Source: Selaginella moellendorffii (lineage: Eukaryota; Plantae; Lycopodiophyta). From it: a stretch of DNA of 64,000 nucleotides. The notes under the pieces are model-generated. The model searched no databases. It had not been told where the DNA came from and was given only the letters and a program-made list of their open reading frames with translations. The stretch is from contig NW_003314295.1 of NCBI RefSeq assembly GCF_000143415.4, forward strand, positions 995,038 through 1,059,037, written 5' to 3'. A program made the position numbers and the translations under genes. This document shows, piece by piece, positions 1 to 64,000 of this stretch (within the stretch, counting starts at the first letter, position 1; every line of letters starts with the position of its first letter).

Positions 1-127
1 TCCTTGAGGAATAGTATGTCAAGAGGACATAACTCTCCACTACAGTTCATGTGTGAATTTGTAGGCGGTATGGTGGAAGAAAAGGGCCAATAATGGAACA
101 ACTTTATGATTTTAGGAATAGTATAAG

Positions 128-415
128 ATGCTTTATTTTGTTAAAGTGGAACTTATTCAGTAAAGTGGGACATTAATTAGCATGTGTCCACATGCCATTT
201 CCTAGTACTTAATTAATATTTATTAATATTTCTATCAGTTTTTTAATTTATTTTTTTATATTTCACAATATTATAACACAAAATCATATGAAAAGTTTTT
301 AATTTATAAATTATAAAGCTAAAACTTCAATTTTTTATTGTTGTTATAAAAATGGCATGTGGCCACACACCATAAGTGGGATAATGAAAAGTTCCACTTT
401 AACAAAATAAAGCAT
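128..415. mobile_element. MITE-like non-autonomous DNA transposon (288 bp) inserted in the gypsy internal region
   Basis: 27-bp perfect terminal inverted repeats ATGCTTTATTTTGTTAAAGTGGAACTT (128-154) / AAGTTCCACTTTAACAAAATAAAGCAT (389-415); subterminal IR CACATGCCATTT/AAATGGCATGTG; AT-rich core; flanked by TAAG at 124-127 and 416-419. Confidence 0.85.
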
Positions 416-980
416 TAAGGTTTTCTTCAGAAAGTTGAGGATATAATCCAGATGAATGTTTGACTAAGAAAAACTGGCTAATGTAGTTGTGGTAAACAAC
501 TATAGTTGGCATCACAGGAAAGATAAAGACTCCAAAACAATAAAGGAGTCACAAGATTATCCTCATATAGTTGAGGCTAATGCTCATGAAATTAAGACTG
601 AAATTAATGATCGTGAGAGGTCAAATATGGATGAGGACACAAGTCCTTGAAATGGTAGCCAGGGCTACTTTTTAAATGTTAGACAAGGAGATAGGGGTGT
701 ACTTAGAGGATGACTTAGTATTCTCATCATAGGGACGAATAGTTCTAATGGGCAAAGGTAGCTCACAGGGAATGGAAAATAATCAAGTGTTGGAGTAACA
801 CTTTCAAAGATGGTCCTTATGAGTAGGACACGAATATAAGAAGTTGTATTCCAGAAAGCTGACACCTCAAAAGTAGGACCTTACAGGTCATTGGATTCGC
901 AAAGTCCAAAGATGCTAGATGACTCAGGTAGAGTCAAGAATGGTCCTAAGGGATTGGTAAAAGCATTTGGACTGAGGTGC

Positions 981-1721
981 TGTAAGCAACCAAAGGGAAC
1001 GATTCGAGAGACGATCCGTTGGGGTTCAAATATAAAGGGAAAGGGCCCATGAACAAGAGTGCACCCCCTTTTCCAATCGGTTAAGGGTCTTGGGATACTT
1101 GGGGTTAAGCGTCCTTGGGTTTGAATAGTACTGGGCTGGGTGACCTCTCGGGAAGTCCAAACCCAGGAGCTTACATTTGGTATCGGAGCGGTCTCGGGTC
1201 CGACTCTGTTAGTTGGCTAGGGGAATCACACCACATGTTGATTGACATCTGGCTGGTCCAATTTGCTCCCGCTGGGCTCGACCCAAGGGAGAGTTGCGGC
1301 TCTCAGCTTCTGTTCACGAGGGCATGAACTTGCAAAGAAGCGTGGTGGATTATAAGCAACTAAAGGGAACCGGGTCCGACTCTGTTAGTTGGCTAGGGGA
1401 ATCACACCACATGTTGATTAACATCTGGCTGGTCCAGTTTGCTCCCGCTAGGCTTGACCCAAGGGAGAGCTGCGGCTCTCAGCTTCCGTTCACGAGGGCA
1501 TGAACTTGTAGGGAAGCGTGGTGAATTATAAGCAACTAAAGGGAACGATTCAAGAGGCGATCCGTTAGGGTTCAAATATAGAGGGAAAGGGCCCATGAAC
1601 AAGAGTGCACCCCCTTTTCCAATCGGTTAAGGGTCTTGGGATACTTGGGGTTAAGCGTCCTTGGGTTTGAATAGTACTGGGCTGGGTGACCTCCCGGGAA
1701 GTCCAAACTCAGGAGCTTACA
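981..1721 (+). mobile_element. Cassandra TRIM retrotransposon with 5S-rRNA-derived segment in LTRs
   Basis: 195-bp LTRs at 981-1175 and 1527-1721 (TGTAAGC...GCTTACA; the 3' copy starts TATAAGC). tRNA-Met-type PBS TGGTATCGGAGC at 1178-1189; 5-bp TSD GGTGC at 976-980 and 1722-1726. LTR contains GTTAAGCGTCCTTGGG...AGTACTGGGCTGGGTGACCTC..GGGAAGTCC, matching plant 5S rRNA. Confidence 0.93.
1104..1158 (+). promoter_or_regulatory. 5S rRNA-derived Pol III internal control region (A box/IE/C box) in Cassandra 5' LTR; second copy ~1650-1704
   Basis: Aligns by eye to the plant 5S core GTTAAGCGTGCTTGGGCGAGAGTAGTACTAGGATGGGTGACCTCCTGGGAAGTCC; not a full-length 5S gene. Confidence 0.85.
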
Positions 1722-4700
1722 GGTGCGTTGTGCCTCATGAAGGATAGGGAGGATCATAAGATTCAAGTATGAGAACAATGGGTATCTCATTAATAGCAAA
1801 ATATACTATATTAGTCGTGGGAAAGGTGTTCCTAGAAGAAAGCAACTTTGACACAAAATTGTGTGTAAACACTATAGTGCAGCGCTAACGGATAGTTGGC
1901 ATGAGAAACAACTGTATTGGTCTTGGCAAAGACCTAAACATAAGTAAGAAGTGTCATAAAAGTAGGCTCGTGGAGCTGATGGTGTGGAGATATTGAATGT
2001 GTCAAGGCGTGATGCCTTGAGGTCAAGTTGGCAAGTTCATGAGAACCCCTTCCCAAAAATGAAAATGGGAATGACATAACCTAAGCTGGAAAGCATGCGG
2101 TTGGAGGGTGGTAACCCAAAAAATGATGGAGGTGTGAAAGCACTAGTAATGAGTTGTAGGACTTAACAATTATGAGGCAACTAAGCAAAACATGCAAAAT
2201 AAATTATTGAATTAATAGAAGGTAACTAACTAAGACCTTTTATTGGGATAAAGAAGTTAAAGACATTAAGACACCCAAACACTCTAAAACATTAAGAAGT
2301 GGTGTTTGGTATTATAAGAGCATTAGATAAGGCTTAAGGGACTAAATCCCTAGTGAATGATGGATAAGAAATGGTATCCAACGTCCAAGGCTATGGAGAC
2401 AGAAAAAATCCATTTATTCAAATTGAACAAAGCCAAAAAGAGATTTTGGCAAGCTAGTGATGGGTATATAAAGGCCCATAAGTAGCAATGTTAATCCCGG
2501 TGTGTGGGATTACAAGGTGAGCGTCCCCAAATTGAGGAACCACTCCCTAAGCTATTAGGTAAGTTCATCTCTAAGAATACTTGTTAATGCATGGTAAAAA
2601 GTGCAAAGCTATCTTCCTAATCTGGAGGAGAATAACCGAAAAAAATGTGTGAGGCCAAAAGTAAGTAATAAGAGGATAAAACCGAACCAAGGGCATAACC
2701 AAGGGTGGTTATACAAGTTGAGAGTGGAGAATCAAGTGGGTGCTCGAACATGTTGTTACTAACAACCATGATGCCATGGAGAGTTTAAAGCATAGAATTG
2801 TCCATGTTAGACCATATAATAATTAAAAAACTTGCAAAAGGAGAGGCTTTAGCAAACTAAGGGATAGAGTTTCTTTAAGGTTCCCAAAGACAATTCTAGG
2901 TAATTTAGTACTTAGAAAGCCAAGTGTAAATGGTTCATAAAACGTGCGAAATCATAGTGGCACAATAGAAGCATGGTTTTGAAGCTTGCTATAAGACAAG
3001 GCTATCAAAGTTGGGGAAATAATTCCTAAGTGTTCAAAGGGATGGCTTTAAATGAAAGTTGATAGTCAAGGACCTTCACGTTTATGCATGAAACCATGTT
3101 ATGTTGGTCGGATGACTTGCTAAACGAAATTGGCAAGTCAATGAAACAAATCCCCTAGTTAAAGGTGCTAACTTTCAAAAGAGGTGGCCCATAAGGAGTC
3201 CATGCATGATCACAAACTTGTCAAATGAAAGGACTTGGCAGTGCGGAGGAATTAAGTTCCTAAGCTGTGATATATAGCACACTTTAAGTATAAATTGGTG
3301 CACCGGTATGAAGAGTCATGCCAGGCATTCTAGGTGATGCCGTCCGTAAATGCATATATGAAAGTTGGGTTCTAGTGCATGGGTTTGAGTCCCAATTCAC
3401 TAGAGCTTCGTGATGGTTTAGAATATGAGGACACTCATTTTTCGGTGGTCATGGATTCTCAGGAAAGAAACTGGTTTAGGCACACTGCCAAACGAGAGAT
3501 GCCCCAAAGTCGTGATGCACGGTTAGATTGCTTAGTGTGGCTTAGCATATATAACTTGAACACTTTGGTGCAAGTGGCACCAAAGACATGGTGAATGAGA
3601 TGGGGATACCCAGTTTCAGTTGTTATGAACCCTTCGCTGGAAAGGCTGGCTTGGGTGCACCGCCATGTGTGGGGGATACCCCCAGGGTCATGGTCAACAA
3701 GTTAAAAGTTTGGAAAACCTAGTACCTATTGGCAAACCTATTAAGGTGACCAAGGTTAGATCACTAGGTGATCTTATAGCTAAACAAAGACAATGTCTTT
3801 GTGAGGTTGAGGAATAAAGTTCTTAGTTCAAAGTGTTAATTTGAACTATTGATAATGGTGTGGCTTGGTCGAAGTGACCAAATGGGAAAAACACCTAAAG
3901 AGAAATCAATTGTGCCAATATGATGGTATAATGAGTCCAAGAAAGTAGTCTATAGGAAAGACTTATGAGAGGGTCGCAAAATTAGGCCATCAATATAGCC
4001 CATAGCAGAAAATGCTAAAGAGATCTACTAGGGGTGAGCACCCTTTGGACTTGGCAAAATAAAGCCTTTACCATGGAACCAAAAGGATATTTCGAGAATG
4101 GAGGTAGTGATCCTATGTTGCTTGGTGCAACAATCAATGGATAAAAGCAAAAAACTAATGGATATTTTGGATGCTAACGAATTATGGGAAAAGAAATATG
4201 TTTCCAAGGATGGATTCCCAAATGCTCCAATTTGGTAAAGGTGAAAACTCCAAAGGATGGCATAGCAAAGTAGCCAAATGATAGGGTTGTGGATAACTCT
4301 AACACAACTTATGATAATTGGAATTTAGTGCCAAAGGTGGCATGAAATAGAAAAAAGGATAATAGTGCCCTCAAGTAAAGAATTTCCTAGGATAAGGAAG
4401 TGGAGTTTTCACAAAATGTGCAATGAAAGGTGTTGGAAACACCTAAGAAATTGACTTTGAAAAGTCAAGATTAAAAGTTCCAAAGAGGAATGGTTATATC
4501 GATAGAGGTTGAGACCACTCGAGAATGTGTAGGTGGGATTGAGATAAAGAAGGTGTCTTTAACGGGTTTAGCTAGAACTAAACAAATAAAAGGGAGAGAC
4601 CCACCCTAAGTGGTCGAATGAGTCTTTATGTTGGACAAACTATGTTCCTTAGAGGACGGACAACGCATGGTGAGCCTTTAGTGTCAAACCATTGACAAAT

Positions 4701-5027
4701 ATTGAATGGGTGCCAAAGATGAAAAGGTAATACATGTTAGTGTTACTTTATAAAAGGGTTTATTGTTCAATGAGGACACATTTATGGGTGGTGGAGTTGT
4801 GAGACATAAAATCCCTAAACCCCAAAGAGGAGCTGAAAGGGTGCCATATAGTAGTGGCTATGGTGGAAGCCAAATGAATGCAACACATATGGACTAAATG
4901 CTTTGACTTAAAAAGTCGAGAGCGAGAGTGGAACTCCCAACAAAGGGCTTAAAGAATGAACACAAAGCGAGCAATAAGTGAGTCTCTAAAAAAGAAACAC
5001 AAAAGGACCAACACGTAACATGTGGAA

Positions 5028-5246
5028 GGAGTCCGAGATGGAGTCCAAGATGGAGTCCGAAATGGACCCAAGATGGAGTCTGAGATGGATCCGAGATGGA
5101 CCCGAGATGGAGTTCGAGATGGAGTTCGAGATGGACCCGAGATGGAGTTCGAGATGGAGTCTGAGATGGAACCAAGACCAAGACCAAGACTGAGTCCGAG
5201 TCCAAAACCGAAACCGAACTGAGTCCAAGTCCGAGTCCAAGTCCAA
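5028..5246 (+). repeat. Tandem 12-bp (GAGATGGAGTCC-like) and 6-bp (CCAAGA/CCGAGT) repeat array inside LTR
   Basis: Directly visible repeats; they explain the spurious low-complexity ORFs at 4894-5494. Confidence 0.9.
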
Positions 5247-5986
5247 ATACTAATACAGAGTGTTGGATGAGAGCCCAAAGCGATCGTCCCGCAAGGGGAG
5301 GGGGTTGTAGAGGTTCCAAAAGTATAATATGGAGAGTGTGGGGGTTGAACCCCAGTGGAGCCAGTTTGGCCAGAAAAGGCTAGTTTGGCCCAGAAAAGCC
5401 ATACCCATCTTTTGGGTGATGAGATGACCACTGGGAAGTCCAAGGCTAAAGTGAATATGGATTGATAAGCGGGGTAGCTTAGTGAAGTGTTCAAGAGTTA
5501 ATTCTAGTTCCCCTGGGAGATCAAATGGTTGATGCTACCAATCCAACTATGGGTGGCACTACCTACTTGGATACCTAGCGTGGCTCAATGGAACCTCGCT
5601 CTAAGCCCATAGCTATAGCACCCAAAGGCAGAAGGCTGGGAGAGTATCCACAAGGCTCACGTAGGGCCATGGTGTTCCAAAATGTTGTCCCAGAGTTCCA
5701 AATGGTGGAAAGGAAGGAAAGCAATCATTTGGTGTAGTGACTAAGGATGTGGTCACATGACAAGGAAGTCCTAGAGAATAAAGGGACTTAGTGGTTAGGC
5801 CTGTGGGCCTTGATTTAGTGGCAGTGTTGGCAAACATGGCCATGGATAGAAATGTGGGGACCAAAAAAGGGATATTAGGGAAGGTTATTCCCTATATCTG
5901 CAGGCATCCTAGAGACGCTAAAGAGTGGATCTGGGATGATCACTCATAGACGGATGGCCCAGTCTTTGAGAGATAGGACTGTGATG

Positions 5987-6270
5987 TGTAAGCCACAAAT
6001 TTTTCCTTTTCAATTTGCCAGCTTACCTCGTCTATCCGTCCAACACTGCCTTGGCTTTTGCTAAGTTCCCTTGCCAAGGTTCTCGCCTATGGTACCAGCT
6101 CCTACTTGGTCTCAGCTACTCACTGCACGAGCAACGAAGTGTTAGCCATCCATCCACGGATTCCCAAATCACTCCCAATCCCCCTCCCTGGGTTAGACTA
6201 GACTTTAGGTTCAGCTACACTCCCCGCAAGCACAAGCAGCCAAGCACACCAAGCTTCCAGGTTCCTAACA
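5987..6270 (+). mobile_element. Putative LTR of a second, unrelated retroelement (TG...CA, 284 bp) with truncated internal sequence to ~6612
   Basis: TGTAAG start, CCTAACA end, followed by TCCCTTGGTACCAC (weak PBS-like); no similarity seen to the 9265-9625 LTR. Confidence 0.4.
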
Positions 6271-6642
6271 TCCCTTGGTACCACAAGACTTGATCATGGG
6301 ACCCTCTAAATCCCAAGTCTTGAGTGCAACACTTGCTCCGGGACGCCGGGGCGAAACACCGTGGCCTAGCGGCCCAGTATGGGTACCTCTACCCCCCCAC
6401 TTCCATCCCGAAGGAAGGCCCAAGCCCCTAGTAAGGGCGAGGACCAATGAGCCGCATGGTACTTAGGTGGGGCACCACTCCACATGAGCCGGGAGCACCG
6501 CAATCGGTTTCAGTCTCAGCCTCAAGTCGGTTTGAAAGCCCAACTAGAGAGTCCCTTCAAAACTGGTTCCTGGACCTCACTATCCCTACTATACTTTTGG
6601 AACCCCCTGCAGCCCCCCCCCCCCCCCCCCCCCCTGCACAAT

Positions 6643-8289
6643 CTAGTGATCAATGAATTTGCGGTAGAAGTTGGCGAAGCCAAGGAAAACCTGAACGTCC
6701 GACATTGATTGTGGAGGCTCCCATTCGAGAATAGTCTTGACTTTGGCAGGATCCATCGTGATACCCTCAGGAGTGACAATGTACCCAAGGAACTCCACAA
6801 ACTGCTGATCAAAGGAACATTTCTCAAGCTTTGCGTATAGGCTGTGTTCTCGCAACTTCGCTAGCACCTTGCGTACATGTCCGTCATGCTCCTCCTGAGT
6901 TTTTTAGTAGATGAGGATGTCATCGAGGTAGACGATCACCATCTGATCAAGAAACTCCCGAAAGACGTCGTTCGCCATGTGTTGGAAAACTGCTGGAGCA
7001 TTTGTCAAGCCAAATGGCATGACAGTGTACTCGAAGTGGCCATAGCGGGTTTGGAACGCAGTCTTCCATTCATCACCAGGCCGGATCCAGATCAGGTTGT
7101 ATGCTCCACGGAGGTCGATCTTGGTGAAGAAGCGGGCACCGCCGAGGCGTTCCAACAGGTCCGAGATCAGGGGCAGCGGATAACGGTTCCGAACAGTCAC
7201 TTTGTTCAAACCTCGGTAGTCGATGACTAGCCGCAAGCTCCCATCCTTCTTCTTGACAAAGAAGACAGGCGCTCTAGCCAGGGACTGCGAATGCTGAATG
7301 TAGCCCGAGGCAAGGTTCTCATCCACGTACTCTTTGAGGGCCTTAAGCTCAGACGGGGATAACCCGTAGATAGGCCCCCACGGAGGTGACGCTCCTTCCT
7401 GTAAATCAATGGGACAATCATAAGGCCGATGAACAGGCAGTACACTAGCTTTTTTCTTGTCAAACACATCCCCAAAATCATGATACTTCTCAGGAAGACT
7501 GACAGGAGAAACATGCAAAGCAAAAAGAAAAAGAGGTTCTTCATGAAGGAGTTCTTTCATAGTGATTGTGGAGATAGGAGGAGGCGTACGACTAAATGGA
7601 ATGATGAGACGAGGATACGGTCCAGTGTAAGATGGAAGAGAGGAAAAAGAAGAGGGTGAAAACTTTATAGAGTCAGGAATAGAACCCCGATTTGAGTTTA
7701 GGGAACTTTTCCTGATTCGGACTCGATGAACAGCAGGGGAAGCCGTGGGAGAGATGAGCTGTAATTCCTTCCAACAGATCTGAGGCTGATGTAGTTGGAA
7801 CCATGGAAGACCGAGCACCACAGAGGAAGACTTGCTATTGATGATGTTGAAGGCGATATCGGTGACGGTGGACCCGATGTGTACTCGAACTGGCAACGTT
7901 TCCCTAAGTCCAGAAGATGGAGACACAAAATGCCCGCCGATGCCTTCAACCCTTAAATCCCGTATGGTAGGAGAAAGAGGAACGTGATGTCGGGCAGCAA
8001 AGTCCGTGTCCATGAAGCAGGAAGTTGCACCTGAGTCCAGTAACGCCAGAGCCTTGAGTCCTGATTGTCCGGTGAAAGAAAGGAGACATGGGACGCGGAA
8101 GTTGCGGGAATTGGTGGTGGCTTTGATGAAAGGTGGTGAGGAGCTTGATAAAGAAGAAAAGTGATTTTTATTCGGGGAGTCCAAACAAACAGCTCCTACT
8201 CTGTTTGGATAGGGTCGTTTCCCGACTGCAATAGAGGTGGACTTTGAGGCAGAGTGAACTCGAGCAGTCAAGGAGGCTTCTTGGGACAT
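6643..8289 (-). pseudogene. Ty3/gypsy (Tf1/sushi/chromovirus-like) pol: aspartic protease + reverse transcriptase; truncated before RNase H/integrase
   Basis: [10 protein letters not shown] protease motif; RT motifs [50 protein letters not shown]. An in-frame TAA at 6904-6906 splits RT; the sequence ends at a poly-C tract near 6635. Confidence 0.93.
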
Positions 8290-9017
8290 ACAGCTGCTTT
8301 GTGATTAGGATCAGCACAATAGAGGCAAAGATTATGAGATATTCGACGTTGCTTCTCAGCAGGACTCAACTTCCCTCTAATGAGTCGGGGAGTACCAGAA
8401 ATATCCATCGGAACCGGAGTAGTAGGTTCAAGAGTATGCCCCGAAGACTCAAGCTGGGATTCCTGAGTCTGGGACGGAAAAACAGCGGCGCGGCGACTTT
8501 CCTGACGACGTTCAAAGAGACGATTGTCACATCGAACAGCTTTGTTGATGGCATCCAACAGGTCCTTGGGATCCTCCATGGTGAGCAACAAATCCTTGAC
8601 ACCGTTGTTGAGACCGAAACGAAATTGGTCAATCAGGGCTCGCTCATCCCACTGAGTGTCCAAGGCAAGGAGTTGGAACTCTGCAGCGTAGATTGAGGCA
8701 GGACGAGACCCTTGAGAGAGCCATCTCATCTTTGTGGTAGCAGCCCGAACCCGATCCGTCTCGCCAAAACATGCTTCGAGCTTCTCTTTGAACAATTGAA
8801 GATCCATCAGCTCCGGAACCACAACCCCTTTCATGCTCTTCTCCAGAAGAGGAGAAAACCATGACAAAGCTGCACCCTCGAGCAATGTCCCAATCGCGCC
8901 GATTTGAGACTCGGGAGTGGGGTACCGCCGATGTTGAAGTGCAAAGATCAGCTCCATTTGGTTCAAAAATCCACGAAGCTCCGAACGCTTGCCTGAAAAT
9001 TTCGCCGGGAAACTCAC
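8217..9017 (-). pseudogene. Retrotransposon gag (capsid + CCHC knuckle), PEG10/sushi-like
   Basis: [52 protein letters not shown]; TGA at 8268-8270 upstream of an in-frame G GGA AAC slippery site (8223-8217). Confidence 0.9.
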
Positions 9018-9264
9018 CTTCGGTTCAGGAACTTTGCTGGATCCTTGAGCCGAAAGTGAAGCAAGCTCCTACTGCATGCGAAGAAGGGTCGCCTTCAGCT
9101 CGGTATTCTCAGACTGGATTTTTGCAAGGACTTCGGCAAAGAAATCAGGATGGCTTGGAGACTCCATTGGCAAGAAGAAAGAAAAGAAAGGGGGAAAAAG
9201 ACAAAGGCAATCAAATAATCAAAACAAGCTAAAAGAAAAGCAAAAACCACAATCTGAATCAAAC

Positions 9265-9625
9265 TGTCAAGACCCCCAACAAGATCAAGACTGGAAAATG
9301 CTAAAGACAAAGAGAAAAAGCTAGTGAAAACAAAGAAGAAGCCTTAAACTGATGTTGATTTAGATTGTGGAGAAATGGAACAAGGCTAACCTATATATAC
9401 TATAGGTTGATGAAGCTCCACCACTCTTGGATCGAGGACGGCCTAAATATAGCTGAGGTCGAGGAGGCGCCACATCATCATCAGGAATGTGGCTCGAGAC
9501 TCAGGAATCGGGAAGTGTCTCGAGAGTCAGGAATAGGGAAGTGTCTCGAGAGTCAGGAATGTGGTCTGCAGGTCAGGAATCCGGCGAGAGTCAGGAATGT
9601 GGCAAGAATTGGGGGATTCCTGACA
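9265..9625 (-). mobile_element. 5' LTR (361 bp) of the Tf1/sushi-like element
   Basis: Termini TGTCA...TGACA; TATA (CTATATATAC, 9391-9400); ~25-bp internal repeats CGAGAGTCAGGAAT.GGGAAGTGTCT (9495-9600); located upstream of gag on the minus strand. Confidence 0.85.
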
Positions 9626-10014
9626 GATGCCATTCTCGGGGATAGCAAGCCCCAAGTCCGGAATAGGATTTATGGAGGTTGTGAGTGAGACTCCTTCAAG
9701 TGGTCGGAGGTGTGGTTAAGTGACTAAAGTAAAATGAAAAATTTAATCACTTACAATTTGGTATCAGAGTTGTTTCTTAGTCTAACTCTTATTGATGGCC
9801 AAGTATATCACCACTTATATTGGAATTGGAAAGTCTAAGGTATGAACCTATCCTTAAGGAGTAGCATGTCAAGAGGACATAGGTCTCCACTGGTATTTGG
9901 TATTTGATGCAAGATAGTATAAGTGTCTTCCTTTTGTGTACACTAATCTAGTTGAGGTGAATTACTTAGGACGCAATATATATATGATTTTAATTTTAAG
10001 GGTAAGAGTATATA

Positions 10015-10571
10015 TGTAAACAATAAAAATAATGATTTGAGAGATAATTCATAAAGGTTCAAATATAGAGGGAAAGAGCTCATGAATATGAGTGCACTCC
10101 TTTTTCCAATTGATTATAGGTTTTAGGATACTTAGGGTTAAACGTCTTTAATACTAAACTAGGTGACTTCTTGGGAAGTCAACTTACATTTATTATCAAA
10201 GAGTTTTTGGGTTTGAATCTATTAGTTAGTTGAGGAATTAGACCACATATTGAGATTGACATTTGACAATATATTTTGCTCTTGCTAGGCTAAATTTAAG
10301 GGATAGGGTGTCAAGAGAGTTGCACCTTTTATCTTCCATTTACGATGGCGTAAACTTGAAAAGAAGCATGATGAATTATAAATAATGAAAGAGAATAATT
10401 TGAGATATAATCTATAAAGGTTTAAATATAAAGAAAACGGGTTTATGACCATGAGTGCACCTTTTTTTTCCAATAAATTAAGAGTTTTGGGATACTTTGG
10501 GAAAATGTCTTTTAGTTTGAGTAATATTGGGTTATGTGATATCTCAGAAAGTCCAAATTCAAGAGTTTATA
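10015..10571 (+). mobile_element. Old, heavily mutated Cassandra TRIM copy
   Basis: Two degenerate LTRs (GGTTCAAATATAGAGGGAAAG, ATGAGTGCAC.CCTTTTTCCAAT, GGATACTT, GGGAAGTC/AAAGTCCAAA) and an internal region colinear with 981-1721; flanks ATATA/ATATC. Confidence 0.8.
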
Positions 10572-11509
10572 ATATCTTGCTCAAAACTATATTATATTTT
10601 AAATAGTGACTAATCAATAGAACTAAAATGATAGCATATCTTATCTCTATCCCTTTAAATCAACTGAAAAAGGACAATTTCTTAATGAGAGAGCTATTTT
10701 ATCTTTATTTATCTCCCAAAGTTCCAAGGATTTATGGTAATAGTATATTTAAATCTAAGAGAAATAGTGCGATTTATTTTGATCCCTTTATACAAAATAC
10801 TTCAATTATTGCACATTGTAATATATGAATGTTCCTCCACATCTTAACTTAGTAGTTGAGTGGTAGAAAGTTTTACATAACTCAATCTTCAATATTTTGA
10901 ATATATCTTCAATATCTTTAATATATATTTTACATGCTTTACAATAGGATTTTTCTATAGATATTACTTCCTTTTGGTACTTTTTCTTCTCCCATATCTT
11001 GATTTATTTCCTTCTTGCACATTGTTTGTGTACATGTGTGGATTGGCATGACCACAATTTAGATCACATAGATTGTCTTTATGTAATGTTTTGTGTTTAT
11101 TCTTAGGGAGATGGAAGAATAAATTATCTTTATCAATTTGTTAAAGTAAATATCTAAGATACCCTATTAGTAAAGCACTAAAAAAACAAGTTTGAAGAAA
11201 TATAAACTCTTAGTTTTCATGTAAATCCATGAATATGTATATAAATTTATATTTAACTTGAAATTTATTTACATGAAAGAAATATAAAGATAAAATATAA
11301 ATAAAACTAAACAATTCTATATTGCACAATAAATTATTAGGATTTTAAAAAAACTTATTTATTTAAATGATGTTTATAGCCTTATTGTGCTTTAAAATAA
11401 CATATATAAAGCATTAGATTCATGTGGAACAATATGAGAAAAATCTATTAGGATTTAAAAATAGAGGGAAATAATCTAGGAAAAATAATTTTTAAAAACA
11501 ATTTCAAAT

Positions 11510-11703
11510 CTGACCAAATGTCAATGTGCTGTGATTCCCTTAGTCAACCAACAAAGTCAAACGTAATATAATCTTTTTAGTTTGGACTTCCGAATATATC
11601 ACCCATCTCAATACTATTTCAAACTTGAATAACATTTAACTTTATGTATTTCTAGTGCACTGTAATAAATTTTGTCTCAAAGTGTTCCCTTTAGTTAATT
11701 ACA
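11510..11703 (-). mobile_element. Degenerate Cassandra fragment (reverse strand)
   Basis: GTGATTCCCTTAGTCAACCAACAAAGTC, TTTGGACTTCC..TCACCC..TACTATTTCAAAC and GTTCCCTTTAGTT..TTACA are reverse complements of Cassandra internal/LTR segments. Confidence 0.7.
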
Positions 11704-13776
11704 AATATCTAGTAGTCCAATTTTACTTTTGCTCAGCTAAACCCAAAGTGTAAAGTGCTAAGAGAGAGTGATGCTTAGCATAAAAGATTATTAAGTAATA
11801 AAAAAGAACAACTTATAAAAAAATTATTCAAAAATAAAGTGAATGGCCTATGTACAACATGTCCTTTATTTCTTGATTGGTCAAAGATTAAAACTTAATC
11901 ATCTTTAAGTTTGAAAAGTGGACCTCCCAAAAGTTTAAACTGAGGAACTTCACAATTCAATTATAGAAGGAAAGGTGTTAAGTGTGCCTAAATAAAGACC
12001 GAATATTAACTGTTCTTGGGTTTGAATAGTACAACTTACAATTTATAACTATAAAAATGCAAGTAAAAATTTTATTAATAATTTGGTTCTATACTTAGTA
12101 TTTCAAACTCCATGCTCCAATCTTGATGTTCCAATCTAGAATCAAAATTGGAACTTCACCTCAAAATTGGAACTTTACTGAGCAAAGAGGACTTTTTTTG
12201 GTCAGCTAAACCATGTTACTTTTTAACATTTTCACTGTCATGCATCTTGGAAACGTCAACTAGCTTTGGTCTTTAGCCTCAGGCTAAGGAATCATTTGAT
12301 GGCCTGGCAGATGAGCCCGCAGAGTGCAAATATGGACGCCAGAAAAGCGGGTGCTCCATAGGGTGCACCTCCAGAAGTACGCACTCAGGGTGTGTTATGG
12401 TAGGTTATGTACTTGTTCCAACCAGGGATTTGAGAAGGGCGATGTGCTTGCTCGTCAAGTTTGTGAACAAGTGGAATGAATCCTATGTTGAGGGATTTTG
12501 TCATCGCACAAGATGCCCAGTTGAGCAAACACTCCCAAGCGAAGCACGTCACTTGAATGATGAGAGGCATGCGGTTCCTTCCATCGCCCAACTACAACGA
12601 GCCAACGAGATACTTGACATGGTTGCGGCACTTGTCCAGGCAGCGCACACAGCTTGAGATCAGCCCGACCAGATATTATTATTTTACCCACACTTCTTTA
12701 TAATAAGATAATTAATAATCGAGGTTGTGAATGCTTAACTCTTGGATTACTCCACCTCTTTCTCCAGGTTCAATTTTTTCTTGTGAATTCAAACACTTAT
12801 AGGTTGACCAAGTTGTGATTATACCAAATTGATTTTCACAACAGTGACTGTTATGACAACACCATATATGAAGTAAGAAATACGTCCTGATTGCCCGATA
12901 ATTGAGCCGGCCAGCTAGCCAGCCATTTGATCACGACCCAAGCGTCGGTGCAATGACGAGTTAACAATTCCCATGGGTATGAATAAGAAAATGATCCGGG
13001 CAGACATCATCATACTGGTAAACGATAAACAAAGAGGACTTTTTCTTTGAATTCTTTATTTTCTTCTCTTGCTTTTGGGTGTTCTTGAAAGCAACACCTT
13101 CCTTCGTCACCCTCAGTTGGATAAACACACACCCCAACTAGGTAGAACAAATGAAAGTGGCGCATTGTTTCCTAGGCCAACATTTGACCCCAAGTTTTAT
13201 ACTCCTCCATCTGATCATCTCATTCCATTTTGCGGCGAAACGTGCGAAAACAAAGAAAAAACTGGCATACGACCACATCGTGAATATAAACAAAACAAAT
13301 TTCCAGCCAAATCTTATCATAACAAACCACTTGTGCCCAACTTACCATGCCATCCATTAGAGAGTAAGACGTTGTAGCCAATCAGCGAAGTTGAAGTTGA
13401 AACTTTCTTAGGAGAGCCTGACAAGTCACAAGAAAGATAGAAAAATTCAATCCAAGCTACCCCAAAATCTTGTCGTCTGAAAAGGGACGGCGATCGATCA
13501 TCAATCCAACCATGTTTATTCTCCAAAATTTTTCCTTTTCCAACACATTACTGAAAGCTAGCTTTCCCTCTTGTGTGTCTACCATCTTTTTTTACAACAC
13601 ACTCACGATGCACACGAACACAAATCTCCCCCTCCTTCGATCGTACAAGTCATGTTGTGTGAAAATCCCTCCAGCAAATGCCCAGCCTGGGAAAATGCCG
13701 CATGTGTCTTTGTCAGTTGTGCCTAGTCGTTATACTTTCTTGTTGTCGTCATCCCGCCCTGGAAACCAAACCCAGC

Positions 13777-15915
13777 TCAGATCCAAGCCCCAACGCCATT
13801 GAGCGGCATTCCCCGCCACCCTAGGATCAAGAACCCCTCCTGGTTCGTCAGCGTATATCCATCCGAGTAGTAGAGCTTGAGAAGAAGGCTGGCCTGGTTG
13901 ATCGCCTTGTGGCTCATGGACACGGCTCGGAAGCCCACGCCCTCCATCCTGGCGTTCCACGCCCGCATTGACTCGTGCCGCTCCACGCGCTCGCTACCCT
14001 CGCACGCGATCATGTTGCGCAGCTTCTGCGCCGCGATGAGCTCCTCGAGTTTCTTCCGCCCGGGGAGCGTCCCAGGCATGTGTAGCGACGCATCGAACGC
14101 GTCAAACACGGCCGAGTAGTAGTGGAGGCAGGCCATGAAGCGGTGCATGAAATCGGGGCTATTGTGATCCGCGTCGTTCTCGGCCATCACCACCAGCCTC
14201 GGCCGCAGCGAGCGCAGCCCCTGCAGGAACTGGTCGAGGTCACGCTTGAGGAACCGGTGGAACTGGCACAGGCTGTTGACGAGCACCGCCTCGCCATCCC
14301 GGAGCTCCACCATCCCGGCGTGGAACTCCTCGAGCTCCACTCTGAGAATGCAGTACTCGAAGGGCACCCCCAGCGATCGGGCGCAGTCGAGAAGCTTGCT
14401 CCCGGCCTCCTGGAGGTCACGCAGCGAGGAGCCAACGGCGGTCATGCGCACGACGGGCGGGCCGCCGGGGCGCATGGCCAGCGACTGGAGGAAGGAGGGC
14501 CACTGCGCGCCATACCAGACCTGGAAGTCGACGACGTGGATGGCGCGCTCGCGGTCGGCGGCCTCGAGCAGGATCTGGTTCATGGTGAGGTGCGTGAACT
14601 TGCCGATGGGAATGTACTCGTAGAAGACCCAAAAGGCCTCGAGCATGTCGCTGCGCGTGGCGCTGCTCAGCTGCTGGAGGCTGTGGTCGGCGATGAGGCC
14701 CTGGAAGTGGGAGGAGCGGGTGTTGCGGCTGAGGCGCGCCACCAGGGCCTCGGTCACGTACGAGGCTAGCCGCTGCATGGGGCTGCCGTGGGGGACGACC
14801 AGCGCGCGGAGCTGGACGAGAATGGCGCGGGCGAGGTCGAGGTTGTCGATGGCCACAGCGCCGGCGCAGCTGAGGAGCATCCGGACGAGGCGGAGCTGCT
14901 GGTCCACGGGCTCGAATTTGGGAAAGTTGTTGCTATGGTGTCGCTGCTGCTGCTGCTGCTGCTGCTGTTGACCAAGGTGGTGGTGGTGATTGCTGTTGTA
15001 ATCTCCTCCTCCTGCCCTGGAAACCCCCCCGCCACCCAATGCCACCATCTCTTGCTTCATGGGTTGGATCACTAGCTGCTGATGTTCTTGGTGATGTTCT
15101 TGGGGGTGGTGGTGACGGTGGTGATGGTAATCGAGTTCTTCCAGCTTTGGGTTGATGAAAGCCCGCTGCTCCGACTGGACGCAGACGCTAGTGGTGGTGG
15201 AGCCCGGGCTGAGCTGCGGAGTCCTTGGGTGAGGGGGAGGAGTCCTAGGATTGAAACACGAACCTTGGGAGACGCTGGACAGCCGGGGGTTTGCCACCGG
15301 CAAGGAAATGCCCTGTTGCGGGACCTGCGCCCGTGCCGAGACTGGTGTCAGGGGTGGTAAAGAGCTTGACGACATCTGTCCCGGGGGACTGGCGGCACTG
15401 CTGCTGCTGCTGTCGATCTCGCCGGCCAGCTCGCCGGCCAGGCGCTCGATCTCCAATTCGCCTGGCGCCCGCTTGGGCAATTGTATCATGCCATGGCCCT
15501 GCTGCGTGAAACCCGCCAGGAGCTCCTGAATCTCCATAGCGTCGTCCTGATCCCTCTCAAAGAACCCACTATCGAAATCACTGCTGTGGTAGTGCTGCTG
15601 CTGCTGCTCGTGGACGTAATCCAGCACCGAAATCGGCGTTGTCTGGAGTCCATTGCCGCCGAACACGTCCCCGAAATCGCAGCACGGGTCGATGTAGAGG
15701 TGGTGGTCCTGCGCCTGCGAATTGATGGATCCCCAATCCTTGGAGTCGAAGATGGATTGCTGCTGCTGTTGCTGCTGCTGCCAGTCGGCGATGGGGTCGG
15801 CGAGGAAGAGATCGCTCTCGATGAACATGGTTGACGCTAGCTCCTCCGTCACTCCACCGCACTCACCTCTCGTCGATCCACCCCCGCCGTAGACCACTGC
15901 TCCTAGAGATCCCAT
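13777..15915 (-). CDS. GRAS-family transcription factor (SCR/RAM1-related), intronless, 712 aa
   Basis: LHRI (LVRMLLSCAGAV..GSPMQRLASY), IHVVD (VHIID), QWPSFLQSLAMRPGGPP, RVERHE, LILGW...GAW; polyQ/H low-complexity N-terminus. Confidence 0.95.
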   Translation of the reverse strand: MGSLGAVVYGGGGSTRGECGGVTEELASTMFIESDLFLADPIADWQQQQQQQQSIFDSKDWGSINSQAQDHHLYIDPCCDFGDVFGGNGLQTTPISVLDYVHEQQQQHYHSSDFDSGFFERDQDDAMEIQELLAGFTQQGHGMIQLPKRAPGELEIERLAGELAGEIDSSSSSAASPPGQMSSSSLPPLTPVSARAQVPQQGISLPVANPRLSSVSQGSCFNPRTPPPHPRTPQLSPGSTTTSVCVQSEQRAFINPKLEELDYHHHRHHHPQEHHQEHQQLVIQPMKQEMVALGGGGVSRAGGGDYNSNHHHHLGQQQQQQQQQRHHSNNFPKFEPVDQQLRLVRMLLSCAGAVAIDNLDLARAILVQLRALVVPHGSPMQRLASYVTEALVARLSRNTRSSHFQGLIADHSLQQLSSATRSDMLEAFWVFYEYIPIGKFTHLTMNQILLEAADRERAIHVVDFQVWYGAQWPSFLQSLAMRPGGPPVVRMTAVGSSLRDLQEAGSKLLDCARSLGVPFEYCILRVELEEFHAGMVELRDGEAVLVNSLCQFHRFLKRDLDQFLQGLRSLRPRLVVMAENDADHNSPDFMHRFMACLHYYSAVFDAFDASLHMPGTLPGRKKLEELIAAQKLRNMIACEGSERVERHESMRAWNARMEGVGFRAVSMSHKAINQASLLLKLYYSDGYTLTNQEGFLILGWRGMPLNGVGAWI

Positions 15916-18502
15916 TGCCGGACGAGGAACAGTGGCACCATCATGTAGAGCCTTCCTCGATCGCGATCATCAAGCGGTGACCTTGGTGGTCGGCGAGATC
16001 ACGACGCTCCTTGCCGGCAAAGTACCCCTTGTTGAACAACACTTGGAAGCCTTCCACTCCTTCCTTCTTTTTCTTCTTCTACTCGTACCCGTGCTGTTGC
16101 TGGCCACCACATTCCAAGGAAGAGAGCGAAGTGAGTAGACAAGTAGAACGGCTCGATCCAATTCCCTGCCAAACAATCGAAAACGTGTAGCCGGGCCACA
16201 CCCAACAGAGAAGGAACACTTCGATCAGCTGACAACTCACAAGGATTGGAGAACAGCGAACTAAAACTTCGCGGAGACAAAGAATTGCGAGTTACCCTCT
16301 TTCACCCTCCCTCTTTCTTCTGGGTATTTGGCTAAATGTTGTGGATAGAGCAGCAGATGGTGGACTGGATCCTGGCCATTACTTACACGGAAGGAACTGG
16401 ACGTGTATGATTTGTCCGTACGGAACTTTCTATGGGTAAGTGTGAGAGTGTGTATGTGTTTGTATTCTTCTCTGGCTCTTGTGTGCACCAGGACAGACAC
16501 AAGCAGCTGATTGATTTACAATAAACTAGCTAGGACCAAAAAAACTTGTTCTTGCTTATCCTCTTGCACACTCCTTTGTTTGTCCCCCTCAATGAGAGCT
16601 GGAGGAGAGAGAGCTTTGGACTTTTTTTCACTCACTGGGGCAGCTAGAAATTTTATGTGTGCAAGCCACCTATAGATTTGGGAGAGGAGGAGAAACGCTC
16701 AAGACCTCTGGACTATGGTGCTCAAGGCAAGGCAAGGCAAGGAAAGAGGAAGGGGATGGTGTTTGGGAGGGCTTAAATGGGGGCAAAGAATGGGATTGAG
16801 ATGAGTGAACAGAGACTTCCACTAACAACAAACAGTGTTCTGTTTCTCCTTCCTGCCCCTTGCTTTGTTTTTGTTCTCATCTATCATCCCAAAGGCCCAC
16901 AGCCCAACATATTAAAGAAGATGGTATAGTATGATTTGTTAAGTCTGTGTTAGTGTAAGTGAGTGAGTGATTGATGGATTGACCTGATTCTGCATAGTGT
17001 GGCGTCTTGGGAGAAAAATCAAAACAAATAGGGGCAATGTGCATGCATGTCATTGACAGTGAAAGTAAAAGAAGACAATAGGGAAGTGGATAAGCATTGC
17101 AAGAGGGGATGGTGTGGCCAACAACAGGAGGAAAAGAAGGGGTTGGATATATCAACAAGTGTTGGTTGAGTCAACAACAAGGGCTTTTTTTGGTGGGGGC
17201 AGGGTACAAGATTAATTGTTGAAGTGGGCAGAATTCTACTACTTTTCCATTTAATTCATCTCTAACAATTAAAAAAAACACACAGTGGACTCTAAAAACT
17301 ATTCATTGACCAATCAACATGGGATGGATTGGGATTCAAAGGTAGAATCATGACACGTTGACATCGGACGGTCCTGTTTGAAAATAGAATATTCCGCCCA
17401 TCGGACGGTGGTAGGCCACCCGGCACGTGCCGCGCGCGAGCGATGGGCGTTTGATTGGGCGGGTCGGATACGCCCTCACGCCCTGCTTTTCGTGTAGATT
17501 GGGGGGGGGAGGGGGGGCGCCGGGGGATTTTTTGTTTCTTTCTTTGCTGTGGAATCGGCAACGAGTGATATTGTGCCATGGACAGAAAAATGACGGAAAA
17601 AAAGATTAAACTAGATTGATTTCCTATTTTTCAACGTGGGGCCTCTCTTGTGGTTTTGAGTATGGGTGCTCCAATTTGTTTTTTCCTTCTTTCATTTCTT
17701 TTGGCTGTAAAGCAATTCCACAACCCCATCTCTCTTTCTTGATTTGAAGAGCTGCTTGTGTGTATGGAGTGGACATCGTAGGAGCTCGCCACCTCGCATC
17801 CCATAAAGCTCATAAAATTTTGCTCGAATTTGATGCACCTAAAGGTTAAATTGTACACGAAAGGTACTGTGTGGGAGATCTCCTTATTATAATGTTTTTT
17901 TAGCTTTATGAAATCAAAGAACTCAGATAGATAGATATGTTTTAAGTCCCGTTTATACTAAAATTTGCTAATGTTTTCTGATAAAAAGCAAAAAGATTCA
18001 TCCAAAACCAAATCCACAGAGAAGTTCCCTTTTCCATTTTTTTTTATTTTCTTTCCCTCTGAGAGCGACTTTGTTATGGATGACGCACCACCAAAGCACG
18101 CGAAGATGTATATATTTTTCGCCTTGTATATATAATTTTTTATATTTTTCATGTCATAACATTAGAGCTCGTCTCAGCTCATTCATCAGTGTGTTGTCCT
18201 TGTCTCGTCCATTTATATTGTGTGATCTTCATCGAATAGACGAGGGACGCGGCAACAACTCGGATAATAAAAAGCAATATTAACAAGTACCTCTCTTTAA
18301 TTTTCTCGTGAGAAACATCCATAATCACGCAATCTTTCAAGAGCATCCCTTCTCTCTTTTATAAATCTCCACAATCATCTCAATTTCCGGAATCTTTCTC
18401 TCAGTGGTCTGCAAGTAGATTGATTAAGCTGGTTAGTGGAACAACACAAGAATCATATGCTTACCAGTGCCAAGTGAAAGGAAAACAAAAACTGTAGCGG
18501 AT

Positions 18503-20273
18503 TTACTTGAGTAGCATGCCGATTTGATCCTTTAGACTGCTCTTCTTCTTTGGTTTTGGCTGGATGGACCTTGTTTCCTCGATTGACTGTGGTGCCTCGA
18601 CTGCCACTCTCACCGGTGCTTCCATCACATCCCTTGGAACTATTGCTGGCCTTGGAACTACTTCTGGCTCGGGCCTTTGCAAGTTAGCTTCCATCGCTTG
18701 AGGGGAAGCCGGAGCCTTCTTTGGGACGTAGCCTCCAAAGAGCATCCCGAGCATCTCATCCTCGAGAGTGTCAGTTGACACGAGCCTCGCAGCACCTGAA
18801 ACAGTTTGCTCCTCTTGAGCTCGATCGCTTCCCGCGAACCCGGCCTCATCCCTTCCAACAGTGCTGACTCTTTCATGCTCGTAGCTTTCCCTGGTCGGTG
18901 CTTTACTGCTCGAGCTTCCCGACTCATTCTCTGCTGCAGTAGCAGCTGACTTGCTTTTCCACCCGCTCAAAGCAAACATGGAATCGTTCAGCTTCGCTTT
19001 TTTCTTTGCTGGCTGGGTGGAAGTTCCGTTCACGTTGCCGGCGGCTAATGGCTTGGGGCTGTCCTGTTTGTCTTCCACATTGTTCGTGAGGATAGCCTCA
19101 GGGCTGTCCTCGTGGTCAAGATTCTTTTAAAAAGGAAAGAGGCCACAGTTATCCGAGAGAAAACGAGAAAAAAAGAGAGAGTAGAATACCTGATGAGCTA
19201 TGCACATAAGTTCGTCCAGTGTCCGGTCTGTAGTCTCCTCGTCCTCCACGACTTTTTTTAGTTTCCGCTTGCTTTTCTTGGTGGCCTGGTCCTTTCCCAC
19301 CTCGGGGGCCGGAGCTCGCTTGCAAAAAGCCTCGAAAGCTCCCTTCATGTCCACCCCACCGCTGGTATTTTCTGGCAAAGCCTCGTCACTCTCGGCTTTT
19401 CTCGATCTCCGCTGCGCTGCTTTAACAGCACCTGCACCTGGAGCTTCGTCAGCTGCTTTGTTCGCGGGTTTGTCTTTGCCTTGGTCGCTATCATCTCCCC
19501 TGTTCCTGGTTTGACGAGCGGTTGCTTTCTTAGCAGGCTTCACTGGCTCCTCGTCATCTATAACTTCTTCCTCCGCGTCGTCAACTTTTTGCTTGCCTTT
19601 GGAACTCTTGGCTTTCCTGGCAGCGGGAGCTTTTCTCCCGGCGGAAGTCTGGGGATCGTCGCCATCCTCCTCTTCCACCTTTTGCCTCTTTGATGCTCGC
19701 GCCTTCTTCGGCTTTTCGACGGCGGCAGCAGTCATCCATGCCGGCAGAGCTCGCCGTGCCCCCGGATCCGGAGTTAGCTTCACTGGATTTCTCACCCATT
19801 CGATCGTAGGTAGTGGCTCTAGATCCTCCTCTTCCTCCTCTTTGATCTCGCTAGACGAAGCACCGTTTTTCAAGCAATGGAGCTGCACGGAAAAGAGTCT
19901 AGAACACTTGAAAAAAGAAGAAGAAACTTACGTGATTTGCGCGGTGAAGTAGCAAAGCTATGACGTGCTTACACATTCCCCTTCCAGCTGGACAGGAGCA
20001 GCGATACGTGGGTTGCTTGGTTGCATCTGATGGATCGATGCTAATGCTCACATCGTAGCTATCCCCTGGACCGGAGCCTAGAAGCGACAGGAAAAGCGAT
20101 CGATCACATCACCAGCGGAAAAAAAAAACCTCACCTTCACAGACAGCCGACGCCTTCTCGCAATCCTCCCCTACAAATTCCACCTCGTGGAGCTTCTTGG
20201 CCTTGATCAGCTCTTTCCCGCGCTTGAAAGCCGCATCGTTCACGAGCGCCTTGACGGAGGCCTCGTCTTCCAT
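18503..20273 (-). CDS. SWIM zinc-finger protein with Ku-binding-like motif; exons 20273-20135, 20077-19932, 19882-19190, 19123-18503 (~532 aa)
   Basis: GT-AG introns with consistent phases; exon 2 encodes CSCPAGRGMCKHVIALLL (SWIM CxC..CxH); exon 3 encodes RRALPAWM; long disordered charged tail ending KKKSSLKDQIGMLLK. Confidence 0.8.
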
Positions 20274-20434
20274 CGCCCCAGAGCTTCTTCCCTTCTGCCC
20301 TAATGTAATCGTCAAGGGTTTATAAGAACAACATCCAACGGTCACGGTCGGAGGGGAATATTCCGCTAGATCTTGCTTAAATATTTAGGTAGCGAGGAAG
20401 GGCTTTTTTGTGGATCCAAGAGGGCGGCGAGACA

Positions 20435-21334
20435 ATGCAGGAGATCAAGAATGTGTCCCTGCTCGTCGTGATCTCCACCACCGTGCTCTTCCTCGTCGCG
20501 TTTGGCCTGGCGGTCGGAGCCGAATCGAAGCGCAGCACGGTATGTAGTGTGAAATTCTAGCCTTTCGGCTCCAAATCCTTGCCTAGAATGGGGAATTCTA
20601 GCCTCCCCGATGCCGCATTCTTCGCTGGCACCGCGAAATATCGCCAGAGATCCAGGAAATCGCTGATGATTCTTGGCTGTCGATCGATTTCCAGGCGGCC
20701 GTGGGACACGATGACACTGGGACGCTCACCTATTGCGCCTACGGCAAGGATATCTCCACCGGGCTGGGAGCCGGCGCCTTCTTGTTCGTGCTGCTCGCTC
20801 AGGGGATTATAATGGGCGCTACCAAGTGTCTGTGCTGTGGAGCGCCTCTCAGCGACGGCAAACCAAGAACTCTAGCGATCTTCTTTTTCATATTCTCATG
20901 GTAAGCCATCTTTGTCTACTTTGTCCTTGCTTGGTTTTCTTACGGGAGCTCTCTTTTTTCCCAGGATTTGCTTCTGCATTGCGCAGATCTGCCTTGCCGG
21001 AGCCTCTGCTCGCAACTCCATCCACACGAATGGATTCGCGACTCCAAACGAGCCTCTGGATTGCGTGGAGCTCCGGAGGGGGGTGTTTGGCGCCGCCGCC
21101 GCGTTCATCTTCTTCACCATGCTGCTCAGCGAGGCGTACTACGTTTTCATCGTCAAGGCCAGAGAGGGCTCGTGGCAAGCTTTCGATGTCCGGGACTCGT
21201 TCAACTTCCGAGACTCTTTCAAGTTCAGTCGCAACTTCAACCTCCGCGACTCCTTCAATTTCCGGGGTGGTGGATCCGTCGGCATGACTCCAACGGGAAC
21301 TTCAGCCGGGCCTGGAACTGGAACTGCAAGCTAG
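20435..21334 (+). CDS. DUF1218 / MODIFYING WALL LIGNIN-like membrane protein (3 exons)
   Basis: LVAFGLAVGAESKRS, YCAYGKDISTGLG, TKCLCCG, AQICLAG..RN..H, C..LRRGVFGAAAAF. Confidence 0.88.
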
Positions 21335-22155
21335 CGTACCAATTCCTTCTTTTTCTCTTCTTCTTTTTACCCGGGGCCTGTTTTTTCCAGGAGCGGGGAG
21401 CTCCATATTCGATCTAGCTTGTCTATACGTACTATCGTCTATAGTGTTAGTTGCCCAATCTCCTTCATGGTGTTGGTGGAAGGTTGGTCGATTCTGTAAG
21501 TTTCTTCCAGCTTCCAGTTTTCTATGCTTTATTCATTGTGAAGGACGAAGCTTCGCTTTCCTACTGTTTGACAAAGCTGTGCTGCCATTTCACGTTGTTT
21601 ATTTCCCTTCGCAATTGTTTAACGACATTGTTTCGTGATCGTAGCCGACGACTTTTAAACCAGCGTTCCATCAGAGCTCGAGAGAAACAATGAATGCTCC
21701 TGGTGTCACTCCTGTTGGTCAGTAGAGCTTAGAAATCACTCTCTCTGTTTCGAATTTGTCACTGATTAGCGGATGTTTGGCTTCCAGATCGACGAGACTG
21801 GCTCGAGTTTTGCCACCATCTTACATCTCAGCTCCAACCGAAACTTCACACATAAATCAACCGGTTGGGCCCCGTGAGATTTCTCGAGATGATATGCTCG
21901 ACAGAAAAGTGATGCTCACACTATCAGGGATCTCACGCGATTTCTTTGCTGTGGTGGTTGCCAAAGATTAAATGGCAAAATAAAAGTGCTTTTTTTCCTA
22001 ATACCTTTGTCAACATCTTTTACAAAGTTTCGTGAATGCTGCCAGCAGTGATAATTCGATCGCTTGCTTTTGTTGACTTGCTTTTGACGCACGATCGCTT
22101 ATAAAAACCACGATTTATCTCGCAAGACCGAGAGAGACGCGAAGCAAACAAACGA

Positions 22156-22439
22156 ATGGGGATGGAGGCGAAGCGAATGATCCTGTTGGCGATCGTCTCG
22201 TTATTCATCCTCCTTCCTTCGGTGAATGGCCGAGCTAGGCACACTCTCGTGGTAAAAACCATTTTTGTTTTTTGTTTGATTGACAAAGAATTGTGTTTCA
22301 GCATGACGAAGACAATCATCCAAGCTTCTTCGCCAGGATTTCACATCTCTTGGGCGATGGCCGAGAGCCCCCGAGCTCCAACCGTTTCTTCAGGCCGAAA
22401 TACGGCCCAAATGTTCCTATCCGCGGCTCAAACCCGTAA
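22156..22439 (+). CDS. Small secreted peptide precursor (77 aa; exons 22156-22251, 22302-22439)
   Basis: Signal peptide MILLAIVSLFILLPSVNG|R; 50-nt GT..TTTCAG phase-0 intron; Pro/Gly-rich C-terminus FFRPKYGPNVPIRGSNP*. Confidence 0.65.
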
Positions 22440-22504
22440 GAAATTCCCAGCTCTTACAAATGAAGAAAGACAATGTCGTCAATGCTTGTAGTAGATCTTC
22501 CTTC

Positions 22505-23050
22505 CTAGGCTGCTGGTTTACTAGCACTGTGTTCTTCGTTTTGCTCGCCACCATTCTTGGCATCAGCGTCTAGCGATGGTGCTGTTGCCAATCCAGCAGG
22601 ATAAGAATCAGGCGGGACGGGATCGAGCGTCGAGGTCACGAGCAGCAGCTTCTCAAACGCGAGCTCAAACTTGTCGATGGTCGAGTAGATCTGGTCGGGC
22701 TCCAGCAGCAGCTCGCAGATTCTCTGGAGCGTGAAGGGCGCCGCGTCCTCGAACGAGGCGAGCTGGGCCGCGAGCTTCTTGAGGACACTGTAGACGGCCT
22801 TCTCGCCGTCGGCGCCATTTGCCTCATTGCTGGTGGGGGGAGCGCTGCTCGCGGTGTCGAGGTAGAGCCTCTTGACGACTTGGTTCAATCGAAACTGGAG
22901 GAGCTGCCTTAGGTGATGCCAATCGTGCCAGTACTTACCGCTCTTGGCGCTCATCGACACGATCCGCCGGAGCTCCGGAGTGAAGTCCATGGAGGATCCA
23001 TCGGCGCCGCTGCACAACGCGGCCAGTGAGGCATTGTCGTCCTCCCACAT
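22505..23050 (-). CDS. PP4R2: Protein phosphatase 4 regulatory subunit 2-like, 181 aa, intronless
   Basis: SAKSGKYWHDWHHLR, APFTLQRICELLLEP, Y....K...A.EK.LLVTS motifs. Confidence 0.9.
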   Translation of the reverse strand: MWEDDNASLAALCSGADGSSMDFTPELRRIVSMSAKSGKYWHDWHHLRQLLQFRLNQVVKRLYLDTASSAPPTSNEANGADGEKAVYSVLKKLAAQLASFEDAAPFTLQRICELLLEPDQIYSTIDKFELAFEKLLLVTSTLDPVPPDSYPAGLATAPSLDADAKNGGEQNEEHSASKPAA

Positions 23051-24236
23051 TGCTCAATCTTTAGGGTTCTTGGCTATGTTAATCAGTTAAGCTCTGAGAC
23101 AGTGATTAAAATAAAATAAAGTTCATTTGAAGTGCAAATTATGGATTATAAATTATTATTATTATTACTAATTTGTAAACTAATTAATATCTAAGATTAT
23201 GCTAATTCACTAATACTTCACTCCTGTCCATATCTATATTTATCTATGTGTTAAAGCATCAATTTGATAAATTTCATCCAAAAAACAAATTTGGCTCTAT
23301 CAGAATAATTTTTGCTCCAGGATTGCAATCCAAGGTGTGTGATCCTTGAGGGTAACAAGCACTACTAAAATCAATAAATCCTGTTTATAGAAAAAATAAA
23401 AAAATAAAAAAATATTTATTTAAAACACTCACTATAAGATTGTAGATCATTATGAACATAGTCCAAAAACATTTGAGTAATAAATGCACATTGTCCTTCA
23501 ATAATATTCAATTGAATACATCCCAACACTTAATCCAACACTAACAAATTCCAAATTATATAACATCTATAATCAAACATTTATTATACAAATCACACAA
23601 ATATATTATTATATTTACCTGAAGTTCATCAATAAACCTATCAATAATAGTTCATTCATAAAAATACAAGAATTTCAAAATACTTACAATACGTGTTTGT
23701 GAAAGGATTCCAGACCCAACTAAACCAAAATTAACACCTTGGAAGAATATTATTTCCAATTTTAAAATAAGCTTGTGGAAGTAGTAGTGCTACATAAACA
23801 AAAATAAAAAATGAAAATATTGTCAACAAGCAAATAACTATTACAAAATCTAATCACTTGACCATGAATCACTAGCATCTACAAAAGAATCTCCAAATGC
23901 AAATAATGCTCGAACTGAGGAATTTGTTTGCTAGGAAAACACAAAGTGTTGAAAAGCATAGAAATAAGAATGTAAAAGCCATTTCTTAGAATATATAAAA
24001 TGAAAATAACTGATGACTTGGTCTGCCTTTTATACTACAAAACCTTATAATTTTAGTGATCTAAAGATAAAAGAATCAATGGTGATAAGTCAATGGTTGG
24101 TGGTGGTGGTGACGCGCCACCTCCCAGTCAATAACAAGTGCATGCATTTTCTTCGAAGACACTCCGAGAAATTGTCAACACGGATCCTGACAGAATTTAA
24201 ATGTAAAGAGAGGAGGCAGCAAGAAGAGCAAGTACA

Positions 24237-24545
24237 ATGAAAATGATCCTCAAGCTCGTTCTTGTTTGCATTTTGTCAGGTAAGTTGTTGATGATTTTTT
24301 TGGTAACTTTGTGGAAATTCATGATATTGGTTGGATCAGCTGCTACTGCAGTGGAAATGGTAAGTTTTTTATCTTGTATTTCTCTTCCTGTCTCAGGAAT
24401 GCTTGCTCCTCTGAAGCAGGCTAGATTGGGAATTGAAACATCACAATGCCTGGAGTGCACGCCACCAGCTCAGATTGAAACAGCACAATGCCCGGAGTGC
24501 AGGCCACCAGTTAGACCCCCTCCAGGACCTGGAATCAATCCATGA
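24237..24545 (+). CDS. Small secreted Cys/Pro-rich peptide precursor (~62 aa; exons 24237-24279, 24340-24359, 24420-24545)
   Basis: Two GTAAG donors and CAG acceptors giving 60-nt introns; spliced product MKMILKLVLVCILSAATAVEMARLGIETSQCLECTPPAQIETAQCPECRPPVRPPPGPGINP*. Confidence 0.6.
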   Translation: MKMILKLVLVCILSGKLLMIFLVTLWKFMILVGSAATAVEMVSFLSCISLPVSGMLAPLKQARLGIETSQCLECTPPAQIETAQCPECRPPVRPPPGPGINP

Positions 24546-24613
24546 AACTTTCAAGAGAAAAAAACTTATCTTTGTAGAAAACTCTGGAGCTTTTGTTTAT
24601 GCGAACTCTCTAG

Positions 24614-25321
24614 CTAGAGACGAAACAAAGCGACCAAAGTCGTAAATAGCAAAACGAAGGTCCGACTGGTAGGAGGAGCGCGATACTCATCTGAGGAGAA
24701 GCTTGCAGAGGATGATGTCGAGTTCGTCGTCGTGGTGTCGCTCGAGCTGGAGTTGGAGTGCGTCGGAGCGCTGTCGTTCTTGGCGGCCCCGGCAGCGTCG
24801 CGCAGTGCGTAGGCCGGGTTGAGCACCCGGTCGATGCTGATAACACCCAGCGTCCCCGGGCTCTGGACGTTTCCCTGGATGATAGCAGGCTTCGTGAGCG
24901 AGCTCCGATTTGAGTCGACGATCCTCATGTCTCCTCTCGTGTCCACCGTTATGAGAAAGCTCCGGCGGGGCAGCAGCGTCTCGACACGGGTCGTGGAGTT
25001 GGACTTGAAGCGCTGGACGTCGAGATAGTCGCTGGTGGCATGGAACTTGCAAAGGTCGGACATGAGGTCCATCATCGACGGGTCCACTCTGAGCTGGAAG
25101 ATAAGGTCCCGCAGAAGCTTGCTGTTGTCCGGCACAAACAGGGTCGCGGATTCCATGTTGTCGATCACCTCCGCGACGGACGTCTCCGTGAGGAGCGTGT
25201 TGAAGTTGCTAAACTCGGGATAGTGGCTGAGAATGGTGGTGAGATTGCGTGGTAAGGCCACAACTTTGCTGCTGCTCCACACGGCAAAGACGTAGGCGAC
25301 GACGACGAGAATGGCAGCCAT
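24614..25321 (-). CDS. Fasciclin-like arabinogalactan protein (signal peptide, one FAS1 domain, Ser/Thr linker, GPI signal)
   Basis: NLTTILSHYPEFSNFNTLL..T, TLFVPDN (H1), VISIDRVLNP (H2), hydrophobic C-terminus. Confidence 0.88.
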   Translation of the reverse strand: MAAILVVVAYVFAVWSSSKVVALPRNLTTILSHYPEFSNFNTLLTETSVAEVIDNMESATLFVPDNSKLLRDLIFQLRVDPSMMDLMSDLCKFHATSDYLDVQRFKSNSTTRVETLLPRRSFLITVDTRGDMRIVDSNRSSLTKPAIIQGNVQSPGTLGVISIDRVLNPAYALRDAAGAAKNDSAPTHSNSSSSDTTTTNSTSSSASFSSDEYRAPPTSRTFVLLFTTLVALFRL

Positions 25322-25682
25322 GGTCCACCCGAGACCTGTTTCTTTTTGTTGTTTTGTTAGGTAACAACGAAATCGAGAAACTTACTTGGAGCATTCGCAA
25401 GCGGCACCGTCTCTGGATTCTCTGGGTCTGGAATTTATAAGTTTGTATTTGGCGGCAGATGGAAGGCCAAACATTGAGCTTCACCACGCCTCAACTTCTC
25501 GTGTGGCGGCTCTACAGCTTACTTGCCGAGAATATTGGAGCCACTCTCACCTATGCTTGACGCAGTTGCTAACTCCCACAAAAATACCACGCGTTCCTCC
25601 AACCAAGACAAGCTACCCTGATAAAAACAGCATATCAGAACAAATGACATAAGCAAAGATGAATGAAAAACATACCGAGCTC

Positions 25683-27539
25683 TTATATAGTGACAGCACC
25701 GACTCTACTCTCCAGTTCGTCAGTATCTCCAACCTCTTCGTTCGGGCCGTCGTTCTCATCAATTTCTTCTGCTTCGTCTTCTTCATCACCCAGCTCGTTA
25801 TCTTCCAAGGGAGCTAGCACTGAAGTTCCGACTCCGCTTGCAAGCACTGACCTGACAGAGGCCAATCCCTTCGCAGAGATATGGTTGGACTCCAGAATGA
25901 GTAGCTTAAAGCGCGGCTTGGTTGTCACGGCCTTGGCAGCAGCAATGGCACCATCACTTCCAACGTCATTTAGCGTGAAGTCCAGCTCCTCTAAGTCATC
26001 GTGGCCTTGTCTCAGAGCGTTCGAAACAAGAATCACACCTTTGTCTTTCAGTTCGTTCTCTGCTAGGCTCAGCTTCTTCAGTGCGGCCTTCTTCTCCAAG
26101 AAGCGCACGAGATGCGGTGCACAGCTCGTACTTATGTCGTTGTTTCCCAGGTCCAAAACGCTTAGCTTTGGAGCCGTGGTCTCTAGAGCCTCCAGCACTG
26201 CTTGCACCCCGGCATTTTGCAATCCCAAATCACTTAAGTAGAGCTCCTCGAGTAAAGGCTGGGTCCTAAAAGCTTTTCCGAGAGCAAAACCTCCCTCCTC
26301 CCCAAAGATGTTGTCTCTCAAGTCGAGTTTCTTCAAGCTCGAACAAGCCTGGAGAGCCTCCGCCAATGCTACTGCTCCCTTGGTACCCACTCTACTGGAG
26401 GAGAGCTTGAAGTCCTCCAAGGCAGTAGCCTGACGGACGAGGCTGGCAATCCTTTCAGCCCCGAGATCACCACTCATGTTGTTGTGGAAGTGAAGAGTCC
26501 GGAGCTTGCTGCCTGAAACAAGCTCCACGATTGCCTTTGCAGCATCCGATGAAATCCCGTTGTTCTCAAAGCGAAGGTCCTCGAGATGCTTCTGCGACTT
26601 CAGCAATGAACCAAACGCCCGGACACCTTTCTCCCCGAGAGCGTTGTTGGAGAGATAGAGAAACCTCAAGTCGCTGCCTTCGAGAGCCGCCGAGAAGATA
26701 GACATCACGTCCAAAGCCTCGGGCTCTGGTCTTCCAGCCACGATATCCGAGAGATCAGCCCCGACCAGCCTCTCCTTACACCTCGAGAGCAGTCTTCCAG
26801 CAAACTCCGCAGCTTCCTTCGTGAATGCCCGATTGCTCAAACGAACTTTCGTGAAACCATGATCAGGATCAACCAGCGGCTGGAACACCTCCTCGGCTTT
26901 TTCTCGATCGAGCACGTCCCTGCTTCCACCGGAGATATCGAAGAGCTGGGGATCAACTTTAGTAGCTAGCGGGGGAGTGGAAGCAGAATCTCCAGTATCT
27001 TCCATCACCTCTTTCACGGCAGTCGTCACGGAAGAGGCATCTTTTTCTTGCCCAGTACCATCGATGGCGGTTTGAGCTTCCTCGGCCTTTTCCTTCTCTT
27101 TCTCTGGAAGCTTACCCGTCTTGAGAACCTCGAGCATCATCCGGCTCGCTTGCTTGGCGTAGATCCTCACGGCAGAGCTGCCATTGTTCCTGCCGCTCCC
27201 AGAAACCCCGGATACTTCTTGATCCTCCCTCTCTCCCTCCTCGAAGGCGCGCTCCTCCACCAATGCCGCTACCCGGGCGGCCTCTTGCGGCTCCACCGGC
27301 TGATAGAATGTCGACAGAGACTTGAGATTCTCGGCCATGCGATTCACGACATGCGATCTTGTGCGCGCGCCCGGCGGCCATAGCCGTATCGAGACCTCGC
27401 TCGCCGCTCCTCCGGCTGCATTTTCTTGGAAATAAATCTCTGGCAAGAAGAATCGATCATCAAACTTACGCGATGGCTTGCTGCGCAGATCGCTGGAGGA
27501 CGCTTCCTTGGATGCCGGCACAACCGCCGGAGAAACCAT
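25683..27539 (-). CDS. RANGAP: Ran GTPase-activating protein (WPP domain, LRRs, acidic tail)
   Basis: SIRLWPP..RTR..VVNRM, DLSDIVAGRPE.EAL, LSNNALGEKGVRAF, FHNNMSGD.GA, acidic C-terminus. First ATG at 27539; a short in-frame intron near 27425-27469 is possible. Confidence 0.95.
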   Translation of the reverse strand: MVSPAVVPASKEASSSDLRSKPSRKFDDRFFLPEIYFQENAAGGAASEVSIRLWPPGARTRSHVVNRMAENLKSLSTFYQPVEPQEAARVAALVEERAFEEGEREDQEVSGVSGSGRNNGSSAVRIYAKQASRMMLEVLKTGKLPEKEKEKAEEAQTAIDGTGQEKDASSVTTAVKEVMEDTGDSASTPPLATKVDPQLFDISGGSRDVLDREKAEEVFQPLVDPDHGFTKVRLSNRAFTKEAAEFAGRLLSRCKERLVGADLSDIVAGRPEPEALDVMSIFSAALEGSDLRFLYLSNNALGEKGVRAFGSLLKSQKHLEDLRFENNGISSDAAKAIVELVSGSKLRTLHFHNNMSGDLGAERIASLVRQATALEDFKLSSSRVGTKGAVALAEALQACSSLKKLDLRDNIFGEEGGFALGKAFRTQPLLEELYLSDLGLQNAGVQAVLEALETTAPKLSVLDLGNNDISTSCAPHLVRFLEKKAALKKLSLAENELKDKGVILVSNALRQGHDDLEELDFTLNDVGSDGAIAAAKAVTTKPRFKLLILESNHISAKGLASVRSVLASGVGTSVLAPLEDNELGDEEDEAEEIDENDGPNEEVGDTDELESRVGAVTI

Positions 27540-27626
27540 CGCCAAGGCCCTAGAAGGAGAAAGCGCTCCCGCCGATAGAAATCTTAGGGCTCTTGGTGCA
27601 ATTTTAGGGTTCTCGGGTCAAAAATT

Positions 27627-28061
27627 TTACACAAACAAACTATCAAACTCGTCCAAGCTGGGAGCTTCTTTCTTGGAATCATAGATGACAACCGCTCTTC
27701 CCACCGGAGCTCTACCTAGAACTGGCTGAAATCCAGCGTCTGGTAAATCCCCCAAAGCCCATTGGCACTGAATTCGCACCGCCCGCCATATCTTGCCCCG
27801 ATCACTCGTGTTGCGGAGATGGAATACCTCGTCTGGCGCTTCCAGGCACCGGACGCATCCTGGAGCAGCAGCAACCATCACATTGACGATCGCAATCTTG
27901 GTTTGCCCTTGCTGCGCGTTTCGTGCTTGTAATCCAGCGTCGTCCCAGAGAACCACAAGGATCAAATCGTCGCGAAGAGCACGCCCCATTGCAACAAGGA
28001 CGTGATCCCTGAGCTCTCCACGAATTCCATGCCTCGCAAGCTCATCGCGCAAAGCAAGCAT
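27627..28061 (-). CDS. Hypothetical ~144-aa protein divergent from the PPR gene
   Basis: Open frame from ATG ~28061 immediately downstream of telo-box-like AAACCCT/TTAGGGTT motifs; no recognisable domain. Confidence 0.3.
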   Translation of the reverse strand: MLALRDELARHGIRGELRDHVLVAMGRALRDDLILVVLWDDAGLQARNAQQGQTKIAIVNVMVAAAPGCVRCLEAPDEVFHLRNTSDRGKIWRAVRIQCQWALGDLPDAGFQPVLGRAPVGRAVVIYDSKKEAPSLDEFDSLFV

Positions 28062-28111
28062 AAACCCTGAGCGAAGAACCCTAAAAATCCAAATTTTAGG
28101 GTTCTTGAGGC

Positions 28112-30053
28112 ATGGCGACGCTGGAGGATTCGCTCGCCGCGCAGATCCGCTGCTGCCGCCGCGGAGCTGGCTTAAACCAAGGCAAGTTGCTGCATTCTCG
28201 GATTTCCACCACAGGCCTTGATCGCCAGACTTACATTGGCAATCTTCTCGTCCAGATGTACGGGCGGCTGGGCAGCACCCGCGACGCGCGGACGGCATTC
28301 GATGCGATCTACCGGCGCAACGTTTTCTCCTGGAATCTCTTGATCGGCGCCTACTGCAGCAATTGCCGGCATGGCGAGGCGCTTGATCTCTTCCAGGCGA
28401 TGATCCGCGAGGCGGCAGTGGATCCCAATCACATCACCTACATCGGGGTCGTGAGCGCGTGCTCCTGGCTGGGTGATCTCGCGCGGGGTCGGGAGATCCA
28501 CGCGAGGATCGTCGCGGATGGGCTCGGCGATTCTCATGTGTTCTTGGAGAATTCTCTCATCACCATGTATGGGAGGTGTGGGAGCTTGGAGGAGGCCAGG
28601 GGGATTTTCCAGAGGATGGCGAAGAAGGATACCGGGTCTTGGAATGCCCTCATGGCCGCTTGCGTGGAGAATGGGAGAGAGGCCGAGGCTGTGGAGCTTT
28701 ACAGGGAGATGGACGTAGCAGCGGATGGAATCACTTTCACCACTGTTCTTGGCGCTTGCTCCAGATCGATCGCCGATGGACGAGACATCCACAGGGACAT
28801 CTGGGCGACGACGTTTCGATCGGATGCGTCGGTGACTACCGCGCTGGTGACGATGTATGGGAGGAATGGGAGCTTGGCCGAGGCAAGGGAGGTGTTTGAG
28901 AGGATCCGGGACAAGAATGTGGTGGCCTGGACGTCCATGATCGTGGCTTGCGTCCACAATGGAGCGTATGTGGAGGCGCTCACGCTCAAGAGACGGATGG
29001 ATCTGGAAGGGGTGAAAGCAAACTCCGTCACCTTTGCGTCCGCGCTTGATGCTTGCTCCGGGGCTGGCTCGCTGGCCGATGGAAGACTTCTCGAAAGTAG
29101 TTTAAGCGCTCAAGGACTCGAGCGTGATCTTGTGCTCGGGACCGCTCTCATCGACATGTATGGGAAGTGCGGGAAGCCGGACGATGCAGCGGCGGTGTTC
29201 GCGAATCTCAAGTTCAAGAGTTTGATCGCGTGGAACGCGATGATCGGGGCGTGGTCTCACAATGTCCGCGGGAGAGAGGCGATGCACTTGTTCTGTAGGA
29301 TGGACCAGGAAGGGATTCAGAAGGACAGGATCACTTACCTCAACATCCTCGAAGCTCTTGGTCATGGATCGTTTCTACGCGAAGCGAAGGTCATCCACGC
29401 TCGGATAGTTGCCTCGGGTCTAGACTCCGAGGTAGCCATCGGCAACGCGATCGTCAACATGTATGGCAAGGCCGGCAGCCTCGCCGCTGCGAAGCTCGCG
29501 TTTGATGGACTCAAGCTGCGGGACGTGGTTTCATGGACGAGTATCATCGCAGCTTACTCGCGACAGGGGAGGCACAGAGAAGTTCCGGCGCTGTCTTGCG
29601 AAATGCATCTAGAAGGAGTGAAAGCAAACGGGATTACGTTCGTGCACATCCTGCACGCCTTCAGCCATTCGGGACTCGTCAGAGAAGGCTGCCTTTGCTT
29701 TGCCTCGATGATGGTGGATCACGGACTTCATGCGACTCGTGAGCTCTGCGGCTGCATGGTCGATCTGCTGGGGAAAGCGGGATGGATTCTGGAGGCCCAG
29801 GACATGATCAACGCTATGCCTTTCCAGCCTGACGCTGTTTCCTGGACGAGCTTGCTCAACGCTTGTGTCATCCACTCGGAAGTTCCGGATCGAGCTCGAC
29901 ACGCCGCAGCCGGTGCATACAAGCTGGAAGACAAGGACTTTGGTGCTCCTTATGTCGCGCTTTCCAATCTCTACTTCACTCAGTCTTCATCTCAAGGTAC
30001 TTCTCTATCGTGTTCTTTTCTCTCTTTAACTTCTTCTTGCAGGATCATCGTGA
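28112..30053 (+). CDS. PLS-class pentatricopeptide repeat protein with E domain (organellar RNA editing factor)
   Basis: P/L/S repeats (NSLITMYGRCGSLEEAR..F, ..TF..VL.ACS) and E domain (CMVDLLGKAG...MPFQPDAVSW.SLL.AC..H, YVALSNLY). Probably ends via a short intron (29997-30042) at TGA 30051-30053; the unspliced ORF runs to 30262. Confidence 0.92.
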
Positions 30054-30093
30054 AATTCGATAGAGGCTACGCTATCCAGTCTCTACTTCACTC

Positions 30094-30255
30094 AGCCACG
30101 GATTCTCCACTTAGACCTCAGGTAAGAGTGATCCTGGGTCTCTCTCTCCTCAGTGGTCACGCTTGGGAAGTTCGATGCTCTATCACGAATGGGGCCTCCG
30201 GTTCTTCTCTCTTTCACGGGAATGGGAGAAATCCTTGGCTGGGACAAGAGGTAAC
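30094..30255 (+). pseudogene. Duplicated, deleted fragment of the FAD synthetase 5' exons
   Basis: Near-identical to 32369-32645 (GGATTCTCCAC..AGACCTCAGGTAAGAG; CAGTGGTC.CGCTTGGGAAGTTCGATG; TCACGAATGGGGCCTCCGGTT...GGGACAAGAGGTAAC). Confidence 0.85.
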
Positions 30256-31318
30256 GCGTTGAAATTTTTCTGGTTCTTACACAAGCGGGGCCATGACCAA
30301 GAGAAAGAAAAAGTTTCATGGTTTCATGACCAGGAGATGGAAAAGAAAAGAAAAAACGTACCAGAGGAATATAAATACAATGAGGGGTCTCTGTGTGGTT
30401 CTCACGACTTCTCAATTTAAGCACCAAATCTCTTTTAAGGAAAGGGATAAGGGATAACAAATTAGAGAGAGTGATCGGGGTGAGCCCCGATTTGCTCCAA
30501 ATCCCCACGTAAAAACAAACATATGCTACTTAATTTTAATTCTTGTGGGAGTGCCTCCTTAAGGAAGCGTTCCAAAAATTTTGATATGCCGCTATTATGT
30601 GGCCAGCACACGGTATTCTTTAGTAAAAGGCGAAAGAATAGTTCGCTTTGCGCTGACCACACGGCCTGTGTAATTTGCTTCACTTCTTCGATCGCTTTAT
30701 ATACTCATCCATAGGCTTGAAGCTAAGCTCCGGCATGTGGGATAACTCCACAAGCCCTAGGTCATCGTACACCCCTAGAAGCATATTCTCCGAATGGTTT
30801 TTCAAACATAATAGTGTTTTTTGTTTTTTTTTTTTTTAAAGAGGAGTCCCGAAGATCTTCAACGGATGAAGATTTTCAACGATTCACAATAATGGAGATC
30901 AAAATAGTCAGAATCTTTGGCCTGGAGAAGAGCCTCCTTGAACTGGGGACCCAGCCAGTCTTTCACAGGATGCTTTCTTTCGTCACACTGGCCTCTTGGT
31001 CCTCGAGATCTAGGAAGTAATTTCTTTTTCCTGCAAAAGGAAACAAGAAGAGTTGAATGCTGTACCACGCTGAATCTGTCATTGATGATATACATCAAGC
31101 TCGAAGGACCTCAGCGTGAAAGGCAATTAAGCAGCCACCGAAAGGCCACCTTGGCTTCCATGCCGCCTTCACTGGGAGCTTGGATCACTGTCACAACCTT
31201 GCACCCAGATGTTCTTCTGGCAGCTCACAGCGCGGAACCACTGCCATCGCTGGGAGCAGCATTCATCAGCTGGAGCACCTCCCATGAGTTCTATGGGAGG
31301 TTTTTTGTGTAAAAACAC

Positions 31319-31588
31319 ATGTTAAGTTTTTCGAGAGAAATGTTTGATCGTGTGGCACAGCGGGATCTTACGTCCTGGCTTGCATGCGCATATATTCAGG
31401 TTGGGCATATACAAGAAGCTAGGAAACTCTTTAGCAAGATGCCCGTGAAGACGTCCGTGGCATGGACGGCACTCTTTGGCGCCGGGGTAAAATCTGGAGG
31501 GATGAGAGAAGCGCAAGACATGTTCCTTAAGATGGAAATGCTTCGCCAATACCTGGTTTCACTCGATTTTTCATCCATCGCCGGATAG
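31319..31588 (+). pseudogene. PPR gene fragment (~2.5 S-type repeats)
   Basis: REMFDRVAQRDLTSW, YIQVGHIQEARKLFSKMP.K..VAWTAL. Confidence 0.7.
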
Positions 31589-32221
31589 AAGGTGAGACCC
31601 GAGTACTCTCCGCCGCTCCAGTCGCTACACCTTCTCCAGGTACTCCACATTTCTTCTCCATAGGCCATAGGATTGATTGATCTTCCACAATGAGCTCCTT
31701 GTGTTCTCCAAGGTTCATGTGTTTTTCATGCATGGCGATCGATCGCCCACTCGAGGCAGTGCCACTGCTGCTCCAGCCCCAGACTCACGAGAATTAAAGG
31801 TTTGAGATGAAGGCTATGAAAGTTTGGGAATCGATTGAGAGGGGTGGGAGCTTGGCGTATCGGGAGGAGCTCCTGTCATGTGTGTTCTCAGAAAGTTGGT
31901 TGAGCGCACCCGCAAAAAAGAATCCGGCAGGCTGGTCCTTGTGCTTCGCTGCTACTGAGAAAGGAAACTGTGTCGTGTGCTAGAAAAAACTATCTTCCTT
32001 AAAACTCTAACACCTCACTTTTACAATGCTTACTAAGCTCTGGCACGCTGTTCATAGGGATAAATTAAGGCTCGAAGGATTGGTTCCGTGTAAAATCTTC
32101 CACTTAGATTTTGGCGTTGGCAATATGTGGAAAGCAATAAGACTATTGCTTTTAGATCTTGTAATAAAAATATCCACATAGAAATTAGGGTTTAGGGCCA
32201 CCGTCCTTCTCTTTTAGGGCA

Positions 32222-33535
32222 ATGCAGTCCACTGCAAGGTGGAACGCGCCAAGCAGCCACCATATCCTCCTCACTGGAATTCTCGCCACAGGCACCGCCG
32301 CCATCTCCAGCAAGCGCCTAAAGCTTCACGTTGTCGCCTCCCAAGCGCCAGCTTCTCCTTCCTCGCAAGCCATGGATTCTCCACATAGACCTCAAGCCAT
32401 GGATTCTCCACAGAGACGTCAGGTAAGAGCTCTCTCACTGATCCTCTCTCTCTTTTGTTTCTTATTGCCATTGGATCTTAACAGGAGTCTGGCAAATTGG
32501 CAGGCTCAGTGGTCGCGCTTGGGAAGTTCGATGCCTTACACATTGGCCACCGATCTCTGGCCGAGCAAGCTTCACGAATGGGGCCTCCGGTTGTTCTCTC
32601 TTTCACGGGAATGGGAGAAATCCTTGGCTGGGACAAGAGGTAACTTGTTGCTGGAAATTCTTGTTGGTCCATATCAAGCTTGGAGTTTTTCTCTTCTCGC
32701 GCAGATTGCCAGTCGTTGCTCCCTGTGATCGAGCGCGAGTCATGCTCTTGTGGAGCGCTCAATGCTCGGGTCTAACTCCGGATGAATGCTCGCTCGAGTT
32801 TGGCAAAGTTCGTCATCTGAGTCCACAACAGTTTGTGGAGAAGCTGGCAGTGGAGCTCCGAGTGAAAGGCGTCGTCGCTGGTAAATAGCACTTGTCAGTT
32901 CTCCTTCCATCTCCAGAAAAATGAGATTCTTACCTGGTGCGTGCAAATTCACGACGTTGTTCGCAGGCGAGAACTACCGCTTTGGATACAAGGCAGCAGG
33001 GGACTCATCAGAGCTCAAGAAACTTTGCAAGGAATGGGGGCTGGACGTCTTTGTGGTGGAAGCTGTGATGGACAAGTTCGACCAAGCGCCATCGTCAGTG
33101 CAAGGCGATGCCAGAGACCGGGGTCAGGTGTCGTCGACCAGGGTAAGAAAAGCTCTAGCTGATGGTAACATGAAGAGAGTCACAAACTTGCTCGGGAGGA
33201 ACCACCGGTTGTTCATGACACTTGACAATGCAACGAGGATACAGATCGAGAGCGAAGAACAAGACCATGAAGAACAAAGAGAGAAACGAGTGCTCTACAA
33301 GGTACCTCTCTCAGACTCATGCAACCAGTATCCAGCACAGGGATCGTATCGTTGCAAGGTAGCGTTTCAGGGGCTGGGACAGCAACAACAGACCTGGAAT
33401 GGAAATGGTGGTGCGCTTGAGCGCTCCTGGGAATGCGATGTCGAGATAACAGAGGACGAAGCTAGAATCTGGGACTTGGAAACGCCAGAGAGCCTGGAAC
33501 GGCGACAGGGATTTGTGAGTATAGAATTCCGGTAG
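32222..33535 (+). CDS. Chloroplastic FAD synthetase (RibF FMN adenylyltransferase domain, no kinase domain seen), multi-exon
   Basis: Transit-peptide-like N-terminus; spliced [63 protein letters not shown]. Confidence 0.9.
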
Positions 33536-33627
33536 TAAAGTGACACTCTTACAAACTCTGGCGGTCCAGCGTGGCAGTGGGTTGTCCAGAGTGGCACTTC
33601 TAGTGGCACAGAGGCTCCACCATATCC

Positions 33628-34530
33628 ATGCAAACGTTGGCTGGCCCCCAAAATCTGAGCTCCTATTGGCCTCTCCATCTCCTTATCTTTTCCTGTGAAC
33701 TCCGCCAAGTTAGTACCAGTAGCAGCAAAGTTGCGGGCTTACCATTCTCAAGGTTTGGAGCTCAGGAGCTCCCCCTTTCTCCTCAAGAGATGTCGACCAG
33801 TATCTCCTCCAGCCAGTGTCATTCAATGCTGGATCCCAGGCAGAGGTACGCAGTCGACTTCTATGGTGGCTCCTCCAGATTTGCTCGCAGTAGCCACAGC
33901 AGCCGGGTGTGTAGCTATAACCGGCCTTGTTATTCCTCCATAGCTTCATCCTCCACCCGGCTTGCAGCCGCTTCGTCCTTGCGAGCAACAGCGGTCGACC
34001 AGGAAGAGCTCTCGCTGGATTCGTCCGGTGTCTCGTACCAAGTGCTGAAACAAAGATTGGAAGCCGGTGAGTGGGAAGCAGCAGACGAGGAAACTCGACG
34101 ACTTCTCTACGTTTTAGCCGGTGAAGCTGCCGCCAAGCGGAAGTGGGTCTACTTTTCCGAAGCACAGTTCATCCCGGCCAGGGACCTTCAAACGCTCGAC
34201 AGTCTCTGGAGGCAGTACAGTGGCAACAAGTTTGGATACAGCGTCCAGCGGCGGATCTGGAAGAGCGTCGCGTCGAACTGGAGCTTGTTCTTCCGGAAAG
34301 TCGGGTGGACGAGGCCGCTGGACGAGAAGAACGACGCTTACAGGAAGTTCCCTGTCGAGTTCATGTGGGACGTTGCAAAGCCGACTCCGGATGGTCACTT
34401 GCCCCTGACGAACTGCTTGCGGGGAACGCAGCTACTTCAGGCGATTCTCTTGCATCCTGCATTTGATGAGATCGAGAAGCAGGAAGGAATGACCAGCAAT
34501 CTCACCGGTTCTTCTTCCACTCTCTTGTGA
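33628..34530 (+). CDS. GUN4: Tetrapyrrole-binding protein GUN4 (start may be ATG 33790)
   Basis: L.AG.WE.AD.ETRRLL..LAGEAA.KR.WVYFSE..FIP..DL.TLD.LW..YS..KFGYSVQRRIW, P.GHLPLTN.LRGTQLL..IL.HPAF. Confidence 0.95.
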   Translation: MQTLAGPQNLSSYWPLHLLIFSCELRQVSTSSSKVAGLPFSRFGAQELPLSPQEMSTSISSSQCHSMLDPRQRYAVDFYGGSSRFARSSHSSRVCSYNRPCYSSIASSSTRLAAASSLRATAVDQEELSLDSSGVSYQVLKQRLEAGEWEAADEETRRLLYVLAGEAAAKRKWVYFSEAQFIPARDLQTLDSLWRQYSGNKFGYSVQRRIWKSVASNWSLFFRKVGWTRPLDEKNDAYRKFPVEFMWDVAKPTPDGHLPLTNCLRGTQLLQAILLHPAFDEIEKQEGMTSNLTGSSSTLL

Positions 34531-34694
34531 CCATTATCCTCTTCCGGCAAGCGTATGGCTGTCACGTAATCGCGATTGATTATTTATGCTGATAGAGTTT
34601 TACTTCCATCTTTGCACCGAAGCGAGCGAGCAAAAGACAAATAAAGACGCGACATAAACTTACAAATGTTTTTTAGACCAAAGCGTTGTTCTTA

Positions 34695-35505
34695 TCAAGG
34701 GTCGCTTCGTGAAGGCTTCAAGGACTTGGTAAACACCTGCGTAGAAGATAAGAACATTGACAAAGTCCCAAATTGTAGATATGGAAAATGGAAGTTTACC
34801 ATCGCTGGGCTCGGCTCCCAGTCATTTGTAGCTGGATTGCTTTTGTAGCAGGGTCTGGAGCGATTCACTACCACCCTTTGAGCGTCAAGAACTTCAGGAG
34901 ACGTGCCACCATTTTTCTCGATAGCAATGAAACCATTGCCAGTCTAGAGAGGAAAGAATCAGATGACAAACTCTTGGAAAAAACTTGGAAAACTTGGAAC
35001 GTACGGTGTAGTGTTGAGAATCGCAGCCAACAGAGTTGAGCCCCTTGTAGTACTCGTTCTCTGTATAATCGTCGCTGCTCACAACACCCATGCCATTCGG
35101 AAGACGCTGCACGAAACCACGAACAGCATCAAGACAAAGAGAAAAATCCACGGCCTCCCGAAAAATCATGGGAAGATTGCATTAGCTACTCCTAAGAAAT
35201 GCGAATCAAAGCTAGCAAACAAACAATCGCGCACAAACATTTTCAAAAACCCCAACCGGAAGGAATCGATCGAAATATCGCACCTCGGATGCGGCCAGTA
35301 GCTGCCGCAAGCGCTGCTCCTCGGGACTGATCACCGGCCCTCCATCGCAGCTCCAGGGCTGATCCGATCCTCCCTCGCTCCGAGCAGGCTTTGGCGCTCG
35401 CCTCGGCGCCGATGAATCGAAATGCTCGCGGACTAGCGCCGCCAGGCGCGATTGCTCCTCGGGCGACAAGAGATCATCGCTCCGGCTGGGCTTGCCAGAC
35501 TCCAT
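34695..35505 (-). CDS. MEE59: MEE59 (maternal effect embryo arrest 59)-like protein, 4 exons
   Basis: KPSRSD, HFDS.AP.R.PKP.RSE, E.EYY.GL.SV...QHYT|TG.GFI, YKSNPATNDW.P, KPSRSD repeated at the C-terminus. Confidence 0.8.
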
Positions 35506-35715
35506 CACTCGGCCCTCTCCAACCCTTTTAGAATAAGTATTTTCCATTCTTTTAGTACTACCTAGAAGGCTGGTTTTCCAATCGGACTACAGTACCTCTG
35601 TAAGAACAGACTATTACATTACTATTACATTGGCAAGAAGAAATCTTACATTGGCTCAGCAGCTTTTTAGACAAGCTCTCAAAATCTGAGCGGCGCTCAC
35701 AGTGACCCTCGACTC

Positions 35716-38700
35716 TCACTTGTTCTTGAGATCCGTGAGTGCCTCTTTGGTTGCGGCGGATACTACCGCGTCGGAAGCGTTTGGAAGATAGTAGTACTTT
35801 CCTGAAAGAACAAGTTCCAAGCTTTCCTTGTTACGACTACATGGAACTCGAGATCTCTCACCTTGAGCAAGTCGCGCAATCTCCTTAGCAAACCCAGTGG
35901 AGATGAACTTGTTCTCTGTGTCGATCACCAGCAGTGACATCCCTGTTTTGTAAATTTTTCCCGCGATGTCTTTGATCTCATCCTGTGAAGAAGTAGCGTT
36001 AATGCTTGATGTAAGTTGGACTCAAGCTTATGTATGCTGTGTACCTTGAGTTCCTGCTGCGATGGCCTGGGAGCGTCTGGAGCAATAGCTTCCGGGTCTC
36101 CGGTAGACTTTTTCAGCGAGACATTTGCCCGGCCGTCAGTGATGGCAACGATCATTATCCGTCCAACGTCGCCACTCTTTTCAGCATTTAGTCCCACCCT
36201 CACAGCCTGCAATGCAAGGGAAGTCCAAGTTACCATGCTACAAACGCTACAAACTCTTAGTTACCGTGCTCAAACCATGAGCTAAAGGAGAACCACCACC
36301 GCAAGGCAACCTCTCTAGCCTCTTTCTTGCCATGGCAATCGAGCGCGATGGTGGAAGTAAGACTTCAGCGGCATCGCCTCGGAAAGGGATGATAGAAACC
36401 TGTTACAAATGCTTCCAGGGAAAATGAAGAAATCTCGATCTTGTAACTTAGTACCTGATCCCGGCTCGTATAGCTGTCAGCAAGTAATTGCATTGCCGCT
36501 CCTTTAGCATTGTTCATACGATTCAGCGCCATACTTCCACTTGCATCCACCACGAAAATCACCTGTAGAATAAAACTGAGCATCGAGTTGTTTGCTTTGC
36601 ATGGGACGTACCAAAGCACCAGCCTTGCGGGCCATTCGTTTTGCACGCATGTCTGACTGCTCTACGTAAACTTTCCTGGAGACACCCTGCTCGAGTGCTC
36701 TTTGCTTGCGTAGCTTTTGATATGGAGCAGCAGCTCTCAACGTTGCATCCACGGCCAGCCGCCTGACGGGACCCTGGACGAATGCGTCAAGCAAGTGCAA
36801 CAATGAAAATCCACGCCTACCTTAGGAAGCATTGGTTTGATATACCGGCCTCTATCCTCCGAGAAGATGACATTCTTTGCACGTCCGGCCTTTCCTTTTC
36901 GACGCTGGGCTTGCTGTGCAAAGAAAAGCAGCTGGGAGTCTACAAGCCCCCCTTCAGCATCGAAAATGAACTCTTCAGGAACTTGCTCCTGTTGTTGCTC
37001 ATCACTCTCGTCATCGTCCTCCTGTCATTTACTTTCAGAATAAAAGTCAGGAATCACTTGTTATTGTTGTGGTCTTACTTCTTCGTCGTCTTCCTCGTCT
37101 TTATCCTGATCTTCCTGTTGATTCTGTGGAGGCGGAGGAGGCGGTGGCGGAGGTGACTGATTGTTCGGCTGCTCTGGTGCGTCTTGCAATGTGGAGCGAG
37201 GAATGATCACAAGTTCGACCTGCAGTGTCAACATTGGTTATTTGACAATATCATGCTGCATATGAAACGTACAGCTTTTTTCAAGTCGTCGACGCCAACT
37301 TTGTCTCGGCCATCTAAGGCCGCCAATGCCTTGGCGACTCTGACAGCACCAATTTCCGCACGATGCCCCTGTGAACAGTTCAACTACTTTTCAATTGCAG
37401 GAAAAACAGGGACTACCTGACAGCCACCACGAATGGCTTCCATGACGAGATACTTCGTTTGCTCTCTACCTATTGTTACATCTTTGAGCCACTCCCTGGC
37501 ATATATTATCTGACAAAAACAAAAAATGAAATCAGGAACATTTCCGAGAGGTTTGGCGAACCTGTGTTCTTGCGGACTCAGTTGCTTCTGCGGAGTTTGA
37601 CATAACCAGTCTCGAACTCTCTTGAAACTGAGTTGCAATATCGACTGCTGAAACTCGGTCCTCAAACTCAAGTGCGGCATTAGCACTGCAGTAAAAACTA
37701 CTTTAGAAAGAAAGAAAACAGCAAACTCTATAGGTACCTGAGATTTATAGCAATACGATCTAGCAGATGCTCCCTAACAGCGCCTTCCTCCGGGTTGTAA
37801 GTTGCAATGAGGAGCGGCTTACAAGGGTGGCGAAAGCTCACACCCTCCCTCTCGACCACGTTGATCCCTTCAGTCAGCACGTTGAGCAGAAGATTGCTAA
37901 TGCCTTCGTCCAAAAGATTGATCTCGTCCACGTAAAGTACTCCACGATGAGCTTGAGCAAGCAGCCCCGGCTGAAAGACAGTGGTTCCCTGCTTGATCGA
38001 CTCCTCCACGTCCACCGAGCCCAGCAAACGATCCTCTGTAACACCGAGTGGCACCTGAAAGATCAAATAAGAGGAACTCCTCCAAAAACTCGCGAGTTAC
38101 CTGCACGAAAGGTGCTTTGACAACGTCGACCACGGGCTTGCCATCGCTTCCTAGAGCGATTTTCTCTTCCAGACCATCTTCCCATCTGCAACAACGAGAA
38201 AAACAAACAATGACAAGAAATTTTCTCGAGCTCGCAGAGCAAAAACTTACTCCTCGCTATGAGATGGATCGGCATTCGCGATGGAGCCAGCGACAATCTC
38301 TATAGGCGGAAGTAGTGCGTGTAGGCCGCGAGCTAAGACAGTCTTGGCAGTCCCGCGTCTACCAGCAACCGCAATTCCGCCAATGCCATTGTCCACAGCT
38401 CCCAGAAGCAATGCGGCCTTGATAGCTTCCTGCCAAGCATCCATCCGGACGACTTGAAAATCTACATCCTCGCGCAGGAAAGGAAGAAAGAAGGACCTAC
38501 TTGGCCGACGACCGCTGCCAGGGGAAAATACTGTCGCCCATAGCTCGGCGCCGCCTCTTCTTTGTCAAGAACGACATTGGCGGCTCCATTTCCTCCCGCT
38601 GCTGCTCGTACATGCCAGGACCGGGGCCGTGAATTTACCTCACTGCGCTGCATTCTTCCATTCCACTCGATCCTCGCGCAGGATCTTGCGTGCGCGGGCG

Positions 38701-38722
38701 CCATTGCCATGGCCAAGGCCAT
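35716..38722 (-). CDS. CHLD: Magnesium chelatase subunit D, multi-exon
   Basis: [47 protein letters not shown], Pro/acidic linker, v[38 protein letters not shown]. Confidence 0.97.
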
Positions 38723-38897
38723 CCTCTTTGAAATTTAAACCTAGTTTAAACCTTCACGTTACGATATAAAGATAGAATTTTGGTGGATTTTATAAATAGA
38801 GGCTTTTACTTGGAATAGTTGTCTAAGATTATAGTGATCTGAAGTATAAAAGGCAGGGCATTTGTTTTACGAATATTGGTGTTTGGAAGCAAGGGCG

Positions 38898-40158
38898 ATG
38901 GCAGCTTTTCTGATCATTTTCTTTGTGGCGTTTGCTGCGAGTTTGTTTGTGCCTTCTCAGCAAGCAAATTCTTCAGTTCAAGCTTCATCTGTTCCAGCGT
39001 TGTTTGCATTTGGAGACTCTCTAGTGGATTCTGGTGATAATGCTCATGTTGGGTATCCATATGGTATTGATTTTCCTGGAGGCCAAGCAAGCAGATTTTG
39101 TAATGGGCGTTTGTTAGTTGAATATATTGGTAAGTAATCATTAATTTCCTGTTATTTTTACATTGTTTCTTTTCTATTTTCTTTTTATCTAGCATCACAT
39201 CTGGGACTACCAATCCCACCTGCTTATCTTCAAGCTGGAAACAATATTCTTAAAGGAGCTAATTTTGGTTCTGCTGGATCTGGAATTCTTCCACAAACAG
39301 TAATGGTAAATGCTTTTTTTTAATAATATTTTATTAGTTTGTAATCTTAATCTGTTGGTAATTTTAAAGGGAGGAGGGCAAGCTCTTGGAAGTCAGATTA
39401 ATGACTTTAAAAGCTTGAAACAGAAAATGGTTCAAATGATTGGATCATCTAATGCAAGTGATGTAGTTGCAAAATCTATATTTTATATTTGCTCTGGAAA
39501 TAATGATATCAATAATATGTATCAACGAACAAAGAGAATTCTTCAATCAGATGAGCAAATAGTTATTAATACTTTTATGAATGAACTTCAGGTATATATT
39601 ATAGTTAATTCTTTTTCTAATTTTTCTTATTAATATTTTAATTGCAGACATTATATAATTTGGGTGCTAAAAAGTTTGTTATAGTTGGATTAAGTGCTGT
39701 TGGATGCATCCCATTAAATATAGTTGGAGGACAATGTGCATCTGTTGCTCAGCAAGGTGCACAAACATATAATAATTTGCTTCAATCAGCTCTTCAAAAC
39801 TTGAGAAATTCTTTACAAGATGCTCAATTTGTGATGACAAATTTTTATGGACTTATGGTGGATGTTCACAATAATCCACAATCTTATGGTAAAGTTTATT
39901 ATTTATTTATTATTATTTTTAATGCTTTTTCGATCAACAGGTTTAACTGATTCGAGCAGTGCTTGTTGCCCTCAAGGATCACATACCTTGAATTGCCGCC
40001 CTGGAGCAACAATTTGTCAAGATAGAACAAAATATGCTTTTTGGGATGGAATTCATCAAACTGATGCATTTAATAGTATGGCTGCACAGAGATGGTGGAC
40101 TGGAGCCACTTCTGGTGATGTTTCTCCCATTAGTATTAGCGAACTAGCATCATCGTGA
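38898..40158 (+). CDS. GDSL esterase/lipase, secreted, 5 exons
   Basis: Signal peptide, FAFGDSLVDSG.N, GANFGSAGSGIL, CSGNND, LYNLGAKKF, FWDGIH. Confidence 0.93.
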
Positions 40159-40293
40159 TGAGATCTTGATCACTTTATTATGTTCGTCAATTTATTTTTT
40201 AATAAACATTTGAATTTGGATTTGATTGATTGATTTCGAAAATTGAAAGACAATAGGATGGCAGAATGAATATATGAACATAGCCAGGATATA

Positions 40294-41650
40294 TTAAACT
40301 TCATAGCCAGGATTCACAACTTGTTGTACATCTCCGTAGGTTTCTAGCTCCAGCACATCTTCACTACTTCCTAGGAAAAGAGGCAATCGCTGGTGAAGTT
40401 CAACTGGCTGGATGTCTAAAATTCTTCTCTTTCCATCGCATGCTTTACCACCAGCATCTTCCACCAAAAAACCCAATGGATTCCCTTCATACACTAGTCT
40501 CAAATGGCTGCGAGGATTCATAGCAATACCACCGTAGAGAATTGTCCTATGGACGTCTGCTACCAGTGAGCATACATACCTTGCCGAGTACTTCTTTGGA
40601 AACTGGCCTTTGCCTCTTCTAATATCATCAATGTAGCGTCGGAGTCCTTGAGGCCAATCGAAATACCTTGCATCGTTCACGGAATAGATTTGTCCTGGGA
40701 GAGGATAACCTCAAAGTTAGCAAGCTTTTCTCCAAGAAACGAGGAAGAGAACTTCTAACGTACCTCTCTCGGGAACTTTAACGTCGGGCTTGACAAGCTT
40801 GAATTCTCCGCAAGATCTGTCCAGCATGAAGATCTGAGTTCCCTGGCCGACCGTCAAGCACAAAATGGTTGCCGACGAGTAGAGAGCGTATCCCGACGCT
40901 ACAAGCCTCGAGCCACACTGGAGGACGTTAAGCTGTGCCTTTTCTTCCACTGGCAACTTATCAGCCTCTTCCAGGCGCCTGTAGATCCCAAAGATGGTTC
41001 CAGTTGGAATGGAGGCATCGATGTTCCTGGAGCCGTCCAAAGGATCAAACACCGCCACGAACGGGCCATGGTCGTTGATCCACACCGGCAAATCCTCTTC
41101 CTCGGACGCCACCACTGCCACCTTTCGGGAGCTCTCGAGAGATTTCTTGAGGAGCTCGTTCTGGAACAAGGAGGTAAGTCCAATAAGAAGAAGAAAAACG
41201 ATAGAAACTTACCGAGATTATGTCGAGTGGCTTGGGAGCGTCTCTTCCGGACGAAGGAGCTACCGAGGGAGAAGAAGAGAAAGAAGTAGAATCACTGGAA
41301 AGAATGGCCTCTGGAGAAGCCAGGAGCGCGGCGATTTCCTTGACAGCCCCCTGGAGATGGAGTATCACAATGGCCAGATTCTCGTCCAGGCCGCTGCTCG
41401 ATCCCAGATACGCCATCAAGCTCTCCCCTGCCTGACACCGATTCTCGCCAAGAGCAGGAGCAGCGGATTCATCCACCCAGGAAGGGCTGCTCATTGTAGC
41501 AGCGATACTCACCATTCGCGGAGAAATTCCAGCTCCTCGCGATCCACAGAGAATGCGGCTCCTTCCGATCGTGGGCCTGGATTTCGCCGATCGATGCGTG
41601 CACGCGGCCGCAGGAGCGCCAAGAACGAGAGATTTAACGCAGCATTCCAT
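40294..41650 (-). CDS. Chloroplastic fructose-1,6-bisphosphatase, cpFBPase II type, 3 exons
   Basis: RDAPKPLDI, SEEED, DPLDGSRNIDASIPTGTIFG, YSARYVCSLVADVHRT, MNPRSHLRLVYE; transit peptide; lacks the Cys-containing redox insertion of cpFBPase I. Confidence 0.92.
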
Positions 41651-41713
41651 CCGGCATTCCCCTAATGCTCTGTTTTCTAGGGTTTAAGTAGAGCTTTAGG
41701 GTTCTTCATCGCA
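41651..41713. promoter_or_regulatory. 63-bp interval between divergent start codons with telo-box-like motifs
   Basis: TAGGGTTT (41678-41685) and TTAGGGTT (41696-41703) between the FBPase and GTF2H2 ATGs. Confidence 0.6.
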
Positions 41714-43392
41714 ATGGAGAAGCGATCGGGGCAGGGCGGGGCGGCATTCCAGGAAGATGAGGAGATGGAGGAAGAGGACAAGGCACCAGACATGGAGGCC
41801 TGGGAGCGTGCGTACGCGGACGATCGGTCGTGGGAGTCGCTGATCGAGGATGAGTCGGGGCTGCTCAAGGCCGGGGACGATGTCCAGCAGCAAAGGCAGC
41901 ACCGGCGGAGGCTGATTCAAGCGTCGGGGCCTCGGATCCAGCGCGGCATCATCAGATATCTCTGCCTCATCCTCGATTTCTCCCGGGTAAGCGCCAATGC
42001 TGATACTTTCTCGTTGAGTGTGATGGAGAGGAAAGAAATATAGGCAAAATGTGTGATGCTTGGGTCATAGAATGCATCGTAGTGTGAAGTTCATCTAGTT
42101 TTCATCGTTTCTTATGGTTTTCGTTGAGTTTCTTCTTCGTTTTCATTCGTGTTTCCAGGATTTTTCTTGCCTGTTCATTGGTTTTCATTGAGTTTCTTCT
42201 TCGTTTTCGTTCGTGTTCAAGCGCATCCAGGAGTTTTCTCGCTGTTCATTGTGGAAATCTTATAGTGACTTAAGTGGTGTTTACTTCCAGGCAGCGGGAG
42301 AGATCGACTTCCGGCCCTCGCGAATGGCAGTCGTCGCGAAAGCCGTCGAAGACTTCGTGCGGGAATACTTCGACCAAAATCCTCTCAGCCAGCTTGGGAT
42401 CATAGTGATGAAGAACGGCATCGCCAGCGTGGTCACGGAACTAAGTGGCAGTCCTGAGGCACACATCCGCGCCTTGAAGTCCAACCTTGAGTCCTTTGGA
42501 GAAGCATCGCTACAAAACGGGCTCGAGCTGGCGCACACATACGTCCAGCACATCCCGTCTTACGGACACAGGGAGGTGGTGATCGTTTTCTCGGCGCTGA
42601 GCACTTGCGACCCCGGCAACATCCTCGAGACTGTCAAGAAATGCAAGGCCGCCAGGATGAAATGCTCCGTCGTTGGCCTCACGGCAGAGATCTACATCTG
42701 CAAGCACATAAGTCAGGAAACCGGAGGATCATACGCAGTTGCTATGAACGAGGTTCGTGTTCTTGCCTCTTTGCCTCGTCCTTCTCTAGACTTACGCGTT
42801 CATTCCAGGGACATCTCAAAGAAATACTTCTGGAGCACGTCCCTCCTCCAGCGGCAATGCCAGACGCCTCGTCTGCGAGCCTGGTGCGCATGGGATTCCC
42901 TCAGCGGGGCTCCGAAGGAGCAGTAGCGATCTGTGCGTGCCACAAGGAGCTGAAGATCGGGGGTGGCTACATCTGTCCTCGCTGCCGGGCTCGGGTGTGC
43001 GAGCTCCCGACCGAGTGTAGCCTGTGTGGCCTGGCGCTGGTTTCCTCGGCTCACTTGGCACGCTCGTACCACCATCTCTTTCCCATTCCCACTTTCGACG
43101 AGCTCCTGGTGGACGCATCGCTCAGAGGCAAGTCGAGCTTTGCGGGGTCTTGCTTTGGATGTAGAATCCAGCTCTCTGGTAAGCTTTCCTTGTTCTTCGT
43201 TTTGCAAGCTTTCTTTCTTTCTTTTCTATGGAGGAGTGAGCTAAAAGTTTTGACAATGCAGGGAGTGGAAGCTTGAGACTGCGGTGCCCTCGCTGCAAGA
43301 GGGATTTTTGCTTCGACTGCGATGTTTACATTCACGAATCGCTACACAATTGCCCGGGGTGCGAGACGCTGCAAGAAGAGGCCGTCACGTAG
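41714..43392 (+). CDS. GTF2H2: General transcription factor IIH subunit 2 (p44/Ssl1), 4 exons
   Basis: [79 protein letters not shown]-terminal FC.DCD..IHE.LHNCPGC. Confidence 0.96.
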
Positions 43393-43560
43393 CCAGTGGA
43401 GAGCAAAAGGAGGTGAGCTTCGTCACCTTTTGCAAAATTTTGTAGGTGTAAAGGACTCTTGGGGGAAATGGTCGCCATCTTTCTTTATATATTACATTGT
43501 CAATTCTTGTCTTTGATCAATCTAGCAAACCTATGATCATGGCTTTCACAATCTAATATA

Positions 43561-44178
43561 TCAAAACCCTTGTTCTCGCTTCCTTTTCATGAGCATGGCT
43601 TTTATCTCCCTGTGCTTTCGCAGCTTCCCTCCCTCCGTGAAGCGATTCTTACAGTCGTAGCAGCGGTACCTCTTTTGTTTCACATTGTTGTTGTTATACC
43701 CTTCGCACTTGGTGTTGAAAGACTCGCAGAAAACGCATCGAACTGGCTGCTCTTCACTGGGCTTCATGGCAGTGGTGGTGGTGATTGGAGAACAAACCCT
43801 AACACCCCTTGGAGGAGAGGGACGAGGAGCGCTCGCCGAGGATCTAGCCCGAGTTGTAACAGTCAGAGGTGGATTGGAAACCCTGGCTTGGGTCGCGGGA
43901 ACTTGAGAAGCTGGAGCTACCGGATGATCCGGGGCGAGGGCGAGCCTCCTCGTGAACCCACGGAGATCGACGCCATAAGCTGACGTGAAAGGATCCATGG
44001 CCGCCGACGCCTCCTCCGCCACTTTGTTTTGGAGCTGCTGGACGTAGAACTCCCTGGCCGCCATCTTTTGCTGGTAGAGCGCGAGGCCCTCCTCCTCGTC
44101 CGTGGCGTAGTAGAACGTCCGGGGCTCCCACGAATCAATCGCGCGGTAGTGGTCAAGCATGTAGTAGTCCATCGCCAT
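43561..44178 (-). CDS. Divergent Dof-like zinc-finger protein (~205 aa), domain at C-terminus
   Basis: CVFCESFNTKCEGYNNNNVKQKRYRCYDCKNRFTEGGKLR aligns with the Dof consensus CPRC.S.NTKFCYYNNY...QPR.FC..C.RYWT.GG.LR (C-x2-C-x21-C-x2-C). Confidence 0.75.
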   Translation of the reverse strand: MAMDYYMLDHYRAIDSWEPRTFYYATDEEEGLALYQQKMAAREFYVQQLQNKVAEEASAAMDPFTSAYGVDLRGFTRRLALAPDHPVAPASQVPATQARVSNPPLTVTTRARSSASAPRPSPPRGVRVCSPITTTTAMKPSEEQPVRCVFCESFNTKCEGYNNNNVKQKRYRCYDCKNRFTEGGKLRKHREIKAMLMKRKREQGF

Positions 44179-44291
44179 CAGATACCCTAAAGGCTGTGAG
44201 ATAGCGTATTTATAAGGTTTGGGATGATCTTTGGACAACTCTTAGGGCTAGCTATAAATGTGGCCGCCACCTTTTTTGGATCACCATTTGC

Positions 44292-46331
44292 ATGGAGAGG
44301 CAAGAATGTATCAGGCAATTGGAGTCATGTACCACACTTTCTCGTGCATCCCAGCTGAGATCGCTAGTGGAGCGCACCAGCCATTCGAGAGATACGTTCG
44401 TGTGGAACAAACTCATCGAAGTTTTCGGGAGGTGCGGCGGCATCTCCCAGGCTCGAGAGGTCTTTGATTCTCTGAGGCAATGGAAGAATTGCTACTCGTG
44501 GGTTTTCATGATCTCTGCTTACTCCAGGAACGGACTTGTGGAGGAGGCCAGGCGGACTTTCGATGAGATGCCGGAGAAGAATCTGGTCTCCTGGAACACC
44601 ATCGCTGTGACTTATGCCCAAAACGGGCATCTTGCGGATGCGAAGCGGATCTTTGATTCCATGCCGGCTAGGAATATGGTATCTTTTTCTTCGATGCTGA
44701 CCGCGTTTGCTCAAAACGGGCAGCTGGAAGCCGCCCGGAGTATCTTTGACAGGATGCCCACAAAGAATCTGATCTCCCAGACGGCGATGTTATCGGCGTA
44801 TGCCCAAAACGGGTATCTCGAGCATGCAAAGCAAGTATTTGACTCAATGCCGCAGCACAATCTTGTCTCTTGGAACTCAATCCTTACCGCATTTGCACAG
44901 AACGGAAATCTAATCGATGCTCAAGATACATTCAATCATATGCCCGAGCAAGACTTGATTTCCTGGAATGCAATGCTAACAGCAATCGCCCAAAAGGGAA
45001 AAATGGAGGATGCCAAGAGATTCTTTGACGAGATGGCTTGCCGCAACCTTGTATCTTGGAACTCCTTGATCTCGTCCTTCTCCCAAAACGGACACGTGGC
45101 AGAGGCCAAGAGGCTGTACGAGAATATGCCAGAGAGGGACCAAGTCTGTGCCACCGCAATGCTCACGGCATATTCCCAGCTTGGGAATCTCCGGGATGCT
45201 GAGGCAGTGTTTAGCGAGATGCAGTTCCAAAACTCCATCTCCGCCACCGCAATGCTGAATGCGTATGCCCAAAACGGGTATATCCAGGAGGCCAGAAATG
45301 TATTCGACCAGATCCCCCAAAAGAACGTCATTACCTGGAACTCTATGCTCACAGCCTATACAGAAAATGAGAATCTTACAGAGGCAGAATGCTTGTTTGA
45401 AAAAATGCCGGAGTTGGATCTTGTTTCATGGACTACCATGCTATCGGCATATGCGCAAGAAGGGCATATCCAGAAAGCTAAGCGTATATTCGATAAAATG
45501 CCCGAGAAGGACAGGGTTGCATGGACAGCAATGCTGAGGACATATGCCCTGTGTGGGAATCTGGAGTATGCTAGGTGGATTTTAGAGAATATGCCTGAGT
45601 GGGACACGGTAGCCTTGACTACCATGCTAGCTGCATATGCCCAAAGTGATCACTTAGAACAAGCAGAATGTTTGTACACAAGGGTTGACGAAAAGAATCC
45701 GGTGCTCCAAACTGCAATGCTAAGTGCGTACAATATCAATGGAAACTTGATCGAGGCAAAGAGTGTGTTTGATCAAATGGGTCAGAGGAGTATGGTCTCG
45801 TGGAACTCGATGCTCTCGGCATATGCCCAGCACGGGAATGTCGAAACTGCGAAACGAATCTTTGATGAGGTACACGAGAGGAGTGCCGTGACATGGATTG
45901 CTATGATGTCGGCATATGCGCAGAATGGGCATTTCCGAGAAGCCCTGTTCTTGTTCCGCGAGATGAATAGCTTCCAGATCTTCCTCGACGATGTTTGCTT
46001 CATCTGTGCGTTGCACGCTTGCAATCACGTCGGCAAGACGAACGCCGCCAAGTCGTGCTTCGTTTCGATGAGCTTCGACTTTGGTGTCTCTCCGACGAAG
46101 CGCCACTACTGCTGCTTCGCGGATCTCATCGCCCGCGCGGGCCACCTCCGCGACGCCGAAGATCTCGTGCTAAACATGCCATTCGTGCCGGATAAGTCCG
46201 ACTGGAGATCTCTCCTGGGCGCTTCCAAGTCTCACAGTAGCGCCAAGCTTGGGGCTCGAGCGGCGCATCGAGTGCTTGATATGGATCCCTGCGACGCGCC
46301 CTCTTACGTCCTCCTTTCGACCATAAGCTAG
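44292..46331 (+). CDS. PPR protein, long tandem array of 31-aa S-type repeats + E domain, 679 aa
   Basis: Repeated N.VSW..ML.AYAQ.G....A...FD.MP; E domain HYCC..DL.ARAG.L..AE.L...MPF.PD...W.SLLGA; no DYW domain. Confidence 0.95.
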   Translation: MERQECIRQLESCTTLSRASQLRSLVERTSHSRDTFVWNKLIEVFGRCGGISQAREVFDSLRQWKNCYSWVFMISAYSRNGLVEEARRTFDEMPEKNLVSWNTIAVTYAQNGHLADAKRIFDSMPARNMVSFSSMLTAFAQNGQLEAARSIFDRMPTKNLISQTAMLSAYAQNGYLEHAKQVFDSMPQHNLVSWNSILTAFAQNGNLIDAQDTFNHMPEQDLISWNAMLTAIAQKGKMEDAKRFFDEMACRNLVSWNSLISSFSQNGHVAEAKRLYENMPERDQVCATAMLTAYSQLGNLRDAEAVFSEMQFQNSISATAMLNAYAQNGYIQEARNVFDQIPQKNVITWNSMLTAYTENENLTEAECLFEKMPELDLVSWTTMLSAYAQEGHIQKAKRIFDKMPEKDRVAWTAMLRTYALCGNLEYARWILENMPEWDTVALTTMLAAYAQSDHLEQAECLYTRVDEKNPVLQTAMLSAYNINGNLIEAKSVFDQMGQRSMVSWNSMLSAYAQHGNVETAKRIFDEVHERSAVTWIAMMSAYAQNGHFREALFLFREMNSFQIFLDDVCFICALHACNHVGKTNAAKSCFVSMSFDFGVSPTKRHYCCFADLIARAGHLRDAEDLVLNMPFVPDKSDWRSLLGASKSHSSAKLGARAAHRVLDMDPCDAPSYVLLSTIS

Positions 46332-46356
46332 AAACTTCGCCAAAGCACAATGCTTC

Positions 46357-46432
46357 AATCCAATTCGATGCAAGCGCAGATCCAAAACGATCCAGCATTC
46401 TATGCTCAAGAATTGTAGGATCTCGCCCATGA
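46357..46432 (+). pseudogene. Duplicated 5' start fragment of the downstream PPR gene
   Basis: AATCCAATT.GATGCAAGCGCAG.TCCAAAACGATCCAGCAT.CTATGCTC...GGATCTCGCCCATG matches ~47469-47553, with a 9-nt deletion. Confidence 0.85.
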
Positions 46433-47479
46433 GACACGACCATTTTAGTCTTCGGAAGCAGTGGATTGAGGAAGAACAAAAGCAACTGTTGAGCTCAGTC
46501 AATGGTCTCTACAAAGTTGGCGGTAGAGTTTCTTACGTAGTCTTCCGTGGGCACAGACTCGCAATTATTGGCAAATGGTGTCTACCTCTCCACTATGATA
46601 CGCAAGAGGATGAGGTTCTGGAGCTTGTCACCATTTCGAAGAGCCTTGATGAATCTGAGGTCTGTTGCTGCTGGTGTCTCTAGCCTACACGACGCTATCT
46701 GATGCAAAAGAACAGGTTCGATGCTATGGCTTGAAGAAAGGGAACGTAGACGAGTTTCTCTTGCTCAGCCCGCTTTGGAAGTTGAAAGCGGGCAAGGCCC
46801 CAACACTGTGATCCTAGCGTTCGAGATTGGGGAGAGACACGAGGAACCGGGGTGGCGCAAACTTGGTGGAGTTCTAGGTTTTTTGCCGCAAATCCTTGAA
46901 GTGGTTCTTTTCACTCGCCAAGGGACGCGGAAATGCAATGACCCTGACTTTGAGCTGTTATTCTGGCGTAAGTGTTGCCATCTTTGCCTCACTTGTTTGT
47001 GCACCATCAATTGACATAAAAATTATTTTTATCATTATTATTTTTAATGATAAGATAAAATAAGCATTCTTGTAGAGGACCACAGCTTCGTTTCCTCAGA
47101 AATATTGCCTGCTACTTTCACCGTGATCCAGTTGGAGAAACTGAAACAAAGTGTAGCTTTCGTACCCCAGTAGATTCTCTCTTTTGCTTACTTCACATCT
47201 TTCTTTTGTTTGAATAATCCAGTGCTTAAAGTATCCTGATAAGAGCGATTCATTGCTTCGAGAGGTCAAAGTCACGCTAATGGTAGAAGATGGATGAACC
47301 ACAGATGGTAGATATGTCCAATTGCCGAGAATGCTTAATATCATACAAGCGATGGATCGATTGACAAGGGTACGGGAATGCCAATCTTTCATCTTTAGAG
47401 AGAATGGAGAAGATTTTATTTTGTAGCACTATATAATTCCAAAGATGATCACCAAAGAACTGTCTTCCAATCCAATTTG

Positions 47480-49258
47480 ATGCAAGCGCAGGTCCAAAAC
47501 GATCCAGCATCCTATGCTCGAGCTCTCAAGAACTGCAAGGATCTCGCCCATGGCAGAGTCCTCCACACGCAAATCCTCGCCAGCGAGCACCGGGAGAGCG
47601 TCTTCTTGGGCAACCACCTTGTGGAGATGTACGGAGAATGTGGCAGCGTTGTGGACGCGCGAAGGGTCTTCGATGAGATCCAGCCGCCCAATGTGCACAC
47701 GTGGACGATCATGCTCAAGGCGTATGCCCGCAATGGGCACCTGGCCCAGGCCAAATCCCTCTTCGACGATATGCCCGTACGGAATGTTGTGTCGTGGACG
47801 TCCATGCTGGCGGCGTACGTGCAGGGTGGCCAAATTGACGACGCGAGACGAATATTCGACTCCATTGCCAGAAAGAATGTTGTGACTTGGAATGTTATGT
47901 TATCAGCATATGCCGTTGATGGGCATTTTTGCGAAGCGAAAGAATTGTTTGACCAAATCAAGGACAAAAACGTGGTTACTTGGACTATTATGTTGTCAGC
48001 TTACATACACTGTCAGCCATTGGGTGATGCAAGAATATTCTTTGGTTCCATGCCCAAGCGCAATGTGGTGTCTTGGAACTCGATGCTTAGTGCATATGCC
48101 CGTAATGGGGATTTAGAAGAGTTAAAACTTCTGTTTAAAGAAATGCCTCACCGCGACGACGTATCGTGGAATATTTTGCTTAAAACGTACTGTTTGCGTG
48201 GTGATTTGCATGAGGCTAGGAAATGTTTCGAGAAAATGCCGAGAAGAGACGTGGTGTCTTGGACTACCTTACTTGCAGCATATGCCCGCCAGGGGCATAT
48301 GCTGGAAGCGTTAGAAATGTTTGAAAAGATGCCACTTCGCGATACAGCGGCATGGAACTGCATGATAAACCTTTGTGTTGAGAATAATTATCTACCGCGA
48401 GCAAGATCTATCTTTGAGAAGATGGAAAGACGAGATCTCGTTTCGTGGAAGACGATGATCGGAGCTTACACTGCGAGTGGCAATCTCGACCAAGCGAAGG
48501 ATCTCCTGGATCAAAACCCATTCCAGGACGTGGTTTCTTGGACCTCTTTGATCTCGGCCTGGTCCCAGAGGGGCGATGCTACATCAGCGTTTAGGATCTT
48601 TCAAGGAATGGTTATGGAGGGAGTGACGCCCAACGCGATCACCTTCTTGGTCGTGATCGATGCCTGTGCCGGGAGCGCCGATCTTGCCAGAGGCCGAGTT
48701 GTCCACCAGATCATCCTGGAGGAGCAGCCCAGCATCGTGCTCCACGATATCGCGCTGGGAAACTCGCTGCTCAATCTCTACAGCAAATCCGGGAGTGCGG
48801 ACGATGCAAGGGAGATCTTCGAGCGCATGAAGCAGCGCGATGAGATCAGCTGGAACTCGATGGTCGCGGCGTATGCTCGATCGAAGAAACCATCGCTGGC
48901 CCTGGAGGTTTTCCGTGCCATGAATCTGGAAGGCATCGCAGTGACCGAGGCGACGCTAATTCACATCATGGCGATGTCCAGCCATGCCGGATCTCTGATC
49001 AGCGCGAGGGATTGCTTTGTTTCCACGTCCCAGGATTTTGGAATCGATCACAAGCTGGATCACTACAGCTGCATGGTGGATCATTTGAGCCGAGCTGGGA
49101 AATCTCGCGAGGCGGAGGAGCTGCTAAGATCCATGCCATTCGAGCCCGATTTGATCGCATGGAAATCTCTCTTGGGCGCTCGAGAGGATAATTTACAGCG
49201 GGTAGATTCTAAAACTTCCTATGTTCTAGTCAGTAATAACTTCTACATTTTCACTTGA
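47480..49258 (+). CDS. PPR protein (S-rich PLS, truncated E domain), ~592 aa
   Basis: NHLVEMYGECGSV.DARRVFD; repeated NVVSW..ML.AY; HYSCMVD.L.RAG....AEELL.SMPFEPD.IAW.SLLGA. Confidence 0.95.
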   Translation: MQAQVQNDPASYARALKNCKDLAHGRVLHTQILASEHRESVFLGNHLVEMYGECGSVVDARRVFDEIQPPNVHTWTIMLKAYARNGHLAQAKSLFDDMPVRNVVSWTSMLAAYVQGGQIDDARRIFDSIARKNVVTWNVMLSAYAVDGHFCEAKELFDQIKDKNVVTWTIMLSAYIHCQPLGDARIFFGSMPKRNVVSWNSMLSAYARNGDLEELKLLFKEMPHRDDVSWNILLKTYCLRGDLHEARKCFEKMPRRDVVSWTTLLAAYARQGHMLEALEMFEKMPLRDTAAWNCMINLCVENNYLPRARSIFEKMERRDLVSWKTMIGAYTASGNLDQAKDLLDQNPFQDVVSWTSLISAWSQRGDATSAFRIFQGMVMEGVTPNAITFLVVIDACAGSADLARGRVVHQIILEEQPSIVLHDIALGNSLLNLYSKSGSADDAREIFERMKQRDEISWNSMVAAYARSKKPSLALEVFRAMNLEGIAVTEATLIHIMAMSSHAGSLISARDCFVSTSQDFGIDHKLDHYSCMVDHLSRAGKSREAEELLRSMPFEPDLIAWKSLLGAREDNLQRVDSKTSYVLVSNNFYIFT

Positions 49259-49304
49259 GCCACTCTATATAAGCGATTTTAGGGCTCTTCACTAGGTCAA
49301 GACA

Positions 49305-50135
49305 ATGGAGAGCTTGGTGGGAGTGGGGCAAAGCATTGGTGATCGCGATTACATGGAGGACTATTGTAGCTATCTAGATCTAGAGCATAGTCTCCTGGCC
49401 GGGGTGTTTGATGGGCACGGCGGCGATCAAATCGCAAGGTTTTGCTCGGAGAATTTCCTCCCTCACGTAGCTGGGAAGCTGGAGGAAATGGGCGAGGACG
49501 ATCACTGCTATCGCGAGGCTTTGCACGACGCGTTCCTGGAGATGGACGATAAGTGTTTGAAGGAGTGTGATTACACCAAGTTGGACGACAAAGGCGATGA
49601 GATTGTCTCCGGCAGCACGGCGGTGGTGGCACTCGTCCAGCCTCGGGAAAAAATCCTCACGGTCGCAAGCGTCGGAGACTCGCGGGCGATCCTCTCCTGG
49701 AACAAAATGGCGGTGGATCTGGCCATCGCTCACGAGCCCGAGATCCCCGAGGAGCAGTCCAGGATCGAGGCCGCGGGGGGGAAAATCCAGCCCAACGGCA
49801 GCGTCACGGGCAAGGACGAGCGGGGAATGCTGGCGATGTCGCGATCGATCGGCGACTTCGATTTCAAGCTGGATCCGGAGCTGGCGCTGGACGAGCAGAT
49901 CGTGATCGCGGTGCCCGAGATTGTGGAGGAGGAGCTCAAGGGCGACGAGGATTTCCTGGTGCTATCGTCGGATGGGATCTGGATGGACAGCCAGCAGGTC
50001 GTGGATCTGGTGGGAGGGATGATGGGGAGAAAGGTTCCACTGGGCGAGATATGCCAGAAGCTTATCGAGAAGGCTGATTCTGACGACAACATGACGGTGA
50101 TCATTGTAGATCTCGCAAAACTGAAACAAAGGTGA
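49305..50135 (+). CDS. Protein phosphatase 2C (catalytic domain only), intronless, 276 aa
   Basis: GDRDYMED, GVFDGHGG, SGSTAVVA, VGDSRA, LAMSRSIGD..FK, FLVLSSDGIW, DDNMTVIIV. Confidence 0.95.
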   Translation: MESLVGVGQSIGDRDYMEDYCSYLDLEHSLLAGVFDGHGGDQIARFCSENFLPHVAGKLEEMGEDDHCYREALHDAFLEMDDKCLKECDYTKLDDKGDEIVSGSTAVVALVQPREKILTVASVGDSRAILSWNKMAVDLAIAHEPEIPEEQSRIEAAGGKIQPNGSVTGKDERGMLAMSRSIGDFDFKLDPELALDEQIVIAVPEIVEEELKGDEDFLVLSSDGIWMDSQQVVDLVGGMMGRKVPLGEICQKLIEKADSDDNMTVIIVDLAKLKQR

Positions 50136-50396
50136 GGAATTGGAGAGAGAGAGAGAGCATTTTTAAGAACCCTAAATCTGCCCTAAAATGTTAAACAAAG
50201 ATTTACTTTACTTTTTTAATCTTTTATGTGCCCTAAAATGTACCAGCTTACATTGAAGGGTTTAGGGTTTTTCAAAAAAGTAGTTAATTTTAAAAAACCC
50301 TAAACCAGTTACGTTAATTTACTTTACTTTTGGCAGGCAACAAGATTGTGTTTGAGTGAAACGAAGAAAGACGAAGAACAAGGAAGGCACAGAGGC

Positions 50397-51124
50397 ATGA
50401 GCCGCGCATACCTGGCTTTATTCTTCCTTGCGCGCCTCTTGCTCGAGATCCGCAATGCCGAATCGCAGTGCGCCGAGCTCCAGAAATACGTCGAGCTCTC
50501 GCAGGCCTGCGACTTCTACTTCGATGGCTACCACCATCTTCCTCCCATCCTGGAGCTCAAGAACAACGAGAGTCTCACGCCTTCCATCTCCACCAGGTAA
50601 AGAGCTCTCTCTCACCTCCAAGAGCTCACGCAGCGTGATTTCTTTCCTCCAGGGACGGGAAGAAAGTGCTGAGGATCGGGGAGATCGCGCGCTGCAAAGC
50701 TTATTTCGCTGCGTCCTTCACGTTCGTCGGCGTTGGAGGAACTGGAGACTGTCACAACCAGTTTAGGATCAACAAGAACAATCAAGTAGAGCTGGCTCAC
50801 TTTGGTCAGCAGCAGGGAGCTCTCGTCGATCCGTTGCAAGCCAGTGCCATTATCCTGTTCCTGGATCAGCTGGAGCTCGAGGATGGGACCTGCTTAACCG
50901 ATGGAGATCACGACACCAAGTACATCGAGAGCCGGAGGTGTGTCTCGTTTCTTACCATGCCTCACCTCCACGCCGAGGTCGCAGCTCCGGTGGTGGTGAT
51001 GAAGGAGTTCGTGCTCTTTCGCGAGAAGATCATGCTCGAGTTTATCCAGACGATGAGGAAGATCCAAATGAACCTGAGGCAGATGATCCAGGAGCGCCTT
51101 CTTCAGCAGTTGCCGACGTATTGA
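50397..51124 (+). CDS. Orphan secreted protein (~223 aa; exons 50397-50596, 50653-51124)
   Basis: Signal-peptide-like MSRAYLALFFLARLLLEIRNAES; 56-nt GT-AG phase-2 intron joins two ORFs in frame; GC3-rich codons; 6 Cys. Confidence 0.7.
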
Positions 51125-51424
51125 AGGCTCGAGGTCGTGGTATCCATCGGACCGGTCTTTTGTTGTTATTCTACCACCAGCCTGAAACGACAAGATAATT
51201 CTTGAGAAACAGAACAAAAAAAGAATAAACCATACTCTCTCGGTCGGCTGTCCTTTAGGAGATTATCGCGTTTGACGTTGGAAGTCGCATCTTTGCTACA
51301 AGCGAGACAAGTGAAACACGCAATGCTGCCGGCCTAAAAAATAAAAATCAAGTGCAGGCTCGTTCCTGTTCATTAAGGTCCTCTATAAATTGCAGAAAGA
51401 AATTCCGAAATCAATCACCTGGCA

Positions 51425-54249
<2,825 letters not shown>

Positions 54250-55543
54250 ACCGAGCCGCAAGAGGAGTCACAAATCCCGGAGGCTAAGGTTTATAAGAAC
54301 AAAAACTAGCACACTTCATGATATTTCTCGAAAAAAATTCACTGTTCTCGAATAGAACAACACAACGAAGCTTCATAAGCCAGCGATAGATGATCTAATT
54401 CATTATCTACACAGGAAATCACTCGAAATTTGCACTTAGCAAAGAGGACAAAGACTTCACGAGAATGCCTGACAACGAAGCGATCTATCTAAGGATAGCA
54501 AGATCGACACAATCCACAGCAAAGAGAGCTGTATCGAGGCCAAAATCACAGAAAAGATGCATTGGCACGCGATCTTACCAGGCCGCGCATTCTCCCGCCT
54601 AGAACCCATCCAAGAACCCTAGGATCTAAACCTTTGAATCGTTTTTATTGTTACTATTAACATGTATAATCGTCCTACTGTCAAATGGATACATTTATGT
54701 ACATTTGCCAAAGAATATGGTACTCTTTTCTCGTCCCTCACGAGCATTGCCAAGCTTCTTTCTTGAGTGTGAGTTTCGCGAATCCAGCGTTGAGTAGAAC
54801 ACATCGTTGCTGTTGCTGTTGCTGCTGATGGTGGTAATAAGCCGCTGCCATTCTCTGGACTATCGACGCTTGCTGGTGGAGACCGCAGCTCATCGTCACC
54901 GGCTGGGAAGCCATCACCGGACCACACGAGGCCATGTAAAATCCTCCGCTTCCATTCTGGGTTCCAGCAGCTTCACTCGCTCGATCCATAGCTGCGAATA
55001 TCAGCTTCGTTGGTCGATGCTTCTCCCTGCAAAGATCGATCGAACTACCTTGATACTCTCGTTATATCGTCCACTTAGGAGCTTTCGGCCTGTCGGTTCT
55101 CGGCCTTCCACAATCTTTCTGAAACAAAGAATCATATTAGAAGCTGCGCATAGAAAACTAGTGAAGTTACTGACCTTTGAGCAGGAGAGTAGAGCGGAAA
55201 CTAGTAAAGCTACAGACCTCTTCTCTAGATTTTGAGAGCTGGATTTTGCGGTTCTTGGCGTCCAGTCCAGCTACTTAAGGGGACCGCCGACGGACGTAGA
55301 CAAATCTCCTAGCATCGCTGTTCCACCTGTGCCAGCTTACCTTCAGTTACTCCGTCTCACACCAGCCATCGATACTCTGTCTCACGACATGTTATGTCGA
55401 AATGGAAAAGTCCAGAGCAAGAGTACGACACCATGTCAAAAAAACAAAACATCAAAAAACCCCAGCGGAGGAGTTAACTATAAGAAGTGGAAATTCCTCA
55501 CCGAAGCTATCCATTGGATTCGATACCTCGACAAATGATGCTT

Positions 55544-57841
55544 TTACGTAGATATGAGGCCGCTTTTCCTCCTCTTTTTCCCGTCGGGAGTACCATGGAG
55601 CTGGGGCTTGTAGTCGTAGGTGCGCAGTTGGAAGGCCTCAAAGGCTTCGGACACTGCTTCGACCTGTACGTGGACACAGTAAGTCATGTCTTGGGCTGAG
55701 CGATCACGTAAACTTACGAGCTCTGGTTTTTTGGCATATACGCGAACAATCCTGTCCACGCAGTGATCAGAATAAAACCCGCTCAAGTTCTGTCTGTCCA
55801 CCGTAAACTTGACAGAGTCGTCAAACTCCTGTTTGAAAAACGTCAAAATAGCCCCTGCAATTCAGTAGCCATTGTCTGTTACCTTGAAAAAGTGCACCCT
55901 GTATACAGAGCCACACCAAGTAAGTACGAGGCCTACGGAGAAAAATAAGTTACTAGTTTTACCCAGATAAAGGATCGGGCTTTCCACAAGCAAGGTCTAT
56001 CTTCACGTTGCTAACGACAATGTCATCCTCAGAAATTTTTGCCCCAGATTTCTGCATGGAAAGTAGATTATGACAAGTGGCATACAAGCTACGTACCCCG
56101 CAGCAAACAATGTCTTTGGCAGTGACGTCTTTGAAATGTTCAGTTTTTTCCTTTGGAACAAGGTACTCGTTACAAAACTACATGTTAAAAGAACTTAGAG
56201 GGAACAAAGCACGAAAGTTTTTGGAACCTGATAGAGTCCTTGACCACATCTCTTCATTCGCCAGACCAGTTCTCTCGCTTCCTTGAGCTCATCCACATCT
56301 GAAGTCTCGATCGCTTTCAGAAGAGAGTCGTCCATCTGAAACTCAAAGCCAAGCTAAGCAAATGCAAAACACGGATAAGTTTACCTTCCAGAATTGTTCT
56401 GGGTCAAAAACTCCTGCCGATATTCCCAGATAGTCGTCAGAGAGTACCAGCACATCCGCGAGCATAAGCTCTAAAGCCTGTCCAAAAGAAGGATGAGATG
56501 GACAAGACAAAACCGACGTACCTTGACTTTCCGATGAGTATAGATTTTTCGGAAAAGATCTGCTCTCGTTCGAAACAGATTCCACACTTCCATGGCTGGA
56601 ATAAACTTGTAAGACAAACATAGCTGGGTTGGTTTCCTCACCATCAGTTGCAAGGTAGCAAATCTCGTTGTCGATGACTTTAATATTGTCCATCAGCCTG
56701 GAAAAGAAAGAAAAAATTCGCCTCACCAAGACAGCCAGTGAAAATGAAATGCGGCAATTACCTGCCGAGCGTAAAGTTCGAAGTTATACCGCATGCACGA
56801 GAGTCTCGAAGAATGTAGTCAAACCTACACAGAAACTATAAACAATGCGGTGATGATAAAATACTCGTACTTATCCACGTCAATGGAGTTGCGTCCGTTA
56901 GCCACGATGTCAAAGAGAAAGGTTTTCTCGTTGTATTCCTACAAAGATACAAGTCAGGCCTTGGTTTAAGAACTTTTCAAACCTCAATCAGCGAAGGGTT
57001 CTTGCTACATAAGATCATATCCTGCAAAATGTGATCGAACGCCGTGAGAGTAAGAAAGAAAAACAGCTTGGTCTGTTACCTTGACTCGCTTAAGATCAGT
57101 GGAACTAATGTCGATGTGATTCACATCCACTATGTAGTCGATCATCCTCGTTGACATGTCCTCGTGAGACCTGCATCGCCCTTATATATATATATCACCA
57201 TGTTAAAAGACCGAAGTTCTCGCACCACTTGTGTCCTGGCATAATCCGAGGAAGGAACTCGTTGTCAAAGACATGACTGAAGGGACCATGTCCAACATCG
57301 TGAAGTAGGCCTGAGAGGAAGCTTTTAGCCATTCATAAGTTTTGGAAAAGAGAACCTGCCAAGCTCACAATCGTGATATCAGAGGTGGTGATCCTCAACT
57401 CTGGCTGAAAAACTCGGTTATCAAGGGGAAAAACTAGAGCACGAAAAAAGATAACGCGTACGTTCTTCGCGAGATTTTCGACTGTCATGCGAGCGAGTTT
57501 GTAAACACCCAAAGAATGCTCAAACCTCGAGTGCGATGCGCCAGGGTAGACCAAGTAGCAAAGTCCTGAGACAAAGAAATAGAGAAAGTGAAGAGCCCCG
57601 ATCCATACCAAGTTGCTTGATATCACGCAGCCTCTGGAATTGTAGCGAATCCACGAATTTCAAGCTTAGCTACGAGAGAAAGAAAGGGAAATAGTAGCAA
57701 TCGATCAATCGCATGCAAGAGCGTTTTGGAAATTCTTACCGGATCCACGTAAGTGTTACCGTGGAGATTATCGAGAATCACCTTGTCGCGGCGCCTCGGC
57801 TGCATTGATCGCGGGAGCGCATCTTCATTCAATGCGCCCAT
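55544..57841 (-). CDS. VEN4: HD-domain dNTP triphosphohydrolase (SAMHD1/VENOSA4-like), many short exons
   Basis: [73 protein letters not shown]-terminal TPDGKKRRK. Confidence 0.9.
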
Positions 57842-58138
57842 TTTCTTGGTAGAATCACCAGAAACTCCAGAAGAACCCTACTTTTTCTACATTCCAGCAA
57901 CAGAAAAAGGCGATCGATTGCAGCGCCAGCGATTCATCCGATCCAGCTTCAAATATTTTCTGGTAATCGATCGATCCAGCGCAGCTGATCGCGACGAGCA
58001 ACAAAGAAGAATAATCTCAAGGCGGACCGTCCGATCTAGGGCGTCCACGTGGTCGAATCCGGGAGCTGCTATTATCCGCTTTGCCTTCCCGTTCTTGTGA
58101 AGGATGAAGCCGGGGCAGTTTTTCTAGGGCTCCAGAGG

Positions 58139-61100
58139 ATGGACGATGGCGCCCAGCAGGCGCCGTCGTGGCTCTCGATCGTCGCGGCGGCATTTCTAGG
58201 CGCCGGATCCGTGGCGATTTCGGCGCTATGGATGCACAGGCGCGTCGTGGAGCGAGTGCTGGAGCAGCGATTGCGCAAGCTCACGGAAGGTATGGAGAGG
58301 GAAATCATAGAAGAAAAGGGAAATAGGAGGAGCAAGTTAAAGAAGCCGCCGCTCTTGCGAAGGGGCCATTCCGTGCCGCCTCACCAGGACGTGAGGCATG
58401 CCAGTCCTGTGGAGATTTGGTGGTCCGAGAATGGGAAGGCTTCCGGGGAGGAGGAGAAGCTAGTGCCTGGTAGCAGCTCGCAGGCTGCGGAGGTCCAGCA
58501 GGAGGAAAGCGCGGCTCCAGTAGAAAATGCGAAGAACTTGAAGGATTCAGCTGCTAGTGAAGCTGGAAAGACTGTGGAAAGTGGAAGAACATCGTCACTG
58601 AGTTGCAAGTCGAGATCCAAGTCGACTTCTTTGCCTTCTGATCGTGACCAGGAGGACGATAAATCGCAAGTGTTTCCTGTCTTGCCGAAAGTTCGCACTC
58701 GTCTCGAAGGTGATATTCATCTGCTCGAATTTATAATTTTCTGGGATTTTCTAGCAGAAAGTGGCCAAACTTTCAATCATTCCGCATCAAACAGGAGAAC
58801 TGCACACTTGAGACCATCCTCTCCTCCTAAGTCTGGACTTTTTGATATGGATGGATCGGATGAGGATGTGGATATGTTGAATGACAAAGAAGACGCTGTT
58901 CTTGTCGATGAAATTTGTGCAATCGAGGAAGCTGTAGCCAATGAATGCTTTGAGGAGCCATTGTTGAGGATGGTACGTTACAGTGGCTGATGACATGAAA
59001 ATTCTGGTATGCTTTGCTCTTGTTTGTGTGTTCTGATTGGTCGAATGAGTGTCATCGTTTTGCAGGATGACGATCCAAAAAGCTTTGGACTATCACATTC
59101 TCCGAGCTTGGAATGCTTGGTCGCATCATTAGAGCAACAAACTGAGAAGTCTGAGACACATTCAGCTAGGCCGCATAGTCTTGCAGACGGGCTTCTCGGA
59201 GCGCCTGATCCTGTGGCTGCTGACATTCTAAGAAAGGAGCCACAACAAGAAACGTTTGTTCGCATGAAAGTCACACCTTATGGTACGTATAATCCTCATC
59301 ATCGTTTCTGACTCCTCCTGTCACATATGTTATGTATCAGACCCGCCTACAGCCGAAGAAGAGGAAGTTTGCATTGTGCTACAGCAGTGTTTGGCTCTAA
59401 GAGAAAAATATTTATTTGTGGAAAAGGATCCACCATGGCGGAAAGGAATGTTTTGTGCATCAGGATTTAATCCAGATCCTTTCCACTACGAACCAGAACC
59501 TCGATCGCAGGTTTGCCCTCTTTTTTAAATGAGCTTTGACTAACCAACATAGCTAACATCCAGCATGTTTTTAAAGAGATAGATGGTGTTATACATGTTT
59601 ATGCAAATTCAGAAGGTATGTCCTTGCTACCATGAAAACTTCTAAAGTGGTGTTTTCAGCAAAGGAGGAGTTGTTTCCCGTTCCTGACGCAACTACATTC
59701 TTTACGGACATGCACCGAATACTTAGACTTACAGGACTAGGAAATGTGCGAACCTTCTGTTACCATCGGTTACATCTTTTGGAACAGGTAGATCGTATCC
59801 TTGCACTTCTGAGAAACATCTAACATCTGAATCTCCTTACTGCAGAAATTTAGCCTTCATCTCATGCTTAATGCGGACAGAGAGTTTCTTGCTCAGAAGA
59901 GTGCCCCTCATCGAGATTTTTACAACGTCAGGAAGGTTGACACTCACGTCCATCATTCATCTTGTATGAACCAAAAGCATCTTTTGCGATTTATAAAGTC
60001 AAAGCTGAGAAATGAACCCGACGAGGTGACTTACAATCTAAAAGCTTCTATATGTTTACACTCAATGTTTCTTGCCAAGTCAGGTTGTTATCTTTCGGGA
60101 TGGCCAATATCTTACTCTTAAGGAAGTCTTCGAAAGCTTGGACTTAACAGGGTATGTTTTAGCGGCGATACATTGAAGAAGAATTGGTGTAATTTTGGTA
60201 TTGCTAGGTACGACCTGAATGTGGATTTGCTTGACGTCCATGCTGATAAAAATACGTTTCATCGCTTCGACAAATTCAATCTTAAGTACAATCCTTGTGG
60301 TCAAAGCCGGCTTAGAGAGATCTTTCTGAAGCAGGACAATCTTATCCAGGGTATCTTTTGAAATCAGTAAGCTTTTCATATACAATCCATGCACTGCTCA
60401 GGGCGCTTCTTGGCGGAGCTAACAAAAGAAGTTTTTCAGGATCTTGCTGTCAGCAAGTACCAGGTATCATTTAAAGTGGCAGCTATTCCATTCTGGTGGA
60501 ACTTAAATCCTGCAGATGGCGGAGTACAGGATATCCGTATATGGAAGAAAGCAAAGTGAGTGGGATCAACTAGCAAGCTGGATTGTAAATAACGAGCTTT
60601 ACAGCGAAAACGTTGTATGGCTTGTTCAAGTAGGTAGTCCGATTTCCTTAAGTTGGTCTTACTGACACGCCACGCTGTGTGATACAGGTTCCTCGACTCT
60701 ACATATTTTACAAGATGATGGGCATTGTTACATCCTTTCAAACCATATTGAACAATTTATTTCTTCCATTATTTGAAGTCACGATTGATCCTGGTTCGCA
60801 TCCGCAGCTACACATATTTTTGAAACAGGTAATCTCTTGATTGTTTCTCTCGTCGTTTTATCACGGTGTGTAGGTGGTAGCATTCGATATGGTTGACGAC
60901 GAGAGTAAGCCAGAGCGTCGTCCAAATAAACATATGCAAACTCCTGCACAGTGGGATATCAACTTTAATCCGGCCTACTCGTATTGGGCGTACTACATTT
61001 ACGCCAACATGTACACTTTAAACAAGGTAGAAACTTTCAAGAACAGTTCATGGATGATTCTTGTAGTTCTGTGTTGGCAGCTCCGTGAGTCCAAAGGTTT

Positions 61101-61882
61101 GTGCACAATTAAGTTTCGGCCTCATTCCGGAGAGGCAGGAGATTTGGATCACTTGGCGTCCACGTTTTTACTGGCTCACAACATCGCTCATGGAAACAAC
61201 CTCAGAAAATCTCCTGGACTTCAGTATCTTTATTACCTCGCCCAGGTTTTATCATGTTTGTTTTTTCGTCCCGCACTTTAAACTCACCTTTTTCTTGTGG
61301 TTCGTTTGCCAGATTGGTCTGGCTATGTCTCCCTTGAGCAACAACTCTTTGTTTTTGGATTACCACCGTAATCCTTTTCCTATGTTTTTTTCACGAGGTC
61401 TCAATGTTTCCCTGTCAACGGATGATCCACTTCAAATACATCTTACTAAAGAACCACTAGTGGAGGAATACAGCATTGCCGCTCAGGTACGCTCTAAAGA
61501 CGATCTCAAGCTTAAGTTCTCATTTGTGTCTCAGGTCTGGAAGCTGAGTTCCTGCGACCTGTGCGAAATCGCAAGAAACTCCGTCTATCAGTCGGGTTTT
61601 CCTCATCACATGAAGGTCTCTCTTTTTCCACGTTTTGTCAAGCATAACTTGGTGCTCTCCAGCTTCATTGGATTGGACACAAATACTTCAAACGGGGAGC
61701 TGCGGGGAACGACATCCACAAAACCAATGTACCTCATATCCGTGTAGAGTTTCGATACGAGGTGAAGCAAGCCTTCTTCTAGCACTCTATCTTGATTCGT
61801 TCGCTCGTTTTAGACTTGGCAAGAAGAATTGCAATACATATGTTTGGGAGGCGCCAGAATCTCGGAAGAAATCGATCCATAA
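58139..61882 (+). CDS. FAC1: AMP deaminase with N-terminal membrane anchor, multi-exon
   Basis: N-terminal [87 protein letters not shown]. Confidence 0.96.
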
Positions 61883-62100
61883 GGATAACCCGACGGCTAC
61901 GATGGCCTCGTCTTATACCCATTCAAAATGGACGTACAGAATTTGTTAGAAAGATTTCCTTGAGGTTAGGTGTCTCGATTAAGGTAAACCGATTAAAAGG
62001 CAAGTCGCTCGATCAATGTCGAGCGAATGATCTTATAGAGGATCGATCGATGTGTTCCAATCCGTGCTTTCCTTTAGTACTCTTTTTGATGTGTTCTTCT

Positions 62101-62337
62101 CAGACTTGGCAAGAAGAGTTGCAATACATATGTATCAGAATCTCGGAAGAAATCGATAACACAACTAAGCATTATTTGTATGAGCATGCATATTGTCTTG
62201 TACTCGACGGCTACGATGGCCTCACCTTAAACCCAATTCAAACTGGACGTATAGGATTTGCTGCAAAGATTTACAAAAGTGATGGATATATGGTAGCACA
62301 AGCTCTAGGGCTTCAATTGGATATGGCGGCAATCTGA
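62101..62337 (+). other. Tandem duplicate of the AMP deaminase last exon/3' UTR with its own acceptor
   Basis: CAG|ACTTGGCAAGAAGAGTTGCAATACATATGT..CAGAATCTCGGAAGAAATCGAT and GACGGCTACGATGGCCTC repeat 61811-61950. Confidence 0.8.
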
Positions 62338-62501
62338 TTTGCATCGATTGAGCAGCGGACACATTGAGATCGCGGTTCATCTTTTGGGTAGGGCATGGAT
62401 GCGGGAATTACGCGGTAGAGAAGAACAGGGTCCAAGAAGTAACACACCAATGCGCAGTTAAAAAGAGAGCAAATTGTAGGGTTTTTGTGAGCGCCGGCTC
62501 A

Positions 62502-64000
62502 ATGGCAGCGATGATGGCGGTGCCTCCCGAGGCCCGCGAGCGCGCCGTGGCGCTCCTCCACGACGCCCAATTGCATCCCGACGCCGCGGCCAAGCTCGAT
62601 TCTCTCCGGGAGCTCAGGGAGCTGGCGCTTCACAGGGAGCCGCGGCTTCTCCCGGAGCTCCTGCCCGTGCTGCTGGAGCTGCGCAACGATCGCGCCAGCG
62701 CCATCCGCAACTTTCTTGTCGAGTGAGTTCCTCCTCTCCTGACCTAATCTAGCCGCGCGGCTCACAATGTAGGGTGATCTTTCTTGCTCCCAGGATCATC
62801 GAGGAGGTCGGGCTCAGGCAAGTGGAGTATGTTCCGGTGATGATGCCAGTGCTCTTGACATTGCTCCGGGGCGAGCCGGCCTTTGCTCGGCGTGCTATCA
62901 CTGCTGGTACCAATTTGTTTCGCCACACCTTGGAGTATGTCTTGTTGAAGGTATGGCTCCTGTTCTTGGTGAAACAGAAGAAGAGTTTCTGATGGTTTCT
63001 TGTGCTATTCTTTTTTCAGGGAATTTATACGAGGCAAGTGGATAAGTTCATGCAAGATTCTTGGATTTCAGTTCTTCAGTTCAAGGAGTTTGTGTATCCC
63101 TTTGCTCAGCAGGTATGGGAAGAAACGAGAGGTGTGTCTTGCGTTTTTCTGAAGTAAGTTTTTGTACTAGCATGGCAACGACGGGGTACGTTTGCACGCT
63201 GTGAAGTTTATCGAGACTGTGATTTTGCTCTTCACTCCAGACCCTAGTGGTCCTTCGCAGCCACCGCTACCTGATCGACTCGATGGTAGTACACATATTG
63301 AAATGTCGCAGTTACGGATTTTTTCTGGTGTTTTCGTTTCAGGAACGTCAAAAGGGATAAATGTGTCTTGGATAGTGTCTGGCCATCCACTCTTAGATGC
63401 CACAGCCATGGGTCAAGAGGCGAGCAAATCGTTGGGATTGTTGCTGAACCAGCTGCGGCAACCTGACGTTTCGGCTCTTCCGGGTCCCGTCGCCATTGTC
63501 ATCGTGAATAGGTACTTTAGTTTTCAAGCTTTCAAAACGTCAATTGAGTGGATTCTTATTTGGGAAGGGAATGAGCAGCTTGGCAGCCATTGCGAAACGA
63601 AGACCGTCGTTTTACGGACGCATCCTTCCTGTGTTACTTTCACTGGGACCAAGTTGTGAAGCGATCAAAGGTGGTCAAGTGGCCAGCGTGGTTACTGCCT
63701 TGAAGAATGCCTTTGTCCAGCTTCTAAAATGCACGTATCCTGCGGCAGCACCGGTATGCAGTTTTTATTGTCACTTCTTCCTTTGTAACTTCGTTATTCT
63801 TGGCAGTGGCGCGATCGTCTCACTTCGGCACTGCGCCAGATGAATGCCGGAGACGTTGCAGACTTGGCAGTCGAGAGAAGCAGCAGGGGTGGCGAGAGAG
63901 AGTCGAGAGAGTCGAGTTCCCGCTCCAACCGAGTAAAAGTGCCGAATAAGCCATTTCTTTTTCCTCCTGTAACGATGTGTGTATTTGTAGGAAGAGAGAC
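62502..64000 (+). CDS. Symplekin/ESP4-like polyadenylation scaffold, N-terminal part (truncated by window end)
   Basis: P.LLPELLP.LLEL..D....IR.FLVE, AVKFIETVILLFTPD, N.SW.V.GHPLLD, LAAIAKRRPSFYGRILPVLL, ALKNAF..LLKCT. Confidence 0.9.

What the first reader, a model, noticed from the sequence alone, without database searches (positions are those of the whole stretch)
18503..20273. Candidate plant CYREN/MRI-like NHEJ adaptor fused to a SWIM zinc finger
Seen: the spliced 4-exon protein has an N-terminal SWIM finger (CSC..CKHVIALL), then RRALPAWM (19733-19756), a helical TLDELMCIA segment, a DEMLGMLFGG segment and a basic terminal KKKSSLKDQIGMLLK, set in a disordered chain. Established: R-x-x-P-x-W is the APLF-type Ku80-binding motif of APLF, WRN and CYREN/MRI. 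CYREN is a disordered protein with this motif, a middle helix (NEAEIVDVAL) and a C-terminal hydrophobic-aromatic XLF-like motif. Inference: this is a Ku-binding DNA-repair scaffold with CYREN-like motif order plus a SWIM domain, an architecture I do not know to be described in plants.
Basis: partly seen in the sequence, partly recalled or inferred. Interest (0 to 1): 0.78.

Follow-up and report, generated by a model that had tools for sequence, protein, structure and literature searches.

The report
Spikemoss SWIM protein, Ku-binding-like motif
A real, expressed and already catalogued spikemoss (Selaginella moellendorffii) gene encodes a zinc-finger head and a long floppy tail carrying a near-perfect copy of the peptide that animal DNA-repair helpers use to grip the Ku protein, but no relatives were found, so Ku binding remains untested.

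Summary
The 4-exon minus-strand gene (18503-20273) gives a 532-aa protein identical to Selaginella moellendorffii SELMODRAFT_417371. Spliced RNA contigs from four studies show all three coding introns and join the SWIM exons to exon 3. Residues 1-100 are a canonical SWIM domain. The rest is predicted disordered, basic/acidic and rich in nuclear-localisation-type clusters.

RRALPAWM fills every contact position described for animal APLF-type Ku-binding motifs (Arg -5, hydrophobic -3, Pro -2, Trp 0, Met +1). A match this good arises in about 1 of 100,000 shuffles of this protein, roughly 0.2-0.5 per proteome.

The "CYREN-like" reading is otherwise weak. There is no sequence similarity to CYREN. 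The C-terminus lacks the conserved Phe of the XLF-like motif. The "middle helix" is generic. Every homologue search found only the second haplotype copy, so motif conservation cannot be assessed. The tail is weakly constrained (dN/dS about 0.6).

New here: the shared 186-bp promoter is identical between haplotypes and holds the window's only full MSA (G2/M) element.

The scan met this gene before on the other haplotype (s1-421032) and reached the same verdict. I put Ku binding at about 0.25.

The parts
20135..20273 (-). Coding exon 1 (Met1 to first base of codon 47), the N-terminal helices and strands of the SWIM domain
   Evidence: Intron 20078-20134 (57 nt) is skipped in RNA contigs of 4 runs.
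19932..20077 (-). Coding exon 2, the SWIM core. Pfam SWIM aa 55-92 = 19941-20054; CSC at 19992-20000; CKH at 19965-19973.
   Evidence: The Atlas model of the other haplotype copy (P0001) aligns over residues 1-110 to SWIM families at TM 0.62-0.69. Weak match to the ZSWIM8 SWIM domain in PDB 9rwz.
19190..19882 (-). Coding exon 3 (aa 96-326): acidic linker, KBM-like motif, basic/acidic disordered stretch, predicted helices at 274-284, 295-308 and 317-326
   Evidence: Contigs join it to exon 2. No Pfam family. An exhaustive phmmer search found only the other haplotype.
19733..19756 (-). RRALPAWM (aa 138-145), an APLF-type Ku-binding-motif look-alike
   Evidence: It shares 6 of 15 residues with the APLF KBM peptide translated from Grundy et al.'s primer. 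Shuffle statistics. Unchanged in the other haplotype and in all RNA contigs.
19679..19714 (-). KPKKARASKRQK (aa 152-163), a basic cluster. With RR138-139 it fits a bipartite nuclear-localisation pattern.
   Evidence: The NLS consensus is from my own knowledge.
18503..19123 (-). Coding exon 4 (aa 327-532 plus stop), a disordered tail with a second KKKAK cluster, the acidic-hydrophobic segment and the C-terminal helix
   Evidence: The exon 3-4 joint is seen in 4 runs with a 27-nt side.
18728..18796 (-). It has the layout of a TND-interacting motif: short helix, acidic S/T-rich linker, then FxG[F/Y].
   Evidence: Motif description from PMC9987994. Resemblance only.
18506..18550 (-). KKKSSLKDQIGMLLK, a basic patch followed by the most confidently predicted helix of the protein (aa 523-531, pLDDT 73-79). 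It has no aromatic residue.
18123..18502 (-). 3'UTR with a spliced 56-nt intron (18409-18464)
   Evidence: records 1, 12 and 17
20274..20442 (.). Bidirectional promoter shared with the + strand DUF1218 gene. Transcript 5' ends lie at 20283-20294. A TATA-like TTATAAA sits at 20319-20325 (minus strand). The full MSA consensus TCCAACGGTCA is at 20334-20344.
   Evidence: MSA consensus from PMC5405339.

Best explanation
This is a Selaginella-restricted nuclear adaptor protein. A canonical N-terminal SWIM zinc-finger domain (aa 1-100) is the folded anchoring module, for DNA or for a partner protein. It carries a roughly 430-residue intrinsically disordered tail of alternating basic and acidic stretches. 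The tail has nuclear-localisation-type clusters and a few short hydrophobic islands that act as docking motifs.

The gene is probably transcribed in proliferating cells around G2/M, through a MYB3R-type MSA element at about -45.

On this reading the partner of RRALPAWM is not established. The likeness to the animal Ku-binding motif may be convergent use of an Arg/Leu-Pro-x-Trp-Met docking peptide for another partner, part of a bipartite NLS, or chance.

Shown: gene structure, expression, the SWIM domain, predicted disorder, the motif match, the promoter element and its identity between haplotypes. Inferred: nuclear location, adaptor role, cell-cycle timing.
For: - The gene model is confirmed by spliced RNA contigs from 4 studies and equals the annotated protein.
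- SWIM: Pfam above its cut-off. The fold matches SWIM families over residues 1-110 at TM 0.62-0.69 (on the Atlas model of the other haplotype copy). ZSWIM8's SWIM is the only PDB sequence hit.
- The tail has pLDDT below 50 almost throughout. Short helices are predicted at 274-284, 295-308, 317-326 and 523-531.
- There are five K[KR]x[KR] clusters, and RR-X12-KPKKAR flanks the motif.
- Constraint differs by part: dN/dS 0.18 for the SWIM domain against 0.63 for the tail.
- The only full MSA consensus in 64 kb lies about 45 bp upstream of the transcript starts (0.33 expected per window).
- The 186-bp promoter alignment has no difference between haplotypes, against 3.2% divergence across the locus and 10 differences in 172 intron bases.
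- No relatives of the tail exist in 1.84 billion representative proteins.
Against: - The motif fills all five Ku80-contact positions, and such a match is rare (1 in 100,000 shuffles). "Chance or another partner" therefore needs some luck.
- No localisation, interaction or cell-cycle data exist.
- The MSA element may serve the divergent DUF1218 gene instead.
- A single MSA site is weaker evidence than the clusters usual in G2/M genes.
- The haplotype comparison rests on only 22 substitutions.
Confidence: 0.5

Rival explanations
1. A true Ku-binding NHEJ adaptor or regulator. RRALPAWM docks in the alpha4/alpha5 groove of the Selaginella Ku80 vWA domain, as the A-KBMs of APLF, WRN and MRI do. The SWIM domain and the other tail motifs bring a second activity or partner to Ku-bound DNA ends. 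G2/M-timed expression would make it a functional analogue, not a homologue, of CYREN.
For: - The motif has Arg -5, Leu -3, Pro -2, Trp 0 and Met +1. These correspond to WRN R13, C15, W18 and M19, which contact Ku80 D106/D109, I112 and Q119 (PMC13377182).
- Met after Trp is the residue that raises MRI affinity more than 30-fold.
- It shares 6 of 15 residues with the APLF peptide.
- Two basic residues lie upstream, the context is disordered and the downstream stretch is Ala-rich and helix-prone.
- The extended pattern appears in 1 of 100,000 shuffles.
- There is precedent for the motif fused to other domains: a sea-urchin PNKP-like protein.
- Plants have no known accessory NHEJ factor other than PAXX.
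- The MSA promoter fits cell-cycle control.
Against: - No orthologue was found in any search, so motif conservation is unknown.
- Roughly 0.2-0.5 chance matches of this quality are expected per proteome (my estimate and typical amino-acid composition).
- The A-KBM groove is not universal: yeast Ku does not stimulate WRN. Its state in plant Ku80 is unknown.
- The minimal motif is a poor predictor in human proteins.
- The tail is weakly constrained (dN/dS 0.63), and one run shows an in-frame 6-nt deletion.
- No SOG1-type CTT-N7-AAG site lies near the promoter.
- The C-terminus lacks the Phe of XLF-like motifs.
Confidence: 0.25
2. A young, fast-evolving lineage-specific gene. An old SWIM domain became attached to a low-complexity tail that has no specific docking function. 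All tail "motifs" are chance features of a weakly constrained sequence.
For: - No homologue beyond the two haplotypes in any search.
- Tail dN/dS is 0.63, with 14 of 22 coding differences non-synonymous.
- An in-frame indel is tolerated.
- No Pfam family in exons 3 or 4.
- RefSeq names for the two copies disagree (IWS1 homolog and ABCF4). I attribute this to low-complexity similarity.
Against: - The gene is expressed and correctly spliced in runs from at least 4 studies.
- The reading frame is intact in both haplotypes.
- The promoter is perfectly conserved and has TATA and MSA elements.
- The hydrophobic islands are exactly the segments that AlphaFold predicts as helices.
- The motif match is much better than the minimal consensus.
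Confidence: 0.17
3. The Selaginella orthologue of Shu2/SWS1 (ZSWIM7). On this reading the SWIM domain binds RAD51 paralogues to promote homologous recombination, and the protein has gained a lineage-specific tail.
For: - The SWIM domain reads C-x-C...C-x-H-x-x-A (CKHVIA). It includes the alanine described as invariant in the Shu2/SWS1 family (Godin 2015; paper not held, so recalled from my own knowledge).
- The SWIM domain is the only folded module.
Against: - CKHxxA also occurs in many bacterial and ZSWIM SWIM domains.
- The only PDB sequence hit is ZSWIM8, not ZSWIM7.
- The Atlas neighbours are bacterial SWIM and SNF2-associated families.
- A query of the first 165 residues against proteins of 91-289 aa found nothing at E up to 10.
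- No partner gene is known.
Confidence: 0.05

Closest known systems
APLF-type Ku-binding motif (A-KBM) of APLF, WRN and MRI/CYREN
   Same: The peptide [KR]-R-x-L-P-x-W-M lies in a disordered region with an upstream basic patch and a helix-prone continuation. All residues that contact Ku80 in the solved complexes are present.
   Different: It occurs in a plant, where no A-KBM has been described. There is no evidence of conservation or binding. The host protein is unrelated to APLF, WRN or MRI.
CYREN/MRI (157-aa vertebrate NHEJ modulator)
   Same: It is largely disordered and has an A-KBM-like peptide towards the N-terminal side. Hydrophobic helical islands lie in the middle, and a basic patch plus hydrophobic helix sits at the extreme C-terminus.
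   Different: It is 532 aa with a folded SWIM head. No sequence similarity was found. The C-terminal SLKDQIGMLLK lacks the conserved Phe of MRI's VLKYVREIFFS. No counterpart of the beta-strand-plus-helix multimerisation domain could be shown.
SWIM zinc-finger proteins (Pfam PF04434): bacterial SWIM/SNF2-associated proteins, ZSWIM8, Shu2/SWS1
   Same: It has a full SWIM domain with an N-terminal helical hairpin, a beta-sheet, CxC...CxH and a long helix. The CKHxxA signature is present.
   Different: There is no SNF2, kinase, MULE/FAR1 or cullin-adaptor module. The SWIM domain is followed only by a disordered tail, and no close SWIM relative was detected.
MSA-controlled G2/M genes of plants (MYB3R targets such as B-type cyclins and KNOLLE)
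   Same: A perfect (T/C)C(T/C)AACGG(T/C)(T/C)A element lies close upstream of the transcription start.
   Different: There is only a single element, in a bidirectional promoter. No expression time course is available.

Membership tests
SWIM zinc finger (PF04434) | Profile match above the Pfam gathering score | tested here: met
   27.2 bits against 19.6, aa 55-92
SWIM zinc finger (PF04434) | CxC-Xn-CxH zinc ligands and the SWIM fold | tested here: met
   C73-S-C75, C82-K-H84. The Atlas model of P0001 aligns to SWIM families at TM 0.62-0.69 over residues 1-110. My own AlphaFold models were of low confidence.
APLF-type Ku-binding motif (A-KBM) | Core R-x-x-P-x-W with a hydrophobic residue at -3 and M/L/F at +1, preceded by basic residues | tested here: met
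   R138-R139-A-L141-P142-A-W144-M145. Contact roles from PMC13377182 and 10.64898/2026.07.22.740027.
APLF-type Ku-binding motif (A-KBM) | Lies in an intrinsically disordered segment | tested here: met
   pLDDT below 50 for residues 102-159. Atlas mean pLDDT 0.44 for the other haplotype copy, P0001.
APLF-type Ku-binding motif (A-KBM) | Motif conserved among orthologues | tested here: inconclusive
   It is unchanged between the two haplotypes, but these are 97% identical. No orthologue was found.
APLF-type Ku-binding motif (A-KBM) | Trp-dependent binding to the Ku80 vWA groove, and a host Ku80 that keeps that groove | not testable with these tools
CYREN/MRI | Detectable sequence homology to MRI | tested here: not met
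   phmmer with exon 3 over 1.84 billion representatives gave only the other haplotype and one spurious hit. PDB search with the motif peptide was blank.
CYREN/MRI | C-terminal XLF-like motif: basic patch followed by a conserved Phe at the extreme C-terminus | tested here: not met
   The C-terminus KKKSSLKDQIGMLLK has the basic patch but no aromatic residue. The definition is from PMC4831024. The MRI peptide VLKYVREIFFS was translated from its primer.
CYREN/MRI | Central multimerisation domain (beta-strand plus helix, MRI residues 49-81) | tested here: inconclusive
   Helices are predicted at 274-326, but at low confidence and with no similarity to MRI.
Shu2/SWS1 (ZSWIM7) | SWIM with CxC...CxHxxA, and closest kinship to SWS1 proteins | tested here: inconclusive
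   CKHVIA is present. The only PDB sequence hit is ZSWIM8, and no small SWIM relatives were found. The family definition is recalled, because the paper is not held.
MULE/FAR1 transposase-derived SWIM proteins | MULE or FAR1 DNA-binding/transposase domains N-terminal to the SWIM domain | tested here: not met
   SWIM is the only Pfam family and it sits at the N-terminus.
MSA (M-phase-specific activator) promoter element | (T/C)C(T/C)AACGG(T/C)(T/C)A close to the transcription start | tested here: met
   TCCAACGGTCA at 20334-20344 is the only hit in the window. The consensus is from PMC5405339. MYB3R binding and G2/M expression were not tested.

The most novel reading that the evidence does not exclude
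Land plants, or at least lycophytes, have an APLF-type Ku80-docking system. This SWIM protein would be its first known client: a cell-cycle-timed adaptor that brings a SWIM module to Ku-bound DNA ends. It would be functionally analogous to CYREN or APLF but of independent origin.
Probability: 0.25. Interest if true: 0.7.

Novelty: new variant of a known kind. Interest (0 to 1): 0.4.

Why it matters
Beyond the core factors Ku70/80, LIG4 and XRCC4, the only plant end-joining factor reported so far is PAXX (Khan and Ochi preprint). How Ku recruits helpers in plants is open. That question bears on T-DNA integration and on genome-editing outcomes.

A plant protein using the animal A-KBM docking mode would mean the Ku80 vWA groove is an ancient recruitment platform. 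It would also give a simple regular-expression handle for finding further plant Ku clients.

If the motif does not bind Ku, this is an ordinary lineage-specific SWIM protein of unknown role.

Tried and rejected
**Homologue searches, all blank beyond the second haplotype**
- Exhaustive phmmer of exon 3 against 1.84 billion representatives. The one extra hit, P0002, is a Cys-rich repeat protein at E 7e-4 and is spurious.
- Word-index searches with the full protein, with residues 1-160, and with residues 1-165 as a short stand-alone query at E up to 10.
- Atlas feature search of the tail.
- JGI metagenome scan.
- PDB search with the 36-aa motif peptide.
- tblastn for paralogues in the window.

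**Structure**
- Both single-sequence AlphaFold models were too poor (pLDDT 42-44) to justify fold search, so I ran none.

**Literature**
- No paper names the gene or its accessions.
- No paper combines a Ku-binding motif with SWIM.
- Godin 2015, Martin 2006 and Shirodkar 2013 are not held.

**Ideas rejected**
- A MULE-derived SWIM, considered because a large Mutator-like element lies just before the window (s1-398779). The protein has no MULE or FAR1 domain, and the SWIM domain is N-terminal.
- Motif scans found no PIP box, APIM, KEN box or D-box.
- No SOG1-type CTT-N7-AAG site lies within 2 kb of the promoter.

**Could not obtain**
- A plant Ku80 sequence from any tool. The groove residues were therefore not checked.

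Full report
**Observation.** The region was read on both strands. A four-exon model was built on the minus strand: 20273-20135, 20077-19932, 19882-19190 and 19123-18503. All introns are GT..AG. The coding sequence is 1599 nt and the protein 532 aa. The protein is letter-for-letter P0003, annotated in NCBI and UniProt as the hypothetical, SWIM-type domain-containing protein SELMODRAFT_417371 of Selaginella moellendorffii (XP_002977542.1, D8S206). The gene is therefore real and already catalogued, and no paper mentions it.

**Transcripts.** Twenty public runs hold the stretch. Contigs from four runs of four studies were laid on 18000-20600. They skip 20077-20133 (57 nt), 19883-19931 (49 nt) and 19124-19189 (66 nt), each with CT..AC on the plus strand. 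They also skip a further 56-nt intron in the 3'UTR (18409-18464). These contigs are therefore spliced RNA.
- Single contigs run from exon 3 through exon 2 into exon 1 (X1 record 4, X5 record 15).
- The exon 3-4 joint is seen in all four runs, but with only 27 nt on the shorter side, just under the tool's 31-nt rule. The contigs appear to break there because two allelic variants differ at 19224-19256.
- Transcripts span about 18123 to 20283-20294.

**The protein.**
- Pfam finds only SWIM (aa 55-92, 27.2 bits against a cut-off of 19.6).
- The ESM Atlas holds the other haplotype copy (P0001). Its model aligns over residues 1-110 to SWIM-only and SNF2-associated SWIM families at TM 0.62-0.69.
- The only PDB sequence match is the SWIM domain of ZSWIM8 (E 0.012, residues 11-97).
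- The zinc ligands C73/C75 and C82/H84 are present.
- No MULE or FAR1 domain is present, so this is not a transposase remnant, despite the Mutator-like element noted just upstream of the window.
- From residue 102 onward AlphaFold gives pLDDT below 50 almost everywhere. The extreme C-terminus, 523-531, is the best-scored part of the whole model.
- The tail alternates basic and acidic stretches and has five K[KR]x[KR] clusters.

**The motif.** RRALPAWM lies at 19733-19756.
- The literature defines the A-KBM core as R-x-x-P-x-W, with a conserved Pro and Trp after a basic patch (PMC4831024).
- The 2026 Ku-WRN structure assigns roles. Arg13 packs against Ku80 D106/D109. Cys15 and Met19 pack against I112. 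Trp18 lies near Q119 (PMC13377182).
- A 2026 preprint shows that Met after the Trp is the common residue in MRI orthologues and in APLF, and raises affinity more than 30-fold.
- The Selaginella peptide has Arg at -5, Leu at -3, Pro at -2, Trp at 0 and Met at +1. A further Arg lies upstream, and an Ala-rich stretch follows where MRI forms its induced helix.
- Against the APLF peptide translated from Grundy et al.'s cloning primer, it shares 6 of 15 residues, all at the functional positions.

**Chance.** Results from 200,000 shuffles of this protein:

| Pattern | Shuffles with a match |
|---|---|
| RxxPxW | 1.2% |
| RxLPxW | 0.07% |
| [KR]RxLPxW[ML] | 0.001% |

- Scaled to a plant proteome of ordinary composition, I estimate 0.2-0.5 chance matches of the extended kind. 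A scan that reads the whole genome could meet one by luck.
- The minimal motif is a poor predictor. Grundy et al.'s Supplementary Data 1 runs to 19 parts of human RxxPxW entries, about 22 in the part I read, so roughly 400 by extrapolation. [quoted passage not shown]

**The CYREN comparison.**
- No sequence similarity to MRI, or to anything else, was detected.
- XLF-like motifs are defined by a basic patch followed by a conserved Phe at the C-terminus. MRI's ends in FFS. The Selaginella C-terminus has the basic patch and a hydrophobic helix (MLL) but no aromatic residue.
- MRI's central multimerisation domain is a beta-strand plus a helix. The Selaginella helices show no specific likeness to it.
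- "CYREN-like" can therefore only mean a loose functional analogy.

**Relatives.** Every search returned only the two haplotype copies:
- exhaustive phmmer of exon 3 over 1.84 billion representatives;
- word-index searches of the full protein, of residues 1-160, and of residues 1-165 as a short query;
- an Atlas feature search of the tail;
- a metagenome scan;
- tblastn within the window.

Conservation of the motif, which is the key test, could not be made. Lycophyte proteomes other than S. moellendorffii may simply be missing from these libraries.

**Haplotypes.** The other copy (P0001, SELMODRAFT_415181, locus L001) is 96.8% identical over 12.5 kb.
- The coding sequence carries 14 non-synonymous and 8 synonymous differences. 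dN/dS is 0.48 overall, 0.18 in residues 1-100 and 0.63 in the tail.
- One RNA run has an in-frame 6-nt deletion in exon 4.
- The named motifs are unchanged, but at 97% identity that carries little weight.

**Promoter.**
- The full consensus (T/C)C(T/C)AACGG(T/C)(T/C)A (PMC5405339) occurs once in the 64-kb window, at 20334-20344. The expected number is 0.33.
- It lies about 45 bp upstream of the transcript 5' ends, with a TTATAAA box at about -30.
- The 186 bp between this gene and the divergent DUF1218 gene show no difference between haplotypes. The locus overall is 3.2% diverged, and the introns have 10 differences in 172 bases.
- This suggests a constrained, possibly G2/M-regulated bidirectional promoter. 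Which of the two genes it serves is unknown.
- No SOG1-type CTT-N7-AAG site is nearby (consensus from my own knowledge).

**Other readings of the tail.**
- RR138-139, twelve residues, then KPKKAR fits a classical bipartite nuclear-localisation signal (my own knowledge). That could account for the basic residues but not for L-P-x-W-M.
This has the layout reviewed for TND-interacting motifs: a short hydrophobic helix, an acidic S/T/G-rich linker of 8-16 residues, and an FxGF-type end (PMC9987994). This is a resemblance only.

**Verdict.**
- The Ku-binding idea is a specific, cheap-to-test hypothesis resting on one very good short motif in one species. I put it at about 0.25.
- The most likely description is a Selaginella-restricted nuclear SWIM adaptor with a disordered, motif-bearing tail and probable proliferation-linked expression.
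- The scan reached the same conclusion earlier on the other haplotype.

Noticed in passing
window 20274-20442: The bidirectional promoter between the SWIM gene and the + strand DUF1218 gene is 100% identical between the two haplotypes, although the locus is 3.2% diverged. It holds the window's only full MSA consensus (20334-20344) and a TATA-like box (20319-20325).
   Followed up: partly
window 18728-18796 (minus strand, aa 436-458): AARLV-STDTLEDEMLGML-FGGY has the helix, acidic linker and FxGF layout of TFIIS-N-terminal-domain-interacting motifs.
   Followed up: partly
window 19679-19756 (minus strand, aa 138-163): RR, then 12 residues, then KPKKARASKRQK fits a bipartite nuclear-localisation pattern that overlaps the Ku-binding-like motif.
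   Followed up: no
window 18653-18658: One RNA run (X9) carries an in-frame 6-nt deletion in exon 4. Several other allelic differences are seen between studies.
   Followed up: no
window 18409-18464: A 56-nt GT..AG intron in the 3'UTR is spliced in all four runs.
   Followed up: no
window 6904-8289, 13777-15915, 25683-27545, 28112-30262, 33628-34530, 44292-49258, 49305-50135: The neighbours are ordinary plant genes: a retrotransposon protease/reverse-transcriptase ORF, a GRAS gene, a RanGAP-like WPP-LRR gene, three PPR genes, GUN4 and PP2C. In the homologous locus L001 (the other haplotype), PPP4R2 and fasciclin genes lie between the DUF1218 gene and the WPP-LRR (RanGAP-like) gene.
   Followed up: partly
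P0001 / P0003 database names: RefSeq names the two haplotype copies differently: ABC transporter F family member 4 and protein IWS1 homolog. The disagreement suggests to me that both names come from low-complexity similarity, so neither should be trusted.
   Followed up: no
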